The notes under the pieces were generated by a model. That model saw only the letters and a program-made list of their open reading frames with translations. It had not been told where the DNA came from and searched no databases. Positions 1 to 64,000 of a DNA stretch of 64,000 nucleotides are shown here, piece by piece. How positions within the stretch are numbered: the first letter of the stretch is position 1; each line of letters starts with the position of its first letter. Source of the stretch: a virus. Its lineage: Duplodnaviria > Caudoviricetes. A program made the position numbers and the translations under genes. Location: IMG/VR virus record IMGVR_UViG_3300032782_000010, positions 1,930 through 65,929 of that record. One strand, written 5' to 3'.

Positions 1-50
1 AAGCTCCGAGACCAGGAGCCATAAGAGTCGAGCTCGTCTGCTGCACGAAG

Positions 51-239
51 GTGCTCCTCTCTGAGGTCGCGAACCCGAAGATCACTCAAACGTCGCTCGC
101 GACGACGTACGCGCTAGCTCTCTGCTCTAGCGAGAAGACGGACTGGGCGAAGGTCAACGAGGCGATCGTAGCACGCTGGTCACGCTCAGGACTCGAACGC
201 GTAAAGAAAAAAGCGTGGAAGAGGATGGAGCGAAGATGA
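51..239 (+). CDS. hypothetical protein (62 aa)
   Basis: ORF whose stop overlaps the next start (ATGA at 236-239). Confidence 0.5.
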   Translation: MLLSEVANPKITQTSLATTYALALCSSEKTDWAKVNEAIVARWSRSGLERVKKKAWKRMERR

Positions 240-1240
240 CTCCGTATTACGAGGACGCGACGGCGAAGATATATCTGGGAGACGTTCACGACGTTCTTCG
301 CTCTTTCGACTCGGAGAGCGTCGACTGCTGCGTGACGAGTCCGCCGTACTATGGTCTTCGCGACTACGGCGTAGAAGACCAGATAGGCCTAGAAGACTCC
401 CCGTCCGAGTACATCGCAAAGTTGGTAGAAGTCTTTCGAGAAGTTCGTCGATTACTTAGGAACGACGGCACCCTATGGCTCAACCTCGGCGACTCCTACT
501 CCGGCTCTTGGGGAAACCAAGGCCGCAAGAGTACGCGTGGGACCCAGCGCGAGATAAACGGCGAGATGATCCAGCCACTCGACGACGGCCGTTACCCGAA
601 CGAGGAGACGAACACCGGCAAGGTCCCCGAAGGACTTAAGGCGAAGGACCTCATGGGCACCCCCTGGCGCGTCGCGTTCGCGCTGCAGGCCGACGGCTGG
701 TACCTGCGAAGCGACATCATCTGGTCGAAGCCTAACCCGATGCCTGAGAGCATCACCGATAGACCTACGAAGAGCCACGAGTATATCTTTCTGATGGCAA
801 AGAGTCAGAAATACTACTACGACGCGGCCGCTATCGCGGAGAAGTCTATAAATGCAGGAAAAACAGTCCATCTGAAAGAAAAATCACTGAGCCGAGGGCA
901 GGCTTCAGGAGCTAACGTACAGGCTTCAGGAAATGGACTAAAAGAATCCATATTAGTAAAAGATACTAAAAACAAGCGCACCGTCTGGGAGGTGCCAACA
1001 TCTCCTTTCCCCGAAGCCCACTTCGCCGTCTTTCCGGAAGGCCTTATCAGGCCGTGTGTTCTCGCCGGCTGTCGTCCCGGCGGCCTAGTCCTCGACCCGT
1101 TCCTAGGCTCGGGGACGACCGCGCTCGTCGCGCGCAATCTCAACTGCCGCTGCGTAGGGGTAGAGCTCAACGAGAAGTACGTCGAGATCGCGAAGCGAAG
1201 ACTCAGCCAGTCGAATCTTACGTTCGAGGAGAACCTATGA
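236..1240 (+). CDS. site-specific DNA methyltransferase (N4-C/N6-A, beta class)
   Basis: Catalytic SPPY motif near the N-terminus, IIWSKPNPMPES, HEYIF, HFAVFP and C-terminal SAM-binding DPFLGSGTT. Confidence 0.93.
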   Translation: MTPYYEDATAKIYLGDVHDVLRSFDSESVDCCVTSPPYYGLRDYGVEDQIGLEDSPSEYIAKLVEVFREVRRLLRNDGTLWLNLGDSYSGSWGNQGRKSTRGTQREINGEMIQPLDDGRYPNEETNTGKVPEGLKAKDLMGTPWRVAFALQADGWYLRSDIIWSKPNPMPESITDRPTKSHEYIFLMAKSQKYYYDAAAIAEKSINAGKTVHLKEKSLSRGQASGANVQASGNGLKESILVKDTKNKRTVWEVPTSPFPEAHFAVFPEGLIRPCVLAGCRPGGLVLDPFLGSGTTALVARNLNCRCVGVELNEKYVEIAKRRLSQSNLTFEENL

Positions 1241-1764
1241 GCAAGAACGAAGAGTTGTCTAACCCAATCAGTTGCCTTAACAGGGCCCGCGAGGACGAAC
1301 TCGTCTTCGTCCTCGCGGGCCGCGACGAGGCCGCGCCGGACGCGATACGCGAGTGGGCTAGAAGACGCGTCAGCCTCGGGAAGAACTCTCACTCGGACAG
1401 CCAGATAGTCGAGGCGCTCGACTGCGCCAACAGGATGACGCACGAGCGCGTCCCGATCTTCTTCTTCGGCTGCCACCGCTACGCCGGACACTTTATGTGG
1501 CAGCCTGGCATGAAGACGGACGACTCGCACTTCGACAAGCTTAACCCCTGGGGCTACTCGATCGACGGCGGTCTCGTCGGGAGGCTGGAGCACAGGCGAG
1601 GCTGGACGGCGACCGGCCGCTCCGACTTCTCGATCGACAAGCGCCCAGGCTCTCACGCTACCTTTCTCGTACGAGGCGAGCACTCGCTCGAAGACGTGAA
1701 GCTGCTCGCCAAGACGTACTTCCCGCTCGTGTACGCGCGCTGCGGCGTGGACTCGTGGTCATGA
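1237..1764 (+). CDS. hypothetical phage protein
   Basis: GAGGAG RBS and ATGA overlap; N-terminal DELVFVLAGRD segment typical of small phage proteins. Confidence 0.65.
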   Translation: MSKNEELSNPISCLNRAREDELVFVLAGRDEAAPDAIREWARRRVSLGKNSHSDSQIVEALDCANRMTHERVPIFFFGCHRYAGHFMWQPGMKTDDSHFDKLNPWGYSIDGGLVGRLEHRRGWTATGRSDFSIDKRPGSHATFLVRGEHSLEDVKLLAKTYFPLVYARCGVDSWS

Positions 1765-1964
1765 TCACATATAAGTTCTACGTCGGAGCCATCGCGCGAG
1801 GCAGGTACTGGGGAGTCTGGTACCCTAGCCACCCGTACCCATCCCGGCTTCACGACTCTTTCGAGAGCGCTCGCCGCGAGCTCTTCGAGGCGCTCAAGAC
1901 GTACCCGGCGCCGCCGATGCTCGACGACCTCGTTCTTCCGGCGTACAGCACTAAACGTTCGTAA
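1761..1964 (+). CDS. hypothetical protein
   Basis: ATGA overlap with the upstream stop. Confidence 0.5.
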   Translation: MITYKFYVGAIARGRYWGVWYPSHPYPSRLHDSFESARRELFEALKTYPAPPMLDDLVLPAYSTKRS

Positions 1965-1995
1965 AAAAAATATCTAAGGATGGAGTCCCACGCCC

Positions 1996-4383
1996 GTGCC
2001 TAAGAAGAGCAAGCCCGACGACGCCGCAGCGCCGACGAGTACTCCGCAAGAAAGTTCGGCTCCGCCCAAGCCAAAGAAGACGTTCGAGCCGTTAAAGCGC
2101 GAGCTCGTAAAGAACATACCAGACGAGCTCCGCGCCCTACGCCAGTGGGTCGGCTGGAAGCTAGAGTTCAAGGACGACGGAAAGGCCAACAAGCGCCCCG
2201 TCGACGCCTCGACCGGCTACTACGCGAGCACCACCGACAAGTCGAAGTACTCGACGTTCGACGTCGCGCTCGAGTCGATAGCGAAGTTCGGGCTGATGGG
2301 AGTAGGCTTCGTCTTCACCCGGGAGGATAACTACGTCGGCGTCGACCTCGACGCCTGCAGGGACAAGACGACGGGCGAGCTCGAGTCCTGGGCCCAGCAC
2401 GTCGTCGACCAGTTCGACACCTACTCGGAGGTCTCGCCGTCCGGCACCGGGATAAAGATGATCGTGCGCGGCAAGCTCCCCGGAGAAGGCAACCGCCGCG
2501 GCGCTATCGAGATGTACGAGCACGGCCGCTTCTTCACGATCACCGGCGCGATACCGACAGAGCACCCGCGCCCGATCGCCGAGCGCCAGGCCGCGATCGA
2601 CGCCCTCTACCGCGAGCACATCGCCATCCAGCCGGCCGAGGCGTACCAGGCCGCGCCGCCGCCGATCGACGACGCAGACCTCGACGCGATACGCGCGATC
2701 CCGGACAAGCAGCTGATAAGGATCGCCTCGAACGCCGCGAACGGAAAGAAGTTCAAGGACCTCTGGGACGGCTCTGCGGCCGCGTACGGCGACGACCAGT
2801 CGAGCGCCGACCTCGCGCTCTGCTCGCTCCTCGCCTTCTACACGGGCCGCGACGTCGCGCGCATCGACCGGCTCTTCCGACAGTCAGGTCTTATCCGGAA
2901 GAAGTGGGACGAGCGGCACGGCGCGCAGACGTACGGCGAGAAGACGATCGCGAAGGCGATCAGCGGCACGCGCGTCGTCTACGACCCGTCGACCCGGCTC
3001 TCGGAGCTCAACGACACCCTGAACGCCGAGATCTTCATCGAGCTCCACTCGGACGCCCTCTGCTACTGCTCGATGTGGAAGACGTGGCTCTCCTGGGAGG
3101 GCACGCACTGGAACTACCACTCCGGCGTCGAGAACTCCCGCGCGTACAACGCTACTTCCAACGTCCAGAAGTACCTCCTCGAGAAGGCCGCGGACGAGCC
3201 CGGCGAGCAGCGCAGGAAGCAGCTCCAGAAGTGGGGCGTGCAGTCGGGCGACAAGTACAAGCGCGACGCGATGCTCTACATCGCCGCGCAGCGGAGCGAC
3301 CTCCCGCCGTCGATCTTCGACCGAGACCCGATGCTCATCGCCGCCAAGAACGGCGTCGTCGACATGCGCAAGGAGTGCGGCCCGAACGAGCGCTTCCGCC
3401 CGGCGCGACGCGAGGACTACATAACGCGCTGCGCTGGCGCCAACTTCGACCTCAAGAAGGAGTGCCCCACGTTCAACAAGTTCCTCTTCGACGTCATGCA
3501 GGGCGACGACGAGATGATAAAGTACATCTGGCGCGTGATGGGATACGCGCTGACGGGCGACATACGCGAGAGGGCGTTCTTCATCCTGCACGGCGGCGGG
3601 CGAAACGGCAAGACGACGTTCCTCGAGCTGCTGATGGCGCTCGGCGGGACGTACGCACAGAAGGCCAGGTTCTCGTCGTTCCTGAAGAAGAAGAACGACG
3701 CAGGCCCGAACGACGACATCGCTCACATGGTGGGCTCGCGGATAATCGTGGCGAGCGAGGCCGAGGAGGGCGCAGCGCTCAACACCTCGCTCATCAAGGA
3801 GATGACCGGCGGAGACGCCATCCGCGCCAGGTTCCTCTACGGAAAGGAGTTCGAGTTCAGGCCAGTAGCCAAGTTCTTCTTCGCGACCAACGCCATTCCG
3901 AACATCTACGAGTCGACGGAGGCGATATGGGACAGGATCCACTGCATACCCTTCACGTACCGAATCCCGGACGACAAGATCGACAAGATGCTGGGGCTGA
4001 AACTTCGCGAGGAGCTCGACGCGATCTTCTCGCAGGCCGTGATGTACTGCGCCATCTGGCAGGCGATCGGCAACCTGCTCCCGCCGGACAAGGTGAGGAA
4101 GAGCGTGAGTCATCTGAGAGAAGAAATGGACGTCTTCGGCGAGTGGCTAAACGAGTGCGTCGAGCCCTTCGAGACGACCAACGACGCGCTTACGAGAGTC
4201 GGCGAGACGTACAACAACTATCGCGAGTGGAACGAGAAGACCCGTGGCAAGGGCATGAAACCACGCTCGAAGATAGCTCTAGTACGCTATCTGGCAAGCC
4301 ACGGGGTCAACGTCGAACCGGGCACGGATAACGTTAAGTTCTTCAAGGGGCTAGCTTTACGTCTTATAAGTCCACGGATTTGA
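1996..4383 (+). CDS. primase-polymerase/helicase (NrS-1 polymerase-like N-terminus plus P4/D5 SF3 helicase)
   Basis: QWVGW, GVDLDAC, SEVSPSGTG, IEMY..RFFTITG, DQSSAD; Walker A GGGRNGKTT; KEMTGGD.I.AR. Confidence 0.92.
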   Translation: MPKKSKPDDAAAPTSTPQESSAPPKPKKTFEPLKRELVKNIPDELRALRQWVGWKLEFKDDGKANKRPVDASTGYYASTTDKSKYSTFDVALESIAKFGLMGVGFVFTREDNYVGVDLDACRDKTTGELESWAQHVVDQFDTYSEVSPSGTGIKMIVRGKLPGEGNRRGAIEMYEHGRFFTITGAIPTEHPRPIAERQAAIDALYREHIAIQPAEAYQAAPPPIDDADLDAIRAIPDKQLIRIASNAANGKKFKDLWDGSAAAYGDDQSSADLALCSLLAFYTGRDVARIDRLFRQSGLIRKKWDERHGAQTYGEKTIAKAISGTRVVYDPSTRLSELNDTLNAEIFIELHSDALCYCSMWKTWLSWEGTHWNYHSGVENSRAYNATSNVQKYLLEKAADEPGEQRRKQLQKWGVQSGDKYKRDAMLYIAAQRSDLPPSIFDRDPMLIAAKNGVVDMRKECGPNERFRPARREDYITRCAGANFDLKKECPTFNKFLFDVMQGDDEMIKYIWRVMGYALTGDIRERAFFILHGGGRNGKTTFLELLMALGGTYAQKARFSSFLKKKNDAGPNDDIAHMVGSRIIVASEAEEGAALNTSLIKEMTGGDAIRARFLYGKEFEFRPVAKFFFATNAIPNIYESTEAIWDRIHCIPFTYRIPDDKIDKMLGLKLREELDAIFSQAVMYCAIWQAIGNLLPPDKVRKSVSHLREEMDVFGEWLNECVEPFETTNDALTRVGETYNNYREWNEKTRGKGMKPRSKIALVRYLASHGVNVEPGTDNVKFFKGLALRLISPRI

Positions 4384-4493
4384 GAGAATTACCGAATTAC
4401 CGATCAGGGGCTAGTTGCGTAACTCTGCTATACGCGCGCGCGGGTATGGTAAAGTTACGCAAAGTACCCAGAATGGGTAATTGGGTAATTCTC
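4384..4493. repeat. nested inverted repeat, candidate replication origin
   Basis: GAGAATTACCGAATTACCGA (4384-4403) against TGGGTAATTGGGTAATTCTC (4474-4493), 18/20 match; inner perfect TTGCGTAACT (4415-4424)/AGTTACGCAA (4453-4462); CGCGCGCGCG centre; lies directly after the primase stop. Confidence 0.7.
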
Positions 4494-4646
4494 GCGAAAC
4501 TCGCTGGACAACTCAAAAAATCTGTGTGCTAACTAAAGCCCGTGGCACGACGGTTCTCCCAACTCAGAGCAGGCACGAACGCGGCGCGGACACCCGCGCT
4601 CGTGGCCTGCTCGTCAGAAGTTTTGAATAACGCAGGTGATGTCTAG

Positions 4647-5024
4647 ATGGCGCGCAAGAAACAGAAACCTCGCGGCATCAGCAAGCTTCGTCTTCAAGAC
4701 CCATCCATTCCAAATCCTCTCGCCCCATATCAGTTCAAGCCCGGACAGATCGCGAACCCCCTCGGACTGTCCAAGAAGCGCCGCCTCAGCGAAGCGATCG
4801 CAGATGAGGCGGCGCGTCTCGTGAAGTTGAACGAGGAGGAAGTCACTCGCGCAGGAGTGCTCGCGAAGAAGCTGCTCGATCGAGCAGAGAACGACTCGAC
4901 GGAGCTCGAGCGTGTTCTCAGGATCACAGAGCCGGAGCTCGCGGCTAAAACTCTTTCCTCTGGTGTTGGACTTTCAGTCCAGACGGAGGATGTATCGGTG
5001 GTGTTTCAGAAGATCGGCTTATAG
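4647..5024 (+). CDS. terminase small subunit (DUF5681-like)
   Basis: PYQFKPGQIANPLG motif; immediately upstream of the large terminase. Confidence 0.75.
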   Translation: MARKKQKPRGISKLRLQDPSIPNPLAPYQFKPGQIANPLGLSKKRRLSEAIADEAARLVKLNEEEVTRAGVLAKKLLDRAENDSTELERVLRITEPELAAKTLSSGVGLSVQTEDVSVVFQKIGL

Positions 5025-5145
5025 AGGCTAAATCTTGCACCGGCTTGTTCCCAGGCTCGCCGAATCGCTCACTATCGCGCTCGTAGCGATGGTGATTTTT
5101 TTTATCCCCGCAGCGGCCTCTACCACCGTGGACTTCGGAGGGGAG

Positions 5146-6777
5146 ATGTCAGTAGAAAAGCCCACCTCGATTCTCGACACCCGTACGGGCGAGAGTCGGG
5201 CACAGAAGTTTGCTGCGATCCTGAAGCGCGAAGACGAAGATGCGCTAGCGAAGCGCAAGGCGTTTAACGCGCTCACCGACGCCGAGAAGCTCCAACTAAA
5301 GTACAGCTGGGAGTTCTGGGCTCGTCCGAACCAGTTTCTTCCGGACTCTTCACACAACTGGCAGACATGGCTCATCATGGCGGGTCGAGGATTCGGGAAG
5401 ACGCGCACCGGCGCAGAGGCGGTCAGGAAGTGGGCGAAGAAGGACACCCTCGTCAACATCATCGCTCCGACGGCGGACGACGCTCGGGACGTATGCATCG
5501 AGGGCGAGAGCGGGATACTCGCGATCTGCCCGAACGGAGAGCGGCCGGAGTATGTTCCGTCTAAGCGTAGACTGGAATGGCCCAACGGGGCTATCTCGAT
5601 GATATTCACCGCCGACGAGCCCGAGCGTCTCCGCGGAAAGCAGCACAAGAAGCTCTGGTGCGACGAGCTCGCCGCGTGGCGTTACTGCGAAGACGCGTGG
5701 GACCAGGCTCAGCTCGGTCTTCGGCTCGGCGGCGACCCGCAAGCGATCGTCACGACGACTCCTAAGCCCATCAAGCAGGTGCGTGACCTAGTGGCGGACC
5801 CGACGACGTTCCTCACTCGAGGCACGTCGTACGAGAATCGCCTCAACCTGGCGAAGGCGTTCTACGCGCGTATCATCACGAAGTACGAGGGCACTCGACT
5901 CGGTCGTCAGGAGTTGAACGCCGAGCTCCTCGAGGACCGTCCCGGCGCACTGTGGACTCACGCCCTTATCGACGAGAATCGCATCAAGAATCCTGACGTA
6001 TTCTGGAAGGACATATATCCGAAGCTCGTCAGGATCGTGACCGCGGTGGACCCGGCCGTAAGCTCGAACGAGGACAGCGACGAGACGGGTATCGTCAGCG
6101 TCGGGATGGACGACCAGAACCCGGCGCACTTCTATCCGTTCGACGATCGCAGCGACATCTACACCCCTGACGGGTGGGCTAAGGCCGCGGCCGCGGCGTA
6201 CTGGGGCTACAAGAGCGATCGAGTCGTCGGCGAGGTGAATAATGGCGGCGAGATGGTCGAGTCGACGCTTCGGCACGTCAACGAGAACATCAGCTACACG
6301 GCGGTTCACGCGTCACGAGGCAAGATTACGCGCGCGGAGCCGATCAGCGCTCTCTACGAGCAGAAGCGCGTTCATCACGTCGGCGCTCTACCCCAGATGG
6401 AAGATCAGATGTGCGACTACGATCCGGTGACTGCGACTTTCTCGCCAGACCGCATGGACGCTCTCGTCTGGGCGATCACCGAGCTGAGCGAAGGCCTGAC
6501 GACTCTAGGCTTCGTCGAGTATCTTAAGGGCGGCAAGGCGGAGGAGGAGTTGAAACAGATATCTAAGGTCTCTCGAGCGACAACTCTCGCCAAGCCTGAG
6601 GTTGCGGACGCCGCGCCGCGGTGCCCGGCGTGCGAGAGCGCCGTGATTCAAGATATTCCTGGGGGCGAGAAGAAGTGCGTCGCGTGCGGTAAGCAGTTTC
6701 GGCTGGGCGAAGCTCCGCCGGTCGTCGCTCCTGCTTCGCGAGCCGACTACCTTCTCGAGAGGAGCAATCACCGGTGA
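5146..6777 (+). CDS. terL: terminase large subunit with C-terminal Zn ribbon
   Basis: Walker A MAGRGFGKT, PERLRG, WCDE Walker B, VDPAVS, GEVNNGG, SPDRMDA; C-terminal CPAC...CVAC; ATG 5146 with GGAGGGGAG RBS. Confidence 0.95.
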   Translation: MSVEKPTSILDTRTGESRAQKFAAILKREDEDALAKRKAFNALTDAEKLQLKYSWEFWARPNQFLPDSSHNWQTWLIMAGRGFGKTRTGAEAVRKWAKKDTLVNIIAPTADDARDVCIEGESGILAICPNGERPEYVPSKRRLEWPNGAISMIFTADEPERLRGKQHKKLWCDELAAWRYCEDAWDQAQLGLRLGGDPQAIVTTTPKPIKQVRDLVADPTTFLTRGTSYENRLNLAKAFYARIITKYEGTRLGRQELNAELLEDRPGALWTHALIDENRIKNPDVFWKDIYPKLVRIVTAVDPAVSSNEDSDETGIVSVGMDDQNPAHFYPFDDRSDIYTPDGWAKAAAAAYWGYKSDRVVGEVNNGGEMVESTLRHVNENISYTAVHASRGKITRAEPISALYEQKRVHHVGALPQMEDQMCDYDPVTATFSPDRMDALVWAITELSEGLTTLGFVEYLKGGKAEEELKQISKVSRATTLAKPEVADAAPRCPACESAVIQDIPGGEKKCVACGKQFRLGEAPPVVAPASRADYLLERSNHR

Positions 6778-6962
6778 GGGATTACGTCATGGAAGTTTTG
6801 CTACGGCGCTGCGGGGCGCGCGAGTGGCGGACGGCGATCAAGAAGAGCTCTAAGGCTATTGACTTGTCTCACCGGGTGGAGCAGCCAGATACGAGCATCC
6901 GTCGAGAGCCTTCGGAGACGAGAGTTGAGAACTGGGTCAGGTGGCACGGAGGTCGATACTAA
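6774..6962 (+). CDS. hypothetical protein
   Basis: GTGA overlap with the terL stop, GAGGAG RBS. Confidence 0.4.
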   Translation: MRDYVMEVLLRRCGAREWRTAIKKSSKAIDLSHRVEQPDTSIRREPSETRVENWVRWHGGRY

Positions 6963-6963
6963 C

Positions 6964-7875
6964 ATGAGCTTCAAGCTGGATGGTCGAGCGGGAATGTCTT
7001 CACTCTCACGCTCCAAGCGTAGGCTGATTCCAACGCTAACCTTTCGGCTGATCGCTTGCTTTCTCCTGGCGCTGGCTTCGGCTGGTGCCGGGAGAGCGCA
7101 GGCACCTGCCACGGTCGCGGTCGCTGACACGCTATTCGCGCCGGGTGGCAGCCCGGCTACTGGTACGTTGACGGTCACGAGCGCTATCACGATGACGACG
7201 AACGACGGATACGTCGTCCCGGCTGGGACGAAGACGGTGGCGATCATCGGCCCTACTGGTCAGTTCTCGGTCTCTCTTGCTCCGAATATCGGCGCGGCCC
7301 CGATGGGCACTTACTACTACGCGGACTATGTCACTTCGACGTCGCGCTACCGCGAGACGTGGGTGGTTCCTCAGTCTTCGACCACGCTGAGGCTTACTGA
7401 CGTTCGCGTCGTCTGGAACAACATCCCCGTTCCGAACGTTCAGATACCTGCGAGTCAGTTCAAGCCACCGGTGAACTTCTTCAATAACTGCGTCATGCGC
7501 TGGACGGTTCTCGGGTGGTACTGCTCGACCGACAACCTCGGGAGCGTGTCTCTCGACCTCGAGCTTCCTACGCCCGCTGATACGGGTAAGTTTCAGTGGA
7601 AGCCGAAGAACGCGCTCACCATTACGCGCCTGTCGTGTGATACGGACCAGGGCAGCGTCGATCTGAACCTCGAGCTTCGGACCGAAGCTAGCCCGAACTC
7701 CTCCGGCACGGCGATGCTCTCCACTCCTCTGACGTGCGGGCCTAACACCACGGCGTCAACTTTGACTTTCGCGGTCAGCGTAGTACCGAGCTCGACACCG
7801 GTCGCTCTTTCGATCGTAAGTGTCAGCGGTTCGCCTCTGATCGTGAGGATTCATACGGACTATCAGTTAAATTGA
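6964..7875 (+). CDS. putative exported beta-rich virion-associated protein
   Basis: Signal-peptide-like LIACFLLALASAGAGRAQA; start uncertain (6964 or 6994). Confidence 0.7.
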   Translation: MSFKLDGRAGMSSLSRSKRRLIPTLTFRLIACFLLALASAGAGRAQAPATVAVADTLFAPGGSPATGTLTVTSAITMTTNDGYVVPAGTKTVAIIGPTGQFSVSLAPNIGAAPMGTYYYADYVTSTSRYRETWVVPQSSTTLRLTDVRVVWNNIPVPNVQIPASQFKPPVNFFNNCVMRWTVLGWYCSTDNLGSVSLDLELPTPADTGKFQWKPKNALTITRLSCDTDQGSVDLNLELRTEASPNSSGTAMLSTPLTCGPNTTASTLTFAVSVVPSSTPVALSIVSVSGSPLIVRIHTDYQLN

Positions 7876-7894
7876 AAAAGGAGAACTGTTTTTT

Positions 7895-8587
7895 ATGAAC
7901 AAGAACGTAAAACTCTTCCTTCGGTGGTTCGGGCTCGGCAGCGGCGTGCTAGCGATCGCGGTCATCCCTATTCTCGGTCTCACCCAGGCTGAGCACCTGA
8001 AGACCGTGAGCGCCGCGTCGACGAAGGTCGGTCGAGGTGCGCCTATTCAGGAGCGGACGGTCGCCCTGAACATGGTGAACGTGACTACTCGTCACTGCCA
8101 GAAGTATTCTCGCCAAACGCAGACAAAAAATGGCGATCAATACGTATGGACTTACGAGATAGACGCAAACGCTTGTGCTCAGGATTCATCGACGATCTTC
8201 TACTCGCACACCGATCACAACCTTCGAACCAATGCCGGCAGTGATGCACAGTCTTCGCAGATGGGCAACACTTCGACTCAGGCCGCTTCGTGCAATTACA
8301 TCGCATTGACCAACGATGCGACCGCTCCGTCCGCTACAGATACCACGCTGACGAGCGAGATTAGCACCAACGGCCTCGGCCGCGCGCAGGGCACCTACGC
8401 GCACACGACCGGGACAGCCTCGTTCACCGTGCAGAAGGTCTTCAGCGCGACCGGCACGCAGGCTAGCCAGAAGACGGGCCTGTTCAACGCGAGCTCGTCC
8501 GGCACTCTCTGCTTCGAGAACACGTACACCCAGGTCACGGTGAACAACGGCGACACGCTGACCGTGACGTGGACGATCAACATCTAA
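7895..8587 (+). CDS. putative virion appendage/fibre-base protein
   Basis: AAGGAG RBS; hydrophobic N-terminus; C-terminal GLFNASSSGTL...GDTLTVTWTI pattern common in phage structural proteins. Confidence 0.75.
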   Translation: MNKNVKLFLRWFGLGSGVLAIAVIPILGLTQAEHLKTVSAASTKVGRGAPIQERTVALNMVNVTTRHCQKYSRQTQTKNGDQYVWTYEIDANACAQDSSTIFYSHTDHNLRTNAGSDAQSSQMGNTSTQAASCNYIALTNDATAPSATDTTLTSEISTNGLGRAQGTYAHTTGTASFTVQKVFSATGTQASQKTGLFNASSSGTLCFENTYTQVTVNNGDTLTVTWTINI

Positions 8588-8752
8588 GAGTCTTGGGGGA
8601 AAGAGCGGCCTGGCTGGGTCACAGCCCCCTTCGCCAGGAGATGAGTCCAGATAATCTCGAGAGACTGCCGGACTAGCTTAAGGGACTCCCCGGCACCAAA
8701 AGAAGGTTCTCGAGAAGCCCTGAGTAGGATCGGAGACGACGAGAAACATTGC

Positions 8753-10948
8753 GTGAGCTGGTACTCCAAGTCGCGGTGGTTGGCAGCAGCAATCTTCTTC
8801 TTGCTGCTGCCGTTCGTCGTTTTCTCCCAGACGAAGATCAGGCTGCACGACGCGGCGTCGGACGTCTCGGGCTACAAGAAGGCGGACCTGGCTCTTGGCC
8901 CTTCGAACACCACGGCGGTGACCAACACTCAGGCGAGCGGCACGGACATCCAGGTGACGAAGACCGGCGGCGGCTCGACGGTCGCCTGGATAACTCAGCC
9001 GTTTCAGACGGCGGTGACGATCTCGGGGACGGTGACGTGCAACATCTACGCGGGCGAGTCAGCGACGTCGGCGAACGCAGCGCTGCGCTGTCGTCTGTAC
9101 AAGTACTCCGGTGGCTCGGAGGGCTCGACGTTCATGACGGCGAACATGTCGACCGAGCTCTCGACGTCGACTACGACGGTTCGGAACTGGACTGGCTCGC
9201 CGACGAGCACGAGCTTCGCCGCTGGCGATCGCCTCGTCATCAAGCTCTTTCTCGAGAACTGCGCGACGAGCGGCTGTCCGACCGGGACGATGGCAGGATC
9301 TCAAACGGTGACGGTGGGCTACGACGGCACGACGGACGGCTCGAACGCCGCGAGCTGGGTGCAGACGAACGAGAACTTGGTCTTGAGTCCTTCGCCTTCG
9401 GTCTCCCTCACGACGAGCGATTCATGCGTGACGTCAACTTGCCGAGCCGCATCGCCGATCGACACGGTGATCGGTTCGGATTCGGTCGCCGCAACGAAGG
9501 GATCTTCAAATACCGTAACACCGTCAGAAAGTTTGACGACCAGCGATTCGGCCCGCGCAACGACGTTCAAATCTGGTGCTGTCTCGGAAAGTCTTACTAC
9601 CACGTCTTCTGTGATTACGGCGGCGGGTTTCGTCAAGTCGCCCACCGAGTCGCTGACCACGACGTCTTCGTGCGCTACGGCTATTTGTCGACCGATAGGG
9701 GTGATAGATACGGTCATTGGCTTGGACTCGGTGGCGGCGAGTCATGGATACTTTACCGCCGTGTCGGAGTCGCTGACGACGAGCGCGTCCGGGAGCGGGT
9801 CGACCTCGACCTCGAAGAACGCGAGCGTGTCGGAGTCGCTGACGACGAGCGCGTCGTGCTCTGCGTCTACCTGCCGCCCGGTGCCGATCATCGAGACGGT
9901 GCTGAGCTCGGACTCCGTTATAACTGGTCACAACTTCAGCATCCCGATCACTCAGAACTTAAGTACTCAGGACAACGTCAGCGGAAGGATCGCGAGCATA
10001 TCTATCTCCGAGAGTCTGAGCACGTCGAGCTCGGCGACGGCCGTAAAGAACAACGGCGGGATAGTGGTAGAGAATCTGACGACGAGCTCTTCGGTGACGG
10101 CTACCAAGGTGGCGTCCGTATCGCTCTCAGAGAATCTAAGTACGATAGACTCCTTGCTTGCGCTACTCTGCGGCGCGATTCCGGAGAACCTGACGACCGT
10201 CGCGACGCCGGTCGTGACGGCTCAGTACAACAGAGTAGCGTCCGAGTCTCTCACGACGAGCGGGACGACGCTGACCTCGCTGGGGCTTCACGTTTCGGTA
10301 TCTCAGAGCTTGACTACGACGGACTCGTCGGCGACGACGAGGTCTCTCCTGGTATCGGAGTCAGAGTCGCTCACTACGAACGACGCGGTCGCGACGTCGA
10401 ACACGACGCCGAACAGCATCCACGTGAGCAACACCTTGACGACTACGGATCTAGTGACTGCGATCTCGGACCAGTCGGTGAGCATAAACAACACGTATAC
10501 TCCGACGGACGCGGTAGCTTCCCAGCTGGACGCCGCAGCGTCGGTAGCAGTGAGCATTCCTACCGTGGCGAGCGTGAACGTAGCCACGATAGCTCACTTC
10601 TCGGTGGACGTATCGGAGAGCTTAACTACGGCCGCGTCGGGATCGACGTTCTCTCAGTTCGTGAGATCGCTTACGGAGAACACCGCGACGTCGGACTTCG
10701 CGAGTCAGTTGAAGTCTCTCGGTGCGTCGGCCTCGGAGAACTTGGCTACAAGCGACGCGGTCACGGTGTCTTCTACCCATCTGCTCTTCGTCGCGGCGAC
10801 GACGACTCTCCACGAGAGCGACGCCGTCGGGACGGTTTCGCCGCTAGCTGTTCAGATGGGAGAAGGGACGAGCACCCAGGACGTCGTTACGGTTACGGTC
10901 ATAAGGTTTGGGACGCGGAGACGCTTCGTGATTATCGAAACACCATAG
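8753..10948 (+). CDS. Ser/Thr-rich repeat protein with signal peptide (putative filament/fibre)
   Basis: WLAAAIFFLLLPFVVFSQ leader; about 25 degenerate S-E-S/N-L-T-T repeats at ~20-aa spacing. Confidence 0.8.
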   Translation: MSWYSKSRWLAAAIFFLLLPFVVFSQTKIRLHDAASDVSGYKKADLALGPSNTTAVTNTQASGTDIQVTKTGGGSTVAWITQPFQTAVTISGTVTCNIYAGESATSANAALRCRLYKYSGGSEGSTFMTANMSTELSTSTTTVRNWTGSPTSTSFAAGDRLVIKLFLENCATSGCPTGTMAGSQTVTVGYDGTTDGSNAASWVQTNENLVLSPSPSVSLTTSDSCVTSTCRAASPIDTVIGSDSVAATKGSSNTVTPSESLTTSDSARATTFKSGAVSESLTTTSSVITAAGFVKSPTESLTTTSSCATAICRPIGVIDTVIGLDSVAASHGYFTAVSESLTTSASGSGSTSTSKNASVSESLTTSASCSASTCRPVPIIETVLSSDSVITGHNFSIPITQNLSTQDNVSGRIASISISESLSTSSSATAVKNNGGIVVENLTTSSSVTATKVASVSLSENLSTIDSLLALLCGAIPENLTTVATPVVTAQYNRVASESLTTSGTTLTSLGLHVSVSQSLTTTDSSATTRSLLVSESESLTTNDAVATSNTTPNSIHVSNTLTTTDLVTAISDQSVSINNTYTPTDAVASQLDAAASVAVSIPTVASVNVATIAHFSVDVSESLTTAASGSTFSQFVRSLTENTATSDFASQLKSLGASASENLATSDAVTVSSTHLLFVAATTTLHESDAVGTVSPLAVQMGEGTSTQDVVTVTVIRFGTRRRFVIIETP
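9760..9855 (+). repeat. 30-bp direct repeat inside the repeat-protein gene
   Basis: CGTGTCGGAGTCGCTGACGACGAGCGCGTC at 9760-9789 and 9826-9855. Confidence 0.9.
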
Positions 10949-10958
10949 GAGAGATGTG

Positions 10959-11741
10959 ATGAGAAAGATTCTAAGTTCAATTCTTTGCTTGGCGTTAATG
11001 CTTGGTTTCTGTCAGGTCGCCGACCCGCAGTCTGGCTGCGTCATCCCAGCGCAGACCGCGCTCGTGAAGACGTCAAGCTATACCGGACTCTCCACCGATG
11101 CCGGGAAAATGATTGTCTTCAATTGCTCCTCGGCATGCACTTACACGCTGCCCTCCACGCCGCAATCGCCTAACTGGACCGTGTGGGTTGTCACTGAAGG
11201 AGCTGGAACGGTCACCATCAATCCGAATGGTCTGACGATTAACAATTCTTCTTCATCCTTCGATTTGCCGATCACGAGCGGATCCGGCGTCACGATTTCT
11301 ACGGATAACACGAACTATTTCGCGCATGGTATTAGGACGACTTACCATTCATGCGATATCGCTTTTGGAAGTACAAATGCCTCATCGGCGCTCGCGAATG
11401 CCGATCTTGGACCTCAATCGCGTGTCTGTTTTGTTCCTGCGGCCGGCACAGTCATTGAAGTTCGCGTGAACGCCGACGCGGGAACACCGAATATCATCGT
11501 GGGTCGCAATCGCGCCGGTACGGTCGTCAACCTGACCTCTTCGGCTCTAGCGACCGCCTCGTCCGGAGGGATCGCGTGCGCCGAGACCGGGACGACCTCC
11601 GCATTTGATGCTACGACTTGCTCGGCGACGTTGCAGAACACCGGACTCAATAAGGGGGATTACATCGAAGCGGTGAGCGGTACGGCGGGTGGAACGGCGA
11701 AGTGGATGGTCGCCCACATCATCTATACGACGGTGAACTAA
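10959..11741 (+). CDS. putative exported virion-associated protein
   Basis: AGGAG RBS; MRKILSSILCLALMLGFCQ leader; TYTLP/GTVTI fibre-like motifs. Confidence 0.75.
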   Translation: MRKILSSILCLALMLGFCQVADPQSGCVIPAQTALVKTSSYTGLSTDAGKMIVFNCSSACTYTLPSTPQSPNWTVWVVTEGAGTVTINPNGLTINNSSSSFDLPITSGSGVTISTDNTNYFAHGIRTTYHSCDIAFGSTNASSALANADLGPQSRVCFVPAAGTVIEVRVNADAGTPNIIVGRNRAGTVVNLTSSALATASSGGIACAETGTTSAFDATTCSATLQNTGLNKGDYIEAVSGTAGGTAKWMVAHIIYTTVN

Positions 11742-12446
11742 ATGTTCAGAAGACTTTTACTCTCAGCGATTCTTATTCTTTCTCAGCAAGCACGCATTCC
11801 CGGGCCTGGAGGATATAAACCATCTTCCGGAACTCTAGGTCCCGGAGCTACTTGCACCGGTCATGTCGCAGCCGGAGATGTGACTTGCATATTCAGTCCA
11901 AGTCTTAGCAGTGGCAGTATTCTTATTATCGGATGGGCTGCCGCGGGTCCTCCCACTGGATTCACCGTAACGGGTTGCGGGGCATCGTGGGCGAGTGATA
12001 CTTTTTCCCAAGATGCGAATAGATCAATAGGGACCGGTGCTTCTTCCGGAGCTTGTACCGTTACGATCCACGTTACCGCAGGAACGGATTCACAGAAAGA
12101 TGTCGCCGGGCTCGAAGTTAAGAGCAGTAGCGGAATTGACGATTCGGCTCACGGCGCTATCGCGGATCAGGGTTTTATCGCTACGCCGAATACGATCAGT
12201 TCTCCGAGCTTGACTACGACGGTTAGCAACGCCTTGGTTATTGGAATAGTTGTAGATTATAACGGAAACGGGACGACGTTCACGGCCGGTTCTCCTGCGA
12301 CTATAGCGGTCCAAACGAGTCAGGCTACTAATGTCAACGTCGCGATAGAGTCCTACACGAAAGCGACTGCCGGGGCAACGCAGCCGACTTTTACTTACAA
12401 CAGTAATTCTAGCTTTGCGACTGCATCGGCGGCGTTTAAACCATGA
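11742..12446 (+). CDS. putative exported beta-sandwich protein
   Basis: MFRRLLLSAILILSQQA leader; Gly/Thr/Ser-rich. Confidence 0.7.
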   Translation: MFRRLLLSAILILSQQARIPGPGGYKPSSGTLGPGATCTGHVAAGDVTCIFSPSLSSGSILIIGWAAAGPPTGFTVTGCGASWASDTFSQDANRSIGTGASSGACTVTIHVTAGTDSQKDVAGLEVKSSSGIDDSAHGAIADQGFIATPNTISSPSLTTTVSNALVIGIVVDYNGNGTTFTAGSPATIAVQTSQATNVNVAIESYTKATAGATQPTFTYNSNSSFATASAAFKP

Positions 12447-14488
12447 GGAAATTTTCTCTAATTGCGGCGATTCTCTTCTTCACTCCCTTCGCTCAGGCGG
12501 CAACACATTGGGTCAGCCCGACCGGAGCCGCGGCGTATGGAAGTTGTATGGGCGCGTCTCCGCTGAGCGGAACGAGCGCTTGTTCGCTCGGCACAGCGAA
12601 TGCAAATGCTATCGCCGGAGACCTTGTTTACCTGAGGGCGGGTACTTACAGCACCGGGGTAGCGCCAACGCACAGCGGTTCTAGTGGGAATCGAATCACT
12701 TTTCAGGAATATCCTACCGATGGCTCGCAAACGGCAATCATTTCTGGCGTCATCTATGGGATTGACCTTGAAGCTGTTTCCTATATCGTTGTGCTGAATC
12801 TGGAAATTCTCAATCCGACCGTGCATTGGGGGAACATCACCGAAGGTGCTCACCACAACGAGGTAGCTAATTGTCTCTTCTTGGTAACCGGCACCCAAAG
12901 CGCACCGTCTTTCTTCATCGGCCCAAATTCCGATCTTCTCTTCCCTACACATAACTGGATTCACAACAACACCTTTAGCTGGACTCCAGGGGCAAAGTCA
13001 GTTGGAACAGAAGGCGCTGGCTGTACAGACGGCGGCGGGGACGACCTAGACGTTGGACAGTCGGGCGGAACCTACGGCAACACGACGGGCGATAACAGCA
13101 ACAACAACTCGATTGAGAACAATATTTTCAACCACGCCCCTCACGCAGCGTTCGACGGATACGCCAAGTTCACGGTATTCAGAGGGAATATAATCAATAA
13201 CGAACCGTGGTCATCCGGTTGCTCAACCACGACGAACTACTCCAATACTCTCTATTCTAACTCGACTTACAACGGGAAGTACGCTCACAGAGACGCTCAG
13301 TTCACGGAAGACTTCAATCGCGACATGACTTTCAACTTGTTCGAGGGGAATCGCTTCGGCTACGCTGGCATCAATCAAGACAATGACGGCGCTGAGAATT
13401 TTGACCTCGCTACGGACGGCTCAATCCTTCGCTATAGTTTCTTCTACGCCTCGATGGGTTCCTGCCTTCAGTTCAAGTACACCAGAGGAGGTGGCGTAGG
13501 TGGAGGCGGAAATGGTGGAACCTACAACCGTACTTACAACAACACTTTCTATGATTGCGGAATTGGCTGGCCCCCTGCCGTGCTGGCAGTCGGAAGTGGC
13601 TGCAACACTAGCTCATGTCCATTTGCCGCGGTAGCCATCTCAAACTACATCGGCGGCTCATCCGGCTCGGCGCAGGGCAATGTAGTAAAGAACAACCTCA
13701 TCTATGAGCCGGATTCGCTTGGTCTCGCTACCTATCATGCCGATGCGATTGACCATAGTCCGGGAGGCTCTAGCCCTCCCTTCTCCCCTACTATTTCATG
13801 GACTGAATTTGCATCCGCCACAAACAACTGGTGTACTCAAGCGCAAACTTCTGGCGGCGCTTGTTCGGCTACTGGGAATCCCTTGTTCACAAATCCCGAT
13901 ATTACAACGCCATCCAGCATAACACTTCCAGACTTATCTCTTCAATCAGGCTCACCTGCCATCAATGGCGGAACATGGCTCACCACAGCGACAAACTCAG
14001 GTTCTAGCTCAACGACTCTAACTGTTGCTGACGCGCAATACTTCCAGGACGGAACTTGGGGGAGCGACCTTGCGAGGTTATCTGCTGGCCTTGGAGGAAC
14101 ATTCCAGCCGGATTGCATCGCTATCACGACGGTTACGAATACGGTCTGCATCGCCTCTATCACTTATGGAACATACAATGCTCCTGCGGGAACGGTCGCA
14201 CTTGCCTCGCCTATGACTTGGAGCAGTGGGGCGCATATCTGGCTCTACAAGAAGTCTGACGGTTCAGTCGTGCTTGCCGGCGCGGCTCCGGATTATGGTG
14301 CGAGTGAGTTTACCGGTAGCGGTGCTAATCAGAACGGAAGTTGTATGGAGAATCTGACGACGACAGCAGCCGCGTCCACTCAGCGGGCGCTCCACGTTAA
14401 TCCTTCTGAGATTTTGACGACGACATCTTCGATTTCTGGAACAAGTGGTCACCAAAATCTCTTCGCGTGTCACCCGGCGACACCATAA
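12443..14488 (+). CDS. exported right-handed beta-helix (pectin-lyase-like) protein, possible depolymerase or adhesin
   Basis: Signal peptide ending AQA; HWVSPTG, AGDLVYLRAGTY, Asn-ladder repeats, LQSGSPAINGG and APDYGASEF; lower GC. Confidence 0.8.
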   Translation: MRKFSLIAAILFFTPFAQAATHWVSPTGAAAYGSCMGASPLSGTSACSLGTANANAIAGDLVYLRAGTYSTGVAPTHSGSSGNRITFQEYPTDGSQTAIISGVIYGIDLEAVSYIVVLNLEILNPTVHWGNITEGAHHNEVANCLFLVTGTQSAPSFFIGPNSDLLFPTHNWIHNNTFSWTPGAKSVGTEGAGCTDGGGDDLDVGQSGGTYGNTTGDNSNNNSIENNIFNHAPHAAFDGYAKFTVFRGNIINNEPWSSGCSTTTNYSNTLYSNSTYNGKYAHRDAQFTEDFNRDMTFNLFEGNRFGYAGINQDNDGAENFDLATDGSILRYSFFYASMGSCLQFKYTRGGGVGGGGNGGTYNRTYNNTFYDCGIGWPPAVLAVGSGCNTSSCPFAAVAISNYIGGSSGSAQGNVVKNNLIYEPDSLGLATYHADAIDHSPGGSSPPFSPTISWTEFASATNNWCTQAQTSGGACSATGNPLFTNPDITTPSSITLPDLSLQSGSPAINGGTWLTTATNSGSSSTTLTVADAQYFQDGTWGSDLARLSAGLGGTFQPDCIAITTVTNTVCIASITYGTYNAPAGTVALASPMTWSSGAHIWLYKKSDGSVVLAGAAPDYGASEFTGSGANQNGSCMENLTTTAAASTQRALHVNPSEILTTTSSISGTSGHQNLFACHPATP

Positions 14489-14498
14489 AGGAGAAGAA

Positions 14499-14969
14499 AT
14501 GAAAATATTTTACTCAACCTTGCTTCTGCTAATCGGCTTACTCTTCGCGCTCCCGAGCTTCGCGGCGAACCAGCCCGAGCTCGGCGTCATCGTGAACGAC
14601 GCGAAGCCGGTGCTCGCCGGAGCTCTACCGTCGGGGACTCCGAAGACGCTCACGGTGACGCTGACGTTCGACTTCTCTCAGTCGAACGCCTGCTCGGCGA
14701 CGGTGACGACGGGGTGCGTCAAGCAGTTCAACTTCTACCTCTCGGGAGCCGGCGGCGCGAAGACGCTGCTCTTCTCGATCCCCGCGCCCTCGGGCGCGTC
14801 GACTCTCCAGACCCTGACGGTTACGAGCCCCACCGTGAGCTTGGCGCTCGGGAACAACACGATCCTGGCCACGGTGGCTACGCCTGACCCGTTGGAGTCC
14901 TCGGCTCTTAGCGTGGTGGTTCCGGTCCCGCCTAATCCGCTGATCTCGTGCACGATAACGCCTAACTAG
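14499..14969 (+). CDS. exported Ig/FN3-like protein
   Basis: AAGGAG RBS; signal peptide ending PSFA; C-x7-C pair. Confidence 0.7.
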   Translation: MKIFYSTLLLLIGLLFALPSFAANQPELGVIVNDAKPVLAGALPSGTPKTLTVTLTFDFSQSNACSATVTTGCVKQFNFYLSGAGGAKTLLFSIPAPSGASTLQTLTVTSPTVSLALGNNTILATVATPDPLESSALSVVVPVPPNPLISCTITPN

Positions 14970-14986
14970 GCGGTGGAGGAATTACG

Positions 14987-15358
14987 ATGGACCCAGCTTC
15001 TGCTCAAGACCTGGTCATCTCGCAGGTGACGTACTCGACGCTCGCGGTCATGGCGCTGCAGTGGCTGAAGAGGTCTCGGTTTGCGCCGTTCATCACCTTC
15101 GAGACCGACGCGCTCAACAAGATGGTCGCGGCGTTCTTCGCGGCGATGACCGCGGTCGGGATTCACGCTCAGTACGACAGCGTGGCGCATACGCTGATGA
15201 TCACTAACATCACCTTCATGGCGGTGGCGCACGGCGTCTGGCACTTCGTTCAGAGCTTCTCGTTCCAGGAACTTATCTACCACGGCGTTCTTAAGCCGAA
15301 TCCGGCTCCGGTCGTAGTTGCTCCCGTCGCGCCGGTGGTAAAGGAAGAGGGTAAGTGA
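14987..15358 (+). CDS. small membrane protein (holin-like)
   Basis: GGAGG RBS; 2-3 hydrophobic segments; QWLK motif. Confidence 0.6.
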   Translation: MDPASAQDLVISQVTYSTLAVMALQWLKRSRFAPFITFETDALNKMVAAFFAAMTAVGIHAQYDSVAHTLMITNITFMAVAHGVWHFVQSFSFQELIYHGVLKPNPAPVVVAPVAPVVKEEGK

Positions 15359-15708
15359 TCGTCTACTGGCTAAAGCGGCTAGCGGTTTATCTTCTTCGAC
15401 TCGTGCGCTCGCCCAAGAACGGCGAGCTCGCGTTCGTCGACCCGAACGAGAAGTGTCCGTGCTGCGGAGCTCGCGACGGCCACCTGCGCTGCGTGAGCGT
15501 GACCAATAATCAGCTCGGCTGCCAGCACACGTGCAACGTCTGCGGGTGCCGCTGGCTCGTAAAACCGGTGGTCGCGCTGACCTCGACGTGGGCCCAGCCG
15601 GGAGTAGCGAGAACGACGGTGGAGGAGAAGGAAGATCGTGCGCCGCTGCGCCTGTTGATTCCGCCCGCGGCGGACGCGGCAGTAGAGGAGAGAGCAAAGG
15701 CTAGCTGA
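15355..15708 (+). CDS. Zn-ribbon protein
   Basis: CPCC...CNVC; translationally coupled to its neighbours. Confidence 0.6.
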   Translation: MIVYWLKRLAVYLLRLVRSPKNGELAFVDPNEKCPCCGARDGHLRCVSVTNNQLGCQHTCNVCGCRWLVKPVVALTSTWAQPGVARTTVEEKEDRAPLRLLIPPAADAAVEERAKAS

Positions 15709-18155
15709 TGGCACCGAACAACAGTATCGTTATTCGCCCGATGACCGGAGCCGCCGCGGTCCTCGACCGCCTGACGCAGCCGCTCTACGAAGCGCCGGAG
15801 ACGGAGATCCGGGGGCTCGACCCGGCTCAGTGGGCGTCGCCTCTCCAGCCGATCAAGCCGATAGGCGGGCCGAATGCTGAGCCGCAGGCCTTTCAGCTCT
15901 GGGCGGGCCAGAACCTCATCTACACGCCTCGGCCGGACGCGGACCTCTCGGCGGCTGACCTGAAGGCCTTCGCGAGCTACCCACTGGCCCGGCTCTGCAT
16001 CGAGAACATCAAGGATATCGTCTGCGAGGCGCCTTGGGAGATCCAGCTGAAGAGCCAGCCTGGCGAGACGAAGGCTCAGGCGGCGAAGCGCGCGAAGGGT
16101 AACGAGGACCTGCTCAAGCTTAATCGGTTCTTCGAGCACCCGGACCGCGAGCACTTCTGGGACGAGTGGCTGCGGCTGGTGATCGAGGACCTCCTCGTCG
16201 GCGATTACGTGTCGATCTTGATACGCAAGACTTTCGGCGGGCAGCTCGTCGAGACGCCTCCGATCCGCGGAGAGATGATCACGCGGTACGTGGACGCGAA
16301 CGGGTGGACGCCGCTTGCTCCGGACCCGGCCTACGCTCAGCTCTGGTGGGGAATCCCGCGGGTCGACCTCTCGACGGACCAGCTCGTCTACAAGCCGCGG
16401 AACATCGTTCCGCGGAACACGATGGCGTCGCAGCTCTACGGCATGAGCCAGACCGAGCAGCTCGCGCCCGAGATCGAGATCGGCATACAGCGGCTCGCGT
16501 TCGTCCTCGCCTACTACACCGAGGGGTCGGTGCCGGGCGTCGTGCAGGTAGTACCGAAGGGAACGCCGCCGGACAAGATCGAGGAGGCGATGAAGTGGAT
16601 GAACTCAGAGCTCGCCGGCAACCTCGCGAAGCGCCGGCAGTGGCGTCTCGTCCAGGGCTTCAACGAGCCGGGCAAGGCTGACCAGATCGAGTTTACGAAG
16701 GAGGCGCTGCTCTCCGACCCGTACGACGAGAAGCACATGCGCACGCTCGCGTTCGGCTACGGAGTCAGCCCTCAACGACTGATGAAGCAGATGAACCGCG
16801 CGTCGTCCGAGCAGGCCGACGACGCTGCCGAGGTCGAGGGCGTTCGTCCTATCCTCGGCTACGTTCGCAACCTCGTCAACGAGATCATCCAGCGGCGCGC
16901 GGGCTACACCGAGTTTGAGCTGAAGATTGCTCCGCAGGATGAGCCGGACGCTCAGAAGCAGGCCGAGACGCTGACGACGTACGTCAAGAGCTCGGTGCTT
17001 CGGCCAAACGAGGCGCGCGAGAAGCTGGGCGAGGACCCGGACCCGGCCCCCGCGGCGAACGAACTCGGCGTGGTCACCGGCACCGGCTTCGTCACGCTCT
17101 CGCAGCAGCAGGAGCTCCACGAGGCGGCGCTCGAGACGCAGGCCGCGACCGCGGAGGCTCAGCGTAACCCGAAACCGGCGGTGGGTGCTCCTCAGGGGGA
17201 CGGGAAGGCAGGCGCAGCTGGAGAGTCTTCAGGGGGAGCGAAGAAGGAGCCAACCTCCGGTGACGATACGGCGAAGCTCATGAAGGGGCTGCTTCACGTG
17301 GTTCGTAACCACGAGCTCAGGAAGACCAAGAAGGTTCAGCCGCACGGCGTAGTGAAGGCGAAGATCCACCCTGGCAGGCTGACGACCGAGTCGATCGTTG
17401 CGAAGCACGAGCTCGAGCGCGTCGCGCAGAATCGTCTGCGGCGCATGGGCCGGATCGCGACGCGGGTTCTGAGAAAGAGAGTCGGTATCGCGACGAAGGC
17501 GAGCGCGGACGAGAACGCGGCGCTGCAGGAGATCCTCGACGAGCTCTCGGCCGAATGGCTGGCGCTCGCGGAGGAGGCTCGCGGTCCGATCGAGGACGCC
17601 TCGACGTCCGGCGCGGAGCTCGGCACGCTCCAGCTCGATATCACGGACGACGACCTCATCGCGAAGGTGAACGCGCAGGCCTCGGCCTGGGCCGCCGACC
17701 GGGCCGCGGAGCTCGTAGGCATGAAGCGAACGTCGAACGGGGACCTCGTCGCTAACCCGGACGCGAAGTGGGCGATCACCGACACGACGCGCGACAAGCT
17801 CCGGGAGATAATCGCGGACGTCTTCGAGATGGAAGCGCCGACGCTCGCGGATATCGAGCAGCGGATCATAGACGCCGGCATCTTCGACGACCAGCGCGCG
17901 ACGATGATCGCGCGAACGGAGGTCGCTCGCGCTCAGTCGCAGGCGAACCTGATGTCGTGGCGCGAGTCCGGCCTGGTCCTCAAGGTCAGCTGGCAGGTCT
18001 CGGCGGACCACGAGATAGACGACATCTGCGACGACAACGAGGACGAGTCGCCGTACGAGCTCGACAGCATTCCGGAGCACCCGGCGCACCCGAACTGCGA
18101 GTGCGTCATCACGCTCGAGCAGCTCAAGGGCGAGCCGGATGGGAGCGAGGAGTAA
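15708..18155 (+). CDS. portal protein fused to a MuF/head-morphogenesis domain
   Basis: YGMSQTE, YYTEGSVP, LRPNEAR portal motifs; C-terminal IARTE...PAHPNCEC MuF motif. Confidence 0.9.
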   Translation: MAPNNSIVIRPMTGAAAVLDRLTQPLYEAPETEIRGLDPAQWASPLQPIKPIGGPNAEPQAFQLWAGQNLIYTPRPDADLSAADLKAFASYPLARLCIENIKDIVCEAPWEIQLKSQPGETKAQAAKRAKGNEDLLKLNRFFEHPDREHFWDEWLRLVIEDLLVGDYVSILIRKTFGGQLVETPPIRGEMITRYVDANGWTPLAPDPAYAQLWWGIPRVDLSTDQLVYKPRNIVPRNTMASQLYGMSQTEQLAPEIEIGIQRLAFVLAYYTEGSVPGVVQVVPKGTPPDKIEEAMKWMNSELAGNLAKRRQWRLVQGFNEPGKADQIEFTKEALLSDPYDEKHMRTLAFGYGVSPQRLMKQMNRASSEQADDAAEVEGVRPILGYVRNLVNEIIQRRAGYTEFELKIAPQDEPDAQKQAETLTTYVKSSVLRPNEAREKLGEDPDPAPAANELGVVTGTGFVTLSQQQELHEAALETQAATAEAQRNPKPAVGAPQGDGKAGAAGESSGGAKKEPTSGDDTAKLMKGLLHVVRNHELRKTKKVQPHGVVKAKIHPGRLTTESIVAKHELERVAQNRLRRMGRIATRVLRKRVGIATKASADENAALQEILDELSAEWLALAEEARGPIEDASTSGAELGTLQLDITDDDLIAKVNAQASAWAADRAAELVGMKRTSNGDLVANPDAKWAITDTTRDKLREIIADVFEMEAPTLADIEQRIIDAGIFDDQRATMIARTEVARAQSQANLMSWRESGLVLKVSWQVSADHEIDDICDDNEDESPYELDSIPEHPAHPNCECVITLEQLKGEPDGSEE

Positions 18156-18158
18156 GTT

Positions 18159-18503
18159 ATGACGAAAGAAGTGGAAGTCTTAAACACTCAAGGCGCGGAT
18201 GCGACGAAGAACCCATTCGTTAAGGAGCTCCACTCTCCGGAGAGTAAGCTTCCGGTGGCCATAGAGGTTGTTCTTGCTAAGCCGGCTCAGCACGACGCGT
18301 ACCAGTTTGCCGGGAATATTGACGATCGTTTTAGCTTCGGAATGGATAGCTCGTCTACAGCGAGATCGCTTCGTGAGATCGCAGATAAGATCGAGAACGG
18401 GGAATATCTTGTACAGTCCGGATATGTGCTGACATACGCCATGCTAGATGAATATCCGATGTCGGTCGTTCAGCTTAAGTTTCACGCGAAGAGGGTGAAG
18501 TAA
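18159..18503 (+). CDS. hypothetical protein
   Basis: GAGGAG RBS; lower-GC ORF between portal and protease. Confidence 0.6.
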   Translation: MTKEVEVLNTQGADATKNPFVKELHSPESKLPVAIEVVLAKPAQHDAYQFAGNIDDRFSFGMDSSSTARSLREIADKIENGEYLVQSGYVLTYAMLDEYPMSVVQLKFHAKRVK

Positions 18504-18507
18504 ATCC

Positions 18508-20187
18508 ATGGCCAAGAAGAAGCGGATCAGCGCGGTCGTAGGTCGGCTGAAGGGCGAGACGACGATGACGGTGCAGACCGTGATCTTCTCGCCGAAGAGC
18601 GCGTGGACGGTCGACGAGGCGAAGACCTGGCTGACGGATCACGACTTCAAGGCGGGCACGCCGGACGAGACCGAGACGAGCTACCGGTTCCGGCAGCGCG
18701 ACCCGGGCGACTTCAAGCCGTCGAGCTTCAGGACGATCGCGCTCAAGGGGAAGAGGAAGAGCGAAGGCGCGGCGGAGAAGTTCTCTCAGGAAGAGGTCAG
18801 CTACACCACGTTCGCGGCGAACCAGGCTACGAGCTGCGAGCGGTGCGAGCACTTCGATAAGAACAACGCCTGCTCGCTCGTCGAGGGCGTCATCGCGGCG
18901 ACGGGGTGGTGCGAAGAGTTTGAACCGGTCAACAAGGAGGAAAAAGTGAGCAAGGCGATGCTTAAGAAGTTCATTCCCTTCGCCAAGGTCGATGAGAAGA
19001 AGCGTGAGGTCTGGGGCATCGTCACGGCGGAGGTTCCTGACAAGGAAGACGAGGTGTGCGACTACGAGGGATCGAAGCCGTACTACCAGGCTCTCGTCAG
19101 CGAGATGTCGAAGGCGACCGACGGGCGAAACCTCTTCCCGCTGCGAGCGATGCACCAGCTCGACGCCGTGGGCAAGGGGATCGGCATCGAGTTTCGCGAC
19201 GACGAGAAGGCGATCTTCATGGGGTTCAAGGTCGTCGACGACGACGCCTGGAACAAGGTCGTCGAGAACGTCTACACCGGCTTCTCGCAGGGCGGCTCGA
19301 TCGTCGGCGACGTCGTGCCCGACCCGACGTACAAGGGCTGCGTTCGCTACGTCGCGCGCCCGAGCGAGGCGAGCTTGGTCGACAACCCCTGCCTCGGCGT
19401 GGCTCACTTCACGTACGTGAAGGCCGACGGCGCTGTAGAGCTTCGTAAGTTTTCCAACACCAAGGTGGGCGTCGTCGTCTCTCGCGACCAGCTCAACAAG
19501 CTTACGGAGGACGTTCGACTGCTGAAGGCTCAGGTGGGGAAGACGACGATCGCGACCGGGAAGCTAAAGACGGTCGCTGGGGAGACGCTCCCGGCTGCCG
19601 CGTTCGCATACGTCGGAAAGGCGGACGACCCAGCGACGTGGTTTGCACCTCTCGACTTCGAGAACGAGGCTACGGCGAAGTATTACACACGCATGGAGCT
19701 TGTCAGGAAGAGAGAGAAGAGCTTCCTCTTCGACGACAAGCTGGATAAAGACGTTAACGCGATCGCGAAGAAGATCAAAGAACGCGTGGAGGCTAAGGCG
19801 AAGAGCCTCGGTCTCGACCCGGCGGCGGAGCGAAGCCGCTGCGCGTTCGTTCAAGGTTTCGTTCGGAAGCGCGCGAGGGTGGCGGTTAACCGGTACGCGC
19901 GGAGGACGAAGGACGTAGGTCACTCGCTCACGTTTCTGGATGACAATCTCGGGAAGCTCGCCAAGGGGATGTACGACGCCGGGCGGCTCGCGTGCTTCAT
20001 CCAGGAGCTGAGCTACATCCTCTACGGCTCAGTCGCCGAGGAGGAGTGGGAGAAGGACGAGGCTTCGGCGGTCCCGGAGATGCTCGAGGAGAACATCAAC
20101 GGCCTGCTGGACTCTCTGATAGTGATGGTCGGCGAGGAGGCGCAGGAGCTGAGGGACGACCTCTCGGCTCGCGTTCGACCCGCCTGA
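18508..20187 (+). CDS. prohead protease-like protein with N-terminal accessory domains
   Basis: KVDEKKREVWG, LRAMHQ, WNKV...YTGFSQGG, EASLVDNPC; probable internal start at GTG 18946 after AAGGAGG. Confidence 0.8.
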   Translation: MAKKKRISAVVGRLKGETTMTVQTVIFSPKSAWTVDEAKTWLTDHDFKAGTPDETETSYRFRQRDPGDFKPSSFRTIALKGKRKSEGAAEKFSQEEVSYTTFAANQATSCERCEHFDKNNACSLVEGVIAATGWCEEFEPVNKEEKVSKAMLKKFIPFAKVDEKKREVWGIVTAEVPDKEDEVCDYEGSKPYYQALVSEMSKATDGRNLFPLRAMHQLDAVGKGIGIEFRDDEKAIFMGFKVVDDDAWNKVVENVYTGFSQGGSIVGDVVPDPTYKGCVRYVARPSEASLVDNPCLGVAHFTYVKADGAVELRKFSNTKVGVVVSRDQLNKLTEDVRLLKAQVGKTTIATGKLKTVAGETLPAAAFAYVGKADDPATWFAPLDFENEATAKYYTRMELVRKREKSFLFDDKLDKDVNAIAKKIKERVEAKAKSLGLDPAAERSRCAFVQGFVRKRARVAVNRYARRTKDVGHSLTFLDDNLGKLAKGMYDAGRLACFIQELSYILYGSVAEEEWEKDEASAVPEMLEENINGLLDSLIVMVGEEAQELRDDLSARVRPA

Positions 20188-20234
20188 AAAAGCATCTACC
20201 CGGTTGCGGTTGAAAGTATCCAGTCGGAGGTTTT

Positions 20235-20840
20235 ATGAAGAAGTTTGAGACAGTTCTTGATCTGCTGAAAGCGGGCGGGCTTCACGGTCACTTTCAGAAG
20301 GCGGCGGATCACCACGCGGCGATGGCGAAGGCTCACGGTGAGCACGCCGCGTTCGTGAAGGCGAAGGCCGACGCGATGTCGGACGACGACGCGCACAAGG
20401 CCTACTTCGGGAAAGCGGCGGAGTGCCACGCGGCCCTGGAGAAGCTTCACAAGGCTCACGCGGACCACCACGCGGCGATGGCGGACAACACCGACGCCGA
20501 CAAGGCGGACGCTCCGGCGGACGCGACCAAGGCTGCGGGAGCGGGAGACTCGGCGACGATCGCGGCGACCGCGGACATGGGCGGCTTCATGCGTGAGACG
20601 ATGAAGGCGGCGATGGAAGAGCTGAAGAGCGATCCCGGTTTCAAGGAGACGTTCAAGAAGATGATCGCCGACGAGGCGAAGAAGATGCTGAGCGGCACTG
20701 TGATCCCCGATCACGTCAAGAGCGCGGTTGACCCGGCGACGAACCCGAACCTCAAGCTGGTGCCGCGTCCTGGCGGCCCGTCTACTGAGGACGCCGGACC
20801 TAAGGTCCCGCTGCAGCACGCTCACCTCGTCGAGGAGTAA
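20235..20840 (+). CDS. putative scaffold protein (His/Ala-rich)
   Basis: GGAGG RBS; between protease and capsid; repeated HHAAMA. Confidence 0.65.
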   Translation: MKKFETVLDLLKAGGLHGHFQKAADHHAAMAKAHGEHAAFVKAKADAMSDDDAHKAYFGKAAECHAALEKLHKAHADHHAAMADNTDADKADAPADATKAAGAGDSATIAATADMGGFMRETMKAAMEELKSDPGFKETFKKMIADEAKKMLSGTVIPDHVKSAVDPATNPNLKLVPRPGGPSTEDAGPKVPLQHAHLVEE

Positions 20841-20850
20841 AGCTTCTAGC

Positions 20851-20882
20851 TTTCGCTCCCGGTCGAGCGAAACCAATTTTTG
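20851..20882 (+). terminator. hairpin plus T-tract upstream of the capsid gene
   Basis: TTTCGCTC-CCGGTC-GAGCGAAA then CCAATTTTTT. Confidence 0.45.
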
Positions 20883-20906
20883 ATGTCTTGTGGAGACGGA
20901 ACTCTT

Positions 20907-22898
20907 ATGAAGATTAACCAAGAAACTTACGCCCTCGCGAGAAGCTACGCGACGAAGAGTATGAAGAAGATCGTCTCGGACCCGGAGATCGACAAGCTGA
21001 TGTCGAGAGCTTATCCGAAGACGCTCGGCGGCGAGATCGATGCCAAGGACTGGTCCCTCGATCATCCTCTCGTCAAGTCCGTAGGCCGCGTAATCATCAA
21101 GAGGCAGTACGACGAGCTGCAGAAGGCGGGCATCACGACCGCGCTGGGCTTTAACTTCTTCGACCTGCGCGGCCCCGCGTACTTCATCTTCCCGCTGTTA
21201 ACCCCCTTCATCCAGATGATCGCGAAGGCCGGCAAGGTCAACGCGGGCGTCGGCACGGCGGCGAACTGGAAGGCGACTCGCAACCCGAACAGCGGCTACA
21301 CCTACGCTGGTGTCCTGGAAGGCCAGCGCAACCAGATCTCGACCCCGGACGAGGTGAACTACCTCGCGACGTACAAGGAGCTCGGCCAGGAAGGCGCCTC
21401 GACCTTCACCGGGCAGTTCGCGGGCGAAGGCTACACCGACAACATGGCGGACGAGCACTTCCGAAACCTGGCGCGCGTCCGGCTGCACGAGGAGATGTTC
21501 ACCCTCAACGGCAACGCCGGTCCGTCGACGATCAACGCGCTGCCCACCGGCAACCTGGGCTACTCGCTCGGGACCCCGACGACCGCCGGCTCCTTCGGCT
21601 CGCTCGTTCCTACGCCCACCTCGACGCTCGCGACCGGGACCGGTCCGCTCGTCACCGGCTCGAACATCGTCGTGGCGGTGGTAGCCATCACGCCGTTCGG
21701 AATGAACCCCGGAGGCCAGGCTGGCTACGCGAAGCCGCCCTCGGTGGCCAACGGCCTGACCACCAACTACACCCGGACTAACGCCGACGGCTCTCAGACG
21801 AACGTCGCCTGCGGCCTCAGCGCGATCTCGAACGTGCAGGCGCTCGTCACGACGAACGCCACCGCCCAGTTCGTGAACGTCTCCGTCCCCGCCGTAAAAG
21901 GCGCCGTGGCCTACGCGTGGTTCTGGGGAGTAAACGTCGCCGCCGCTCTCGCGAACTGCAAGCTCGGCGCGATCACGTCGGCTCCTAGCTACCAGATCAC
22001 CAACGTCGCGTCCGGAACCCAGCTCGGTAACGCCGCGGGGCTCTCGGTCGACAACAGCTACCAGCCGACCGACTTCGACGGCCTGATGACGTACTGCTTC
22101 ACGCAGGGTCTCGTCACCGACATGAACGGCGGCTCGCTGACTCCTGGCGGCAACGGTCTCGTCAAGGAGATCGAGGCCGACCTCGCTTATATGTGGAACA
22201 ACTTCCAGGCGCAGCCCGACGCGATCTGGGCCTCCGCCGACTCGCGCACCGCTCTCGACCAAGCGATCCTCTCGAGCAGCGGCTCTGGCCCGAACGCCTT
22301 CATCTTCAGCTACGACAAGGCGGGGCAGAATAGTGGCATCACCGGCGGCTACGCGGTGAGCGGCTACAAGTCGAAGTACTCGATCAACCCCGAGGGCGGG
22401 AACGTCATCCCGATTCGCATCCACCCGATGCTGCCCTCCGGCACCCTCTTCTACGACATAAACACCAACCCGTACGCCCACAGCCGGGTTCCGGCCGTGC
22501 GTCAGTTCCTGCTCCAGCGCGACTACTACTCGATCGAGTGGCCCGTCACGACGCGGCAGTGGACCTTCGGCACGTACATTCACGAGGTTCTCGCGCACTA
22601 CATGCCGTGGATCACGGCGGTTCGCACCGGCGTCGGGCCGTTCGTCGCTCCGTGCTGGCTCGCCGCGGCGGTCTACGGAGAAGACTTCGAGACCGGGCCG
22701 CGCGTCGGCCTCGTCCGGCGGTGGCTCGTCGAGGACTGGGAGAAGACCGGTCCGCTTGCGAAGCTGGTCATGGGCCTCTACCGGCGCTACGGCCAGCAGG
22801 CCGCGGCGATCGTCTCGCGCTCGAAGGCGCTCACGGCGCTGGTTCGCCGTGGCTTCGACCGCGTGCTCGCGAAGGCGGAGGCGAAGTACGGGCGCTAG
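20907..22898 (+). CDS. major capsid protein with insertion domain and CFI-box-CTERM-like C-terminal extension
   Basis: Position in head module; KAGITT..GF..FDL..PA, FDGL, IRIHPMLPSG, RDYYSIEWP motifs; extension starts CWLAAAVYG at 22653. Confidence 0.85.
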   Translation: MKINQETYALARSYATKSMKKIVSDPEIDKLMSRAYPKTLGGEIDAKDWSLDHPLVKSVGRVIIKRQYDELQKAGITTALGFNFFDLRGPAYFIFPLLTPFIQMIAKAGKVNAGVGTAANWKATRNPNSGYTYAGVLEGQRNQISTPDEVNYLATYKELGQEGASTFTGQFAGEGYTDNMADEHFRNLARVRLHEEMFTLNGNAGPSTINALPTGNLGYSLGTPTTAGSFGSLVPTPTSTLATGTGPLVTGSNIVVAVVAITPFGMNPGGQAGYAKPPSVANGLTTNYTRTNADGSQTNVACGLSAISNVQALVTTNATAQFVNVSVPAVKGAVAYAWFWGVNVAAALANCKLGAITSAPSYQITNVASGTQLGNAAGLSVDNSYQPTDFDGLMTYCFTQGLVTDMNGGSLTPGGNGLVKEIEADLAYMWNNFQAQPDAIWASADSRTALDQAILSSSGSGPNAFIFSYDKAGQNSGITGGYAVSGYKSKYSINPEGGNVIPIRIHPMLPSGTLFYDINTNPYAHSRVPAVRQFLLQRDYYSIEWPVTTRQWTFGTYIHEVLAHYMPWITAVRTGVGPFVAPCWLAAAVYGEDFETGPRVGLVRRWLVEDWEKTGPLAKLVMGLYRRYGQQAAAIVSRSKALTALVRRGFDRVLAKAEAKYGR

Positions 22899-22994
22899 TG
22901 TAGTCGTCTTCCCACGTCTCGACTGAGACGGTCCTGACGGACGAGGGTCGCGCATTCGGGGAAACGCGAAATTTTTAAGAACGGAGGAGAACTC

Positions 22995-23234
22995 ATGGCT
23001 AAACCAGGAAGCGGCTCTCACGTACCGACGTCCGGTCAGAACACTCAGCTCGCCTCGCTGAAGGCGACGCTGGACACGGCGGCGGCGACGCTGACGTCAG
23101 CTCAGTCCTCGCTCGTCACGGCGCAGAACTCTTACAACGCCGCGCTGAAAGCTTACAAGGACTACCAGCACTACATCAACGGCGGCGGGATAAAGCCGAA
23201 CGTTCTCGACGAAGGGTCTCAGGACGCGCTGTAA
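22995..23234 (+). CDS. small coiled-coil head protein
   Basis: GGAGGAG RBS; follows the capsid gene. Confidence 0.7.
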   Translation: MAKPGSGSHVPTSGQNTQLASLKATLDTAAATLTSAQSSLVTAQNSYNAALKAYKDYQHYINGGGIKPNVLDEGSQDAL

Positions 23235-23263
23235 AAACCAGAAAGGAACCCGGTCACTCTCAG

Positions 23264-24280
23264 ATGAAGATCGCAATATTTTATCCCAAGAACCTCTACG
23301 CATCCTGGTACGCGCTCGGCGGGTATCGCACGACGCTCGAGCGCCTCGGCTACGACGTTACTGACTGCCCGTTTCCGGGAAACCAGGTGGCGAACACCGA
23401 GGAGCTGAAGAAGGTCTACCCGTCTCTCGAGAAGCTCGCCGAGCACGACCTGATCATCAGCTTCTTTCACGAGTACTCTCAGCCCTGGCTCTCGCGGCTC
23501 TACGACCTCGAAGGCTGGCAGCGGCTTATGGAGAAGGTCCCCGTCGTCGCGCGCTTCGACGAGTCGATGGACCGCCGGGACCTCGCGCTGCCGGACCGAG
23601 TGCCGGAGCTCAAGCAGTGGGCAAAGTTCTTCTCGTTCCCTGCGACGCAGGACGCGGCGAAGTACGGCGGCGTGTTTCACCCATTCGGCGCTGATACTAC
23701 CATCTTCAAGCCGAACTATCTTCAGCACCGGCCGAAGAAGTACGACGTTGGTTTCATCGGCTCGCTCTACCCTTCGCGACAGGATTATCTTCGTCGGCTG
23801 ACGGAGCACGTTCCGGTGACGGTGGGGTCGGTCGTGGTTCAGGACCTCGGCGGGATCGTCGAGCGGGCCTCGACGGAGCTCCTTGCCGAGAACTATCGCC
23901 AGATCAAAATCTTCTTCTGCCTGCCGCCGCTCTCGCGCCTGATCGTCTGCAAGGTCTTCGAGATTCTCGCGTGCGGAACGTTCGTCATGTACCCGAAGCT
24001 GCCGTGGGGCGAGCGCGATAACATGAAAATTTTCGAGGACGGCAAGGACCTCGTCTACTACGACCCTGGCTACCTCGGCAAGAACGTCAAGCAGATCGAG
24101 CACTACCTGAAGGACGAGAGCGAACGAGAGACGATCGCCGCCTCGGGCTGCCGAAAGGTTCACGAGAATTACTCGCTCGACTGGCTCTGTGATGAGCTCG
24201 TAAAGATGAAGGACTGGACCGTCGATCATCCTTTGTCGAAGGTCGTTACTTTTAGCAAGGAGCCGGCGATCCCGGCCTGA
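23264..24280 (+). CDS. glycosyltransferase (CgeB/Glyco_trans_1_2-like, GT-B)
   Basis: YDVGFIGSLYPSR, KVFEILACG, FEDGKDLVYY, ERETIAASG. Confidence 0.85.
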   Translation: MKIAIFYPKNLYASWYALGGYRTTLERLGYDVTDCPFPGNQVANTEELKKVYPSLEKLAEHDLIISFFHEYSQPWLSRLYDLEGWQRLMEKVPVVARFDESMDRRDLALPDRVPELKQWAKFFSFPATQDAAKYGGVFHPFGADTTIFKPNYLQHRPKKYDVGFIGSLYPSRQDYLRRLTEHVPVTVGSVVVQDLGGIVERASTELLAENYRQIKIFFCLPPLSRLIVCKVFEILACGTFVMYPKLPWGERDNMKIFEDGKDLVYYDPGYLGKNVKQIEHYLKDESERETIAASGCRKVHENYSLDWLCDELVKMKDWTVDHPLSKVVTFSKEPAIPA

Positions 24281-24291
24281 GGAGAAAGAGA

Positions 24292-24624
24292 ATGCAGAAT
24301 CAAAACATAACGATGACAGGGTCCTCCATCCCCGTCAAGGCGACGTGCCAGTCCGAGGCGTTCGAGTTCTACTGCGCGGCGCACACGTTCACCTTCCAGT
24401 ACGCTATCCGTCTTGATGAGCAGCCGACTCCTCAGCCAGGCGAAGTCGCGAAGACGACGGTCGGCGACGCGTCGAGCGCGGAGGCCTACGCGGCTACGCT
24501 CTTCAAGTTCATCGCCGAGAGCGCGAAGGGTAAGCCGTGGAACGTCGGCGACACGATCGGCTACCTTAACGGGACGAACGCCGACGTGGTCGTCTGCCGG
24601 CCTCGGCGCGCGGGAGGAAACTGA
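24292..24624 (+). CDS. hypothetical protein
   Basis: GAGGAG RBS. Confidence 0.65.
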   Translation: MQNQNITMTGSSIPVKATCQSEAFEFYCAAHTFTFQYAIRLDEQPTPQPGEVAKTTVGDASSAEAYAATLFKFIAESAKGKPWNVGDTIGYLNGTNADVVVCRPRRAGGN

Positions 24625-25184
24625 TGCGGCTCTACGAGAAGCTTCCGACGTGCGAACGATCGTTCAAGCGCTTCGTTCTGCGCGAGGGCCACGGGGTCGA
24701 GCACGAGGTCGGGGCGCTGCTCTACGCCGTCGTGCGCTTGCTCAAGCCGGACGTCTGCTTCGAGTCGGGGCTCTTCATCGGCGACTCGGCGGAGTGGATT
24801 GGGAAGGCGCTCGCCGACAACGGTTACGGGCACCTTCACACCTGCGACGTCGACGCGAACCGGATCGAGCCGGGCCGGATGCGCCTGATGAGCTACCCGG
24901 TGACCGTGCACCACTGCCGCGGCGAGGAGCTGCTCGCGAAGCTGACCGCTGACGGCGCGCAGCTCGACTTCGCCCACGTGGACTCGGGGAGCCAGCAGGA
25001 GCGAAAGGCGGAGCTGCTCTCGCTCGACGAGACGAAGATCACGCCGCTCGGCGTCGTGGCGTTCCACGACGCGTGCATCGGCTACGAGGAGCTCTACCCG
25101 GCGATGGCCGAGGCGCGAACGAACTGGCCGCACCTGGTGTTCCCGTCGCTGATCGGGGTCGCGATATTTCAGAGGCCGGAATGA
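24624..25184 (+). CDS. class I SAM-dependent methyltransferase (Methyltransf_24-like)
   Basis: FESGLFIGDS, LDFAHVDS, GVVAFHD. Confidence 0.8.
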   Translation: MRLYEKLPTCERSFKRFVLREGHGVEHEVGALLYAVVRLLKPDVCFESGLFIGDSAEWIGKALADNGYGHLHTCDVDANRIEPGRMRLMSYPVTVHHCRGEELLAKLTADGAQLDFAHVDSGSQQERKAELLSLDETKITPLGVVAFHDACIGYEELYPAMAEARTNWPHLVFPSLIGVAIFQRPE

Positions 25185-25747
25185 AGTGGCAGATCTTAAC
25201 CCTGACGCAGCCTTCGCGCAAGTGGTACCTCGCGAGGCTCGTGAACACACTCAAGGCTCAGCTGAGAGACCTCTGCGGGGAGGTCGCGCACGTCGTGACG
25301 ATGCACCAGATAGGGAAGACGGTGGGCGAGAGCCGGCAGGCGATGGTCGAGAACGCGGTCGCGGACTACGTCAGCTTCGTAGACGACGATGACCTCGTCT
25401 CGTGGGACTACGTCAGCTCGATCTTTCCGCTGCTCGATGGTCGCGACCTCGTGGGGTTCCAGCTCCAGATGTACGTCGACGGCGTAAAGTTGAAGCCTAC
25501 TTATCACAACCCCGAGCTCTCTTGCTGGAGCGAGGACGAGAAGGCGTACTACCGCGACATCTCTCACCTCAGCCCGATCCGAAGAGAGCTCGCGCGCAGG
25601 GTTAAGTTTGACGGCGGCTTCGGCGAGGACGAGCGCTGGGCGGCCCAGGTGAGGGAGAAGAGCTTGGTGAAGACGTACGGGTATGTCGATAAGGTCCTGT
25701 ACCACTATTACTATCGGTCGGTGAAGAACGACGGGGTGAGAGCGTGA
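25181..25747 (+). CDS. glycosyltransferase family 2 (GT-A)
   Basis: YVSFVDDDD (DxD), GED..WA, LYHYYY. Confidence 0.85.
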   Translation: MKWQILTLTQPSRKWYLARLVNTLKAQLRDLCGEVAHVVTMHQIGKTVGESRQAMVENAVADYVSFVDDDDLVSWDYVSSIFPLLDGRDLVGFQLQMYVDGVKLKPTYHNPELSCWSEDEKAYYRDISHLSPIRRELARRVKFDGGFGEDERWAAQVREKSLVKTYGYVDKVLYHYYYRSVKNDGVRA

Positions 25748-26991
25748 CGAGAATTTCGGTCTGCGGTCTGGGGAAGCTGGGGTCGCCGATCGCGGCGGTC
25801 TTCGCCGTGTCGGACGTCTCGGTGATGGGCTACGACACTGACGTCAGGAAGGTGGAGCTGCTGAGCCGGCGTCGCCCCCCGGTGGACGAGCCGCAGCTCG
25901 CGGAGTATTTAGCTTTACCAGAGGTGAGGAAGAACCTGCGCGCGTCGGCGTTCGTTGCTGACGCGGTTCGCTCCTCGGAGGCGACGCTCTTCGTTACCCC
26001 GACGCCATCACTCGCGGACGGGAGCTTCGACCACACTCTCCTCCTGACGGCGATCTCGACGGTGGCGCGCGAGGTGAGTCACCAGTATCGGAACGACCAC
26101 CTGTTTATCATAAACTCGACTACGGTTCCTGGATTTATGCGAGGGACGGTCGAGCCCACGCTGCGACGTCTTCTTCACCCGCTGTCGTTTCACCTCGCCT
26201 ACAAGCCGGAGTTCATCGCTCTCGGCACGGTGATTCGCGACCTTCACAACCCTGACCTGCTCCTGATAGGAAGCGAGCGCGAGGAGACGCACGAGCGCGT
26301 CGAGAGCCTCTACCGGGAGATGCTGCTTATCGACAGCCCGGCGAAGAGAGTGTCGCTCACCGAGGCCGAGCTCGCGAAGATTTCGCTAAACTGCGCGGTG
26401 ACGATGAAGATCAGCTTCGCGAACCAGGTCGGGCTGGTCGCTCAGAAGCTCGGCGCTGATCCAGCGAAGGTTCTCGACGCGGTCGGCGAGGACAAGAGGG
26501 TGGGACACGGCGCGCTGCGCCCTGGCCTGCCGTTCGGCGGCCCGTGCTTTCCGCGTGACAACCGAATGTTCCAGTACGTGGCCGGTCAGGTAGGAGAGCG
26601 CGCTCCTCTCTCCGAGGCGACCGATACGATGAATCGACGAACGTTACGATTAGTCGCCGACGGTCTTCCTCCTACGGGTGACGTCGGCATCCTGGGACTG
26701 AGCTACAAGCCAGGGACGTCGTTCACCGAGGAGTCTCCGGGCATGTGGTGGCGCCAGGCGCTGCTCAGCCGTGGCCGTCGGGTGAAGACGCACGACGTCG
26801 CCGCGCCGCACACGCACACGGTGGAAGAGGTCCTCGCCTGCCCGATCGTCATCGTGGCGACGGCGTGGGAGGAGTACAAGAGCTTGGCGGTGAGCGAGAG
26901 CACGTTCCTCGTCGATCCGATGGGGGTGCTGAGGCCCGCCGCCGAGATGGTCGCGTTAAGATCCTTACCGGTCGAGGAGGTAGTGCATTGA
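25744..26991 (+). CDS. UDP-glucose/GDP-mannose dehydrogenase family protein
   Basis: GLGKLG Rossmann motif, TPTP, NSTTVPG, PEF, AELAK, KISFAN, GGPCFPRD, GLSYKP. Confidence 0.93.
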   Translation: MTRISVCGLGKLGSPIAAVFAVSDVSVMGYDTDVRKVELLSRRRPPVDEPQLAEYLALPEVRKNLRASAFVADAVRSSEATLFVTPTPSLADGSFDHTLLLTAISTVAREVSHQYRNDHLFIINSTTVPGFMRGTVEPTLRRLLHPLSFHLAYKPEFIALGTVIRDLHNPDLLLIGSEREETHERVESLYREMLLIDSPAKRVSLTEAELAKISLNCAVTMKISFANQVGLVAQKLGADPAKVLDAVGEDKRVGHGALRPGLPFGGPCFPRDNRMFQYVAGQVGERAPLSEATDTMNRRTLRLVADGLPPTGDVGILGLSYKPGTSFTEESPGMWWRQALLSRGRRVKTHDVAAPHTHTVEEVLACPIVIVATAWEEYKSLAVSESTFLVDPMGVLRPAAEMVALRSLPVEEVVH

Positions 26992-27770
26992 GCATCAAGG
27001 GAAAGAGCTTGGCGGTGCTGACTCCGATGTACGGCGGCACCTGCATGAATAACTACTTCAGCTCCATGATGGTGCTGAAGGAGGGAGTGCTGCGCTTCGG
27101 TATTCCGCACTCGTTCCTGTCGGTCTACAACGAGTCGCTTATCACCCGCGCGCGGAACCGACTCGCGGACTCGTTCTTGAAGGAGCACGAGCACACCCAC
27201 GCGGCGTTCATCGACTCGGACATCGGCTTCGACCCGCGAGACCTGCTCGCGATCTTGGAGATGGACCTCGACATCGTCGGGCTTCCGTGCTCGAAGAAGA
27301 CGATCAGGTGGGACAAGGTCCAGCGCGCCGTGCGGCGCGATCCCCAGCGGGAGCTGACGCCCGAGCAGATGTCGCACATCGGCAGCGAGTGCGTCTTCAA
27401 CTTCGCGCCGAGGGTCGGGGAGTGGCAGATCAACCTGGGCGAGCCCCAGGAGGTCGAGACCTGCGGCACCGGCATCTTGGTAGTTCGCCGCGAGGTGTTT
27501 CTCAAGTTCATGGAGAGCTTCCCCGAGAGGTGGTACGAGGGTCGCGGGGACGTCGCGGCGCTGCCCGGCCCGATTCACGACTTCTTTCGCGCTGGCGTCA
27601 ACCCGGACACGCACGACTACGACTCGGAGGACTACTGGTTCTGCAAGGAGGCTCGGTCGCTGGGCTTCAAGGTGTGGGTCTGCCCGTGGGCGAAGACGTC
27701 TCACATGGGCAGCTACGTCTACCACGCGAACCTGCCGGCGACGGCGTCGCTGGTAGGCAGCTTGACGTGA
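26988..27770 (+). CDS. GT-A fold glycosyltransferase-like phage protein
   Basis: TPMYGG, ESLITRARN, FIDSDI, GTG, SEDYWFC; TTG start after GAGGAGG. Confidence 0.8.
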   Translation: MSIKGKSLAVLTPMYGGTCMNNYFSSMMVLKEGVLRFGIPHSFLSVYNESLITRARNRLADSFLKEHEHTHAAFIDSDIGFDPRDLLAILEMDLDIVGLPCSKKTIRWDKVQRAVRRDPQRELTPEQMSHIGSECVFNFAPRVGEWQINLGEPQEVETCGTGILVVRREVFLKFMESFPERWYEGRGDVAALPGPIHDFFRAGVNPDTHDYDSEDYWFCKEARSLGFKVWVCPWAKTSHMGSYVYHANLPATASLVGSLT

Positions 27771-27871
27771 CCTTTAGGCGAGCCCTTCCGACCGGGTGGG
27801 GTTCGCCGGAGAACGTGGTGGTGAAGTCAGGGGCCCAGCTTCACCACCGCGATTAGGAAAAGGAAGACGAG

Positions 27872-28552
27872 ATGACGATGAACACCGACGGGACGGACTC
27901 GATAGACCTCACGACTCTCGGCGCAGTGAAGAGTTGGCTTGAGATCGACGACACTAATAAAGAGCCGGACACGGACATCCAGGACGTGATAACCGGCTTC
28001 AGCCAGTACGTCCTGAACCAGTGTGGCGTCGTCTCTTTCAGCAGTCTCTCGGCCTTCGTCGAGACGCGCGACGGGAACGGAAACGACACGATGTTCACCC
28101 GGAATCGCCCCATCGTGAACGTCTCCGCCGTGGTGGTGAACGGCGTTCAGGTTCCTCCGGCGGGAGACTGGCCGTCTTACGGCTACTACGTCGCTGATGA
28201 CAAGAAGTCGATCAGGATTCGCGGCACCGGACCGGTGAGCGGCTCGAGGTCGATGTTCGGCGGGCTCTATTCGCCTCGGTCGTCCTTCTTTCGATCGCGT
28301 GGGTTCGACGTCGGCCAGGCTAACGTAACTCTCAGCTACCTGGCCGGATTCATCAAGGTCCCTGCTGATCTCGAGCTCAGGTGCCGACAGGCGTGCGCCA
28401 TAAACTACCGGAGGCGGCAGACGCTCGACATGGCGTCGAAGTCGGTCTCGGCCGGAGGAACGACGGGCACCACGCGCTTCCGGGACTGGGAGATCCCTCC
28501 GGAGTGCCAGACCGTTATCGACTTCTACTCTCGGCTGGCGGTGGTAGGATGA
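27872..28552 (+). CDS. head-tail connector (adaptor) protein
   Basis: DLTTL..VK.WL, NV..SY.AGF..VP.D; position in the neck module. Confidence 0.8.
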   Translation: MTMNTDGTDSIDLTTLGAVKSWLEIDDTNKEPDTDIQDVITGFSQYVLNQCGVVSFSSLSAFVETRDGNGNDTMFTRNRPIVNVSAVVVNGVQVPPAGDWPSYGYYVADDKKSIRIRGTGPVSGSRSMFGGLYSPRSSFFRSRGFDVGQANVTLSYLAGFIKVPADLELRCRQACAINYRRRQTLDMASKSVSAGGTTGTTRFRDWEIPPECQTVIDFYSRLAVVG

Positions 28553-29118
28553 TTCGTTTCTCCTTCAACGGCAGCGACAAGAGAGTGGCTCTCGCCCTGC
28601 GGGAGAGAGGCCAGAAGCTCGTCGCGGCGCTGCGCGAGGCTCTCGACCTCTCGATGCTCGAGCTGGTGCGACGGATTCAGGAGAAGCTCTCCGGGGAAGT
28701 CTTGCACCAGCGAAGCGGCAAGCTGATCGGCTCGGTCCATAAGGAGACTACCGCGGTCGCCGGAACACAGATCATCGGCAGGGTCACGGCCGCTGGAGGC
28801 CCGGCGTGGTACGGTAGGGTTCACGAGTTCGGTGGCACGCGGGCGTACGACATCTACCCCGTCAAGAAGAGAGCGCTTGCGTTCATGGCGGGCGGGGGTG
28901 TTAACAGCCGCAGCTTCTACTTCAAGCAGGGCTCGCGTCGAGGCAGCCTGCGCCCGAAGATGTACGGCAAGTTCGCCGAGGCGGGAGGCGTCGTGGTAAA
29001 ATCGGTTCATCACCCGCCGCTGCCTCGGAGGTCGTTCATGGCGACGTCGCAGGAGGAGCTTCGCGGTAAGATCAAGAGCAACTTGCTGGAAGCGGCGGCG
29101 AAGGCGCTGAGAGGCTAA
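28549..29118 (+). CDS. neck/tail-completion protein
   Basis: RSGKL..S, YGRVHEFGG, P.RSFM. Confidence 0.75.
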   Translation: MIRFSFNGSDKRVALALRERGQKLVAALREALDLSMLELVRRIQEKLSGEVLHQRSGKLIGSVHKETTAVAGTQIIGRVTAAGGPAWYGRVHEFGGTRAYDIYPVKKRALAFMAGGGVNSRSFYFKQGSRRGSLRPKMYGKFAEAGGVVVKSVHHPPLPRRSFMATSQEELRGKIKSNLLEAAAKALRG

Positions 29119-29121
29119 AAG

Positions 29122-29610
29122 ATGATAGCGATCGACTTCGAGAGCCCAAACTATCTGGAGGTGGTCTTCGCGGCGCTCTTCGCGAAGCTGAAGACGGCGA
29201 AGTTCGGCGGGAGCATCGTCGTCAAGTCTTTTCAGAGAGCCGTCCAGCCTCCGGACCAGATCGACGCGGCGAACCAGCCCGCGCTGCTGCTCATCGAAGG
29301 TCTACTGGGGGAGTCGCAGGAGGGGCTCTTCGGCCCGGCGAAGTGGCACCTCGGGGCGTTCGCCGTCGTCTACCTTCGAGCGGACGGCTCGAGCGCCTCT
29401 CAGCAGCAGGTGAGCCCGGCGACGCAGGCGAACTGGATAACTTGGGGAATCGCGCTCGCGCTCGGCGTGACGTATCCTCCTTACCAGAAGCAGACTCTCG
29501 ACGGCCTCGTCTATCACTGCTGGGTGGACGGCCAAGTGAGCGTGGAGGTGGTCGACCAGCAGGTCGTCGTCGTCGTGCCGATTAGCCTGCTGCTCGGCCC
29601 CGTCGGGTGA
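29122..29610 (+). CDS. tail terminator-like protein
   Basis: Position; QTLDGLVYHCW motif. Confidence 0.7.
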   Translation: MIAIDFESPNYLEVVFAALFAKLKTAKFGGSIVVKSFQRAVQPPDQIDAANQPALLLIEGLLGESQEGLFGPAKWHLGAFAVVYLRADGSSASQQQVSPATQANWITWGIALALGVTYPPYQKQTLDGLVYHCWVDGQVSVEVVDQQVVVVVPISLLLGPVG

Positions 29611-29673
29611 AAAAAGATTATTTGGAAGCTAGCTCCGGTCAGCTAGGGGAAGAGTCGCTAGGAGGAAATAGGA

Positions 29674-30438
29674 ATGGCTAACATCCAGTTTGGGACGGGC
29701 GTTCTCTTCGGCAACCCGGTTCTCGGAAACCTGCCGGCGAGCCCCACGCCCTACAAGTTTGGCGTCCTGCAGGAAGTCACCGTGGACTTCAAGGCCGACC
29801 TGAAGAAGCTATTCGGGCAGAGGCAGTTTCCGGTGGCTACGGCGCGCGGCAAGATCGAAGTTACTATCAAGGGCAAGATCGCGGCGACCGACATCAGCAT
29901 GCTCAACCAGCTCTACTTCGCTCAGGTTCAGAGCCAGGGCTACAACCTCATGGTCGACGGCGAGGCTCAGACCGCGAGCTCGAACGCCGTCAGCGTTCTT
30001 CACACCCCGATCGTCGAGGACTGGGGCCTGATCTACTCCGGGACCGGCCAGGCGTTCATCAAGGACTCGTCGAACGCCGCGGTGGCCGTCACGGTGGCGG
30101 GTCACTACACCGGGCCGAACCTCGTCAGCGGAAAGTATACGCTTAACTCCGCGGACAACAACGCGCTGGTGAAGGTCTCCTACACCTACTTCAACAACGT
30201 GACCACGGGAGCGACGATCACGCTGGCGAACCAGCTGATGGGCTACGCGCCGGAGCTCTCCGCCTTCCTCTACAACCAGTTCCGGAACAAGTACCTCGCC
30301 CTGGAGCTGAACGACGTCACTCTCGGCGGCCTCTCGATCCCGACGAAGCTCGAGGACTTCTGGATGCTCGACTTCGACGGTTCGGCGAACGTGGACGCGA
30401 GCGACAATCTGGGCAAGATCATGGCGGATCTAATCTAA
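29674..30438 (+). CDS. major tail tube protein
   Basis: Strong AGGAGG RBS; FGVLQEV.VDF..K.LFG..QFP...ARGK; precedes chaperone and tape measure. Confidence 0.8.
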   Translation: MANIQFGTGVLFGNPVLGNLPASPTPYKFGVLQEVTVDFKADLKKLFGQRQFPVATARGKIEVTIKGKIAATDISMLNQLYFAQVQSQGYNLMVDGEAQTASSNAVSVLHTPIVEDWGLIYSGTGQAFIKDSSNAAVAVTVAGHYTGPNLVSGKYTLNSADNNALVKVSYTYFNNVTTGATITLANQLMGYAPELSAFLYNQFRNKYLALELNDVTLGGLSIPTKLEDFWMLDFDGSANVDASDNLGKIMADLI

Positions 30439-30460
30439 AGAAAAGGAGAACCCGGTCATC

Positions 30461-30802
30461 ATGGCAGACGAGGTGAAGTACGAAGGAACGAAGGTCAAGC
30501 TCGGCGGGGTGGAGTACGTCGTCCCGTCGCTAAGCGTGAAGCAGGCGCGAGCTCTCTGGGGTGACATCCTGTCGATGGACGAGGGGATCACGAAGGAGAA
30601 CCTGCCGGACAAGTATGCGGCGATGCTTAAGGTGATTCACGCGGCGCTGACGAGGAACTACCCGGACGTCAAGCTCGAGGAGATCGAGGAGCACGTCGAC
30701 GTGGCGAACATCCGTGACCTGGTTCGCATCGTCTGCGGTCGCTCCGGGGTTGGCGCTCCGCAGGGGCCTCAGCCGGTCGCGGCGGCGCCAGCGGCCGCTT
30801 AG
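30461..30802 (+). CDS. tail assembly chaperone (gpG-like)
   Basis: Position; ALTRNYP motif. Confidence 0.8.
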   Translation: MADEVKYEGTKVKLGGVEYVVPSLSVKQARALWGDILSMDEGITKENLPDKYAAMLKVIHAALTRNYPDVKLEEIEEHVDVANIRDLVRIVCGRSGVGAPQGPQPVAAAPAAA

Positions 30803-31125
30803 TCAACTGGCCCGCGATATACGGGGCCATCGTAACGCAGACCGGCTGGACGTTCGAGTACGTTGACGACCTGGAGCTAGCGAGAGCACTCGAGCTGCTG
30901 GCTTACCTAAACGGCGGGCGAGAAGAAGATAGAAAGATACAGGTTCCGAGGTCGCCATCTGAGTGGTCTCCGGAGAGCGTCACCGAGGAGGCGAACGAGG
31001 CGGCGCTCGCGACGTTCGGGATGATGCCGGGAGTGACGAGAGGTACGCTGGGCGAGCGCGAGCGGGACCTGATTAAGTGGGCGGAGGAGGAGCTTAAGCG
31101 TGGCGGGAAACGACACCCTTCTTGA
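30718..31125 (+). CDS. tail assembly chaperone frameshift extension (gpT-like, -1 frame)
   Basis: -1 frame open from 30718 to TGA 31123-31125, encoding ..VNWPAIYGAIVTQTGWTFEYVDDL..; no good start of its own; absent from the ORF track. Confidence 0.7.
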   Translation, partial: PGSHRLRSLRGWRSAGASAGRGGASGRLVNWPAIYGAIVTQTGWTFEYVDDLELARALELLAYLNGGREEDRKIQVPRSPSEWSPESVTEEANEAALATFGMMPGVTRGTLGERERDLIKWAEEELKRGGKRHPS

Positions 31126-33058
31126 AGCTGGGGCGGTAATCGACACCTCTCAGGCTACCACCGGCTTGAAACAGCTCGCGGCGGACACGGAGTCTACGGC
31201 GAGCTCGATGACGAAGTCGTTCCAGCGCGTCGGAGCCGAGTCCGAGAGCGCAATGCGCCGCGTCGGCGGGCACGAGGCGACCGAGGCGCGTCACGCGATT
31301 CACGGCCTGGGCGAAGAGATCGGCATTCACGTTCCTCGCTTCATCCAGTCCTTCGTCTCGGGGCTAGGCGGCGTCGCGCCGGTTCTCGCGGCGGCGTTCA
31401 CCCCGATCGCTATTTTCGGTTTGTTAGAAGTTCTTGCGGAGATTCCAGAAAAGATTCGCGAGGGAGTAGATGCGCTCGTAGGCTGGGACGAGGAGGCGAA
31501 GAAGGCGTACGGCGACGCGCTTAAGGCGAACGTCGAGCTTCAAGTCAAGCAGGAAGAGCTGAACGAGAAGCTGAGAGAAACGCAGCTTATCGGGGCGACC
31601 GGTCTAGGAAAGTATAGCCTGGAGCTGAACATCCTAGGGCAGAACCTTCAGGACAAGGGTACGCTTCTCGTCGAGTTTAACCGGCGTATCAAGGAGGCTC
31701 AGGCCGAGGTGGAAGAGCTCTCGAAGCCGTCCACCTTCACGTCGACGTGGGGTTCGATCCCGATCCCTGAGAAGTTCACCGGGTGGCTGACGGGAACGAA
31801 CGAGCAGATCAAGGAGGCGAAGCAGAACCTCGAAGCTCTTCAGGCGGCGGCGAAGTCTCTCCAGGACGCCATCCAGTTTAAGACCCCGGTGGCCAAGAGC
31901 ACCGCCAAGGCTGAGCAGGCTAAGGCCGACAAGGAGCTGAACGAGAAGACGTACGACGAGGGCGTCGAGCTGATGCACCGCACCGCTACGGAAGACCAGC
32001 GGATGATCGACGAGCGCATCCGAGGCGAGCAGGAGGCGGAGCGCGCGATCGACGCGCTCATCAACGCGCAGTCGGACGAGACGATCAAGGGGATTGTGGA
32101 GCGGGAGACGGCGGAGAGAAAGTTCGTCGAGGACCGAAAGAGGGACGAGCTCGAGACGGCCCTCGCTGGCAAGGACGCGGAGAAGGCTCGGGTCGAGAAC
32201 GAGCTAAGAATTGGCACCATCACCTCCGGCGTCGCGCGCGACCAGCTCGTTCGGCTCGACGAGGAGAAGCTCCAGCTCGAGCTCGCGTACCTGAACGAGC
32301 GGCAGGCGGCGATCACGGCGCGCATGAGCGGCGAGTCCGACGCGCTCTACGCGCGAGACCTCGCGGAGCTCTCGCGGATCGAGTCCGAGAAGGTGAAGGT
32401 GACGAACGAGGCGAACTCGGCGATCGTCGCCGACGAGAACCGAACGTCCGTCGCCATGATGAAGGCCTGGCAGTCCGTTACGGTGATGCTGCAGCGGGGC
32501 GTCGACTCGATGATCGAGGGTGTGCTGCGCGGAACGAAGACGATCGGTCAGGCTTTCGAGGAGATGGCCGGGGATATGATCATCGCGATGCTCGAGGCGT
32601 TCGCGAGGATGCTCGTCGCCCAGCTCGTCTACACGGCCACGGCCGGAGCGGTCGACAAGGAGCACTCGATCGCGAGCATCCTGCGCAGCGCCTACCAGGC
32701 GGCGGCTCACGTCTACGCTGAGGTCCCTTTTCCGTTCAACCTCGTCGCCGCGCCCGCCGTGTTCGCGCTCGTCGCCGCTTCGGCGGCGGGGCTGCCCTCC
32801 GCCGGCTCTGGCGCGCTCCTCGCGAACGACGGGCCGATCTACGCTCACCGCGAGGAGATGGTGCTGCCGCCTAACTTGAGCCGCGGAGTTCAGAGCATGA
32901 TAAACCAAGGCGGCGCTCCGGCCGGAGGTGGGCCTACGATTTACTTCTCGCCTCAGATCAGCGCGATCGACGCTCGCGGAGTCGCGCAAGTTCTTGAGGG
33001 TCAGATGGACACGCTCGTCAGCATCCTCGGGCGGGCGCGACGGGAGAACCGATTTTGA
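31100..33058 (+). CDS. tape measure protein
   Basis: Helical Ala/Glu-rich 652 aa; C-terminal H..EMVLP and ISAIDA motifs. Confidence 0.85.
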   Translation: MAGNDTLLEAGAVIDTSQATTGLKQLAADTESTASSMTKSFQRVGAESESAMRRVGGHEATEARHAIHGLGEEIGIHVPRFIQSFVSGLGGVAPVLAAAFTPIAIFGLLEVLAEIPEKIREGVDALVGWDEEAKKAYGDALKANVELQVKQEELNEKLRETQLIGATGLGKYSLELNILGQNLQDKGTLLVEFNRRIKEAQAEVEELSKPSTFTSTWGSIPIPEKFTGWLTGTNEQIKEAKQNLEALQAAAKSLQDAIQFKTPVAKSTAKAEQAKADKELNEKTYDEGVELMHRTATEDQRMIDERIRGEQEAERAIDALINAQSDETIKGIVERETAERKFVEDRKRDELETALAGKDAEKARVENELRIGTITSGVARDQLVRLDEEKLQLELAYLNERQAAITARMSGESDALYARDLAELSRIESEKVKVTNEANSAIVADENRTSVAMMKAWQSVTVMLQRGVDSMIEGVLRGTKTIGQAFEEMAGDMIIAMLEAFARMLVAQLVYTATAGAVDKEHSIASILRSAYQAAAHVYAEVPFPFNLVAAPAVFALVAASAAGLPSAGSGALLANDGPIYAHREEMVLPPNLSRGVQSMINQGGAPAGGGPTIYFSPQISAIDARGVAQVLEGQMDTLVSILGRARRENRF

Positions 33059-34164
33059 GCAACCTGATCTGGACGCCGCCTAACTACCTCGCGTGGAGTG
33101 TGTTCAAGAGCCCGGAGATGTCGACTCTCGTCCAGAAGGCCGTGAGTGGCAAGACGACGCGTGCTCAGCTCTACGCGACGCCGATCTGGAACTATAAGCT
33201 CAAGTGGGAGCTGCTGAGAAACAGCGGCAGCGCCTCGCCGACGAGCCTCAACAGCCTCATCGACTTCTTCCTCTCGCGCGGGGGCGCGTACGACTCGTTC
33301 CTCTACGCCGACCCGGACGACAACGCGGTGACGGACCAGCTTATCGGCTACGGCGACGGGGTAACGACTCAGTTCCAGCTCCTCTATCAGAAGGCTGGCG
33401 CCGCCGCTCAGGCCGCAGGAGGATTCTACGAGCTCGTCCAGAATCCTAATGTCGTCTCGGCGGTGAAGATAAACGGATCGGCGCAGGCTGCGTTCTCATA
33501 TGCAATCGGGACGGAGAACCAGTTGCTCTATTCTCAAGACTTCTCTAATGCTTTTTGGTCGAAGAATGCGCTTGCGATCACGGCGAACAGTACCGCCGCT
33601 CCTGACGGGACGACCACTGCGGATACACTTGCGTCGTCAGGTGACGGCTATGCGACTCAGCTTGTTACAGGAATTGCAGCGGGAGAGCTCGTCACATTCT
33701 CCGTTTATCTCAAGGCTGTCTCCGGAACGCCTACGATAAAGATATTCTTGAATAGCGCCTTCGCTGGAGGATGGCTTACCGGGCCGTTTACGTCCTGCGC
33801 GCTTAACTCCACATGGCAGAGATTTTCCGTAACAGCTCCGATGTCGGCGCTTCCGGGAATATCCGGAATGATGGCGATGGTAGGTGGCGCGAACAGTATA
33901 CCAAATGGAGTCTCCGTGTATGCTTGGGGCGCGCAACTTGAAAGATTCCCTGCGGCGAGCGGGTATCTCGCGACCATAACCGACCAGGTGAAGCCGCTCG
34001 GCATGATAACGTTCGGTACGGCTCCGGGACTCAACCTTCCTGTTACGGCGAGCTTCAGTTTCTATTATCGGCTCCGATTCAAAAACGACCTGAACGAGTT
34101 CGAGCAGTTTATGAAGAACCTCTGGCAGCTCCAGCAGCTCGAGCTCGTAAGCGAGACCCTATGA
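33055..34164 (+). CDS. distal tail protein (DUF2460-like) with inserted carbohydrate-binding module
   Basis: FF..RGG..DSFLY.DP.D, IG.GDG.TTQFQL, F.FYYRLRF; insert NLL.S.DFS...WGAQLE. Confidence 0.85.
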   Translation: MSNLIWTPPNYLAWSVFKSPEMSTLVQKAVSGKTTRAQLYATPIWNYKLKWELLRNSGSASPTSLNSLIDFFLSRGGAYDSFLYADPDDNAVTDQLIGYGDGVTTQFQLLYQKAGAAAQAAGGFYELVQNPNVVSAVKINGSAQAAFSYAIGTENQLLYSQDFSNAFWSKNALAITANSTAAPDGTTTADTLASSGDGYATQLVTGIAAGELVTFSVYLKAVSGTPTIKIFLNSAFAGGWLTGPFTSCALNSTWQRFSVTAPMSALPGISGMMAMVGGANSIPNGVSVYAWGAQLERFPAASGYLATITDQVKPLGMITFGTAPGLNLPVTASFSFYYRLRFKNDLNEFEQFMKNLWQLQQLELVSETL

Positions 34165-35528
34165 GATCGCTCGACCCTAACTTGCTAGCTCTTCTTCAAG
34201 GTCGACGGAACTTCTTCACCGCGGATCTTTTCACCATCCAGCCTCCGTCGCCGGCTTTTTCTCAACCACTGTTTCTGACGAGCTGCGATCGAGACATTCT
34301 CTATCCTGCGAATCTCCTTCTCGCCTCCGAAGACTTCTCCGACCCAGCGTGGTTCGCGAGTAACACCGGGGCTTCTGACCCAGTGGTCACGCCGAACTTT
34401 ACGACGGCTCCTGACGGGACAAACACGGCCGACAAGATCGCTTTCCCTGACTGCACCGGTGGTGTGTTCAACGCCGCGCTGGCGCAAGACGTATTTTTTG
34501 GTGCGCCTGTTCAGCCTGGTTTGACGATGTTCACTTTTTCTTGCTGGGTTAAGACTGACACAACCGGAGTTCTTCGCATTGGGATGGATAGTTCGCTCAG
34601 GCCAAATCTATCGGAAGCGCCGGTCGCAAATCTTACGAACAAATGGCAATTTGTGAGAGCAAGCGGACTTGAGGGAGGAGATATTGGAGCAGGTTTCTAT
34701 AGCGACAGTATGCCGGCGATAAATATCTACGTCTGGGGCGCTCAGCTTAACTTTGGCCCGGGCGTTTCGCCTTACGCGAAGAACGACGGCGCGAGCAACC
34801 TCGCGCGCTGGAGCTCCAGGTTCGTCAAGGCGACCCGCGGCCGGCTGAAGTGGAGCGTAGGCCTGACGGTCGATACGCTCGACATGACTCTCGACGCTAA
34901 CCCTAACGTCCTGCAGGATGGCGTCCCTATCCTGAAGCAGTTCCAGCGGGGCTACTTCGACGGGGCGCGCTTCCAGTACGATCGTCTCTACGGGACGGCC
35001 TACGGCCAGTGGGTCGGCGCGCTCACGCTCTTCACCGGGAACATCGCGGACATTAAGAACGTAGGTCGAACGCGCTGCGCTCTCACCGTGCGCTCGAGGC
35101 TCGAGCTCCTTAACAACTCTCTTCCGAGAGTTCTCTTCCAGCCTTCCTGCCGCTGGACGCTCTTCGACGACGGCTGCACTCTCGACAAGGAGACGTACGC
35201 TATAAACCTGACCTACGTCGCTTCGGGGTCGGACGTCCTGACGCTGAAGTCGAACGCCACCCAGTCCGACGGGTACTTCTCCCTCGGGACGATCACCTTC
35301 ACGAGTGGTGAGAACGCGGGCCTGAGCGCCACGGTGAAGCAGTACGCTCACTCCGGCGGGACGTTTATCATAAACAAGCCCTTCCCCTACCCGATCGCGA
35401 ACGGCGACGCCTTCACGGCCTACCCTGGCTGCGACAGGACGCAGACCGCCTGCGGTCCGGCGAAGTTCAACAACCTGGTAAACTTCGGAGGGTTCCCTTA
35501 CATCCCGGTCCCGGAGGCGGCGTTTTGA
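34161..35528 (+). CDS. baseplate hub protein (DUF2163/BR0599-like) with inserted carbohydrate-binding module
   Basis: QPSCRWTLFD..C, PGCDRT...C...FNNL.NFGGFPYIP. Confidence 0.88.
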   Translation: MRSLDPNLLALLQGRRNFFTADLFTIQPPSPAFSQPLFLTSCDRDILYPANLLLASEDFSDPAWFASNTGASDPVVTPNFTTAPDGTNTADKIAFPDCTGGVFNAALAQDVFFGAPVQPGLTMFTFSCWVKTDTTGVLRIGMDSSLRPNLSEAPVANLTNKWQFVRASGLEGGDIGAGFYSDSMPAINIYVWGAQLNFGPGVSPYAKNDGASNLARWSSRFVKATRGRLKWSVGLTVDTLDMTLDANPNVLQDGVPILKQFQRGYFDGARFQYDRLYGTAYGQWVGALTLFTGNIADIKNVGRTRCALTVRSRLELLNNSLPRVLFQPSCRWTLFDDGCTLDKETYAINLTYVASGSDVLTLKSNATQSDGYFSLGTITFTSGENAGLSATVKQYAHSGGTFIINKPFPYPIANGDAFTAYPGCDRTQTACGPAKFNNLVNFGGFPYIPVPEAAF

Positions 35529-36091
35529 TCCTGACCATTCATTGCGACATCTGCGGGAGAGAGTGCGACCCGCCAACGCCGGAGCAGGTCGAGAGGAGCA
35601 AGGACTCCCTGGCTGGAAACCGCAGGCCGAGGCTGGCCTGCGAGGGAACGTGCTACCAGCGAGCACGCGTGCTCGAGGAGGCGGAGACCTGGCTGAGGAC
35701 TCCGTTTCACCACGAGGCGCGCGTCAAGGGGGCCGGGGTCGACTGCGCGATGCTCCTCGCCGAGGTCTATGAGCGCGTGGGACTGATTCCTCGTCAGAGC
35801 CCCGATCACTACTCGGCGCAGTGGCATCTCCACCGCGACGACGAGAAGTACCTCCCGTGGATACTCGCGAACGCGGTCGAGACTCACTCCGCGCCGAGCC
35901 CTGGCGACATCGTCATGTTCAAGATAGGACGCGCGTGGTCTCACGCAGGAATCGTCCTTAGCTGGCCGTTGATAATTCACGCGTGGTTCCAGACGGGGGT
36001 GGAGACGAACGACGCGTCTCTCGACCCGCTGCGGACGTACCCGCGTCGGTTCTTCACGCTCAAGGCTTGGCTGGAAGGCGGTGAGGAGTGA
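35525..36091 (+). CDS. NlpC/P60 tail peptidase
   Basis: WLRTPFHH, GVDC, PGD, SHAGI, IIHA. Confidence 0.9.
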   Translation: MILTIHCDICGRECDPPTPEQVERSKDSLAGNRRPRLACEGTCYQRARVLEEAETWLRTPFHHEARVKGAGVDCAMLLAEVYERVGLIPRQSPDHYSAQWHLHRDDEKYLPWILANAVETHSAPSPGDIVMFKIGRAWSHAGIVLSWPLIIHAWFQTGVETNDASLDPLRTYPRRFFTLKAWLEGGEE

Positions 36092-39000
36092 GCGGCCTTT
36101 TCGGGAGAACGAACGCCATTCAGAGCTCGAAGCTCAAGGGGCTCTCCGCTCAGACGAGCGTCTACGGAGCCGTCTTGCCTCTGGGGTACGGTCGCTTCCG
36201 TCTCTCCGGAAACATGATCTGGTACGGCGACTTCACGGCGACGAAGCAGAAGGCGCAGGGCGGCAAGGGCGGGATGTTCGGCGGCGGCGGCAAGGGCGGC
36301 GGCGTCTCGTACGAGTACTCCGCGGCGGTGCTGCTCGCTCTCTGCGTCGGCGGCTCTTCGCTGAAACTCTTCAACGTCTACGACTCGGCGGGGCAGGTCG
36401 AGCTTACGGTCACCGTGGAGACGTTCACGGTCCCTGGCGGCGGCGGGTCTCACACCGTAGCTCACAGCGGCTCGACGGTCTTCTACGGCGATCACGGCGT
36501 TACGCGCGGCGACTCCTACTCCGTCCCGACGAACGACTACGGGAACCCCGCCGGGTCCGGAACGCTGACCGGCACTCAGCAGACGCCGATGGCGACGGTG
36601 GTCGCCTCGCCTGAAGCCGGCCAGTACACCGTCTCGAGTTCCGGAACGTACGCCTTCTCGGCGGCGGATGCCGGGAAGGTGATGACGATCACCTACGCGT
36701 GGGCGGCCCCCACCGCGGCGGGGACGTCGGGGCAGCCGATCACGGTCGCTCAGCTCACGTTCCTCAAGGGGACTCTCGGGCAGTCGCCCTGGAGCTACCT
36801 GAGCACGAACCACCCGACCGAGGCCCTCGGCTACACCCAGGTCGCCGCCGTCGCATCGCCGAAGATGGACCTCGGCGGCTCGGGGGCGCTGCCAAACTTG
36901 AGCTTCGAGATCGGCGGCCTGCTGCCGTTCGGCGGCGGGATCGTCGACTCGAATCCGCGCGACGTCATCGTGGACGCGCTGACGAGCACGACCTACGGCG
37001 TCAGCTTCCCGGCGGCGGAGATCGGCGACCTCTCGAACTACTCCGACTTCTGCGTCGCGAACGGCCTGTTCATGAGCCCGGTCTTCGACAGCGATCGCCC
37101 GGCGGCCGACTGGCTGAAGGACATAATCGACGCGACGGTGAGCGAGGCGTTCATCTCGCAGGGAGTTCTGAAGATAGTTCCGTACGGCGACACGAGCGCA
37201 GTGGCGTTCGGCGCGACGTACCAGCCGCAGACCGCTCCGGTCGTCGACCTGAACGATGACGACTTTCTCTACGACGCGGGCGAGGACCCGGTCCGAATAA
37301 CTCGCCCGACGATCGCCGACGTGTTCACTAACGTTAGGGTCGAGTACCTCGAACGAGCGAACCGTTACAACCCCACCGTGGTCGAGGAGTTCGACCAGAA
37401 CGCGATCGAGACGTACCGTCCGCGTCAGACGTCGCCGACGTCGATGCACTTCTACACGACGCAGGCGGCGTCCCAGCAGGCCGCGAACATGATCCTCAAG
37501 CGGCAGATCTACGTCAGAAACCAGTACGGCTTCAAGATCGACATGCGCTACCCCTACCTCGAGCAGATGGACCTCGTCACGCTGACTGACACGAACCTCG
37601 GGCTCGACAAGACCCCGGTGAGGCTGCTGAGCATCTCGGAGGACGGGAACGGGAAGCTTGACTGCGTGGCCGAGGAGTTCCCCTGGGGGACCGCCGCGCC
37701 TACCCTCTACCCGAAGGAGTCGCCCGCGCCGTTCGTCCCCGCGTCCGATAACGACCCCGGCAACGTCAACACGCCGATCATGTTCGAGGCGCTCTCGCGT
37801 CTGAACAACCAGATCGGTCACGCCATCTACATGGGCGTCTCCGGCTCGGACCCGGACTGGGGCGGCTGCTCGGTCTGGGTCTCCACCGACGGGACGACGT
37901 ACGAGAAGGTGGACACGTTCTTCTCGAAGTCGCGGATGGGAACTCTCACCGCGACGCTAGCCTCCCACGCCGACCCGGACACGACGAACACGCTGAGCGT
38001 GGACCTGACCGAGTCGTCCGGGGAGCTCTTCTCCGGGAGCTCGGCCGACGCGAACGCCTTCCGAACTCTCTGCTACGTCGGCGGCGCGACGAACGAGCTC
38101 ATCAGCTACCAGGACGCGACTCTCACGAGCGCATTTCACTATAACCTTGGAACTTTGCTGCGCCGCGGCGTTGCGGGATCGCCGATAGGCTCTCACGCCT
38201 CGGGGTCGCCGTTCCTGCGGCTCGACGACAACGTCTTCTCGTACGACTACGACCCGACGCTCATCGGGACGACGCTTCACTTCAAGTTCACAAGCTTCAA
38301 CCTCGTCGGGCAGCGCGAGCAGTCGCTCGCCGACGTTACCGACTACACGATCGCGGTGACCGGAGCTTCGCTCGGGCTCCTCACCCCAGCCCACGTGACG
38401 TACCGCCCGACGACGAACCCGCTGACAGCTCATGACGCCGGGTCGAACGCGACGATCAACGTCGCGTCGTTCCCGATGCGCGTCCCGGGCATCACCGACA
38501 TCAACCTGAACAGCGGCGCGATCACCGGGCTCTCGTACAACACCCTCTACTACGTCTATTACGACGACCCCAACTTCTTCGGAGGGGCGGTGACGTACGT
38601 CGCCACGACGACGAAGGAGACAGCTCTCAACGGTGCGGGAAGGTTCTTCGTCGGCTCGATCACGACGCCTCGCGCAGGAGGCTCAGACACTACCGGAAAC
38701 AATGACGGCGGGAGCGGGGCGCAGCTAGGCATGGTTAACGTGTTCGGGTTTCAGGTGACGGGGAGCTCCGCCAGCGGCGGGGCTACGATCTCTAACTCGG
38801 GTAACATCGTCGACGGGAGCGACTCGAGCTTCTGCGACTTGACGATAAACACCGGCATCGGCTCTAACTGCTTCGTCCTGCTGGGCAACGCCTCGTCCGT
38901 CCAGAGGGCCTTCTCGTCCTTGAAGGTGAAGATCGCCGTCCAGATCACGCAGAACAACGCTGCCCCGAACGGAACGACCAGCAACAGCTTCTTCGACGTC

Positions 39001-39222
39001 CTGTACCCTGACGGGGTTGGTGGGTTGGCGTCTCAGAGAGTCTTGGGGCCTCTCGTCTACAACGCTGGCGTCGTGGCGTTTCAGGTTCTCGAAGCCGTGA
39101 TCCCGCCTACGACTAACTTGTCTCAGATTCAAGTGACGCTCCAGAACGCCGTAAGCTCTAACATAACTTCGGGAGGTATCGTTCTGAGAGTTTTCGGAGC
39201 GTGGATCGAGGGGATCGAATGA
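36088..39222 (+). CDS. central tail/host-specificity protein (Phage-tail_3-like)
   Basis: TSVYG..LP..YG..R..GN.IW, LPNLSFE, WGGC.VW.S.DG, FKFTSFN. Confidence 0.88.
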   Translation: MSGLFGRTNAIQSSKLKGLSAQTSVYGAVLPLGYGRFRLSGNMIWYGDFTATKQKAQGGKGGMFGGGGKGGGVSYEYSAAVLLALCVGGSSLKLFNVYDSAGQVELTVTVETFTVPGGGGSHTVAHSGSTVFYGDHGVTRGDSYSVPTNDYGNPAGSGTLTGTQQTPMATVVASPEAGQYTVSSSGTYAFSAADAGKVMTITYAWAAPTAAGTSGQPITVAQLTFLKGTLGQSPWSYLSTNHPTEALGYTQVAAVASPKMDLGGSGALPNLSFEIGGLLPFGGGIVDSNPRDVIVDALTSTTYGVSFPAAEIGDLSNYSDFCVANGLFMSPVFDSDRPAADWLKDIIDATVSEAFISQGVLKIVPYGDTSAVAFGATYQPQTAPVVDLNDDDFLYDAGEDPVRITRPTIADVFTNVRVEYLERANRYNPTVVEEFDQNAIETYRPRQTSPTSMHFYTTQAASQQAANMILKRQIYVRNQYGFKIDMRYPYLEQMDLVTLTDTNLGLDKTPVRLLSISEDGNGKLDCVAEEFPWGTAAPTLYPKESPAPFVPASDNDPGNVNTPIMFEALSRLNNQIGHAIYMGVSGSDPDWGGCSVWVSTDGTTYEKVDTFFSKSRMGTLTATLASHADPDTTNTLSVDLTESSGELFSGSSADANAFRTLCYVGGATNELISYQDATLTSAFHYNLGTLLRRGVAGSPIGSHASGSPFLRLDDNVFSYDYDPTLIGTTLHFKFTSFNLVGQREQSLADVTDYTIAVTGASLGLLTPAHVTYRPTTNPLTAHDAGSNATINVASFPMRVPGITDINLNSGAITGLSYNTLYYVYYDDPNFFGGAVTYVATTTKETALNGAGRFFVGSITTPRAGGSDTTGNNDGGSGAQLGMVNVFGFQVTGSSASGGATISNSGNIVDGSDSSFCDLTINTGIGSNCFVLLGNASSVQRAFSSLKVKIAVQITQNNAAPNGTTSNSFFDVLYPDGVGGLASQRVLGPLVYNAGVVAFQVLEAVIPPTTNLSQIQVTLQNAVSSNITSGGIVLRVFGAWIEGIE

Positions 39223-39488
39223 AGAAGCTGAAGACGATAGTTCACGGCGACCTGAGAGTCGTCGTGGAGGTGACGGCCTCCGACGACGTGACGCACCACT
39301 GCCTCGACCTCGCGGCGACGTGCGGCGAGACGACGCGGCGCTCGAGGCTGACGCAGCACCCGAACCCGGACCGCGCGATCGAGCACCTCGAGAGCGACGT
39401 CGACAAGCTCGCGGAGAGACTCGCGCGCGAGGCGGCTGGCCACGAGCGCGCGCGGCTGCTGAAGAAGGCGTACCTGGAGGGCGAGTGA
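39219..39488 (+). CDS. hypothetical protein
   Basis: ATGA overlap. Confidence 0.6.
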   Translation: MKKLKTIVHGDLRVVVEVTASDDVTHHCLDLAATCGETTRRSRLTQHPNPDRAIEHLESDVDKLAERLAREAAGHERARLLKKAYLEGE

Positions 39489-39868
39489 TACTTCTTCTCG
39501 TCACGATCTTTCGCTACGACATGACGCTGGCGGCCGTCCTCTACTTCCAGGTTCAGGAGGCGGCGTGGGCCGAGATCATCTCGTTCTTGATCGGCATCGC
39601 GATAAGCACCCTCATCTCCGTGGGCGTCTACAAGGAGAGGATCAGTACGCTCGGCAAGCAGCTCGCAGCGCTGGAAGACACCGCGCGCCGGGAGCGTGGG
39701 GCCCTCGAGAGGAAGCTCGGCGACGAGCGGGAGGACCGCGAGCGACAGCTGAGAGAGATAGCCAACGCGCAGGAGGCGAAGGTGAATCTTCTTAACCAGA
39801 ACATCATGACGCTGACGAGAGACATCGGCGTACTGAGCGGCAGGATACTGAACGGAGGCAAGACATGA
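39485..39868 (+). CDS. membrane protein with coiled coil (holin-like)
   Basis: GGAGG RBS and GTGA overlap; transmembrane segment followed by a coiled coil. Confidence 0.6.
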   Translation: MILLLVTIFRYDMTLAAVLYFQVQEAAWAEIISFLIGIAISTLISVGVYKERISTLGKQLAALEDTARRERGALERKLGDEREDRERQLREIANAQEAKVNLLNQNIMTLTRDIGVLSGRILNGGKT

Positions 39869-40032
39869 GCGGAACCGGAGGGCCACACGGCGTGGTGCTG
39901 ACGTACGAGAACGTCCACGTCACGATAACGGACAACGTCATCGTCGTCACGACTCACACGCCCGTAGGCGTCGTGAAGATCGTCAAGATAAGCCAGAAGA
40001 CCGGCGTGGTGATCGAAGAAGAGAAGGAGTGA
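39865..40032 (+). CDS. hypothetical protein (55 aa)
   Basis: GGAGG RBS; coupled at both ends; below the ORF-track cutoff. Confidence 0.55.
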   Translation: MSGTGGPHGVVLTYENVHVTITDNVIVVTTHTPVGVVKIVKISQKTGVVIEEEKE

Positions 40033-40682
40033 TGCCCGACTGGCTCTACACCACCGTGCCGCTCCTCTGCGCGACCGCCTACGCGGTCGCGTGGCGCCAG
40101 CGACTGGAGCTTCGCTTCTACTTCGTCGCCCAACTCCTCGCCGAGATCGTCCTCGAGGTCGCGCACCGCTTCTGGCTGCCGTATACGTCCACGACGTACG
40201 GAGCTCTCTACGCCGGGATGACGGCGCTGATCCTGCTCGCGTCGCAGCTCTACGTCTGGGACCAGCTCGAGGTCGTCCGCGGCGAGGTTCGCGCTCGGCG
40301 CGTCTGGGCCCTAGCCGCCGTCTTCGCCAGTGGTCCGGTCGCGATCGCGTACTTCGACCTGGCGAAGCCGCTCCGCTACTACAACTGGGTCTACCTCGCC
40401 GAGGCGTTCGTCCTCGTCTTCCAGGCGAGCGCGCTGGCGCAGATCTGCAAGAACCTCTTCGGCGTCTATCGGCGCGTCTCGCTCGTCTTCGTGATGCTCT
40501 GGCTCGCCCTCGCCGGGTTTCGTCTCGGCTTCAACCTTCACCTGCCGGACGTTAGCTGGGTTCGGCTCAACGACCTCGTCCCTTACGCCATCGTCGTCGT
40601 CGGGTTCCTGACGATCGGCGAGATACTTCACCGCTACGAGAGGAGCCTGCGATGGACAACGCCAGCGCGACGCGGCTCGTAG
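40032..40682 (+). CDS. polytopic membrane protein
   Basis: About 7 hydrophobic segments; AAGGAG RBS. Confidence 0.7.
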   Translation: MPDWLYTTVPLLCATAYAVAWRQRLELRFYFVAQLLAEIVLEVAHRFWLPYTSTTYGALYAGMTALILLASQLYVWDQLEVVRGEVRARRVWALAAVFASGPVAIAYFDLAKPLRYYNWVYLAEAFVLVFQASALAQICKNLFGVYRRVSLVFVMLWLALAGFRLGFNLHLPDVSWVRLNDLVPYAIVVVGFLTIGEILHRYERSLRWTTPARRGS

Positions 40683-41185
40683 GCTGCCACCCGGTCGTGC
40701 TCGATCGTCTAAGCCTGCTCGAGCAGCGTCTCGACTTCGAGCTCGAGGTCGTCCAGGGGAAGCGAACGTTCAACCTCCAGTCGGCGTTCTACGCCAGAGG
40801 GCGGGAGTCTCTCGAGGTCGTCAACGAGCTCTACCAGGCCGTAGGGCTCGCGCCGCTCACGCCTGAGGAGAACCTTCGAACGGTGACTAAGGCTCGAGCC
40901 GGGTTCGGCTGGCACGAGTACGGGCTAGCGATCGACGTCGCGCCGTTCGACGAGAACCATAAGCTCGACTGGGACGTAGCTCACCCGAGGTGGCAACAGC
41001 TTCTCTCGGCCGCTACGATCGTAGGATTCGCCGAGGGCGCGGCGTGGCGCACGTTCCCCGACAACCCGCACCTCTACCCTTCGGAGCTCCCATCTTCCCC
41101 GGACGACGCCGTTCGCTACGCGTGGAAGAGCGGCGGGCTCGACGCGGTGTGGCGTCACGTCGCCGAAGAGTATAAGCTGTCGTGA
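40652..41185 (+). CDS. endolysin, peptidase M15 family
   Basis: G.RT...Q...YARGR, VT.A..G..WHEYGLAID, WRTFPDNPH. Confidence 0.88.
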   Translation: MDNASATRLVGCHPVVLDRLSLLEQRLDFELEVVQGKRTFNLQSAFYARGRESLEVVNELYQAVGLAPLTPEENLRTVTKARAGFGWHEYGLAIDVAPFDENHKLDWDVAHPRWQQLLSAATIVGFAEGAAWRTFPDNPHLYPSELPSSPDDAVRYAWKSGGLDAVWRHVAEEYKLS

Positions 41186-41250
41186 CGAAAAAGGTTTTCG
41201 CCGCCGGGCCGCCAGTCAGAGGGCTCAGCGGGAAGGAGAAAGGAAACAAG

Positions 41251-41871
41251 ATGAGATCAGGAAACAAGACTAGATCACTAAGTCGTAGAAGTTTCATGGG
41301 GCTCTCGACCTCCGGCCTGCTAGCACTCGCGGCGTCCGGCGGGGCGATGATCTTCCAGGCAGGCTGCAGCGTGTTCGACTCGATCGTCGCATACGTCGGC
41401 GTCGGCCTCTCGGCGGTCGTCGCCGTCGCGAACCTCCTCGCTGGCAGTGGCGTGACGAGCGTCGGAAGCGGGGAGGCGATCTCCGCGGTGGTCGACCTGA
41501 TCAAGAAGGCGTTCGCGGACGTGCAGGTGGCGATCGCTCAATACGAGGGAGCTCCGGCGGACCAGAAGGCGACGCTCAAGCAGAAGGTCGCGACGGCGCT
41601 CCAGGCGGTGGCCGACGAGATCCAGAAGTTCTGGTCCGACCTCGCCATCCCCGACCCCAAGCTGGGCGACCTAGTCCACGGCCTGCTCGGGATAGTCCTC
41701 TCGACGCTCGCCGGGTTCGCAGCCCAGCTCCCCGCTCCGGTGTCTACGCCTAAGGCGGCCGTCCTGAAGAAGCGTGTGGTCTTCTCGCCGAAGAAGCGCT
41801 CGGTCGCGAAGTTCCGCGACGACTTCAACAAGCTGCTCGAGCAGGGCGGCTACTCCAGCTATAAGATATAA
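41251..41871 (+). CDS. Tat-exported lipoprotein
   Basis: SRRSFM twin-arginine motif, hydrophobic core, QAG-C lipobox-like site. Confidence 0.7.
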   Translation: MRSGNKTRSLSRRSFMGLSTSGLLALAASGGAMIFQAGCSVFDSIVAYVGVGLSAVVAVANLLAGSGVTSVGSGEAISAVVDLIKKAFADVQVAIAQYEGAPADQKATLKQKVATALQAVADEIQKFWSDLAIPDPKLGDLVHGLLGIVLSTLAGFAAQLPAPVSTPKAAVLKKRVVFSPKKRSVAKFRDDFNKLLEQGGYSSYKI

Positions 41872-41880
41872 ACTCTATTC

Positions 41881-41915
41881 TCCGGTGCGGGCTCTCTCGA
41901 AGAGCTCGCACCGGA
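41881..41915 (+). other. strong intergenic hairpin
   Basis: TCCGGTGCGGGCTCT-CTCGA-AGAGCTCGCACCGGA. Confidence 0.6.
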
Positions 41916-41938
41916 CTCTCTCGCCATAAAGGAGAACC

Positions 41939-42679
41939 ATGAAGCTAGGAAAGTTGCCGCCTAAGTTCCACCCGAAGACGCTCCTGCTCGAGAAGTACAC
42001 CACGCCGACGGCGCTCCCTCCGCCGCCCAAGAAGACATACTGGGAGTACAAGGTGCGCCCTGACTCGTGGCCGATGTACGCCAACGACCGCATCGGCGAC
42101 TGCACGGTCGCGGCGATCGCGCACATGATCCAGAACTTCACCGCGCACTCCGGCGGGATGGTCACGCCGCTAGAGGACGAGGTCGTCTCGACGTACTCGC
42201 ACCTTAGCGGCTACGACCCTAAGACTGGCGCGAACGACAACGGCCTCGCGATCGTCGACGTCCTGAACTTCTGGCGAACCACCGGGCTCTCCGGCTCGAG
42301 GATCGTCGGCTGGGCGAAGGTGGACCACACGAGCCTCGACGCTGTCCGCCAGGCTATCTGGCTATTCGGCGGAGTGGACGTAGGAGCCAACCTGCCGCTC
42401 AACTCCGAGAGCCAGTTCGAGAACCGCGAGGTCTGGCACGTCGACTCGAGAAACGACGACCCTATCGGCGGCCACTCGTTCCCGCTCTTCGGCTACGGGA
42501 GGGACGGCTTCACGGGGAACACGTGGGGGCAGCTCCAGTCGATGCTCGTCAGCTGGTTCGAGAAGTACGTCGACGAGGCGTACGCCGTCGTCACGCCGGA
42601 CTGGATAGTTCGCGCGACGAGCCTCTCGCCGTCCGGTCTGAACCTGGACGAACTCCTTCGCGACCTCTCGATGGTCTGA
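41939..42679 (+). CDS. papain-like cysteine peptidase
   Basis: ND.IGDCTVAA catalytic Cys, GGH, NTWG. Confidence 0.75.
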   Translation: MKLGKLPPKFHPKTLLLEKYTTPTALPPPPKKTYWEYKVRPDSWPMYANDRIGDCTVAAIAHMIQNFTAHSGGMVTPLEDEVVSTYSHLSGYDPKTGANDNGLAIVDVLNFWRTTGLSGSRIVGWAKVDHTSLDAVRQAIWLFGGVDVGANLPLNSESQFENREVWHVDSRNDDPIGGHSFPLFGYGRDGFTGNTWGQLQSMLVSWFEKYVDEAYAVVTPDWIVRATSLSPSGLNLDELLRDLSMV

Positions 42680-42698
42680 GAAACTTAACCCCGGACGC

Positions 42699-42734
42699 AA
42701 AAAAGGCGCGCCTCGAGAAGAGACGCGCCTTTTT
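42699..42734. terminator. bidirectional intrinsic terminator
   Basis: AAAAAAGGCGCGCCTC-GAGAA-GAGACGCGCCTTTTT between convergent genes. Confidence 0.88.
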
Positions 42735-42759
42735 ATTTCAGAAGCCGCCTTTATTTTTC

Positions 42760-43236
42760 TTACCAGAAGCCGCCGGGAAGCTTCGACGTACACCTCTCCG
42801 TGCCCTTAGGGTCGATAGTAGAGTTGCACGCCGCGAGCTGAGCGTGGTCGGCGATCGCACCCGCCATCCACGCTCTTCCGGTCCATCTCACCCACCGACG
42901 AGAGCTCCTCTCGGTGAGGTAGAACGTCAGCGTCTGCGCTGCGAAGAACGCGGCGTTCACGCCGACCTGCCGCGACGTCGACGGGTGCCTTCCCAGGAGC
43001 GGGTTCAGCTCTACGCCGCCTCGCTCTATAAGCGAGCGAGTAGTGAGTATGTCGGCCGACTTCGCCGCGGCGAGCAGACCGACGCCGATGAAGAACGTAC
43101 GACGGTCTATGGTGTGGCGACGTACTACGTCGACCCGGACCGCGTCTAGCTTAGCAACGGGAGCGTCTGGAAGCGCATCCGCGCGTGCGAGAACGGGGAC
43201 GAGTAAAAGACTAAGGATTAGTATGCTGAGTCTCAC
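42760..43236 (-). CDS. exported/membrane protein with LPDAP motif
   Basis: Signal peptide, LPDAPV, ELNPLLGRHPS; paralogue of 55258-56028. Confidence 0.7.
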   Translation of the reverse strand: MRLSILILSLLLVPVLARADALPDAPVAKLDAVRVDVVRRHTIDRRTFFIGVGLLAAAKSADILTTRSLIERGGVELNPLLGRHPSTSRQVGVNAAFFAAQTLTFYLTERSSRRWVRWTGRAWMAGAIADHAQLAACNSTIDPKGTERCTSKLPGGFW

Positions 43237-43454
43237 TGGAGCTCCTTTCTGAGCAGCTCCTCTACGGGCTGCGAGTCGTCGCTGATAAAGAGGAGCTCGT
43301 CTGCGATGTGCGACTTTACGATCGCGACGCGCTCTACCTCGGGCATCCTTCGAATGCGCTTCTCGAGGACGTTCGTCTCCTCCGTAGTCTCGTGGTCGAA
43401 GACGACGAAGCGTGGCATCGAGCCTCTGAGCTTCACGACGAGCAGGGCTTTCAT
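43233..43454 (-). CDS. hypothetical protein
   Basis: ATG 43454 overlapping the upstream stop. Confidence 0.6.
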   Translation of the reverse strand: MKALLVVKLRGSMPRFVVFDHETTEETNVLEKRIRRMPEVERVAIVKSHIADELLFISDDSQPVEELLRKELQ

Positions 43455-43633
43455 CTCTTCTTCTTCCTCTCGTAGACGCTCTCGTATATTATGTGGGCCC
43501 TGAGTATGCGCATCGCGTTGAGAAAAGAGTACGTCCCGCCGCGAAGCGGAAGCAGGAAGAGCTCGCGGAGGACGCACGTGCGGCCGAGCCTCTCGCGAGT
43601 GTCTATGACCATAAACGGCGGCTTGATCCTCAT
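43451..43633 (-). CDS. small hypothetical protein, paralogue of the next gene
   Basis: GGAGG RBS; MRIKPPFMVIDT. Confidence 0.6.
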   Translation of the reverse strand: MRIKPPFMVIDTRERLGRTCVLRELFLLPLRGGTYSFLNAMRILRAHIIYESVYERKKKR

Positions 43634-43809
43634 CGTCTTGGCCTCCTCTTTGGAGGACGAAGAAAGCCCTCCTCTACGAACACGCACATCGACTCGAGCA
43701 TCGAGTATCGCTTGCCCAGTAGCGGGCATATGAAGAGTCTGCGAACCCACTTGTGCATGTTCGGTATCGTCTTGGTGTCGACTACGGCGAACGGAGCTCT
43801 TACTCTCAT
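43630..43809 (-). CDS. small hypothetical protein, paralogue of the previous gene
   Basis: GAGG RBS; MRVRAPFAVVDT. Confidence 0.6.
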   Translation of the reverse strand: MRVRAPFAVVDTKTIPNMHKWVRRLFICPLLGKRYSMLESMCVFVEEGFLRPPKRRPRR

Positions 43810-44684
43810 GTGATCGACCTCTGGAAGCCGACGTGATACTTCGGCTCCCACGAGTCGAAGCAGGCGTGGCAGAGCGTCCGCGCCTTATAGCCGAGCGTCT
43901 TCGCGCCGCACCCGCAGCAGAAACTGCCGAACATCAGCTCGTAGTCCCAGGCGGTGCTCGAAGAAGACACCTGCCTCACCCAGCTCCCGCAGCTCGTCCA
44001 GCCGTGAGACCAGCGCGGACGTATCACCGGGATGAATCCGGCCGACTCGATCTTCGCGACGACAGCCTCCGCCTTCGAGACCCAGTCCTTGCCTATCTTG
44101 TGGAAGTCGACGATCAGCGCCCGTATCCCGGGCTGGACTATCGGGTAGTCGTACTCCGCGCCCTCGACGTCTATCTTGACGACTGTGGCCTCCCGGACGG
44201 CCTCGACGTACGATACGGCCGGGACGGTGATGGGGTCCTTGGCCCTGGACGCGACGATCGAGTTGGAGACGCCAGTCTTGCGCGATAGATAGAAGTCCAC
44301 GCTCTCTCGCGCGTCGCCGGTCACCGCGACGTTCGCGAGCTCCAGGTTCCTGCAGCTCGCGGCGTTCTTCTGGAGGACCGAGAACGAGAACGGCGTAGGC
44401 TCGTACGCGACGACGCGACGCACCGGGAAGCGCGCGCAGCGGAGCGCGTACGTTCCGACGTACGCGCCGACGTCGACCACGAAGTCCGAGTGCCGCAGCT
44501 CGATCGACGAGCACTCGCGCATCGACGTGACGAACGGCTCTCGGACCCCGTCCGAGATCACCAGGTGGCCGCCGGGGACGCCGGCGCCTCTGTGAAATAC
44601 GGTCGTCAGCTCGAGCTTCTGCCTGCGCTCGTACTTCTTCTTCGGCGCCTTCTCGACGACGAAGAGCTTCTCTTGTGTTCCCAT
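43806..44684 (-). CDS. FkbM-family methyltransferase with C-terminal Cys cluster
   Basis: VVDVGAYVG, VVAYEP, VKIDVEGAEY; CCGC...CHAC. Confidence 0.85.
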   Translation of the reverse strand: MGTQEKLFVVEKAPKKKYERRQKLELTTVFHRGAGVPGGHLVISDGVREPFVTSMRECSSIELRHSDFVVDVGAYVGTYALRCARFPVRRVVAYEPTPFSFSVLQKNAASCRNLELANVAVTGDARESVDFYLSRKTGVSNSIVASRAKDPITVPAVSYVEAVREATVVKIDVEGAEYDYPIVQPGIRALIVDFHKIGKDWVSKAEAVVAKIESAGFIPVIRPRWSHGWTSCGSWVRQVSSSSTAWDYELMFGSFCCGCGAKTLGYKARTLCHACFDSWEPKYHVGFQRSIT

Positions 44685-44700
44685 CGGTTCTCTCCTCTCG

Positions 44701-44764
44701 CTCGGGCTTGGGACCGAGACCTGCGCATTACGGCGAGACGCGTGACCGGCCCGCCGCCCTCTGC
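44701..44764 (-). ncRNA. twister-like self-cleaving ribozyme (circularly permuted, P5-type order)
   Basis: Minus strand GCAGAGGG-[CGGCG...CGCCG P1]-UAAUGCGC-AGGU-CUCGG-UCCCAAGC-CCGAG; UGC/GCA (P2), CCC/GGG (T1) and GC/GC (T2) pairings possible. Confidence 0.72.
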
Positions 44765-44775
44765 TTTTCTTCGTC

Positions 44776-45471
44776 CTACGCCTTCTTCTCCGGCGCGTCC
44801 GAGACCTTCACGAACCGCTTCTTCGCGAGCAAGCTCAGGTGGTCGCGCATGAGACGGGGGAAGTCCTTCTTGTCCGTCTTGAGCTGCCCGTCCGCCTTTA
44901 CGGCGGCCGCGACCTGCTCGACCGTCGACGGCTTCGCGAGCTTCTTCAGCGCGCGAAAGACGAGCACGGTGTGTGACTTGACCTCCTTGTCCGCGACCTG
45001 CTCGCTGAACTTCTCGCTCACGTTCGCCGTCGCGACCTCGTAGAGCTTGTCAGCGAGGATCGCGCGAACGCGAACCTTCGGCTGGGCCTTCGTCTTCTTG
45101 CTGCTGTTCGACATGTCGTTCTCCTCTTTTTGATTTTGGTACGAGTGTCTAGCGACGTCGTGCCGCGTACCGTCCGGCACGACCATCGTCTCGATGCTCC
45201 AGTGCTGCACTCCGGTGGGCGATGAGATCGGTATCTCCCTCCCGTCGCCGGTCCGTATGGTACGCTCTACGCGGTCGAGCAGCATGATCGTCGCCGAGCA
45301 GCTGCCGATGCTTATGACGTACCCCTTCCGGACGCGCCCCGTAGTCTCGAGCAGAAGTCCGAACCCGTCGCCCTCTCGGAGCGTACGGATAGGGACCTCG
45401 TTCTTCTGCGTGAACTCCACGGTCTCCGCCAGAGCGGTCGCGACCGTGGCTACTGCCTCAGGTTCTGACAT
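44776..45471 (-). CDS. two-domain hypothetical protein; C-terminal basic winged-helix-like domain has its own start at 45114
   Basis: RBS GGGAGAACCAAG before 45471 and GAGGAGAACGAC before in-frame ATG 45114. Confidence 0.65.
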   Translation of the reverse strand: MSEPEAVATVATALAETVEFTQKNEVPIRTLREGDGFGLLLETTGRVRKGYVISIGSCSATIMLLDRVERTIRTGDGREIPISSPTGVQHWSIETMVVPDGTRHDVARHSYQNQKEENDMSNSSKKTKAQPKVRVRAILADKLYEVATANVSEKFSEQVADKEVKSHTVLVFRALKKLAKPSTVEQVAAAVKADGQLKTDKKDFPRLMRDHLSLLAKKRFVKVSDAPEKKA

Positions 45472-45493
45472 CGACTTGGTTCTCCCTTCTTTC

Positions 45494-45550
45494 GGTCTCG
45501 TCAGTGAGCGTCTCACGCTCAGACGGCGGGTGGATCCCGCCGTTTCGACC
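45494..45550 (-). ncRNA. type II hammerhead ribozyme
   Basis: Minus strand GGUC-GAAA-CGGCGGG-AUCCA-CCCGCCG-UC^UGAGCG-UGAGA-CGCUCA-CUGACGA-GACC; complete core, three perfect stems. Confidence 0.95.
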
Positions 45551-46707
45551 TACTCTACGACCGTCATCGCGCCGCCGGCGAAGTCTTGAAGCTCGAGCTT
45601 CCGGCGCTCGTCGCTCGTCTCGTTCGCCAGCCAGGAGAGCGCGTTCGACCAGCGCCAAGCGGTCTGGCCCGCCGGGAGCAGCTCGACGTCGGCCGACGAG
45701 AACTTCTCGACGACCTTCTCGCCCTCCTCCTTGTTGAGGTGCTTCTTGACCCACGTCGTGATCGCGCTCGGCGCGATCTTCTCTTCGTTCGCTCGCTTGA
45801 CCATCGCGAGGTAGCGGTTGACGGCGTCAGAGCCGAGTACGTTCTTCGTCACGTCGTTGACGGCCGAGGCCATCGCCTTGGTGTCGAGCTCGTACGTCTG
45901 CGTGCTGAACTGGACGTTGTCCGGCAGCCGCTTCCCGAGGTGGACCTGAGAGAGAACGTCCTCGGTCGTCGCCAGGTTGGTGCACCACATGCGCTCGACG
46001 AAGCCGTTGACGGCCAGCTTCCCGTCGCCGTAGTCGGAGTCGCGTATCTCGGCGCCGAACGCCATGATCTCGCCGGGGAACGGCTCGAAGACGTACGGCA
46101 GGATGGCGCGAAGGTGGATCTTGGTCTGGAGCGCGAAGCCGTCTATCGGACGGGCGCCGAACTCCTGGATGCCCTTGATGAACGCCTCGAGCACCGGGCG
46201 CGAGTCGAGTCGACGATACTTGTCGCTCAGGAAGCCGCGGAGCTCGCCGCGTACGCTGCGGAGCAGGAAGCGGTCGCCGTTGAGGTGCGAGTAGACCTCG
46301 TTGAAGAAGTGCGCGACGAGCTTCGCGCCCCACTCGCCGCGAGAGCGGAGCTCGCTCACTACCGTGCCGAGGTTGCGGATACCGGCGCGGCCGGCGACCT
46401 GCGCTAGCGCGTGGTCGTGAACCTGGAGCTGCTGCTTGTCGGGGGTGATAGCGACCAGGCCGCGTTGGTTCGGCTCGAGCACTACGCCCGGTGCCCGCGC
46501 TGCGAAGAAGGCGCCGTTCGCCTCGAAGTGTAGCGCTCGGCCGAGCGCTACCTGGTCGGCGGGGATGTCCCTCTCTACCTGCTCGATCACGTTAGCGACT
46601 CGAGAGACGCTCCCGTGGATGCGCTCTTCGAGCCTCTTCCGGAACGTCTCTGCGGCTTCTCCTACTGCGACGTCGTACGGACGCTCGTCGTGGTGTGTCA
46701 TCGTCAT
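45550..46707 (-). CDS. DUF932-like protein
   Basis: LRGFLSDKYRRLD, IRDSDYGDG...ERMWCTN...HLG; AAGGAGAACCAAA RBS. Confidence 0.7.
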   Translation of the reverse strand: MTMTHHDERPYDVAVGEAAETFRKRLEERIHGSVSRVANVIEQVERDIPADQVALGRALHFEANGAFFAARAPGVVLEPNQRGLVAITPDKQQLQVHDHALAQVAGRAGIRNLGTVVSELRSRGEWGAKLVAHFFNEVYSHLNGDRFLLRSVRGELRGFLSDKYRRLDSRPVLEAFIKGIQEFGARPIDGFALQTKIHLRAILPYVFEPFPGEIMAFGAEIRDSDYGDGKLAVNGFVERMWCTNLATTEDVLSQVHLGKRLPDNVQFSTQTYELDTKAMASAVNDVTKNVLGSDAVNRYLAMVKRANEEKIAPSAITTWVKKHLNKEEGEKVVEKFSSADVELLPAGQTAWRWSNALSWLANETSDERRKLELQDFAGGAMTVVE

Positions 46708-46740
46708 TTTGGTTCTCCTTCGAGCCTCGCGAGGCTCGTT

Positions 46741-46806
46741 CTCAGTCTCATCAGGCCGAGTGATACTCGGCGACGAGCGTCGACGTCGACGCTCGTTTCG
46801 ACTTAG
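46741..46806 (-). ncRNA. type II hammerhead ribozyme
   Basis: Minus strand CUAAGUC-GAAA-CGAGCGUCGACGUCGACGCUCG-UC^GCCGAG-UAUCA-CUCGGC-CUGAUGA-GACUGAG. Confidence 0.95.
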
Positions 46807-46842
46807 CGGGGGAGCATAAGGCACCTCCGTGAAAAAAAAATA

Positions 46843-47049
46843 TCAGCGAGCGCCGTGAGTTCCGTGCCCGGTAGGGCAGCAATCGCGGCAGAGCTCGGCG
46901 TATGGAGGAGAGAGTCTCTCGCTCTCTCCCGGCCCGTATGGGCGGCAGCAGTCAGGACAACGCATCAGCGTCGACGTTCCGGGGTTCGTCTTCGTCGGAA
47001 AGTCCGACCTCCCGCACTTGGCGCAACGTATATATCTAACGTTAGGCAC
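46843..47049 (-). CDS. Cys-rich (Zn-binding) small protein
   Basis: CAKC, CPDCC, CRDCC. Confidence 0.55.
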   Translation of the reverse strand: MPNVRYIRCAKCGRSDFPTKTNPGTSTLMRCPDCCRPYGPGESERLSPPYAELCRDCCPTGHGTHGAR

Positions 47050-47290
47050 GGGCGAGCCTCTCGATGCTCATAGAGTGAGCAACCGAATCCACACTCACGT
47101 GCTCGTACGAGAGTCCGTCGCCCACGGTGAGGAACGTCACCTCGAGGTCCTTCATCCCGTGGTCGTACTCGAGCACGTGGTCGAGCTTCGTCGCGAGCGC
47201 GTCGCCGTCGACCGTCTCCGGCGCGAGCATGCCGACCACTGCGACTTTCCCGGTCCTGATATTTCGCACAGAAAACCATGCTTGTGTCAT
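47042..47290 (-). CDS. hypothetical protein
   Basis: AAGGGAG RBS; first gene of the leftward operon. Confidence 0.65.
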   Translation of the reverse strand: MTQAWFSVRNIRTGKVAVVGMLAPETVDGDALATKLDHVLEYDHGMKDLEVTFLTVGDGLSYEHVSVDSVAHSMSIERLARA

Positions 47291-47306
47291 CTTTGTTTCT
47301 CCCTTC

Positions 47307-47377
47307 GATCTCGTCAGTCGCCGCGTAACGGCGAGACGCTCGAGCTCGCGAGAACTTCGCGAGTGAGCGTTTCGATC
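47307..47377 (-). ncRNA. type II hammerhead ribozyme
   Basis: Minus strand GAUC-GAAA-CGCUC-[ACUCGCGAAGUUCUCGCGAGCUC]-GAGCG-UC^UCGCCG-UUACG-CGGCGA-CUGACGA-GAUC. Confidence 0.95.
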
Positions 47378-47593
47378 TTGAATCTTTCTCGACGAGCGCC
47401 TAAGCTCTCGTCTCGCACCGAAGTTCAGCCTTACGGCCTCTCTCTTCGGTCTTGAGCTCTCCTGTCGGCGGCTACTTGAGGAATCTCCGTTTCGCGATCT
47501 ACTTCGGAGCTTGCATTCCCGTGGGGCTTATCCCACTCGGCGCTGACCGCCAGGAACTCCCGTAACTCCACTTGGCCCGTACTGCTATAAAGG

Positions 47594-47623
47594 ATAATAC
47601 TATTAACGATATTGCGATGTCCA
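47594..47623 (-). promoter_or_regulatory. sigma70-like promoter of the leftward operon
   Basis: Minus strand TGGACA-18 nt-TATTAT with AT-rich upstream DNA. Confidence 0.65.
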
Positions 47624-47687
47624 CTACTATTTTAGTGCGCATAAGTGCTTAAAAACGCTATAGTTACGAGATATTTACAAATAGAGC

Positions 47688-47717
47688 TTCCAATGCTGTT
47701 AAAACTATAGCTAGAAT
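47688..47717 (+). promoter_or_regulatory. possible rightward sigma70-like promoter
   Basis: TTCCAA-18 nt-TAGAAT; overlaps one arm of the inverted repeat GCTATAGTT (47657-47665)/AACTATAGC (47703-47711). Confidence 0.4.
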
Positions 47718-47727
47718 ACGTCTCGCC

Positions 47728-48111
47728 ATGGCGAAGACGACCAACGCGCTGGAAACGACGAGCTCGAGACCAGCCTCGTCACGCGCAAGCGACGCGCGCT
47801 CATATCGCGCAGGTGCGTTGGGAGTCAACTGGTGGAGAACGAAGAAGAGGTGCCACGACTGCCCGTTCAACGACCACGGCGAGGGGCTGGCCCTCAGGAA
47901 GTCTCTCGCGCGAGGTCGCTGGAAGCAGATAGTCGACAACCTCCGAAGTGAAGGTCACTTTCCCTGCCACAACACAGTAGAGTACGACGACGAGGGCGAA
48001 GCGATTCGCAAGAGTGGAGTCTTGTGCTCAGGCGCGATCGAGTGGCAGGTGAAGAACAACGGTCAGCCAGGGCAACTAGCGCGAATCATGGAAAGATTGG
48101 ATAGCAGATGA
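47728..48111 (+). CDS. Cys/His-rich hypothetical phage protein
   Basis: CHDCPF, FPCH, C.GA motifs. Confidence 0.65.
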   Translation: MAKTTNALETTSSRPASSRASDARSYRAGALGVNWWRTKKRCHDCPFNDHGEGLALRKSLARGRWKQIVDNLRSEGHFPCHNTVEYDDEGEAIRKSGVLCSGAIEWQVKNNGQPGQLARIMERLDSR

Positions 48112-48692
48112 GAGACTCGCAGCGAACTCGGGCTCAGAGCGCACACGACGCGACGCGCGTCGCGATAGCGACGACTTCGTACTCGAAGTTCGAGAACCCG
48201 TTCGAGGCGTCGCAGACGTTTCTCGACCGCGTGACGCGCTCTCGCTGGTTCATCAACCGCTTCCGCGAGAAGGCGAGCCTCGGCTTCGTAATTAAACCGC
48301 TCGAGACGAATGCGAACGTCATCCGCCTGAGCTGGTCGTGGGAGTCTATCGCCATACGGCGAACGAGGTACAAGACGTGTCTCTTCCCCGTACTCTTCAT
48401 GCCCACGTGGGAGCTAGACGAGCTGACGATACTCCACGTCGTCGCTCACGCGCTGACGTCGAACGAGCACACCAGGGAGTGGGCGAAGACGTTCTTGAGA
48501 CTCACCGCCCACGTACTCGGACGCGAGAGCGCGACGACGCTGCGCGAGAACTTCAGGAGGCATCGCGTACGGTGGTACCCGAAGCGCACGCTCTCGAGCG
48601 ACGAGCTCGCTCGGCTGAGAGCGAGGGCGAAGGCGGTGCTCGTTCCGTTTCGCGAGAGGCCGGAGATAGAGTACGGCGGAGGTGGCGCGTGA
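48108..48692 (+). CDS. metallopeptidase-like protein (degenerate HExxH)
   Basis: MRDSQR N-terminus; ILHVVAHAL...H..EWA..F. Confidence 0.55.
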   Translation: MRDSQRTRAQSAHDATRVAIATTSYSKFENPFEASQTFLDRVTRSRWFINRFREKASLGFVIKPLETNANVIRLSWSWESIAIRRTRYKTCLFPVLFMPTWELDELTILHVVAHALTSNEHTREWAKTFLRLTAHVLGRESATTLRENFRRHRVRWYPKRTLSSDELARLRARAKAVLVPFRERPEIEYGGGGA

Positions 48693-48810
48693 TCGTAGAT
48701 TGCGACGACGTAGATGAGCTCGAGGCGGCCGCCGACGCGTATGACGCGCTCGTCCGCGGAGACTTCTACGAGCGCCACGAGAAGGCGCTGGAAGATTTAA
48801 GAGAGAAAAA

Positions 48811-50367
48811 GTGATCGAGATAAACCAGTCCCGCTTCCGTTCGCCGCGCCCATTCAAGCACCAGCTCGAGGGCGTACGAGCGCTCGTTCGCCATAAGGCG
48901 TTCTTCCTTGGCGACGCTCCTCGCACGTGCAAGTCTCGCCAGGTCGTCGACGCGGCCTGCGTGCTCTTCGACGCCGGCGAGATCGACCTGGTACTAGTGG
49001 TCTGCCCGGTCGCGGCTCGCATCGTCTGGGGCGACAAGAAGCTAGGTCAGGTGAGGCTCTACTCGTGGGTCAAGAACAGGGTCCACGAGTTTCACGCTCG
49101 CCCGAGAGACCTCTGGGAGGACGAGACGGACCAGTCGAAGAGCCTCTACGCCGACCAGAAAGATAGGCTGCAGTGGGTCGTGACGAACTACGACTTCATA
49201 CGGAGCGAGAAGAACCTCAGACTGCTCGTCGAGCGTCTGGCGGCCTACCAGAGGCCGATGCTCGTACTCGACGAGTCGAGCGCGATAGGGAATCAGGCGT
49301 CGCTCCAGTCGAAGGCGATCGCCTCCCTGAGGAAGCTCTGCTTGCGCGTCGTCATGCTAAACGGGACGCCCGGCGACCCGCCGAAGCTGTGGTCTCAGTT
49401 CAACATACTCGACGACGTCCTCTCGAGGCGCTACAAGACGTTCACGTCGTTTCGGTGGCGCTACGCGACGTGGGATAAGACTGGGACGATGCGTCCAGTG
49501 AAGGGCAAGAACGGTCAGAAGGGCGGCATGAAGCTCGTTCATACGCAGGTCGGCTGGAAGGACCTCGACAAGCTCTCGAGGATACTCTCGCCGTACTGCC
49601 TGCGCCGCGAACGCAAGGACTGCCCCGAGCTACGAAACATACCGATCTCTTACGACCTCAAGGAGGTGGCGCTCGACAGGGCGACGTGGAAGTGGTACCA
49701 GCAGCTGAAGCGCGAGGCGATAATCGAGCTCTCGAAGACGGAAGTCTACATGTCGACCAACGCCGGAGTCAGGCTCATGCGTCTAGCCCAGCTGACGAGC
49801 GGCCACCTCGGCGGGTTCGAGGACCCAGAGAACGCCGTACGAGACCTCTCGAGCGAGAAGCTCGAGTTCACGCTCGAGCTCCTGTGCAACTCGACGGCTA
49901 CGAACTTTATCGTCTGGTGCCGCTGGACGCGCGAGCGCGAGCGTCTCTCGAGACTGCTCGCCGCCGACGGCTTCGTCGTCTACCAGCTCTACGGCGGACA
50001 GAGGCGAGACGAGCGGCGCGAGGCCGAGATGATCTTCGCCGACGGCGGCGCTCACCTCGAGCAGGATGGCCGACGAAGGGTGATGGTCGCTCAGCCTGCT
50101 GCTGGTGGGATAGCGCTCGACATGAGTGCGGCGAGCGAGGTCTACCGTCTCTCGAACGACTACAGCTTGAAGACGCTCGAGCAGAGCGACGACCGGCCGC
50201 TCGGTCCGGCCCAGAAGGCCGACGTGGTACTGTACACGGACGTTCTAGCTACGGGCCCGGACGGGCAACGAACGATAGACCATATAGTAGTCACCGCCCT
50301 GAGAGAGAAGAGGAGTCTAGCCCGGATGACGGTCTCTGAGTGGAGGAAGGAACTCGAGGATGAGTAG
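48811..50367 (+). CDS. SNF2-family helicase
   Basis: FKHQ, LVVCP, VTNYD, LDESS, LNGTP, LWSQF, QPAAGGIALD, QSDDR. Confidence 0.88.
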   Translation: MIEINQSRFRSPRPFKHQLEGVRALVRHKAFFLGDAPRTCKSRQVVDAACVLFDAGEIDLVLVVCPVAARIVWGDKKLGQVRLYSWVKNRVHEFHARPRDLWEDETDQSKSLYADQKDRLQWVVTNYDFIRSEKNLRLLVERLAAYQRPMLVLDESSAIGNQASLQSKAIASLRKLCLRVVMLNGTPGDPPKLWSQFNILDDVLSRRYKTFTSFRWRYATWDKTGTMRPVKGKNGQKGGMKLVHTQVGWKDLDKLSRILSPYCLRRERKDCPELRNIPISYDLKEVALDRATWKWYQQLKREAIIELSKTEVYMSTNAGVRLMRLAQLTSGHLGGFEDPENAVRDLSSEKLEFTLELLCNSTATNFIVWCRWTRERERLSRLLAADGFVVYQLYGGQRRDERREAEMIFADGGAHLEQDGRRRVMVAQPAAGGIALDMSAASEVYRLSNDYSLKTLEQSDDRPLGPAQKADVVLYTDVLATGPDGQRTIDHIVVTALREKRSLARMTVSEWRKELEDE

Positions 50368-50569
50368 AGAGAAGAAGATACGCTGCGTCTGCGGGATGCG
50401 AATCACGACGTGGCAGCAGCCGTTTCACGAGAGGAGCACGTGGCACAGGAACTGGGAGCTCATCCGGCGCTGCGTCGAGGCCGGCATGAACAACGCCCAG
50501 ATCGCTGGCGCCATCGGGGCGTCGAGCGCGTACGTCAGCACCAGGCTGCGCCAGATGAACAAGAAGTAG
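50360..50569 (+). CDS. small HTH protein
   Basis: GMNNAQIAGAIGASSAYVS. Confidence 0.6.
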   Translation: MSREKKIRCVCGMRITTWQQPFHERSTWHRNWELIRRCVEAGMNNAQIAGAIGASSAYVSTRLRQMNKK

Positions 50570-50578
50570 GAGCTAACG

Positions 50579-51136
50579 ATGACGAAGAGAGAGAAGAAGG
50601 ACCTGAAGAGAAAGCTGCCGAAGTTTCGTCAGGAAGAGGGCTGGCAGCGCGAGATCGACGACGCGAAGCGCGCGATACTCGGGCTGAAGAAGAGCCAGAG
50701 CGTCGACGACGCGAACGTCGCGAACGCGAACGTCGCGAGGCTCTCCAGAAAGGTCGTCTCGTCGATGGTCGCGAAGAAGGACCTCGAGCGGGAGCTTCAC
50801 ATCGTCAATACCGACCTCGAGGCGCTCAACCAGATCATGGCGAGCATACTCGATGGCGCGGAGCAGGAGAGCGTGAAGCTCTCTAGCGGCGTCACGATCT
50901 ACCTGAAGCGCACCGTCTATCCTACGATCGTCGACAAGTCGAGGTTCTTCGCGTACCTCAAGCGCTCGCTCTCGAAGGAGGAGCTCTTCGGTATGCTCAG
51001 CGTCCACCCCTCGACGTTCAAGAGCTTCGTGACGGAGCTGCTCGAGAACGGGCACGACGACCCGCCGGGGACTAAGGTCTTCACCAAGGTCTCGGCAGGC
51101 TGTCTCGGCATAGGCAAGCTCATAGGAGGTGAGTGA
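50579..51136 (+). CDS. phage replication-module protein (gp33-like)
   Basis: Coiled coil followed by VHPSTFKSFV.E...PPG. Confidence 0.6.
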   Translation: MTKREKKDLKRKLPKFRQEEGWQREIDDAKRAILGLKKSQSVDDANVANANVARLSRKVVSSMVAKKDLERELHIVNTDLEALNQIMASILDGAEQESVKLSSGVTIYLKRTVYPTIVDKSRFFAYLKRSLSKEELFGMLSVHPSTFKSFVTELLENGHDDPPGTKVFTKVSAGCLGIGKLIGGE

Positions 51137-51618
51137 TGGCAGGATGGTGGCGCGAGCTGAGGAACTACTGGAGAGCCAGGCCGGTGCCAGACGACGGGTG
51201 CTACTGCGGCGCGTGCAGCGAAGCGAGGATCGTCGCTAAGCTGAATCTCGTCTTGACGGTCATCTACCAAGGTCACGCGGCGGTAGATAAAATCGCGTGC
51301 GCTATTACGAACATCCAGAACGCGATCGGGGCGTTCAGAAAGGAGGTGCTAGATAAGATGTCAGAACAAGGAGACGCGATTCAGCAGGAGCTAACTACTC
51401 TCGAGCAGAAGGTGGCGGCGGCGAAGGCGTCGTCCGACAAGATCGTCGCGGACGTGGAGGCGCTCATCGCGAAGGTCAACGCCGGCGGCGGAGTCACGGC
51501 CGACGAGCTGAGCGCGATCATCGGTCACGCTCAGGCGATCGGGGGCGTAGTCGACACGATCGCGACGCAGGAGACGGCGGCGGACGCTACGGCGAACCCG
51601 CCTACGCCGGGTCAGTAG
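51136..51618 (+). CDS. coiled-coil hypothetical protein (possible internal start at 51358)
   Basis: GGAGG RBS; internal AAGGAGG. Confidence 0.55.
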   Translation: MAGWWRELRNYWRARPVPDDGCYCGACSEARIVAKLNLVLTVIYQGHAAVDKIACAITNIQNAIGAFRKEVLDKMSEQGDAIQQELTTLEQKVAAAKASSDKIVADVEALIAKVNAGGGVTADELSAIIGHAQAIGGVVDTIATQETAADATANPPTPGQ

Positions 51619-51676
51619 ATGTAGAATCACCGAGGGGCGGCGGCGACCGCCCCGAGAAAAAAAAGGAGAGACCGTC

Positions 51677-51949
51677 GTGTCCAACAAGAAGACGAAGAGA
51701 AAGAAGGTCGGGAAGGGCAAGAAGAAGGTTCGCAGGCCGAAGCGCCGCTCTATCGCTAAGGACCTTAACGAGACGAAGAACACCGTGATAATGGAGCCGC
51801 CGAAGGGCGACGAGCTCGTCGAAGAGCTGAGCCAAGAAGCTGGCGAAGAGCCGGCAGAGGAGACGTCCGACGAGGAAACTTTCGTTGACTCCGACGACGA
51901 AGACTTGAGAAAGCTCGCCGGAGACCGTCCTCCAGAGAGCGAGCTCTGA
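51677..51949 (+). CDS. basic-then-acidic small protein
   Basis: AAGGAG RBS; Lys-rich N-terminus, Glu/Asp-rich C-terminus. Confidence 0.6.
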   Translation: MSNKKTKRKKVGKGKKKVRRPKRRSIAKDLNETKNTVIMEPPKGDELVEELSQEAGEEPAEETSDEETFVDSDDEDLRKLAGDRPPESEL

Positions 51950-51954
51950 GCGCC

Positions 51955-52200
51955 ATGTCGCTCGTAGAGAACAAGACGTTCCAGTCGATGCTCGAGGAGC
52001 TCGCCGCCGAGGGCGCGTGTCGCGTCGTCGACAGGCGCGACGCTTCGACGCGGTCGCGACTCCACGCTCATAACTGCTCGGTGTGCGGCCTGCTCAGGAC
52101 GTGCTCTCAGGAGCCGTGCGAGTTTCGCGGGCGCGAGGGGCAAGACAACTCCGCAGGGTGGACGTGCTACGCCTGCGACGACGCGAGCGCGCTCACGTGA
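51955..52200 (+). CDS. Cys-rich hypothetical protein
   Basis: CSVC...CYAC. Confidence 0.5.
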   Translation: MSLVENKTFQSMLEELAAEGACRVVDRRDASTRSRLHAHNCSVCGLLRTCSQEPCEFRGREGQDNSAGWTCYACDDASALT

Positions 52201-52363
52201 GTCGCTCGAGCGCGACGACCAGCTGGCGAGATACGGCGAGCGCGCTCCTCGTCGTCGCCGGCATAGTCCTGGTCTCGTTCCTGATATTCATATTCTCACC
52301 CAGGTGAGTCAACAAGGCAATCGCGCGCCGGGAAGCGCGACGCAAGAAGAAGAGGGAGAACCA

Positions 52364-53413
52364 ATGAGTAAAGAACCACCAAGAAAGCCAGTCCAGCAGC
52401 AGCAGCGTCCGGCGCAACGTCCGGCTCCTGCTCAGCAGCAGCGTCCGGCGCAGACCCAGAGCAGGCCGGCGGGCGCAGTCGTCAAGCACGAGCCTCAGGC
52501 CCAGCAGGTACAGAAGTACAAGCTCCCAGACTATCTCAGGCCGAAGGGCGGAGTCATAATGGGCGGCGAGGAGGTCTCGAGTCGCGACATCGTCCAGCCG
52601 CGGATAACGATCTGCCAGTCGAACTCTCCGCAGAGGAAGCAGAGCAGCGACAAGTACATCGACGGGCTGCAGGAGGCCGACTACTTCAACACGCTAGGCT
52701 TTCGCTACGGACCTACGCTGCTCGTCGTCCCCGTCTTCTTCTTCACGAGCAACATCAGGTTCATGGACTACGAGGAGGGCGGCGGCATACTCTGTCAGGC
52801 TCAGGACGGCAAGAACGGGTTCGGCGACCCGGGCGGCGAGTGCATGCGCTGCTCGATCGGGCCGATACTCGGGTGGAGCGACGACGGTAAGGGAAAGCGT
52901 CGGCCGCCGGAGTGCACGGAGTTCAAGAACTACGCCTGCATCGTCGTCCCGCGCGACCGCATGCCGTCGACCGAGGACGTCGCCGTCTTCTCGATGAAGA
53001 CGACCGGCATCGCCCAGTCGAAGCAGTGGACGTCGAAGCTGCTCACTGCGAAGATGCACTACTGGTCTCGCATCTGGGAGCTGTCGACCGTCGAGAAGAC
53101 GAACGAGAAGGACCAGTCGTGGTTCTCGCCCGTGGTAAAGCTCTACGACGGCGAGCGCGTGCCGGCGTCGATCGCCGACAAGAGCATCCCGCCGTACTTC
53201 GTGAACGAAGAGATGCATCGGATCGGCCACGAGTCGTATCAGGCCGTGATGGACCTGCGCAAGCAGGGCAAGCTCAAGGTCGACGTCAGCGACCTCGCCG
53301 AGGAGCAGGTGCGCGAGCCGGGCGCCGACGAGCACATCGACGGAGAAGTCGTCGACGCCGAGACGTTCGACCCCGAGCAGATCGAGGAGAACGAACGGAG
53401 GCGTGGCCGGTAG
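52364..53413 (+). CDS. putative ssDNA-binding/annealing protein
   Basis: DIVQPRITICQSNSPQ, SMKTTG...SKQW, NEKDQSWF; acidic C-terminal tail; GGGAGAACCA RBS. Confidence 0.65.
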   Translation: MSKEPPRKPVQQQQRPAQRPAPAQQQRPAQTQSRPAGAVVKHEPQAQQVQKYKLPDYLRPKGGVIMGGEEVSSRDIVQPRITICQSNSPQRKQSSDKYIDGLQEADYFNTLGFRYGPTLLVVPVFFFTSNIRFMDYEEGGGILCQAQDGKNGFGDPGGECMRCSIGPILGWSDDGKGKRRPPECTEFKNYACIVVPRDRMPSTEDVAVFSMKTTGIAQSKQWTSKLLTAKMHYWSRIWELSTVEKTNEKDQSWFSPVVKLYDGERVPASIADKSIPPYFVNEEMHRIGHESYQAVMDLRKQGKLKVDVSDLAEEQVREPGADEHIDGEVVDAETFDPEQIEENERRRGR

Positions 53414-53537
53414 GCTAGAAGAAGGCGAGCGAAGTCGCTCGCCTGGGACGTCGAAGAGGAGTCTTCTCGTCAGGAAGCGAACAGGCCGAGCGCTCTCTCT
53501 CGGCCATCTTCTTCGACGTCGCAGAGGAGCGACTTAT

Positions 53538-53729
53538 ATGAGGGTGACGTTCGAGATAACGAGCAAGGAGATCGAGGGGCTCCTCTTGGGATACGTCCTA
53601 GAGAAGCTAGGTCCTGGCGCGAAGATAGAGAAGAGTGACCTGAAGATTCTTGTCCGCTCAAAGCAGAACTATCGAAATAACGAGTGGGAGAAGGGCGAGC
53701 TTAGCGTGAAGTTCGACGGTGACGTATGA
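53538..53729 (+). CDS. hypothetical protein
   Basis: GAGGAG RBS. Confidence 0.55.
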   Translation: MRVTFEITSKEIEGLLLGYVLEKLGPGAKIEKSDLKILVRSKQNYRNNEWEKGELSVKFDGDV

Positions 53730-53911
53730 CGTTCGAGATGCTGCAGCAGGTACTCATGACCCATAAGCTGCTTCACGAGTTCTCAGTCGTAGGAGCGGGG
53801 CCGCAGACGAAGCTCGTCGGCGTCAAGTGCTCGTGCGGAGCGCCTTTTCTTCGCGACGAGCAGTGGGCGAGACACGTAGCAGAGATCATAGTGATGGAGG
53901 GCAGCGAGTGA
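53726..53911 (+). CDS. hypothetical protein
   Basis: ATGA overlap; CSCG...HVAE. Confidence 0.55.
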   Translation: MTFEMLQQVLMTHKLLHEFSVVGAGPQTKLVGVKCSCGAPFLRDEQWARHVAEIIVMEGSE

Positions 53912-54055
53912 GCGTTAACCTGGGAGAGCTCGAGAAGTTGCTCGAGAACGCCGAGAAGCAGAAGAAGACGATCTACTTCGTCAACGACCAGACGTTCAAA
54001 GAGATAATGATACTGACGCAGCTACGGATAATCGAGCTGCTGGAGAAGCTAGTCG

Positions 54056-55240
54056 ATGGAAAACACGATACAGTGCCCGAAGTGCAAGGCGAAGATACAG
54101 CTCACCGAGGCGGTGGTAGCCCAGGTGAGAGAGGAGCTGGAGCAGCAGCACGCCGAGGCCCTCGTCAGGGCCAGGGCTGAGGTCGAGGCGTCGGCTAGCC
54201 AGAAGTACGCGCGAGAGCTCGCGCGCGTCAACAGAGAGGCTAGCGTCGCCAGCCAGGAGGCCGTACGGCTGGCTAACGACCGCGTCGCGCAGGCAGAGGC
54301 CGAGAAGCTGGAGCTCAACGCCAAGCTGGGCGCTGCGCAGCGCGACCAGGCCGAGGCTCTCAGGATGAAGCGCGAGCTCGAAGACTCTAAGCGCGAGCTC
54401 GACCTGACGATCGAGCGCCGGGTCGCCGAGGAGAAGACTAGCATCCAGACGGCTGCGCGTCGCGAGGCGGAGAAGGACTTACGGCTCGACCTCTCAGAGC
54501 GCGACCTGCTAATCTCGTCGCTCAACGACCGCATCGCGGACCTCCAGCAGAAGGTCACTCAGGGCTCGCAGCAGCTTCAGGGCGAGGTGCTCGAGCTCGA
54601 CGTCGAGGCGACGCTACGCGCGGAGTTCCCGCTCGACGAAACGACTCCGGTGCCTAAGGGCGTTCACGGCGGGGACATCGTTCACCACGTTCACAACCAG
54701 AGCCGCGTACGTTGCGGCGCGATCCTCCTCGAGGTCAAGCGGACGAAGAACTTCGGCGGCGACTGGCTGGTTAAGCTCAGGAACGACACGCGCGAGGCGA
54801 AGGCCGACGTCTCGCTGCTTATAACGCAGGTTCTCCCCGAGGGCGTCGAGACGTTCGGTCTCGTCGAGAACGTCTGGGTCGCTTCGCCTAAGTACCTCGT
54901 CCCACTCGTCGCGTGCCTGCGACGTACGTTAATCGAGCTGCGCGCGGCGCGCGCGGCGGCCGACGGTCAGGCGGACAAGGCGATGCTCGTCTACAACTAC
55001 CTCACGGGGGCGGGGTTCCGGCACCGGGTCGAGGCGCTCGTCGAGCGCTACGGCGAGCTCCGCGACGACCTCGAGCGCGAGCAGAAGATGATGGTGAAGC
55101 AGTGGGCGAAACGCGCCGAGACTCTTCGCCAGGTGATGGATACCACGGTGGGTCTCTACGGAGACCTGCAGGGGATAGCCGGAAAGTCCCTCGCGGACGC
55201 GCCGAGCCTCGAGCTCCCGGCGCTTCCAGAGATTCGGTAA
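54056..55240 (+). CDS. DUF2130 domain protein
   Basis: IQCPKC, coiled coil, QGSQQLQGEVLEL, VPKGVHGGD, EVKRTKNF, YGDLQGIAG. Confidence 0.9.
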   Translation: MENTIQCPKCKAKIQLTEAVVAQVREELEQQHAEALVRARAEVEASASQKYARELARVNREASVASQEAVRLANDRVAQAEAEKLELNAKLGAAQRDQAEALRMKRELEDSKRELDLTIERRVAEEKTSIQTAARREAEKDLRLDLSERDLLISSLNDRIADLQQKVTQGSQQLQGEVLELDVEATLRAEFPLDETTPVPKGVHGGDIVHHVHNQSRVRCGAILLEVKRTKNFGGDWLVKLRNDTREAKADVSLLITQVLPEGVETFGLVENVWVASPKYLVPLVACLRRTLIELRAARAAADGQADKAMLVYNYLTGAGFRHRVEALVERYGELRDDLEREQKMMVKQWAKRAETLRQVMDTTVGLYGDLQGIAGKSLADAPSLELPALPEIR

Positions 55241-55257
55241 AAGGAGAAAAAAACGAC

Positions 55258-56028
55258 ATGTCGATACTCTCAGCCCTCTTCTCGTCACGACCAGTCTTCC
55301 TCGTAAGCTTCTTGCTCCTGTTTCTCGTCTTCCTCGCCGACGCAATCCTCTGCGTCCGCGCTGAGCGGCGCGTAGGGCGCAGGTGGTGGCTACGACTCCC
55401 GCTCGGCGGGTTCGTCGCGCTCGCCAAGTTCGGTCTCCGCATCGTAGTTCTCACCCTATTCTTCTTCATGTTCGCGGTCATGGCACAGGGGCAGGGCGTC
55501 ATCATCGCGCCGCAGTACCCGCCTCTCCCTGACGCCCCCGTGCCTAAGCCTGCCGCGAGCGAGCCGTTCGCGCCGAACAAGGAGAAGTGCTCGACGCACG
55601 ACCGGCAACTCAAGAAGCCTTGGACCTGGCTCGAGTCCAACATGTGCGACGCTGACTACCAGGCCTGGGTGAGGCCGCGCTTAGGCGATCGCTGGTACAA
55701 GGACAAGACGTGGTGGGCCGGTGAGACGCTCGGCGTTCTCCTGCCTCTCGCACTCGACGCCGACTCGACGATCAGGAACCAGAGCCAGGGCTGCATCGAG
55801 AGCAACCCGCTACTTGGCTCTCACCCGTCGAACGCAAAGATAATCGGGGTGACCGTCGTCGGAGCAGGAATCCAGACGACGCTCTACTGGCTCTCGTACC
55901 GGCTCTCGCACAACGACCCGTCGCGAACGTGGCGCATCATCGGGCAGCTCGGTGTCCCCGCGGCCGTGTGGTCGACCAACGGACGGTCGGCGATAAACAA
56001 CTACCAGCTTCACTGTGGTGGAAGATGA
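55258..56028 (+). CDS. membrane protein with LPDAP motif
   Basis: AAGGAG RBS; transmembrane segments; LPDAPV; ESNPLLGSHPS. Confidence 0.7.
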   Translation: MSILSALFSSRPVFLVSFLLLFLVFLADAILCVRAERRVGRRWWLRLPLGGFVALAKFGLRIVVLTLFFFMFAVMAQGQGVIIAPQYPPLPDAPVPKPAASEPFAPNKEKCSTHDRQLKKPWTWLESNMCDADYQAWVRPRLGDRWYKDKTWWAGETLGVLLPLALDADSTIRNQSQGCIESNPLLGSHPSNAKIIGVTVVGAGIQTTLYWLSYRLSHNDPSRTWRIIGQLGVPAAVWSTNGRSAINNYQLHCGGR

Positions 56029-57262
56029 TGAAGATGATCGAAGAGAGAATAGCCGCAACGAGAAGCGCGATCGACGCGATCGAGAAAGATCCCTCCGAGA
56101 TCAATGTCAGGCTTTTTTTAGCAAGAGGCGGGGAGCTAGCCGCCGCAGTCCTGAGTTCTATCGGCGTCAGAGGGTCAGTTACGTCGACAACCACCGTAAA
56201 GAGCGAACACGATTCTTCGCGTGATATACGATGATGACGCGCCTTCCCATCTCGATCCGCCTGCTCCCCGACCGGCACTGCCTCGGCGGGTGCGCCGCGC
56301 CGATGTTCGTCGAGGAGCGGACTGGGCTCTGCCTCGACCACTTTCACCTCTACCTGCTGACGCGCGACCGTGTCTCGAAGCTCGAGACGACCGCCGCAGA
56401 GAAGTTCACAAAGAGCGTCAACGACCTGCTCTCGCTCGACTCCGAGCAGGTCGAGGAGGCGACCGGGTGGCGGAAGCTGCTTCAGGGGAGGAAGAAGGGC
56501 TTATGAAAACTCAGATCAAGATATTCAGCGGCTTCAGCCGAGAGACTGTCGAGAAGAACGCTAATGAGTTTATGGCAACCGTGAAAGTCACTAGCGTCCT
56601 ATTTCGTACTACGTTCTGCAGCTTCGAGATGAACACCACGGTGCTGATCGTGTACGAGGTGGCGGCGTGATGCAAGACTACGAGCGTGACCTCAAGATAG
56701 AACGAATCGAGAAGCATCTCGAGAAGATCGCCGCGAACACTCGAGGCCCGAGCCTCACGGCGTCTATCACCGCCGTCTTCACGGTGCTCATATTTTTAAA
56801 GCTAAGCGACATCCTGATCATCCTCACCTGGATAAAGGAGCACTGGAAACTATGAACGACCGAATCAAGACGACGCCTATCAGCTACCGCGAGCTGAGGC
56901 CGTGCGCCTCGTGCGGCGGAGCTCTCGGGATAATCTTCCACGAGGTGACGACGAAGCTCTGCGTCGTCAACCGCGGAGCCGTGGGCCGAACGCTGTCGCT
57001 CGCGAGCTACTTCGGTAGCGGACGGCCCACCGGCGCGGGCTTCGCGCTCGCTCAGGCGATGGGGCCGGACGGCGACAAGGCCGCGGACCGTTCGGAGGAC
57101 CCAGCGACGACCGACCGTATCTTCCTCTGCAACGACTGCTTTCACGGCGTTCGTCTCAAACCAGGTGAGACTCGAGCGTTGGGACTTATCGTCGCGGCGT
57201 CGCGCGAGAAGGAGGAAAGAGATGGAGAACAAGCTCGAGCCAACGACTCGTTACGAGCGTGA
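56025..57262 (+). other. run of five small coupled hypothetical genes (56025-56234, 56231-56506, 56503-56670, 56667-56855, 56852-57262)
   Basis: Successive ATGA/GTGA overlaps. Confidence 0.55.
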
Positions 57263-57554
57263 GCTGATCGACAACCTGCAGGAGGAGCTCGCGGAGCTCG
57301 TCGCGATCGCCTCGAAGGTGAAGCGCTTCGGCGTCGACAGCGACAACCGCGGGAAGATGGACTACACGAACAAGCACCTTCTGACGATGGAGATGGCCGA
57401 CGTCCAGGTGATGCTCGACCTCGTCAAGCGCTACTACGAGATCGAAGCGACGTACTTGGCTAACTGCATGGACATAAAGGTCGACAGTCTGCGTCGGTAC
57501 TCGAGCCTCTATCCGGTGCTGACGAGAAGTGGCGAGGTGGGTCGTGAGAAATAA
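57222..57554 (+). CDS. MazG-like all-alpha NTP pyrophosphatase
   Basis: LQEELAEL...SKVKRFG...EMADV; AAGGAGG RBS. Confidence 0.7.
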   Translation: MENKLEPTTRYERELIDNLQEELAELVAIASKVKRFGVDSDNRGKMDYTNKHLLTMEMADVQVMLDLVKRYYEIEATYLANCMDIKVDSLRRYSSLYPVLTRSGEVGREK

Positions 57555-57558
57555 CAGG

Positions 57559-57924
57559 ATGTCGGAGAACATCGTCGTCCCGCTCGCGAAGATAGTTGAG
57601 ATGCTAGGCGGCCTGTGCCCCGCGTGCATGGACGAGCTCAGGCGAAGGCTCGACGAGGCGAGCGTCAACCTCGTCAGGACCAACGACACCAGACTCCAGA
57701 AGGTGCTCGACGACGTGTCGCGGGAGACGGGAGTGCACGTTCTCGATATCGTCTCGCGGCGCATCGCCCCTTCGATCGTCGACGCGCGAAGGCTGGTGGC
57801 ACGAAGAGCGAAGGGCATGGGGTACTCGTTCCCAGAGATAGGCAGGCTGCTCGATAGGCACCACGCCACGATAATCAATCTCATATACTACCCAGGGAGA
57901 AAGACCGTGAAGGAGGCGTCGTGA
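57559..57924 (+). CDS. DnaA C-terminal-like HTH protein
   Basis: IVDARR...YSFPEIGRLL.RHHATII. Confidence 0.75.
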   Translation: MSENIVVPLAKIVEMLGGLCPACMDELRRRLDEASVNLVRTNDTRLQKVLDDVSRETGVHVLDIVSRRIAPSIVDARRLVARRAKGMGYSFPEIGRLLDRHHATIINLIYYPGRKTVKEAS

Positions 57925-58481
57925 GAAGATATCTGGACTTCGCATTACGATTTATGAGTAGCAAGCACGTTAGGAGAGCGCTGTGGGCGATCGTAGTCAC
58001 CGTCTTCCTACTCGACGTCTTCTCGTTCGCGCTATTTCTCGAGAAGAAGAAGGGCAAGCCGGCTTACCGAGGAGAAGACAACGGGCTCACCGTGCCGTTC
58101 ACGTCGAAGGTGCCATCATCACTCGAGTGCCCGACCTGCCCGACGAGCCGACCGCCGGACGCTACGGTGATCCCCAAGTCCGCGGTCGTCACGAGCATAA
58201 CCTCGCACCCCACGACCACGCTCTTCTCGTACCCGGACGAGGTCTACCTCCTGACGAACGGGGGCTACGCGCTCGTCTACCACGCTAACAAGCGGACGGG
58301 GATGGGCGAGACGACGGTCTTCCGCGGCGACCTGCAGTACAAGTCTTGCTTTCCGAACTCGTCGAGCGCGAACGACCAGACCTGCCAGGAAGCTAGCCGG
58401 ATCGTGAAGCTCTGGGAGCCCAGCACGTCGAGCGTGAAGGTGGAGAAGGAAGTGATAAGAACGAAGGATGAAAAAGAATGA
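57921..58481 (+). CDS. membrane-anchored hypothetical protein
   Basis: AAGGAGG RBS; one transmembrane segment. Confidence 0.6.
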   Translation: MRRYLDFALRFMSSKHVRRALWAIVVTVFLLDVFSFALFLEKKKGKPAYRGEDNGLTVPFTSKVPSSLECPTCPTSRPPDATVIPKSAVVTSITSHPTTTLFSYPDEVYLLTNGGYALVYHANKRTGMGETTVFRGDLQYKSCFPNSSSANDQTCQEASRIVKLWEPSTSSVKVEKEVIRTKDEKE

Positions 58482-58985
58482 AGCGAATTGGAAAGATTAG
58501 CGTCGGGCAGCCAGCCCCAGGCGGGGAGAGAGGAATAACGATGAGCGATACAGATGTATTGAAATCCTTTGACGCGCAAGATTGGGCGAGAGAATTTACG
58601 CGAATCGCCGCCTCAAAAGGAATCGTGGTTGACGAGGATTGGATGGCTACATGGTTCGCCAATGCCTTAATGCGTGGATACGATGAGCATCGCTGGCAGT
58701 CCAAAGAGTATAGGCGCACCATCAACCGGATACTTTTCCCTTGGTGGCATTGGAAACATTGGAGCGCAACGCGCCGCGAGAAAGGTCAAAGCAGATGAAG
58801 AAACTAGTCGCGTGGTTGACAAATGGTAGACCAATGACGCGAATCGCTTATTGTTTTATGGATTGCGTAGAAAAGAAACCTGTTTATTTCTGGCGCGATT
58901 TCTACGGAAGAAACTGGCTCGCCACATCAAAGTGGGGATGGTTTCGCGTCGAGCCTATCCACGGTCCTGAGATTTGGAGCAAGTG

Positions 58986-59300
58986 ATGACCCCAGAGGAA
59001 CTGAGGGAACGGGCGCAAAAGTTAGACAGATCTTTTATTGTGGGATTTGCTGCTGCTGTTGCCGCCGTCGCAAGAGAGTACGGGAGTCCAAACAACATGG
59101 AACCATATATGGAAAGAGTAATCACAGAAAAAGCTGAATTAGATGACAAAATCAGCAAGTTGGAAAATTTCATCTTTCGCAGTGGAGGAAAGTGGTTCGA
59201 TGTTCACGACGCCGAAAGGCTTCGTATGGTAAAGCAGTACTGTCATATGCGGGATTACTCCACAATCCTTGGTGAACGTATTGCCAATTTCAAGTCGTAA
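58986..59300 (+). CDS. MTPEELRERA-module protein with crAss001_48-like C-terminal domain
   Basis: ERVITEKAELDDKISKLENFI...Q...M.DY..IL.ERI pattern. Confidence 0.6.
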   Translation: MTPEELRERAQKLDRSFIVGFAAAVAAVAREYGSPNNMEPYMERVITEKAELDDKISKLENFIFRSGGKWFDVHDAERLRMVKQYCHMRDYSTILGERIANFKS

Positions 59301-61294
59301 GCCAGGGCAAGGCAGCGGCGGAGAGGTATAGAAAGGGCTGAACATGGTTCCACTGTGTCTAAAATGTCTTAGTCGTATGATTCCCTGTCACGATAGTGAA
59401 TGGCTGGATTGCCCGAAACGCTGCGTACTTGGAGCGGCAGCCGAAGATTGTTTGTATCCGCAACTTATAGGAGGCAATGATGAACCCAGAAACAAATCAG
59501 TTCGAGCAACTCCCCGCGAACGTGCAAGCCCCTGAAGGCTGGATAGAATTCGCCATCGGGGAAGAGGTCACGGTGAAAAATTACCGCTTCAAGATTAAGC
59601 GGGTTTCAGCCCAAAGACTTGTGTTAGAACCTCTAGGCGCAATTTGCACGGCAACGAATAGCAAAAAGTGACGGGCGGGCTCGGTACGGGGAAGCCAGGG
59701 CCAGCCTCAAGCGGAAAGAGAGGAAATGTGTCATACGCGATAAAGGTAATTGACAAAGAGAATGATGAGGAAGGTTTTGTGTGCGATGGAATGAGCGACA
59801 CGCCGACACGCTACTCATCTAAGCGAAAGGCTCAAGAGTTCGCGGAGTTTATGCGAATTGGCATGGAAGAGAAGATCATTGTTGTGCCGTACCCGCGCCG
59901 CGAGAAAGGTCAAAGCAGACTATGAGCAAGAAAACGCTAAGCATCGAGCAATGTGAGAATGGCTACATCCTACGCGAAGAACATACATTCGCTTCTCGCA
60001 CAGTTGTTTACAAGGAATTAGCTGATTTGTTCGGAGAACTTCTTTTGCGGTTTGAGGGCAGGTGTCCGTCCTTTGGCGGTAATTCATACGGCGAAGTAGC
60101 GATATTTCGAGTAAAGGAAAAAGGCAAGTGATGACCCCAGAGGAACTGAGGGAACGGGCGCTGGCGTACCATGAGCGCCGCGAGAAAGGTAAAAGCAGAT
60201 GAGCGAGCCTTTTGAGGAAATTATTCCTGAAAGTGATGCTTGGCATGTCTGCGGTTGCGGTTGCACTCGCGCTGAGCACGATGAAGTTACGGGGAAATGC
60301 CTTTATTGTTTTGAGGATGATTGTGGCGGCTTTGAATATGATGAAGAAGCGACAGTCATTGCTGCCACAGAAATAGAGGATTTGCCATGACCCCAGAGGA
60401 ACTGAAGGAACGGGCGCAGAAATGGCGCGAGCAAGCATTGGGGAAGTTCGGCGAAGAAACAGACCCTTTGATTGACCGCTCATTGGCTGATTTGCTCGAA
60501 CAAGTAGCTGCGGAAGCGCGGCTTGATGAGCACGACGCAGTTTGCGCGAAGGTGAGCGTTATCCATGACGGGTACCAAAAGCTGACAAAGGGATGCTGCG
60601 AGCAATATCCCTGTCCGCGTCGAAAAGCGCTGGCAAAACAAAGCGGGAGGGGCTGATGAGCGATACCACTAAAGCAAGCCTGCGCATAGTCACACCAGAG
60701 CAATTTCAGCAAGGATATTTTGCCTTGGAAAACGGAATTATCACCAACAAAAAATATGTTCCACTGAAGAAACTTGCTGATGGGAATTGGGTAGTCCAAG
60801 AACCACTTCGCAAGGAGGCTAGGCAGTGACCGACCTTAGAAAACAGGTGGAGGGGCTGGTGAACAAGCAGCGATTTGAAGCGTTCATAACAATCGACTTG
60901 GGCGATAGCGGGGAATGGTCGGCGGGAGATTTGCAGCGAACTATCCAGCATGAACTAGGCGATTGCACTGAAGTGGTTGTCAAGCCTCTTGCCGAACCAG
61001 TCGAGGCGGGAGCGGGGAAATGAGCGATAGTCGCACGGATGGAGAAATGATTCATCTTAGTCCATTGCAACCGTTGACCAGAACGGCTCTGCATAATTAT
61101 AGCGACAAGTGGGGCTATGACGAATGGCTAGGAGACCGTACTTGGATTGCGGCGGAAAAATTTGCTTGGCTTATAGCCCTATTGAAATTAGAAGAAGACA
61201 AAGAGGAACTGTTTCCTCATGGAAAGTGGGCAACGATTCAGCATATGGAAAAACTCTTAGAGGAATGCTTGAAAGAGTATAGGAGTGTACGCCG

Positions 61295-62095
61295 ATGACC
61301 GACCTTAGAAAACAGGTGGAGGGGCTGCGAGAACTGAGCAAGAAGTGGCGAAATTATAAGCCAACTCCCTACGAGCGAGAAGCACAGCCAACTGGTTATA
61401 TTCGAGACACCTATACAGCTTGCGCCGACGAACTCGACGCCCTTCTTGCCGAACCAGTCGAGGCGGGAGCGGGGCAGCTAGTCATAGAGAAAATCATTGC
61501 TGAGTTTCGAGAGTTGGCCGATGCCAAGGAACATGAATTTGAAACCGACCCAGAAGTTTACGATGATTCGTTTGAAACCTTGCGCTACTGCGCCAACGTA
61601 ATCGAGGCACGGCTGGAAGGAAGTACACTGCCACTCGGCGGGGATTGGATTAAAACGCAGGCAGCTAAGAACATAAAAGCACAAAAGAAACACGAAGAAA
61701 CCATGATTTCGGCTTCTTTACTAGAGAATCTTGTCCTTAAAAATTGCGATTGGAAAGAAATTGCCAGAGTTCTTTCAGTGGGCCGCGAGGAGCTGCCCAT
61801 CCCCCAACGCGCACGCGACTTCGAGGCAGGCTTTCAGACGGGAGTGAAGAAGCAGGCGGCGCAGCAGGCACTAACAAGCAAACAAGCTGAAGATATTCAC
61901 CGCATTATCGAGCGCCACTCAACCGATGTTGTGGATTACGAATTTGCGGCAGATGACATTTCCGCTTACCTGTACGGTGGAATTGTGCGCGAGGAGCCGC
62001 CAGTATATGGAGCGCTGGCCATCTGCCAAAAGTGCAATCGCTCAATGCGCTGTCCTCACTGCGAACCGGATTGGTCTGAAAGGAGAGGACGATGA
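61295..62095 (+). CDS. mosaic module protein
   Basis: Built from modules shared with the ORFs at 60826 and 62323. Confidence 0.7.
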   Translation: MTDLRKQVEGLRELSKKWRNYKPTPYEREAQPTGYIRDTYTACADELDALLAEPVEAGAGQLVIEKIIAEFRELADAKEHEFETDPEVYDDSFETLRYCANVIEARLEGSTLPLGGDWIKTQAAKNIKAQKKHEETMISASLLENLVLKNCDWKEIARVLSVGREELPIPQRARDFEAGFQTGVKKQAAQQALTSKQAEDIHRIIERHSTDVVDYEFAADDISAYLYGGIVREEPPVYGALAICQKCNRSMRCPHCEPDWSERRGR

Positions 62096-62322
62096 GTTGG
62101 ACTAAAAATTTTCTCCAAATTTGGGGATTTTTGCTGGCCCTTGTGGGGATAGTCTGCATCCTAGTTGAAGAAGATAAAGAGGAATTGTTTCCTCATGGAA
62201 AATGGGCAACGATTCAGCGTATGGAAAAACTCTTGGCAGACTGCCTAAAAGAGTATAGGAGCGTACGTCGATGATAACAAGTTCAAAGCCGCGCTGGCAA
62301 AACAAAGCGGGAGGGGCGGGAC

Positions 62323-63642
62323 ATGAGTAAACGGAAATGCGTTCGCTGTAAGGGGGAGAACTCAGTCTTAATTCAAGATAAGACTGGACGCTGGATGGAA
62401 GTTCCTTGCCCAAAGTGTGATGGTGGGAGAAAGCGAATGACCGACCTTAGAAAACAGGTGGAGGGGCTGCGAGAACTGAGCAAGAAGTGGCGAAATTATA
62501 AGCCAACTCCCTACGAGCGAGAAGCACAGCCAACTGGTTATATTCGAGACACCTATACAGCTTGCGCCGACGAACTCGACGCCCTTCTTGCCGAACCAGT
62601 CGAGGCGGGAGCGGGGCAGCAGATGGAAACTGCTGGATGTGGACAGCATGAAAGGGATAAAGAAATACTAAAAATGCTAGACCCTGAAATTACTTTCTAT
62701 GGCCCCTATGCTTGTGGGTGCGGAGATACGATATGCCGAGCATCTAACGCACAAGGTGGAATGGCGTTTGATTATCCAGCAACCCCAATCTACCCGAATA
62801 CGAATTGGATTCAGCATGTCTGTAAACCCCGCACAGGATTCTTGCCTTACGATAAACAACAAGAATTGAATGAAAAGCTACATAGAGAACATGGTGAATT
62901 GCCATGCGAATCGGGAACTTGCCGAATTTGTAATGAACGGCGCGAAGAGCCTCTCATCCCCCAACGCGCACGCGACTTCGAGGCAGGCTTTCAGACGGGA
63001 GTGAAGAAGCAGGCGGCAGCGCAGGCCAAGCGCGAGGAGCCGCCAGAATGGCAGCTAGAAGCCAGCGCACAAGCACACGAATGGCTTTGCGGCAACTTTA
63101 ACGAAAATTTCCCTCTTAATGGCTCATCGCACAAATCGCTCACGAAACTGCTAATCAATTTCGCCAGAAACTCTGCCTTGGTGCGCGAGGAGCCGCCAGC
63201 AGGGGAGCCGCGCCGCGACTATACGCTTGTACCAAATAGTGCCCTACGTTGGCTATTTGGCGAAGAGGGAATATTTGAAGATCCAAATCCTTCAGGAAAA
63301 TATAAACGGCCATATTGGTGGCGCAGTGAGTTCCGCAAAAAGATTGAAGTGGGAAATCATATATTACATCACTTTGATCCTGAGATTCACGAATCATGCT
63401 GCCATCAAGAGAATGGTAAGACATGCAATCGGACTGATGCTCACTCGCACACAGCCGCCCTCGCTACCCACGAAGCAGGCAAGGAGAGCAAGCCTCCCGA
63501 TCCCACCGCCGAGCGCCCTGTCTGGATTCGCGCCATTGCTTTGCCCCAAGGGCCAGAGCAAAACTGTGTTAATGTCCGCGTCCGCGACGACGCGAGCGAG
63601 AAACTCTTTGTGATGGAGCCGGAAGACGTAAGGGAGGATTGA
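62323..63642 (+). CDS. mosaic module protein (alternative start 62437)
   Basis: MTDLRKQVEGL, LAEPVEAGAG, IPQRARDF and REEPP modules. Confidence 0.7.
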   Translation: MSKRKCVRCKGENSVLIQDKTGRWMEVPCPKCDGGRKRMTDLRKQVEGLRELSKKWRNYKPTPYEREAQPTGYIRDTYTACADELDALLAEPVEAGAGQQMETAGCGQHERDKEILKMLDPEITFYGPYACGCGDTICRASNAQGGMAFDYPATPIYPNTNWIQHVCKPRTGFLPYDKQQELNEKLHREHGELPCESGTCRICNERREEPLIPQRARDFEAGFQTGVKKQAAAQAKREEPPEWQLEASAQAHEWLCGNFNENFPLNGSSHKSLTKLLINFARNSALVREEPPAGEPRRDYTLVPNSALRWLFGEEGIFEDPNPSGKYKRPYWWRSEFRKKIEVGNHILHHFDPEIHESCCHQENGKTCNRTDAHSHTAALATHEAGKESKPPDPTAERPVWIRAIALPQGPEQNCVNVRVRDDASEKLFVMEPEDVRED

Positions 63643-63644
63643 CG

Positions 63645-64000
63645 ATGCAGGTTTTTAACGACATAACTATCTTCTTCTCCTTAACCGGGACCCGACTCGA
63701 GCTACCGGCGGAGTGGTGCCACGTCACGCTGGGATTCAGGCGCGAGAGGCTCGTCGGGCGAGCGAGGAACTTTCGCTGGCACTCTCTCGAGGAGTTGCGC
63801 GCCGACATCGAGCTCCAGGTGGGAGACTTCGACGACCTCTATCCGACGGTCAGCTTACTCGAGAAGGACGATCGCAGCGTTCTCCTCGAGGTGGCCCTCT
63901 GTCAAGACGTCGATCCGCTCAGGCCTAGAATCAAGAGCCTCCGAGAGCAGGCGAGAGAACGAAAGAGAGGGAGAACGCTTCTTATGGATGTTATTCTCAA
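63645..64000 (+). CDS. hypothetical protein, truncated by the window end
   Basis: GGAGG RBS; frame open to the end of the window. Confidence 0.55.
   Translation, partial: MQVFNDITIFFSLTGTRLELPAEWCHVTLGFRRERLVGRARNFRWHSLEELRADIELQVGDFDDLYPTVSLLEKDDRSVLLEVALCQDVDPLRPRIKSLREQARERKRGRTLLMDVIL

Follow-up and report, generated by a model that had tools for sequence, protein, structure and literature searches.

Why do seven consecutive genes in the morphogenesis region of a tailed phage all encode proteins with apparent export signals? Tailed-phage virions assemble in the cytoplasm and their parts are normally made inside the cell, which makes such signals on all seven proteins odd. The genes, here called p1 to p7, lie at 6964-14969 between the genes for the large terminase (TerL) and the portal protein on a 65.9-kb phage contig, of which we analyzed a stretch of 64,000 nucleotides (the window; Table 1). 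The carrier is a virus of soil Acidobacteria.

Table 1. The seven cassette genes, their flanks and other features of the window
Feature	Length (aa)	Coordinates	Strand	Description
TerL, large terminase, left flank		5035..6777	+	Terminase_6N 2.1e-24, Terminase_6C 2.6e-12
p1	303	6964..7875 (alternative start ATG 6994)	+	Leader, Ig-like beta-sandwich, C-terminal jelly-roll "fiber head"
p2	230	7895..8587	+	Long hydrophobic leader or anchor, linker, conserved C-terminal beta domain (~106-229)
p3	731	8753..10948 (GTG start)	+	Leader, N-terminal jelly roll (~26-215), ~17 repeats of 20 aa, C-terminal tail
p4	260	10959..11741 (GTG 10956 also possible)	+	Leader, conserved PQ..CV[IV]PA motif, two beta domains
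p5	234	11742..12446	+	Short leader then IPGPG; Ser/Thr/Gly-rich
p6	681	12443..14488	+	Canonical leader (AQA↓ATHWVSPTG), right-handed beta-helix body, phage-specific C-terminal tail
p7	156	14499..14969	+	Canonical leader (SFA↓ANQ), small beta-rich body; GGAG upstream
Portal with C-terminal Mu-F-like region, right flank		15708..18155	+	Phage_portal 1.8e-13; phrog_2662 2.4e-56
Sugar block inside the structural operon		23264..27770	+	Pfam matches
Endolysin		40652-41185

Leaders and composition of p1 to p7

A basic-then-hydrophobic leader is present at the N-terminus of all seven cassette ORFs and of 3 of the 61 other ORFs in the window (Fisher p = 1.2e-7), a leader being defined as an uncharged 10-residue segment of mean hydropathy at least 2.4 that starts within the first 30 residues and has net positive charge ahead of it. 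One of the three other ORFs is that of TerL, in which the leader lies in an N-terminal extension that is probably untranslated: Pfam and PHROG matches start at about residue 82-113, phage homologs align from residue ~66-108, and the true start probably lies downstream of TTG 5035. Together with the Pfam assignment of both flanks, this enrichment confirms seven consecutive leader-bearing genes between terminase and portal, as the first-pass annotation had proposed.

With cleavage sites assigned by eye (arrows), the leaders read MSSLSRSKRRLIPTLTFRLIACFLLALASAGAGRA↓QA in p1 (ending in GRA↓Q), ...VLAIAVIPILGLTQA↓EHL in p2, MSWYSKSRWLAAAIFFLLLPFVVFS↓QTK in p3, ...FFTPFAQA↓ATHW in p6 and ...LFALPSFA↓ANQ in p7. 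The leaders of p4 (MRKILSSILCLALMLGFCQVA..) and p5 (MFRRLLLSAILILSQQA..) are without a clear cleavage site by eye. Homologs retain the leaders: they are kept in 12/12 aligned members of the p1 family, all with the A-Q leader end, in 69 of the 71 p6 homologs that have the mature N-terminus and in 30 of the 40 nearest relatives of the p3 N-domain, and they are present on all p1-like and p2-like ORFs inspected in the loci L049, L052, L053 and L054. Because of this conservation, the leaders are taken as genuine and true starts downstream of them are unlikely.

The unusual composition that had been remarked on is borne out, with S, T, G, A and N together making up 44-55% of p1 to p7 versus 29-33% of TerL, portal and protease. 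Likewise, the close Cys pairs CVTSTC and CATAIC (p3), CSSAC (p4) and CNTSSC (p6) are present as described, and p3 also contains CSASTC and CATSGC.

The genes are closely coupled. GGAG-type motifs precede p2, p4 and p7, the p5 ATG directly follows the p4 stop and the p6 ATG overlaps the p5 stop; promoter and terminator signals did not exceed shuffled controls (4 found versus 3.2 expected; 10 versus 8.6). In an independent assembly of the probable source run, contigs cover 5649-13793 and 13780-18500, each without differences, and a second wetland run contains identical fragments, one of which bridges 14786-15318; thus, the block is not an assembly artifact. In the portal, the Phage_Mu_F match of 28.7 bits is slightly below the 29.6 cut-off. 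The sugar block comprises GT1-like, methyltransferase, GT2-like and UDP-glucose/GDP-mannose dehydrogenase genes and one unassigned gene; it is possibly linked to the cassette because, in the related phage L049/L050, the cassette lies directly 3' of the homologs of this block. The endolysin gene is 26 kb from the cassette, and the scanned ORFs of the window did not include an integrase.

Fiber-type folds and repeats

The AF2 model of p1 has a pLDDT of 76. Its C-domain has 133 BFVD matches at E<=1e-3, which are the C-terminal parts of phage fiber, collagen-repeat, Mtd_N and minor-tail proteins, and a homotrimer model scored 0.93, with 0.00 for the best control. p2 matches phrog_5417 (4.5e-7) and is 66% identical to the copy in phage G406 and 96% identical over 91 aa to that in L042; its Atlas neighbors are 64-95% viral, and in one cluster 16% of members have the Gp80 fiber domain PF23140. 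Leader-bearing p2 copies occur in 8 of 401 Terriglobia-class genomes. p4 is 44% identical to its G406 counterpart; L042 and L049 have further copies, and each of the copies bears a leader. The Atlas neighbors of p4 are all viral and fiber-like but weak (scores <=0.85, TM <0.5).

p3 combines a jelly roll, modeled at pLDDT ~70-88, with E[SN]L[ST]T.. repeats (pLDDT ~22) that have Cx4C inserts and a C-terminal tail RRRFVIIETP; no tandem repeat was found at the DNA level. In Foldseek, p3 matches the C-terminal jelly roll of CocE/PepX hydrolases (3.9e-7). The p3 family has 1121 representatives, and its tips vary (Kelch, LamG, repeats); leaderless relatives of the N-domain are found in structural modules, including beside head genes, of other phages. 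p5, with a GC3 of 0.45, has a positional counterpart in G406 that is 30% identical and has the same leader-plus-IPGPG arrangement. p7 had no homolog in any fetched locus.

p6 has its origin in polysaccharide loci

p6 is a member of a family of secreted beta-helix proteins in which Cys residues are conserved; we found 104 homologs, some with PF13229 or PF22842. In 8 of 24 genome loci, including 6/6 labeled Acidobacteria, the homolog has a Wzy_C gene on one side and genes for epimerase, oxidoreductase and GT on the other, in the order GT2, Wzy_C, p6 homolog, epimerase, oxidoreductase, GT1/4. TerL, portal or another cassette protein was near the p6 homolog in 0/24 loci. The nearest bacterial relatives of p6 are non-phage members of polysaccharide loci. 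The GC3 of p6, 0.55 versus about 0.8-0.9 in the phage core, points to recent capture. The tail of the phage protein (residues ~634-681) consists of two ESLTT-type repeats and ..ACHP, a motif present in 1/105 sequences. One relative, P0086, has a Gp80 fiber domain instead of a leader.

A portable cassette in unrelated phages

The block is a portable cassette: Terriglobia phages and prophages that are unrelated to one another have versions of it at differing sites within their morphogenesis operons. Apart from two weak matches of short length, G406, a complete 39.6-kb temperate phage with terminal repeats, has only the endolysin and p1 to p4 (40-66% identity) in common with the window; its cassette is preceded by the tail-tip genes and followed by the lysis genes and integrase, and it is contiguous with membrane proteins and an M15 endolysin. 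In L049/L050, whose backbone is ~50% identical to the window genes at 23264-29118, the cassette separates the sugar block from the head-tail connector. L053 has a three-gene version between a connector gene and the major tail gene, and prophage L064 has a p2-like gene flanked by those for portal and protease. Every cassette copy found is inside a morphogenesis operon, co-oriented and tightly packed, and no structural protein common to the carrier backbones, as a possible docking site, was found in the compared phages.

In G406 and L049, a different leader-bearing enzyme occupies the p6 position. The tails of these enzymes resemble that of p6, with two E.LTT repeats followed by AC[HK]P, and each of the two cassettes includes a lipobox protein of similar repeats. 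The similarity between p3 repeats and enzyme tails is statistically weak (domain E 0.005-0.6).

Discussion

We tentatively favor a reading, to which we give close to but not quite an even chance, in which the cassette proteins are expressed late, exported by the Sec pathway and active apart from the virion, as glycan binders and glycan cleavers directed at the surface polysaccharide of the host itself. The set would be self-contained and made mostly of phage-fiber-type domains, i.e., a trimeric head (p1), small beta-sandwich domains (p2 and p4) and, in p3, a lectin-like jelly roll borne by an extended stalk of repeats, together with a putative polysaccharide enzyme (p6) captured from the host's Wzy-type surface-polysaccharide locus. 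Presumably co-transcribed with the late virion genes, the products would cross the inner membrane, where the close Cys pairs could oxidize. From the periplasmic or outer side, they would bind a polymer of the host (capsule, EPS or O-antigen-like) and either cut or modify it. The members probably associate via the 20-aa ESLTT-type repeats, which the p3 stalk has in common with the enzyme C-terminal tails and, in some phages, with a lipoprotein that would anchor the set in a membrane. One plausible benefit is that polymer would be cleared for release; another is that a receptor would be destroyed or masked, which would keep progeny and superinfecting phage from adsorbing to infected cells and their debris.

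The enrichment of leaders in the cassette and their retention in homologs argue for this glycan-directed role, as do the occurrence of the cassette in unrelated backbones without a common structural docking protein, the polysaccharide-locus relatives and low GC3 of p6, and the similar repeat tails on swapped enzymes together with the lipobox protein. A precedent is provided by prophage CAZymes, about 5% of which (3261 of 64,678) have signal peptides (PMC13507307). On the other hand, p1, p2 and p4 have virion-fiber folds, the cassette is always within a morphogenesis operon without promoter or terminator signals above controls, leaderless relatives of the p3 N-domain occur in structural modules, P0086 has a fiber domain, and the p3 repeats resemble the enzyme tails weakly. 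Moreover, one small protein suffices for receptor masking in known phages, and seven diversifying proteins are many for this purpose.

The first-pass annotation had suggested that exported fiber or appendage subunits mature in the periplasm before joining the particle. The part of this idea concerning the proteins themselves stands: the leaders are real and the proteins are fiber-like or extracellular in type, as indicated by the p1 head fold, the viral neighbors of p2 and p4, the secreted beta-helix of p6 and the Cx3-4C pairs. That p1 to p7 are the fibers and depolymerase of the particle, exported to fold and form disulfides and attaching at holin opening or lysis, appears rather unlikely to us. 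Such a role would fit the fiber-type fold and predicted trimer of p1, the viral neighbors of p2 and p4, the position of every copy in late structural operons with translational coupling, the G406 cassette in the classical side-fiber slot after the tail-tip genes, the swapping of enzyme bodies on a conserved tail, like tailspikes on a conserved anchor, and leaderless p3-N-domain proteins adjoining head genes elsewhere; also, a beta-helix of a secreted family with conserved Cys may fold only outside the cytoplasm. However, assembly of tailed-phage virions takes place in the cytoplasm, none of the cassette proteins had a detectable virion-attachment domain, and the head and tail proteins of the carriers are without detectable similarity and the cassette positions differ, leaving no common docking partner. 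The lipoproteins of G406 and L049 and the non-phage, polysaccharide-locus relatives of p6 also speak against particle attachment, and a literature keyword search found no report of Sec-exported virion proteins of tailed phages. The reading that we favor is nearer to the alternative offered in the same annotation, in which the phage encodes a structure located outside the cytoplasm.

Lysogenic conversion, with the cassette as a cell-surface fiber or adhesin set of the lysogen that changes adhesion, biofilm matrix or phage receptors, is clearly less probable. G406 is temperate and its cassette adjoins lysis genes and integrase, p2-like genes occur in prophages of 8/401 Terriglobia-class genomes, a lipoprotein could anchor the set, and the p3 family resembles the MAT fibers discussed below in layout, with signal peptide, conserved beta-rich N-domain and variable tips; yet no promoter or terminator of its own was detected, the position in the window, L053 and L064 is midway through late head or tail operons, and no integrase was found among the scanned window ORFs. 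Quite improbable is a function as accessory lysis or exit proteins that, like XepA of PBSX, contribute to breaching of the envelope. The G406 cassette directly adjoins membrane proteins and an endolysin, and p1 has the two-beta-sandwich-plus-linker layout of XepA and a Foldseek match to it (6i56, E 1.2e-3, prob 0.84, TM ~0.2); XepA is exported and not in the virion (PMC6834076). This match is weak, however, XepA is a pentamer (PMC6834076) while p1 was modeled as a trimer, the window endolysin is distant from the cassette, and none of the seven is a holin or spanin homolog. An artifact from wrong starts, chance hydrophobic N-termini or chimeric assembly is hardly credible: while p1 could start at either 6964 or 6994 and p4 and p5 lack clear cleavage sites, this explanation is largely refuted by protein-level leader conservation across families, the 7/7 versus 3/61 enrichment and the independent contigs that span both junctions.

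Among known systems, lambda Lom and Bor, Cor, and T5 Llp are exported accessory proteins (morons) or receptor blockers from phage late regions. Their signal-peptide or lipoprotein genes lie in or beside structural genes, and the products act on the host envelope or phage receptors. Each is a small protein from a single gene that, as a rule, has a promoter and terminator to itself, whereas the cassette comprises 3-8 co-transferred genes for fiber-type folds and an enzyme, in which promoter and terminator signals did not rise above background. Virion-borne tailspike depolymerases resemble p6 in the beta-helix body and in the swapping of enzyme bodies on a conserved attachment-like module, and one p6 relative has the Gp80 fiber domain; in the cassette, by contrast, the conserved module is C-terminal rather than N-terminal, the leader is of the cleavable type and no virion anchor domain was found. 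Bacterial exopolysaccharide loci encode periplasmic or secreted beta-helix proteins, for example of the AlgG type. The closest genomic relatives of p6, with leaders, lie in such a setting, between Wzy_C and sugar-modifying or GT genes, while the phage p6 is extended by a repeat tail and is part of a phage cassette; an enzymatic role is putative in both.

XepA (PDB 6i56), which reportedly features in work on non-classical secretion, consists of two beta-sandwich domains connected by a linker. This Bacillus subtilis PBSX protein is encoded in a late operon, made late, exported past the cytoplasmic membrane and absent from mature particles (PMC6834076). XepA is a pentamer encoded by a single gene in the lysis cassette of a phage of a Gram-positive host; here, seven genes encode proteins with classical leaders in a diderm host, p1 is a modeled trimer, and the cassette is not tied to lysis genes. 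The MAT ("mosaic adhesive trimer") fibers of Bdellovibrio have a Sec signal peptide, a conserved beta-rich N-domain and variable, phage-like adhesive tips with TNF-like, lectin and tailspike-like domains (PMC10769870). MATs are ~1000 aa and encoded by chromosomal genes of a predatory bacterium, in contrast to the phage-borne multi-gene cassette, and C-terminal domains of the MAT Bd2133 are among the weak PDB matches of p1 (8ond, E 2.7e-3).

Genome organization and integrity of the cassette region

The window, bases 1930-65929 of one 65,929-bp virus record, carries genes from terminase to tail tip plus an endolysin and is therefore a siphophage-type genome (Table). The closest terminases of cultured phages are 40-52% identical to its large terminase (TerL). 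The portal, used as a single query against viral contigs, found no relative; the portal relative in another genome (G402) is surrounded by degraded sequence that lacks an upstream terminase. The TerL ORF, read from a TTG, has a 37-residue N-terminal extension (5035-5145) with a hydrophobic stretch, and its true start is probably downstream because family and homologue matches begin only at about residue 66-113. We infer Terriglobia as the host class from the labels of the p6 relatives, the top genomic ones being MAGs labelled Acidobacteriaceae, Terriglobia or Sulfotelmatobacter, and from the presence of p2-like genes in 8 of 401 Terriglobia-class genomes. The drop in GC and the low GC3 of the segment listed last in the Table suggest that it is of different origin.

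Table. Features of the window discussed in the text
Feature	Coordinates	Match or remark
DNA N6/N4 methylase	215-1240	upstream of packaging genes
Primase/helicase	1996-4383	NrS-1 polymerase HBD, D5_N and DUF5906 domains; upstream of packaging genes
Large terminase, T4-type (TerL)	5035-6777	
Cassette genes p1-p7 (+)	6964-14969	starts: p1 6964, p2 7895, p3 8753, p4 10959, p5 11742, p6 12443, p7 14499
Two small genes, cassette to portal	14987-15708	neither with a Pfam match; 123-aa protein with hydrophobic segments and 117-aa Cys-rich (CPCC..CNVC) zinc-ribbon-like protein
Portal with Mu-F-like end	15708-18155	
Protease-like gene	18508-20187	
Probable major head gene	20880-22898	phrog_13692
Sugar block, major head gene to connector	23264-27770	GT1-like, methyltransferase, GT2-like, UDP-glucose/GDP-mannose dehydrogenase, one unassigned gene
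Head-tail connector	27872-28552	
Probable tape-measure gene	31100-33058	label from length and position only
Tail gene	33055-34164	N-terminal part matches glycoside-hydrolase PHROG (phrog_2913, 3e-36)
RcGTA-type tail-tip genes		Phage_BR0599, Phage-tail_3, Rcc01698_C
M15 endolysin	40652-41185	
Putatively exported protein near endolysin	41182-41871	twin-arginine-like motif (SRRSFMGLSTSG)
Putatively exported 158-aa protein near endolysin	42760-43236(-)	classical leader (MRLSILILSLLLVPVLARA)
Low-GC segment	58000-64000	GC 0.50-0.52 vs ~0.62 elsewhere; ORFs of low GC3

An assembly artefact is ruled out for the cassette region. When the probable source run was assembled independently, contigs covering 5649-13793 and 13780-18500 were obtained with zero differences, and a second wetland run contained identical fragments, one of which crosses the junction between p7 and the downstream sequence. 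Base composition is uneven within the cassette, GC3 being 0.45-0.63 in p4-p6 and 0.71-0.85 in p1-p3 and p7, with core genes at ~0.76-0.89. Promoter-like sites of the sigma-70-type consensus (4 vs 3.2+/-1.8 in shuffles) and terminator-like sites (10 vs 8.6+/-3.1) did not exceed background, and none lies at the cassette borders. In this respect, the cassette differs from morons of the lambda lom/bor type, which usually have their own promoter and terminator.

Conserved leaders on all seven cassette proteins

The seven cassette genes are co-oriented and closely spaced between TerL and the portal. Each product opens with one to seven Lys/Arg residues, this n-region never being net negative, and continues into a hydrophobic segment free of charged residues. 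In a rule-based scan for this pattern, 7/7 cassette ORFs passed compared to 3/61 other window ORFs (Fisher p = 1.2e-7); these three are the probably untranslated TerL extension, the 158-aa protein near the endolysin, and 57921-58481. The first-pass annotation, which had reported seven consecutive genes with basic-then-hydrophobic leaders, several of them ending in AQA/SFA-type cleavage sites, is borne out for the leaders; read by eye, putative cleavage sites with small residues at -3/-1 are clear in five of the seven (p1 GRA↓Q, p2 TQA↓E, p3 VFS↓Q, p6 AQA↓A, p7 SFA↓A) and unclear in p4 and p5. The close Cys pairs that it quoted are present in the cassette proteins, and its description of these as rich in Ser/Thr/Gly likewise agrees with our counts, in which Ser, Thr, Gly, Ala and Asn make up 44-55% of p1-p7, compared to 29-33% of TerL, portal and protease, and charged residues are few.

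Several observations bear on the translation starts. GGAG motifs precede p2, p4 and p7, while p5 and p6 are each translationally coupled to the preceding gene. The p1 family comprises 13 proteins found, and all 12 full-length members have a leader ending A-Q, followed by the conserved mature part. Among the 105 proteins of the p6 family, including the query, 71 show the mature start [AG]T[HY]WVSPTG within the first 120 residues, and a leader precedes it in 69; the other 34 are mostly N-truncated gene calls or have different architectures. The copies of p2, p4 and p5 in the complete phage G406 and in five further loci (L042, L049, L052, L053, L054) all have leaders. Across homologues, the position of the leader is conserved but its sequence is not, and a conserved mature N-terminus follows directly. 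This conservation supports the called starts and makes unlikely the possibility, raised in the first reading, that the true starts lie downstream of the leaders. On sequence grounds, the p1-p7 leaders are predicted to be Sec-type (SPase I) signal peptides that would be translocated and cleaved.

Fibre-type members of the cassette

A Pfam search returned no family for any of the seven proteins, and neither Pfam nor PHROGs detected a virion-docking N-terminal domain in them, their N-termini being the leaders. The structural model of p1 (pLDDT 76) consists of an Ig-like sandwich, a linker and a jelly roll. This C-terminal domain has 133 matches at E<=1e-3 in BFVD compared to 6 in the PDB, and by annotation the BFVD matches are the C-terminal parts of tail-fibre, minor-tail, collagen-repeat and Mtd_N-containing phage proteins. 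Modelled as three copies, p1 residues 47-303 scored 0.93 (best of 3 controls, 0.00), with at least 58% of contacts in common between runs and a partner pLDDT of at least 82. The mark for this score is reached by 20/30 solved pairs and 1/23 single chains, a calibration that is only rough for p1 because an alignment built for this analysis and three copies were used. The modelling supports mature p1 as a homotrimer formed via the C-terminal jelly roll. The C-terminal domain of p2 matches phrog_5417, which has no annotated function. As leads only, the Atlas neighbours of p2 are mostly viral, with a Gp80 fibre domain in 16% of one cluster's members, and those of p4 are all viral and fibre-like yet under the tool's reliability marks.

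Modelling gives the p3 N-domain (residues ~26-215) a jelly-roll fold (pLDDT mostly 70-88), and its best Foldseek match (3.9e-7) is to the jelly roll at the C-terminus of CocE/PepX hydrolases. After this domain, p3 repeats a 20-aa unit, E[SN]L[ST]T.., ~17 times; Cx4C inserts occur in some of the copies, and the protein terminates with RRRFVIIETP. The repeat region is unstructured in the monomer model (pLDDT ~22), which, with a 10-sequence alignment, fits disorder and an oligomeric fibre equally. Two explanations of the repeats were not supported. No tandem repeat was found at the DNA level, arguing against recent expansion. The motif D[ST][AILVMT] is the Bacteroidetes-type O-glycosylation sequon; window p3 has 7 compared to 4.5 expected, a count reached in 322 of 2000 shuffles, and enrichment is confined to some p3 homologues.

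Scanned in full with HMMER, the p3 N-domain (window 8828-9400) defines a large uncharacterised family (proteins P0123-P0266), with 1121 representative proteins at E<=1e-3, of which 631 reach E<=1e-10. Most members are leaderless and begin MATKLYL.., and many are ~410 aa long with two tandem copies of the domain. A leader was seen in 39 of the 150 best-scoring proteins, with 30 among the 40 nearest and 9 among the other 110, whereas 99 of the 150 open M-[AST]-[TK].. directly on the domain. The mature start of p3, QTK[IL][RY]LH, aligns with residue 2 of the leaderless relatives (MATKLYL..), and thus the leader was added before an otherwise complete domain. A dibasic-plus-hydrophobic C-terminal end is present in 26 of the best 150 compared to 1 of 104 p6-family controls. 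Leader-bearing architectures combine a signal peptide and the conserved beta-rich N-domain with variable tips (repeats; Kelch in P0109; LamG in P0111). One leaderless member lies immediately upstream of protease, decoration and major head genes (L047), and another lies between the head and tail genes of a 72%-GC provirus (G407). Searches for known families returned little: PHROGs matched nothing in the N-domain itself of 8 leaderless proteins, Pfam gave only PepX_C in 3 of 18 proteins at 0.0034, the profile had no credible match among PDB sequences (best, an RNA-binding motif, E 0.003), and the leaderless P0202 had only a marginal 58-aa match among cultured phages.

A putative enzyme from a surface-polysaccharide locus

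p6 itself has no Pfam match at E<=0.1; PF13229 or PF22842 is precomputed for some of its homologues (33-73% identity), and the family alignment has invariant columns. p6 is thereby a candidate member of the right-handed beta-helix family with putative polysaccharide activity. One paper reports signal peptides for 5% (3261/64,678) of prophage CAZymes (PMC13507307). By tblastn, p6 has no match in cultured phages, and 24 genome loci with p6 relatives contain no other cassette protein and no window-like TerL or portal. Eight of these 24 loci, including all six labelled Acidobacteria, have the order GT2, Wzy_C (the O-antigen ligase/polymerase family), p6 homologue, NAD-dependent epimerase, GFO/IDH/MocA oxidoreductase and GT1/4; Pfam identified the flanking families in L004 and L007, and tblastn extended these assignments to the other loci. 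The GC3 of phage p6 (0.55) is much below that of the phage core.

The phage protein ends in a 48-residue tail with two E.LTT units and a terminal ACHP, which is absent from the other 104 family proteins. The enzymes at the p6 position in G406 and L049 are different, yet they have similar tails (..ESLTT..ENLTTT..ACKP and ..ETLTE..ACHP), and the lipobox proteins of G406 and L049 consist of units similar to the E.LTT repeats. A p3-repeat HMM gave weak matches (G406 p3, E 7e-4; G406 lipoprotein, 0.019; p6 tails, 0.005-0.6 at the domain level only), so that the main grounds for proposing a shared repeat are its position and the conserved AC[HK]P terminus. A search of the window for a lipoprotein member revealed no lipobox ORF.

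The cassette moves between unrelated backbones

The complete genome of phage G406 (39.6 kb) has terminal repeats. Its cassette (p1, p2, p3, p4, a p5-like gene, a different leader-bearing enzyme of 653 aa, and a lipobox protein) follows the tail-tip genes and precedes membrane proteins, an M15 endolysin and the integrase. Beyond p1-p4 and the endolysin, G406 and the window have only two short weak matches in common, and no common structural protein was found. The gene upstream of the G406 cassette ends in a Hint domain (L035:1-378; PF13403, 1.1e-8), possibly the intein-like or self-cleaving part of a tail protein. In loci L049/L050, with a backbone 31-52% identical to window genes 23264-29118, the seven-gene cassette lies between sugar-block homologues and the head-tail connector. 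In L053, whose backbone is G406-like, a connector gene and the major tail gene flank three leader-bearing genes: p1 in a head-only version, p2, and a gene for a 366-aa protein without assignment. Terriglobia-class genomes carry p2-like genes in prophages of still other backbones, one of which (L064) has the order TerL, portal, p2-like gene, small ORF, further leader-bearing ORF, protease, scaffold and major head protein. In every case (the window, G406, L049/L050, L053 and L064), the cassette or its p1/p2 core thus lies within a late morphogenesis operon; its position varies, and the structural proteins of its carriers have no detectable similarity to one another. Additional versions are present in L052 and L054. 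In a metagenome copy (L042), p2 is followed by an HNH-endonuclease-like ORF on the opposite strand (599-1123), p3 and p4.

Discussion

Here, we identify a sub-lineage of phage fibre-type proteins and a host-derived putative polysaccharide enzyme that carry conserved Sec-type leaders and travel as a block within the phages of one host class. Acidobacteria are a dominant phylum in soil, and to our knowledge hardly any work has been done on their phages. In the morphogenesis operons of these phages we find a recurrent mobile block of leader-bearing, fibre-like proteins, among them a putative enzyme acquired from a surface-polysaccharide locus of the host itself. A keyword search of titles and abstract openings returned neither Sec-exported structural proteins of tailed phages nor virion data for phages of Acidobacteria.

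We tentatively favour, at somewhat short of an even chance, a cassette that would act outside the cytoplasm and independently of the virion. Three points argue for this role: the cassette occurs with particle backbones that are unrelated and at more than one position, a lipoprotein can be among its members, and its putative p6-type enzyme comes from a non-phage surface-polysaccharide locus in which such proteins are naturally exported. So does the precedent of PBSX XepA, which is late, exported and absent from particles (PMC6834076); p1 itself has only a weak Foldseek match to XepA in the XepA/YomS comparison (6i56, E 1.2e-3, TM ~0.2). That the exported proteins instead join the particle as a virion appendage is a serious contender, which draws on the fibre-type folds, on leaderless relatives within structural modules and on the fact that the cassette is always embedded in late operons, with no signals of its own detected; given the unrelated particles served, we nevertheless consider it rather unlikely. 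A specific form of particle loading, which we regard as doubtful, is that Terriglobia siphophages export fibres and a capsule depolymerase via Sec, that these fold, become oxidized and pre-assemble through the ESLTT repeats in the periplasm, and that they are loaded onto cytoplasm-built particles only once the holin opens the inner membrane. We know of no tailed phage with such a two-compartment assembly route.

Two further roles appear less probable. The cassette could provide surface fibres in lysogens, by analogy with the MAT fibres of Bdellovibrio (PMC10769870); the likeness to the p3 family is at the level of architecture only (signal peptide, beta-rich N-domain, variable tips), and we consider this role improbable. 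That the cassette would be an accessory to lysis is very improbable.

If the proteins act independently of the virion, as we favour, the likely target of the exported set would be the host's Wzy-type surface polymer, and the likely benefit would be polymer clearance or receptor masking at the end of infection. This would amount to a multi-protein remodelling, clearing or masking of the host capsule from within; the receptor blockers known to us so far are single proteins and far less elaborate. Should they instead be incorporated into the particle, the assembly of a tailed phage would extend over two cell compartments, and the recognition of structural genes would change, signal peptides currently counting as evidence against a virion role. 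Either reading brings two uncharacterised families that can be tested, the p3 N-domain (>1100 representative clusters) and the ESLTT repeat tail.

The genome has other genes with possible links to glycans. The product of the tail gene with the glycoside-hydrolase match may, from its sequence, be an enzyme carried on the virion and distinct from the exported cassette. The sugar block may glycosylate phage proteins or alter host polysaccharide, and in L049/L050 the exported cassette lies immediately behind homologues of this block.

Follow-up and report, generated by a model that had tools for sequence, protein, structure and literature searches.

On balance, the minus-strand stretch at 47335-47590 of the window (the whole 64,000-nt stretch of viral DNA that was analysed) is probably the untranslated 5' leader of a phage operon punctuated by ribozymes, without a detectable relative and removed by ribozyme processing. 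The motifs, their positions and their pattern of conservation are observations, and what they describe appears to be a leader that is disposable and does not represent a novel class of RNA; a function for the fragment that the first ribozyme would release is disfavoured by sequence comparison, as far as the single relative L035 can tell.

The window belongs to a 65.9-kb IMG/VR record from a wetland metagenome, with viral classification and an estimated completeness of 43%, and has a GC content of ~0.6. An AT-rich island at ~47600-47730 divides two divergent gene sets. The features on which the argument draws are the following.

Plus-strand gene set, across the AT-rich island from the leader operon: 127-aa protein (PHROG 5443)
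Plus-strand gene set: SNF2-type helicase
Plus strand, same gene set as the SNF2-type helicase: 194-aa protein
47594..47623, minus: sigma-70-like promoter, -35 TGGACA, N18, -10 TATTAT, 10/12 matches, predicted start near 47588
47383..47590, minus: non-coding leader proper, ~205 nt, no coding signature and no homologue found
47462..47556, minus: predicted three-way junction, CCUGGCGG/CCGCC..CAGG around GUGGG/CCCAC and GGAAU-CUCCG/CGGAG-AUUCC, present in the minimum-free-energy (MFE) fold
47391..47450, minus: two tandem hairpins, ACCGAAG..CUUCGGU (inner GGCC-GUAA-GGCU) and GACGAG..CUCGUC, just 5' of HH-A
47304..47382, minus: type II hammerhead HH-A, descriptor match with complete core, C17 = 47335, predicted cut 47335/47334
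47042..47303, minus: orf82, first cistron, ribosome site GGGAG (47303-47299), ATG 47290, GC3 0.80 and GC2 0.39 as in other genes
46804..47041, minus: second non-coding stretch, 238 nt, from orf82 to HH-B, no coding signature
46744..46803, minus: type II hammerhead HH-B, descriptor match, C17 = 46772, followed by a hairpin, a ribosome site and orf385
ATG 46707, minus: orf385, 385 aa (PHROG 1362, unknown function), start taken as in P0001
45494..45550, minus: type II hammerhead HH-C, descriptor match, C17 = 45522, overlapping the orf385 stop and preceding ATG 45471
ATG 45471, minus: 231-aa ORF, the next gene after orf385
44702..44765, minus: twister-P5 (Rfam 49.2 bits, gathering score 37.6) ahead of the FkbM-type methyltransferase gene
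44684-43806, minus: FkbM-type methyltransferase gene (Pfam PF05050)

The four self-cleaving ribozyme motifs thus all lie on the minus strand, one ahead of each of four operon genes, with a gap of 0-27 nt between ribozyme end and ribosome site at every one of them. With a ribozyme-punctuated phage transcript taken as one in which at least two ribozymes of the same orientation flank phage genes, singly or in short blocks, three hammerheads and one twister were found here. The first cistron, orf82, has no homologue besides itself and no Pfam or PHROG family; the 238-nt stretch behind it folds with a z of -1.44 and gave a weak match to the THF riboswitch in the 5-kb Rfam search (18.1 bits, E 5), which is at chance level.

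The case for the hammerheads rests on a strict type II descriptor. Its elements are GAAA, then one hairpin for stem III and another for stem I, each with 4 or more pairs and with U plus any base but G between the two, then CUGANGA, and a stem II that is open and has 3 or more pairs. The window contains exactly three matching sites, all in the minus-strand operon, compared with none in 30 windows simulated with a first-order Markov model, and three more were found in 113 related loci (647 kb), two of them in L035 and one in L045. The core of HH-A is complete (CUGACGA at 47317-47311, GAAA at 47373-47370, U47336 and C47335), its loop-closed stems I and III comprise 7 pairs and 5 outer pairs, and its open stem II comprises 4 pairs (47377-47374 with 47310-47307); by eye, stem II gains 3 further pairs across a bulge and stem III 7 inner pairs. 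When the six hammerheads are aligned, standard pairs fill every one of the 84 cells in stems I and II and at the base of III, 7 of 14 pairs change on both sides and none of 500 shuffles reaches the covariation score, figures to be read with the fact that the descriptor used for selection itself demands pairing.

Standard covariance-model annotation does not register these motifs. Whether 5 kb, 321 nt or the whole record was searched, RF02276 (gathering score 37 bits) gave no match to HH-A, HH-B or HH-C with E of 10 or less; the L035 homologue of HH-B reaches 35.8 bits, just under that 37-bit threshold, and HH-C has a weak partial match to the Rfam type I hammerhead (16.4 bits). A weak RF02276 match elsewhere in the window, at 10775-10843, was set aside as ordinary coding-like sequence by eye. 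That the Rfam type II model missed three canonical hammerheads in one window suggests that such operons are under-counted by standard annotation. Furthermore, the longest antiparallel runs between loop I and the bases 3' of stem II are 2-4 pairs, G-U included, in five hammerheads, and none lies directly after stem II; a loop I pseudoknot of at least 4 pairs with the bases just 3' of stem II is described for the majority of type II hammerheads, although not for all (PMC3088659). Given the missing RF02276 score and the lack of an evident pseudoknot, fast cleavage is an assumption. By its motif, HH-A is a genuine hammerhead, and release of a leader fragment by the predicted cut is likely.

The contrast between the leader and its flanks emerges from comparison with related phages. 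A search with orf385 returned 524 relatives at E up to 1e-10, and 33 IMG/VR and 80 metagenome loci around such relatives were compared (113 in total). Among these fetched loci, L035 is the only syntenic relative, with amino-acid identities of 75% for orf385, 72% for SNF2 and 52% for the 194-aa protein, and no closer relative was found in IMG/VR through the latter two proteins. Corresponding segments of the window and L035 were aligned globally, with 200 shuffles each. The promoter island (67% identity, z 13.9), HH-A through the start codon (79% over 80 aligned bases against the L035 hammerhead at 4656-4712, z 14.5) and HH-B (against the L035 hammerhead at 3429-3485, z 9.5) are clearly conserved, whereas the leader is not (z 1.5, 19 of 200 shuffles equally good), a pattern that speaks for a disposable leader. 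The corresponding slot in L035, ~265 nt at about 2262-2528, is gene-poor, unrelated in sequence to the window leader, and ends in a twister-like motif (29.6 bits, E 0.0014) that has the conserved core plus an inserted stem.

In both phages the leader is part of a variable cassette. The cassette of the window comprises leader, HH-A, orf82 and the 238-nt spacer, between a conserved promoter and a conserved HH-B/orf385 unit, and that of L035 comprises leader, twister, a mini-ORF and ORFs without a tblastn match to the queried window proteins. No homologue of the leader was found by blastn in 50,697 phage records, nor by word-7 blastn and tblastx in the 113 related loci or the window, the best match in the related loci being 21 nt within a coding region of L100 (E 0.007); the L035 leader matches itself alone. 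As read from the two sequences, what the phages have in common is an architecture (promoter, 200-270 nt of non-coding RNA ending in a hairpin pair, ribozyme, ribosome site) and not a leader sequence. Against a disposable leader stands the fact that 205-265 nt of RNA without a gene follow the promoter in both phages, more than a compact genome would be expected to spend on pure filler. Moreover, a single relative does not suffice to demonstrate that constraint is lacking, and the two leaders may be non-orthologous, each with a function of its own.

The folding results point in the same direction for most of the leader. Every nested stem listed in the initial annotation is present in the sequence and in the minimum-free-energy fold; its picture of a structured leader, however, does not hold for the whole, which folds no better than shuffled sequence, both with the stem III side of HH-A included (47590-47335, z -1.13, 27 of 200 shuffles equally good) and up to the hammerhead (47590-47384, z -1.10, 25 of 200). 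The first 61 nt (z +0.98, 172 of 200) and the three-way junction (47560-47462, z -0.33, 70 of 200) are equally unremarkable. The tandem hairpins at 47452-47390 are the sole tested part of the leader that beats its shuffles (z -3.63, 1 of 200, with the MFE structure making up 67% of the ensemble), a value that is somewhat flattering because this sub-window was picked after the fold had been seen. In L035, similarly, the full leader folds no better than chance (z -0.80) and only its last 79 nt, two hairpins adjoining the twister-like motif, beat the shuffles (z -2.05, 6 of 200). This hairpin pair is unrelated to that of the window and occupies the same place before the ribozyme; since a pair next to the ribozyme folds better than chance in both phages, that part of the leader may be under selection.

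Several readings that differ from a disposable leader have to be weighed, and two of them deny that a ~250-nt leader RNA, or a non-coding one, is made at all. Transcription might start further upstream, at AACTATAG, or at an unrecognised promoter nearer the hammerhead, a reading that appears quite unlikely. It draws on the possibility that the promoter type of the host differs from sigma-70, the consensus searched for, and on the overrepresentation of AACTATAG, which occurs in both orientations in the AT-rich island (47658-47665 on the minus and 47703-47710 on the plus strand), in surroundings conserved in L035, and has 3 copies in the window compared with 0.41 expected; the third copy, at 13432, lies in what is by eye ordinary coding-like sequence. 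The sigma-70-like site, on the other side, is the only one found in 46700-48200 (0.4 expected), and the 10-mer at 47605-47596 over its -10 area is identical in L035, two findings that together place the predicted start near 47588 and not near 47377. A start much closer to 47377 had been named at the outset as an outcome that would refute the ~250-nt leader; the sigma-70-like search returned nothing promoter-like between 47590 and 47384, and an upstream start would add merely ~70 nt to the leader. No terminator-like site was found in the region scanned for promoters. A DNA pattern derived from the promoter was also searched in IMG/VR, and its 43 matches, all AT-rich chance hits and none with a homologous gene, were discarded. 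Very improbable, in turn, is a small protein encoded by the leader, the candidate being the only sizeable ORF, 46 aa from GTG 47571. An open frame does exist there, and the L035 leader holds a 50-aa frame behind a good ribosome site; the two peptides, however, are unrelated, GTG 47571 has no ribosome site, and GC3 is 0.62 in this frame and 0.54-0.65 across the three leader frames, compared with 0.71-0.89 in seven neighbouring genes. A full HMMER scan of 1.84 billion proteins returned 7 matches to the 46-aa frame, all of them proteins of 436-2421 aa, and in the one that was aligned (P0124) the likeness consists of a 15-residue motif repeated many times. On the basis of GC3 and the HMMER matches the small protein was rejected, and the earlier statement that no credible ORF lies between promoter and first hammerhead agrees with this evidence.

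The remaining readings grant the RNA and assign it a role, in cis or in trans. As a cis-regulatory sensor, which we consider unlikely, the leader would act as an allosteric ribozyme, as a clamp on the ribosome site of orf82 or as an unknown riboswitch. In the unconstrained MFE fold of the precursor, leader positions ~47558-47536 do pair with the ribosome site (pair probability 0.8-0.96), stem I and the HH-A core, leaving 12 of 22 hammerhead pairs, and the 10-mer CGGGAGUUCC, which holds the anti-ribosome-site bases, is common to the L035 leader. Additionally, a SAM-I/IV riboswitch (Rfam RF01725) lies upstream of the orf385 homologue in L038 and L040 (44.2 and 41.2 bits), in L038 within the leader of that homologue, so functional leaders occur in related phages. 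Against a sensor, the duplex energy between leader and ribosome site has a z of -1.5, with 6% of dinucleotide shuffles as good, and a z of +1.5 in L035, while that between leader and ribozyme plus ribosome site has z values of -1.0 and +1.0 respectively; the hammerhead is disturbed in the MFE by 95 of 100 shuffled leaders too, with only 5 of 100 keeping all its pairs. Enforcing the hammerhead fold costs 3.2 kcal/mol of ensemble energy, compared with 4.0 +/- 1.9 for 100 shuffled leaders, so the leader neither favours nor avoids the ribozyme. Both the ribosome-site clamp and the anti-ribozyme pairing, being no stronger than in shuffles, were dropped as candidates; off-diagonal 10-mers in common are, moreover, frequent between the window and L035 regions, no terminator was found, and the 321-nt search returned no riboswitch family at E up to 10. 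Extremely improbable is an RNA anti-CRISPR, in which the element at 47559-47525 would imitate a CRISPR repeat. The termini of type I-E repeats are presumably similar to its two ends, which flank a small hairpin, and GAGTTCC-N-GGGATAA occurs once in the window and in none of 100 shuffles. The element is nevertheless longer than such repeats usually are, with a different stem, and no Rfam CRISPR-DR family matches it. RNA anti-CRISPRs that act as solitary repeat units are recognised by close likeness to the host's CRISPR repeat; when 185,579 genomes were scanned for both ends, the 80 stretches listed of at least 120 had a single match each and no array. A lineage-specific trans-acting phage RNA, for instance one that sequesters a host protein or a defence sensor as decoy or sponge, appears rather doubtful as well. 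The ribozyme would set its 3' end, the stem III hairpin would protect it, and its evolution would be too fast for recognisable relatives. In its favour are the position of the leader as the predicted first RNA from the promoter, its defined ends and 3' hairpin, the fact that L035 keeps a leader of about this length although the sequence has turned over completely, and its place in a variable cassette with an ORFan gene, which is typical of accessory and counter-defence regions. Conservation and Rfam matches are lacking in the searches performed, two thirds of the leader fold at chance level, and its complementarity to the rest of the window does not exceed chance.

Direct searches for a known RNA type in the leader were negative. 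The initial annotation had been unable to place the leader in any RNA class; likewise, the 321-nt search (47300-47620, E up to 10) returned no Rfam 15 family on the minus strand, and the 5-kb search returned none for the leader. No RNA run was listed that contains the region, and the contigs of a second DNA run leave the leader uncovered. ARAGORN found no tRNA- or tmRNA-like structure in the window, and a search of 47280-47780 for DNA repeats or iterons yielded just 10-14-nt matches, 79-100% identical. The missing Rfam match, the absence of relatives in the 113 loci and the 50,697 phage records and the unrelated slot of L035 count against a functional RNA. The proposal that cleavage liberates a discrete RNA therefore survives in part: a fragment with a defined 3' end is likely freed, as the stems of HH-A imply, and the decoy, anti-defence or regulatory role attached to it is unsupported.

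For the preferred reading, a disposable leader, we infer as follows where transcription starts, how cleavage proceeds in vivo and what becomes of the fragment. The host RNA polymerase would start near 47588 and make ~205 nt of non-conserved RNA with two stable hairpins at its end, after which HH-A would fold and cut after C47335. As just stem II, with 4 pairs or with 7 across a bulge, joins the hammerhead halves after the cut, a 5' fragment of ~254 nt should come free; it would be discarded, with a triphosphate at its 5' end and, at its 3' end, the stem III hairpin and a C47335 that bears a 2',3'-cyclic phosphate. The orf82 message would then carry a 5' hydroxyl, be capped by the stem I hairpin (6-7 pairs) and have a freed ribosome site immediately after it. 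HH-B, HH-C and the twister would repeat the cut for the next three genes, with an extra hairpin between HH-B and the ribosome site. Selection would accordingly keep the layout from promoter through leader and ribozyme to ribosome site, and not the sequence or overall fold of the leader. The 5' triphosphate, the long 3' stem III hairpin and the cyclic phosphate could nonetheless let the fragment persist, and the sequence data give no sign of its use.

A broader and distinctly improbable version of a functional product would make long ORF-free leaders, released by the first ribozyme of early phage operons, a recurrent, sequence-orphan class of early phage RNA that serves as bait for host RNA-sensing or RNA-repair systems. 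Such RNAs, produced in large amounts, would bear a triphosphate at the 5' end and a hairpin and a 2',3'-cyclic phosphate at the 3' end; their role as bait would make them evolve quickly, and their action would not depend on a conserved fold. The window and L035 would in that case represent a pair of members unrelated in sequence, in which only the hairpin pair by the ribozyme would be shared and under selection. Should the leader prove to be a stable functional RNA, it would represent the first job for a ribozyme by-product.

The disposable-leader reading, to return to the one preferred here, finds its closest technical parallel in engineered insulators of the RiboJ type, in which a hammerhead placed after the promoter and ahead of the ribosome site strips off a variable 5' leader, so that the message has a fixed end. 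The hammerhead of the window would similarly remove a variable leader, and a hairpin even follows HH-B ahead of its ribosome site; in contrast to these synthetic parts, the arrangement is natural, and an effect on expression is suggested by analogy. That the leader sequence is free to change in two related phages favours ribozymes that standardise message 5' ends, as the engineered insulators do, and a leader that does not act as a conserved RNA machine; with four ribozymes, each directly before a ribosome site, the locus offers a clean natural case. A second parallel lies within the related phages themselves: the SAM-I/IV riboswitches of L038 and L040 are structured RNAs behind a promoter, each ahead of a homologue of a gene of the window operon. 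The window leader differs in that it matches no riboswitch family and in that a ribozyme stands between it and the gene.

Type II hammerheads are common in bacteria (PMC3088659), and in the prophage clusters of that survey multiple hammerheads flank single genes (PMC3088659, Perreault et al. 2011), much as several same-strand ribozymes stand between single phage genes in the window. Polycistronic constructs of ~2 kb were cut at all sites in vitro, and in haloviruses HF1 and HF2 an HHphage hammerhead lies 13 nt before the first early gene, and no more than 3 nt separate its cleavage site from the 5' end mapped for the transcript (PMC3088659). The type II hammerhead of the window, placed a few nt before the first gene, would sever a leader in the same way as that of HF1 and HF2. 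It differs from the cases in that account in that the window hammerheads have no evident loop I pseudoknot and fall below Rfam type II detection, the piece cut off is long, at ~254 nt, the same operon combines hammerheads with a twister, and the system is known from sequence alone. Hammerhead and twister ribozymes have also been suggested to cut polycistronic RNAs into pieces of differing stability or translation (Weinberg et al. 2019, PMC6765202), and the window operon would correspond to the same ribozyme processing of a polycistronic phage transcript; as far as the discussion of bacterial and phage self-cleaving ribozymes in that paper goes, their purpose is called unresolved and released leaders are not presented as functional RNAs. 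Altogether, the ribozyme-processed leader arrangement has been described for phages since 2011 (PMC3088659), and the locus presented here is a further, tidy example of it.

The minus strand of this operon carries three type II hammerheads, designated HH-A, HH-B and HH-C, each with a complete canonical core:

47304-47382, minus strand: HH-A
46744-46803, minus strand: HH-B
45494-45550, minus strand: HH-C

In Rfam searches, the type II hammerhead model RF02276 matched none of the three, even at E values up to 10; a simple descriptor recovers all of them, with false matches in 0 of 30 simulated windows. The operon's hammerheads would thus escape standard annotation.

Comparison with the only syntenic relative locus, L035, bears on the possible mobility of these elements. 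The closest counterpart there of HH-A together with its ribosome site is a hammerhead at L035 4656-4712 (an 80-base alignment at 79% identity, z 14.5), which shares a loop I 11-mer with HH-A and lies downstream of orf385, the gene behind HH-B in the window (ATG 46707), so that its position differs from that of HH-A. Because HH-A best resembles a hammerhead in another position, the sequences suggest that ribozyme-plus-ribosome-site cassettes have been duplicated or moved. The kind of ribozyme occupying a given slot differs from relative to relative, with the following elements right after orf385 homologues in two further loci:

L044 4628-4687: twister-P5, 55.4 bits
L045 1227-1282: type II hammerhead, descriptor match

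Two metagenome contigs carrying orf385 homologues, L038 and L040, also contain SAM-I/IV riboswitch matches (gathering score 41.1):

L038 3298-3421: SAM-I/IV match, 44.2 bits
L040 145-261: SAM-I/IV match, 41.2 bits

In L038, a TTGACA-N17-TACACT promoter is followed by the match and directly thereafter by the orf385 homologue, so that a SAM riboswitch may control the gene in that contig.

Upstream of the operon, the AT-rich island (about 47600-47730) between the divergent operons contains an 8-mer in opposite orientations:

47658-47665, minus strand: AACTATAG
47703-47710, plus strand: AACTATAG

The window holds 3 copies, against 0.41 expected, and L035 shows conservation of the minus-strand copy at 47658-47665 and of the sequence around it. 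The 8-mer could act as an operator or form part of an alternative promoter.

Further features surround the operon's first gene, orf82 (ATG 47290), and the start of orf385:

47042-47290, minus strand: orf82, with a ribosome site and a GC3 of 0.80
46804-47041, minus strand: second gene-free stretch, 238 nt, between orf82 and HH-B
46723-46738, minus strand: perfect 6-pair hairpin GAGCCU-CGCG-AGGCUC

On its coding features, orf82 has the look of a genuine gene, and a search of 5.8 billion clustered proteins found no homologue besides itself. Within the gene-free stretch, nine consecutive U residues precede a ribosome site that is followed by a mini-ORF of 4 codons; its fold z is -1.44, and its match to the THF riboswitch in Rfam, with 18.1 bits and an E value of 5, is weak and no better than chance. 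L035 2626-2660 has, behind a twister-like motif, a good ribosome site with a mini-ORF of 5 codons, and the next real gene does not begin until about 170 nt further downstream. The hairpin stands behind HH-B, directly before the orf385 ribosome site, a layout similar to that of engineered ribozyme-plus-hairpin insulators.

Follow-up and report, generated by a model that had tools for sequence, protein, structure and literature searches.

An uncultured tailed phage from a wetland, represented by an orphan contig, carries an array of about 5 kb of small back-to-back genes in which the reused junction linkers have the appearance, as read from the DNA, of marks left by recurrent recombination at the junctions. 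The island holds 16 small genes of low GC3 (g01-g16; positions 58510..63642, + strand) and lies between two backbone genes, one at 57921-58481 and the other g17 (63645 onward), in the 64,000-nt stretch of DNA that was analysed, hereafter the window. No relative of the island was found in phage records, IMG/VR, or JGI metagenomes, and a search of the same collections with the linkers found no second genome carrying them; five matches to a degenerate pattern of repeat family B were rejected as an unrelated low-GC gene family.

Composition and setting of the island

Windowed GC was 0.49-0.55 in the island versus about 0.61 in the rest of the window, and GC3 was 0.34-0.62 for g01-g16 versus 0.73-0.82 for the flanking genes, in agreement with the lower GC that a preliminary description of this DNA had reported for the run. 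The GC of the linkers was 0.647 versus a comparison value of 0.477, an excess that may simply mirror their Glu, Gly, Ala, Pro, and Arg codons and purine-rich ribosome-binding sites. A family match or homologue was found for g03, g13, and g16 only and for none of the remaining 13 of the 16 island proteins, the searches of large databases covering g12, g13, and g16. The completeness of the contig was estimated at 43%.

Repeat families and gene junctions

A repeat search of the window recovered every repeat family claimed in the preliminary description at, or a few bases off, its reported position. All families are direct repeats on the + strand, junction modules are 17-38 nt in size, and the linker order occurs twice over, as D10-A-B and as G-E-F-H-I. 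Family A (28 nt, 93-96% identity, exact core of 26 nt) has its first copy at 58771..58798, where it supplies the last eight codons of g01 (RREKGQSR), a ribosome-binding site, and the ATGA overlap with the start of g02; its other copies join the end of g06 to the start of g07 (59895..59922) and the end of g08 to the start of g09 (60175..60202). The first copy of family B (58979..59016) runs from the last two codons and stop of g02 through a TGATG overlap into the first 10 codons of g03 (MTPEELRERA), the second, at the g07/g08 junction (60124..60161), is identical to it at 38 of 38 positions, and the third, at the start of g10 (60387..60417), is 97% identical over about 32 nt. Family C encodes the end of g10 (ALAKQSGRG) and the ribosome-binding site of g11 at 60627..60653, with a second copy (62291..62317) identical at 27 of 27 positions. 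A tenth family, D10 (26 nt, 85% identical), absent from the preliminary description, lies just 5' of two gene starts: upstream of g01 (58510..58535), where it holds a ribosome-binding site, and upstream of g06 (59700..59725).

Family E (32 nt; 60827, 61296, and 62438) and family F (31 nt; 60987, 61444, and 62586) are each 100% identical among their copies. The first E copy (60827..60858) is the start of g12 (MTDLRKQVEGL), and the first F copy (60987..61017) encodes its end (LAEPVEAGAG) together with a ribosome-binding site and the ATGA overlap with g13. The E and F copies of g14 and g16 proved to be the two ends of a single identical tract of 184 nt, missed in the earlier reading, which we call E-mid-F and which forms the first 61 codons of g14 (61295..61478) and codons 39-99 of g16 (62437..62620). 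E opens g12 and g14, and its copy at 62437, previously taken for a gene start, is fused in frame within g16 after a 38-residue zinc-ribbon segment; F closes g12 yet reads through in frame in g14 and g16. Family H has an 86-nt match, 92% identical, between g14 (61784..61869) and g16 (62941..63026), with a 63-nt core, from 61798 and 62955, that is 100% identical; REEL or REEP variants stand at the starts of both copies. Family I (17-19 nt, 100% identical at 61985, 63030, and 63181) encodes V-REEPP in g14 (61985..62003), K-REEPP in g16 (63030..63046), and V-REEPP again in g16 (63181..63199), directly 5' of the YTLVPNSALRWLFGEEG domain.

The two copies of G (108 nt, 12 differences, 89% identical) form the C-terminal half of g13 (61191..61298) and the C-terminal 36 codons of g15 (62167..62274), and their differing codons comprise seven synonymous and three non-synonymous changes. 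G had been proposed as a linker module, but it is the C-terminal half of a true protein family under purifying selection; g13 is a full member of this family, which is present in other phages, and has full-length homologues in unrelated loci. The neighbouring g15 looks like a truncated g13 paralogue with a new hydrophobic N-terminus.

Stop/start overlaps (ATGA or TGATG; -4 or -1) occur at 11 of the 15 internal junctions of g01-g16, and all but one of these 11 sit in a repeated module (P = 3e-6 under random placement); six of nine families lie at an overlap junction (P = 3e-5), and D10 and the second C copy lie just upstream of three further gene starts. The proposal that several linkers carry the Shine-Dalgarno sequence and stop/start overlap of the next gene was well founded, with ribosome-binding sites and 10 of the 11 overlaps inside modules. 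The smallest unit is g08 (60131..60202), a 23-codon ORF that consists of B, 13 nt, and A only and preserves the overlap chain between g07 and g09. The second C copy, previously listed as a coding repeat, is found in no ORF when read directly from the sequence; it is the fossil of a gene end, and g16 now takes its ribosome-binding site from it. The modules also serve inside genes. In g03 (58986..59300) the B leader precedes a crAss001_48-related domain (PF21825, residues 43-104). The 266-AA product of g14 (61295..62095) consists of E-mid-F, an unrelated body, H, a further body, I, and a CxxC zinc-ribbon tail, and the 439-AA product of g16 (62323..63642) consists, in order, of a zinc ribbon, E-mid-F, an unannotated domain designated X3, H, I, a body, I, the YTLVPNSALRWLFGEEG domain, and a C-terminal module.

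Repeats against chance and the bodies between them

The longest exact repeat in the island is the 184-nt tract; in 100 shuffles the longest averaged 11.6 nt and never exceeded 14 nt. Repeated 20-mers numbered 243 in the island, and in the 11 remaining chunks of the same size they numbered 0, 11, 0, 0, 0, 0, 0, 0, 0, 0, and 1. Direct-repeat pairs numbered 13 in positions 56001-64000, compared with 0, 2, 1, 0, 0, 0, and 0 across the seven remaining 8-kb chunks. All 15 non-self matches fell within 58770-63199, with the repeat families absent from the rest of the window. The density that had been called unusual is exceptional within the window, and it was likewise exceptional in comparison with 35 other phage loci.

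Repeat cores are 85-100% identical, and identity drops to 7-43% over the 30 nt that flank them on each side, so that the edges are abrupt. Ten pairs of bodies between like linkers were compared with shuffles, and seven had z of at most 1.2, among them g02/g07 (-0.9), g02/g09 (1.2), the F-to-H intervals of g14 and g16 (-0.2), the g03 and g10 bodies (0.1), and the middles of g12 and g14 (-0.9), the last confirming that E and F bracket different inserts. The more general claim of unrelated sequence between the linkers holds for these seven pairs but not fully for three others, g01/g06 (z = 4.9), g07/g11 (z = 4.3), and g07/g09 (z = 2.9), whose members are faintly similar, and part of the array may therefore consist of old paralogues diverged past recognition.

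Support from outside the island is indirect: three of its modules turn up elsewhere in different settings, and some bodies, g13 among them, exist there as independent units. The small Cys/His domain X3 (62620..62847; residues ~100-175 of g16) lies between F and H, where g14 has unrelated sequence, and is widespread. Of the 250 library matches with E <= 0.001, most are to this domain (about 130 among the 150 that were listed), and elsewhere it stands alone or in different fusions. The YTLVPNSALRWLFGEEG...YWWRSEFRK domain (63187..63354; residues ~289-344) is at or near the C-terminus in most of the otherwise unrelated proteins that were read, and the last 43 residues of g16 form the N-terminus of another protein, P0055. 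Two of six loci with a g13 homologue also have repeats around it. In L052 a repeat of 21-27 nt occurs four times (596, 926, 1851, and 2458), three copies being at a gene end or directly before a start and one containing an ATGA overlap, and two of the four bracket the homologue (641-964). L053 has a 22-nt repeat 97 nt upstream of the homologue and a second copy at its 3' end. No bracketing repeat was found in the other four loci (L051, L054, L055, and L056). Of the 35 loci that have X3 genes, 23 contain no short direct repeat whatever, and for this reason the architecture is not general.

Origin of the repeated linkers

Copies of B (38/38), C (27/27), E (32/32), and F (31/31) are identical with third codon positions included, and the three REEPP copies share the same five codons (P ~ 2e-5 with the island's own codon usage). 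The G and H copies are 10% diverged, and the intervening 184-nt E-mid-F tract has 0 differences, an uneven divergence with P = 2e-9 at a uniform rate. Taken together, the signal-carrying linkers across gene junctions, bracketed unrelated bodies, abrupt edges, synonymous identity, and uneven divergence call for recombination or for gene conversion acting on the linkers or close to them. The explanation that we regard as probable, if only by a little, is tandem duplication together with short-homology recombination or gene conversion at the modules; the block would then work as an array of in-frame cassettes that relies on general short-homology recombination and brings no recombinase with it. 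In this reading the block is a hyperplastic set of accessory genes, read as one translationally coupled chain, and both its gene junctions and the domain junctions in the two long genes are assembled from a small set of modules, all of which encode a hydrophilic tail or leader peptide, those at junctions also containing a Shine-Dalgarno-like purine run and the ATGA or TGATG overlap of the following gene. Multi-gene units (D10-A-B and G-E-F-H-I) would have been duplicated in tandem, after which the modules would serve as short homologies through which recombination or gene conversion replaces, deletes, or fuses bodies. Because a module spans its junction in frame, exchange within it would preserve both frames and the coupling, and because these are preserved recombinants would survive and the modules would persist and spread.

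The exact tracts of the modules (26, 38, 27, 32, 31, 63, and 184 nt, and 17-19 nt for I) are consistent with this mechanism when set beside the minimal efficient pairing segments of 23-27 bp for Red-beta and 31-34 bp for RecA given in the available part of PMC3945230. With all repeats direct, recombination within one genome would yield only deletions, duplications, and circles, and bodies could be swapped only if another genome carried the same linkers. We infer that replacements were made by homologous exchange at the modules, not by illegitimate joining beside them; exchange at the present day and the identity of the enzymes acting in it are likewise presumptive. From the earlier proposal of a cassette system without an integrase we retain that linkers bracket unrelated bodies, that frame and signals are kept, and that no integrase was found in the window; the part concerning working domain swapping now is unsupported, with the repeats all direct and partly the product of plain tandem segmental duplication.

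Could the array instead have arisen by duplication and divergence only, with old tandem paralogues whose bodies have diverged past recognition and whose junctions are held by selection for the ribosome-binding site, stop/start overlap, and first codons, without any recombination at the linkers? The twofold linker order, the faint similarity of g01 to g06 and g07 to g11, the purifying selection on G, and the resemblance of g15 to a truncated copy of g13 all suit this account, which we nevertheless consider unlikely, since it leaves unexplained the third-position identity over 27-38 nt beside neighbouring codons at random-level identity, the absence of differences in 184 nt beside 10%-diverged modules, and the presence of the widespread X3 where the paralogue has unrelated sequence. 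The repeats might also recur owing to a function of their own as signals, whether as leader peptides (MTPEELRERA and MTDLRKQVEGL) for sorting or packaging, for which T4 capsid targeting may be a parallel, as REEPP-type sites at which a protease would process the long proteins, or as mRNA operator sites for a translational regulator. Homologues of g16 have inter-domain peptides of their own (TPPQP in P0029, QINAP in P0007, SGPDRT in P0011, and AALAQP in P0028), and of 51 proteins with at least 150 AA, 12 contain an exact repeated 5-mer, the count being 11 among the 49 from outside the window versus 39 of 1020 shuffles; in P0029, P0026, and P0028 the peptide lies directly at a domain edge, as would suit a site read by a lineage-specific factor. 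Several of the 12 repeated peptides are not linkers (LRAML, AEHDR, and AELLR), however, and the identity in the island is at the DNA level, beyond that of the peptide, while the second C copy is retained though untranslated. No protease or regulator was linked to the island, with no family matches, and an Rfam search gave no match. A signalling function can be compatible with the recombination explanation; as the reason for the repeats in its own right, we judge it quite unlikely.

Integron cassettes and shufflons form arrays of exchangeable units bounded by repeats and rely on a tyrosine recombinase dedicated to them and on structured or inverted sites. The island would be a true cassette system if its linkers were cut or paired by a nuclease or recombinase that went unrecognised, whether its gene lies in the missing part of the genome or in the host. 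In addition to the exceptional linker density, GCGC occurs 38 times in the island versus 19.4 +/- 4.6 in shuffles, a twofold excess, and stands at the left edge of all A, C, and I copies and the right edge of all B copies, although edges within a family are common by descent and these represent only four or five independent edges. Apart from GCGC and the purine run, no motif is common to the families. Scans of the larger ORFs of the window against Pfam and PHROGs recognised no recombinase, whether integrase or invertase, and neither a reverse transcriptase nor a homing endonuclease, and the inverted-repeat search found no attC-like or sfx-kind repeats, only two weak and distant inverted repeats, which with the exclusively direct orientation of the island repeats sets the island apart from integrons, shufflons, and other invertible systems. 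We consider a dedicated mechanism highly unlikely. An artefact of assembly, in which strain variants were linked into a single contig through short stretches identical between them, has to be weighed because the contig is metagenomic and an exact repeat of 184 nt may outrun short-read length. When the likely source run was assembled independently, the pieces ended at each repeat, exactly at B, E, and F, and none of them spans the whole island; a 553-nt contig of lower depth combines parts of H and I with sequence from 63457 onward, separated by other sequence or set at other spacing. Against this, contigs of the source run join 60132-60856, 60829-61016, 60988-61324, and 61298-61473 with 0 differences and overlap one another within the repeats, as true repeats predict. 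The chain of stop/start overlaps, unbroken through the block, would also be improbable in a chimera. A run from another study yielded contigs identical over 59909-60239 (A2, g07, B2, g08, and A3), 61753-62145, and 62122-62272 (H1, I1, the end of g14, and g15), with the same arrangement wherever it covered the island. The depth of the E-mid-F piece, 20.1 versus 8.5-12.9 for its neighbours, suits two copies, these being rough figures. We therefore regard an artefact as extremely improbable, and in the worst case the bodies behind the two E-mid-F copies would be swapped, leaving the finding unaffected.

Comparison with known phage systems

The preliminary description had likened the island to the mosaic ea22-type regions of lambdoid phages, a possible parallel. 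Cluster K mycobacteriophages reportedly carry start-associated sequences, a single 13-bp motif found ahead of the starts of some of their genes and presumed to act in expression; they resemble the island modules in being a short motif repeated beside translation starts, but they are not known to span overlaps or to include coding modules that bracket unrelated bodies. A closer likeness is to the boundary sequences of lambdoid phages (Susskind and Botstein 1978, Clark et al. 2001, as cited in PMC3029335), described in the available part of that source as short conserved stretches at gene boundaries with unrelated flanks, proposed as exchange sites that spare genes. In the island, too, short conserved sequences lie at gene boundaries (10 of 11 overlaps, six of nine families) with non-homologous flanks (7-43% identity). 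Unlike the lambdoid case, the island repeats are present many times in one genome (nine families, 22 copies, 5 kb), are in-frame coding sequences that include the stop/start overlap, and double as inter-domain linkers; and the lambdoid case, as that part of PMC3029335 presents it, is defined by linkers common to several genomes; no second genome with the island linkers was found in the collections searched.

The PeSLs of T4-type phages are described in the available part of PMC2839356 as repeated short modules that flank orphan genes of hyperplastic regions and bring expression signals, with recombination between direct copies proposed to delete, insert, or circularise the flanked genes. The island similarly has orphan genes in a hyperplastic region flanked by repeated modules, but PeSLs are, in the same text, intergenic sequences of ~100 bp with a sigma-70 promoter and a terminator stem-loop, while the island modules are translated, 17-38 nt long, and carry translation signals. 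Promoter-like sites in the island numbered six versus 4.5 +/- 2.1 in shuffles and terminator-like sites 11 versus 8.1 +/- 3.3, no excess in either case, and none on the + strand coincided with a linker.

For gp67 and gp68 of the Cluster I mycobacteriophage Island3, the available part of PMC3029335 reports an inserted orphan gene that ends as the upstream gene does, over ~18 residues (~50 bp), which its authors attributed to recombination between short gene-end sequences and considered a first example in mycobacteriophages. That signature is the one seen in A, C, and G of the island and in the L052 and L053 repeats around g13 homologues, although gp67/gp68 is, as described there, a single event in one phage pair, whereas many families and copies are concentrated in one block of the island.

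Position and repeat content of the island

The virus record is linear by class, 65,929 bases long and an estimated 43% complete; the window covers its bases 1930-65929, which places the island (window 58510-63642, + strand) at the 3' end of the contig. Other genes in the window encode a primase, the large terminase, portal and tail proteins, an SNF2-type helicase, Pam3 gp33-like and gp34-like proteins and a DUF2130 protein; a tRNA gene search of the window found none. GC content was about 0.61 across most of the window versus 0.49-0.55 at 58-64 kb, and the GC3 of the island genes (g01-g16) was 0.34-0.62 versus 0.73-0.82 for the flanking genes.

Every repeat family listed in the preliminary description was found where it had been placed, and an additional family, D10, was found upstream of g01 and g06. 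Some details needed correction. The E and F repeats, which had been described as bracketing two different inserts, are present, but in g14 and g16 they form the ends of one continuous 184-nt tract of 100% identity (window 61295-61478 and 62437-62620). The second copy of C exists but lies outside any ORF, and E, described as a gene start, does begin g12 and g14, but its third copy is internal to g16.

In a repeat comparison of the window, none of the 15 non-self matches fell outside 58770-63199. The longest exact repeat in the island was 184 nt, compared with at most 14 nt in 100 shuffles, and the island held 243 repeated 20-mers versus 0-11 in each of the 11 other chunks of equal size. Direct-repeat pairs numbered 13 in the last 8 kb of the window. 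Each of the seven other 8-kb chunks had 0-2, and among 35 other phage loci the count per locus was 0-4, with none in 23. Based on this confinement and these counts, the suggestion that the repeats are unusually dense is correct with respect to both the rest of the window and the other phage loci. Eleven repeated 20-mers were counted at window 5166-10330 and two direct-repeat pairs at 8001-16000.

Anatomy of the gene junctions

Sixteen + strand genes were read in the island, and ATGA or TGATG overlaps occurred at 11 of the 15 internal junctions. A repeated module covers 10 of these 11 stop/start overlaps (P = 3e-6), and three further starts have D10 or an orphan C copy just upstream. Module A consists of a gene's last eight codons, a GAGAAAGG run and the ATGA overlap; B comprises the last two codons and stop of one gene followed by the first ten codons of the next; and C and F are gene ends with a GGGAGGGG-like run immediately ahead of the next start. 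H and I separate recognisable domains inside g14 and g16, the two long genes. A Shine-Dalgarno-type purine run is present in every module, and the junction modules hold the overlaps, as had been claimed for several of the linkers.

The short linkers had a GC content of 0.647 versus 0.477 for the unique parts, a value reached by 0 of 20,000 random placements; the purine runs account for part of it. In the peptides that the linkers encode, Glu, Gly, Ala, Pro and Arg are abundant. We considered whether the high-GC linkers are native and the low-GC bodies between them foreign DNA, an idea that is suggestive yet was set aside, since linker amino-acid composition confounds it.

Twelve of the 16 genes start with ATGA, in the form ATGAGC (Met-Ser), ATGACC (Met-Thr) or ATGAAG (g02), and this start supplies the overlapping stop of the preceding gene. 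Three of the island genes, g01, g11 and g13 (window 58541, 60656 and 61020), begin with ATGAGCGAT (MSD), and ATGA starts are also found at 59922, 60199, 62092 and 62323. Two genes, g04 (59344-59535; CxxC-rich, 63 residues) and g05 (59477-59671), share 59 nt read in different frames, either because one start or one gene is miscalled or because they truly overlap. In-frame internal starts behind the I linkers were rejected, as the ATGs there are out of frame. The tetranucleotide GCGC occurs 38 times in 58478-63642 versus 19.4 +/- 4.6 in shuffles and forms the left edge of all A, C and I copies and the right edge of all B copies, although with only four or five independent edges this may reflect chance or Arg/Ala codons.

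Duplication and probable recombination within the island

The repeats end abruptly, in support of recombination: cores were 85-100% identical and the adjoining 30 nt on each side 7-43% identical. The bodies between like linkers were mostly without similarity to each other, in agreement with the preliminary description: no similarity was detected between the g12 and g14 middles from E to F or between the F-to-H intervals of g14 and g16, and for the most part none among g02, g07 and g09, which lie between A and B. The exceptions were faint similarities between g01 and g06, g07 and g11, and g07 and g09. The order of the linkers occurs twice, both for D10-A-B and for G-E-F-H-I, indicating that the island arose in part by tandem duplication of segments. 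Gene g15 is a shortened g13 copy that has acquired a new N-terminus, and their shared C-terminal part, module G, is under purifying selection at the protein level. Between the two copies of the right-hand unit, G and H have diverged by 10%, whereas the 184 nt lying between these modules are identical (P = 2e-9), a contrast that demands subsequent conversion or exchange.

Several individual footprints fit a recombination picture. The second C copy is untranslated and retained as the ribosome-binding site of g16; the 23 codons of g08 are B, 13 nt and A, with the coupling chain unbroken; F is the end of g12 and yet is read through in frame in g14 and g16; and E, which begins two genes, is fused in g16 behind a zinc ribbon. 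All the product types to be expected occur together in the block: replacement, fusion, a near-empty unit and a gene end left as a fossil.

Homologues and modules in other phages

Searches for relatives of the island and of the phage were negative throughout. Neither blastn with 58478-63642 nor tblastn with g13 gave a match in 50,697 phage records, and exact and degenerate E patterns found nothing in IMG/VR, nor did related-locus scans there based on g16, the DUF2130 neighbour and P0044, a protein from the g16 search. A degenerate B pattern hit five IMG/VR loci; all five belong to a single unrelated family, from genomes of 34-36% GC, whose resemblance is limited to the MTPEELRERA start. In the JGI metagenomes, a scan with alignment A1 returned 599 pattern-matched stretches and no relatives, and a degenerate H pattern returned none. 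Species genomes yielded five distant DUF2130 homologues (32-38% identity) and no phage relatives.

For 15 of the 16 island proteins, Pfam, PHROGs, NCBIfam and PADLOC gave nothing; the exception, g03, hit PF21825 and PHROGs families without a known function. A homologue search with g12 found none, and a protein atlas look-up of g16 residues 270-350 scored no higher than 0.83, which is chance level. The full search with g16 found 250 proteins at E <= 0.001, and among the 150 matches listed about 130 aligned only to residues 100-190. This region contains a small Cys/His domain, here called X3 (residues about 100-175; window 62620-62847), with the consensus FYGPHxCxxCG...IYPNTxWxxHxC, or in longer form FYGPHxCxxCG..ICKAS.EQGG..FDYP.GPIYPNT.W..H.C. 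X3 is found by itself, in proteins of 60-110 residues, and in many fusions, some of them to a conserved domain of about 110 residues at the C-terminus; 35 IMG/VR loci encode it. It has no model in Pfam, PHROGs or NCBIfam, and a Foldseek search of the PDB with its AlphaFold model (pLDDT 76.9) found nothing at E <= 0.001 (best E = 2.2). A second unannotated domain, YTLVPNSALRWLFGEEG.F....YWWRSEFRK (window 63187-63354; g16 residues about 289-344), was matched by 13 of the g16 matches listed; among the 11 otherwise unrelated proteins read from these 13, the YTLVPNSALRWLFGEEG domain was C-terminal or nearly so in most, the exceptions being P0007 and P0016. The middle of the 184-nt tract was 64% identical to P0044, and the last 43 residues of g16 correspond to the start of P0055.

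Exact repeated 5-mers were present in 12 of 51 g16 homologues of at least 150 residues, or, excluding this window, in 11 of 49 versus 39 of 1020 shuffles. In several homologues the repeat is a peptide particular to the lineage that separates small domains, TPPQP in P0029 being the clearest case; a few others are not linkers. In P0029, P0007, P0011, P0028, P0008 and P0025, strings of small domains (zinc ribbons, X3) are separated by a repeated peptide specific to the protein; repeated peptides of the g16 homologues include TPPQP (4-6 copies), QINAP, SGPDRT, AALAQP, PAQQAQ and ARAASST. The motif CESGTCxIC follows X3 in g16 (residues about 175-210) and precedes it in P0009, and both proteins carry an LP.DKQQELN tail after X3; this peptide order hints at an ancestral tandem X3 array read in different phase.

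Full-length homologues of g13 were found in six IMG/VR loci, which had no other gene in common with the window when 35 window proteins were tested. In one of them, L052 (590-2490), a junction repeat with a core of 21-27 nt occurs in four copies within 2 kb, three of them at a gene end or just ahead of a start. Two copies bracket the g13 homologue, one carries an ATGA overlap, and at three gene ends the repeat is translated into a ...TPSAPPR tail. The gene after the g13 homologue starts with MSD via an ATGA overlap, as MSD also starts g01, g11 and g13. A second locus, L053, has a 22-nt repeat upstream of the g13 homologue and again at its 3' end, and the other four had no such repeats around it. 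Homology between linker A and the L052 repeat was rejected, since GCGCCGC, the purine run and ATGAGCGA are all they have in common, which is too little. Perfect tandem duplications at L013:4415-5456 (521 nt) and L054:14754-16583 (about 920 nt), on unrelated IMG/VR contigs, may be assembly artefacts or true repeats.

Proposed mechanism and alternative explanations

The anatomy of the island is firmly established, and the island is best read as a duplicated array of translationally coupled genes, reworked through general short-homology recombination at the junction modules. Pairing lengths of 23-27 bp for Red-beta and 31-34 bp for RecA are given in PMC3945230, and the exact tracts of 26-38 nt in the island match them. 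Since all copies are direct, exchange within one genome would delete, duplicate or circularise; replacement of a body would require a partner genome or a circle with the same linker, as proposed for PeSLs in PMC2839356. A module that spans a junction in frame would keep both genes and their coupling intact, which may be why such modules persist.

One alternative is chimeric assembly, in which strain variants with short stretches in common would have been joined into a single contig. Sampled window words were found at 98% in one metagenome run, probably the source, and at 25% in a run from another study. An independent assembly of the former gave error-free pieces that end in, and overlap each other within, B, E and F, as true repeats would produce. 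In the latter, single contigs were identical to the window across A2-g07-B2-g08-A3, and other identical contigs extended from the first H copy via the end of g14 into g15. Contig gaps in the first run (about 59.0-60.1 and 61.9-62.4 kb) and in the second are not evidence of absence. The whole island was spanned by no single piece, and in principle the two bodies behind the 184-nt repeat could be swapped. Piece depths of 8.5-8.8 versus 12.4-13.5 hint at sub-populations, the figures being too rough to use. The first run also contains a low-depth 553-nt contig with pieces of H, I and the sequence from 63457 onward, which could derive from a diverged allele, from a paralogue encoded in the part of the genome that is missing, or from a variant with other inserts; we regard it as a lead and not a result.

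Selection on the translation signals alone would make the modules alike through their purine runs and overlaps; third codon positions are also identical within repeats, and REEPP is encoded by one set of five codons in each of its three copies (P about 2e-5). The repeats could instead be functional peptide or RNA motifs, a possibility compatible with recombination at the junction modules; an Rfam search at E <= 0.1 returned nothing. Exchange by a dedicated enzyme is a further alternative; the island is neither an integron nor a shufflon. It differs also from a PeSL array in that it lacks promoter and terminator content.

From these data we infer that shuffling at the modules may go on today and that the pattern may be general. 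A broader proposal, which we consider unlikely, is that short, lineage-specific coding linkers serve as portable adaptors with which some phages build and rebuild mini-gene arrays and beads-on-a-string proteins, so that the linkers of the island, L052 and the g16 homologues would reflect one recombinase-free shuffling mechanism. Each linker would unite sufficient sequence identity for short-homology recombination, the translation signals (ribosome-binding site plus stop/start overlap) and a peptide that is flexible; the same junction would be usable as a gene boundary or a domain boundary, and exchange, fusion and fission would all remain in frame and expressed. If so, the island would be the densest example so far, and further examples would be the four-copy repeat of L052 and the g16 homologues with TPPQP, QINAP and SGPDRT linkers.

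Implications for phage mosaicism

The idea is an old one: for short conserved boundary sequences, PMC3029335 cites Clark 2001 and Susskind and Botstein 1978. What is new here is the density of repeats inside one genome, that the modules are coding and in frame with stop/start overlaps included, and that the same kind of module forms both gene and domain boundaries. The analysis also brings to notice two widespread, unannotated small phage domains.

It is a long-standing question whether phage mosaicism arises from homologous exchange at short conserved boundaries or from random illegitimate joining followed by selection. The island is a rare case in which boundary sequences are plentiful, in frame and linked to translational coupling, and, with linker lengths that suit short-homology recombination, it could be a natural test bed for this question. 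With relatives or an isolate in hand, the rate and products of linker-to-linker exchange would become measurable, as would whether gene boundaries and domain boundaries interconvert.
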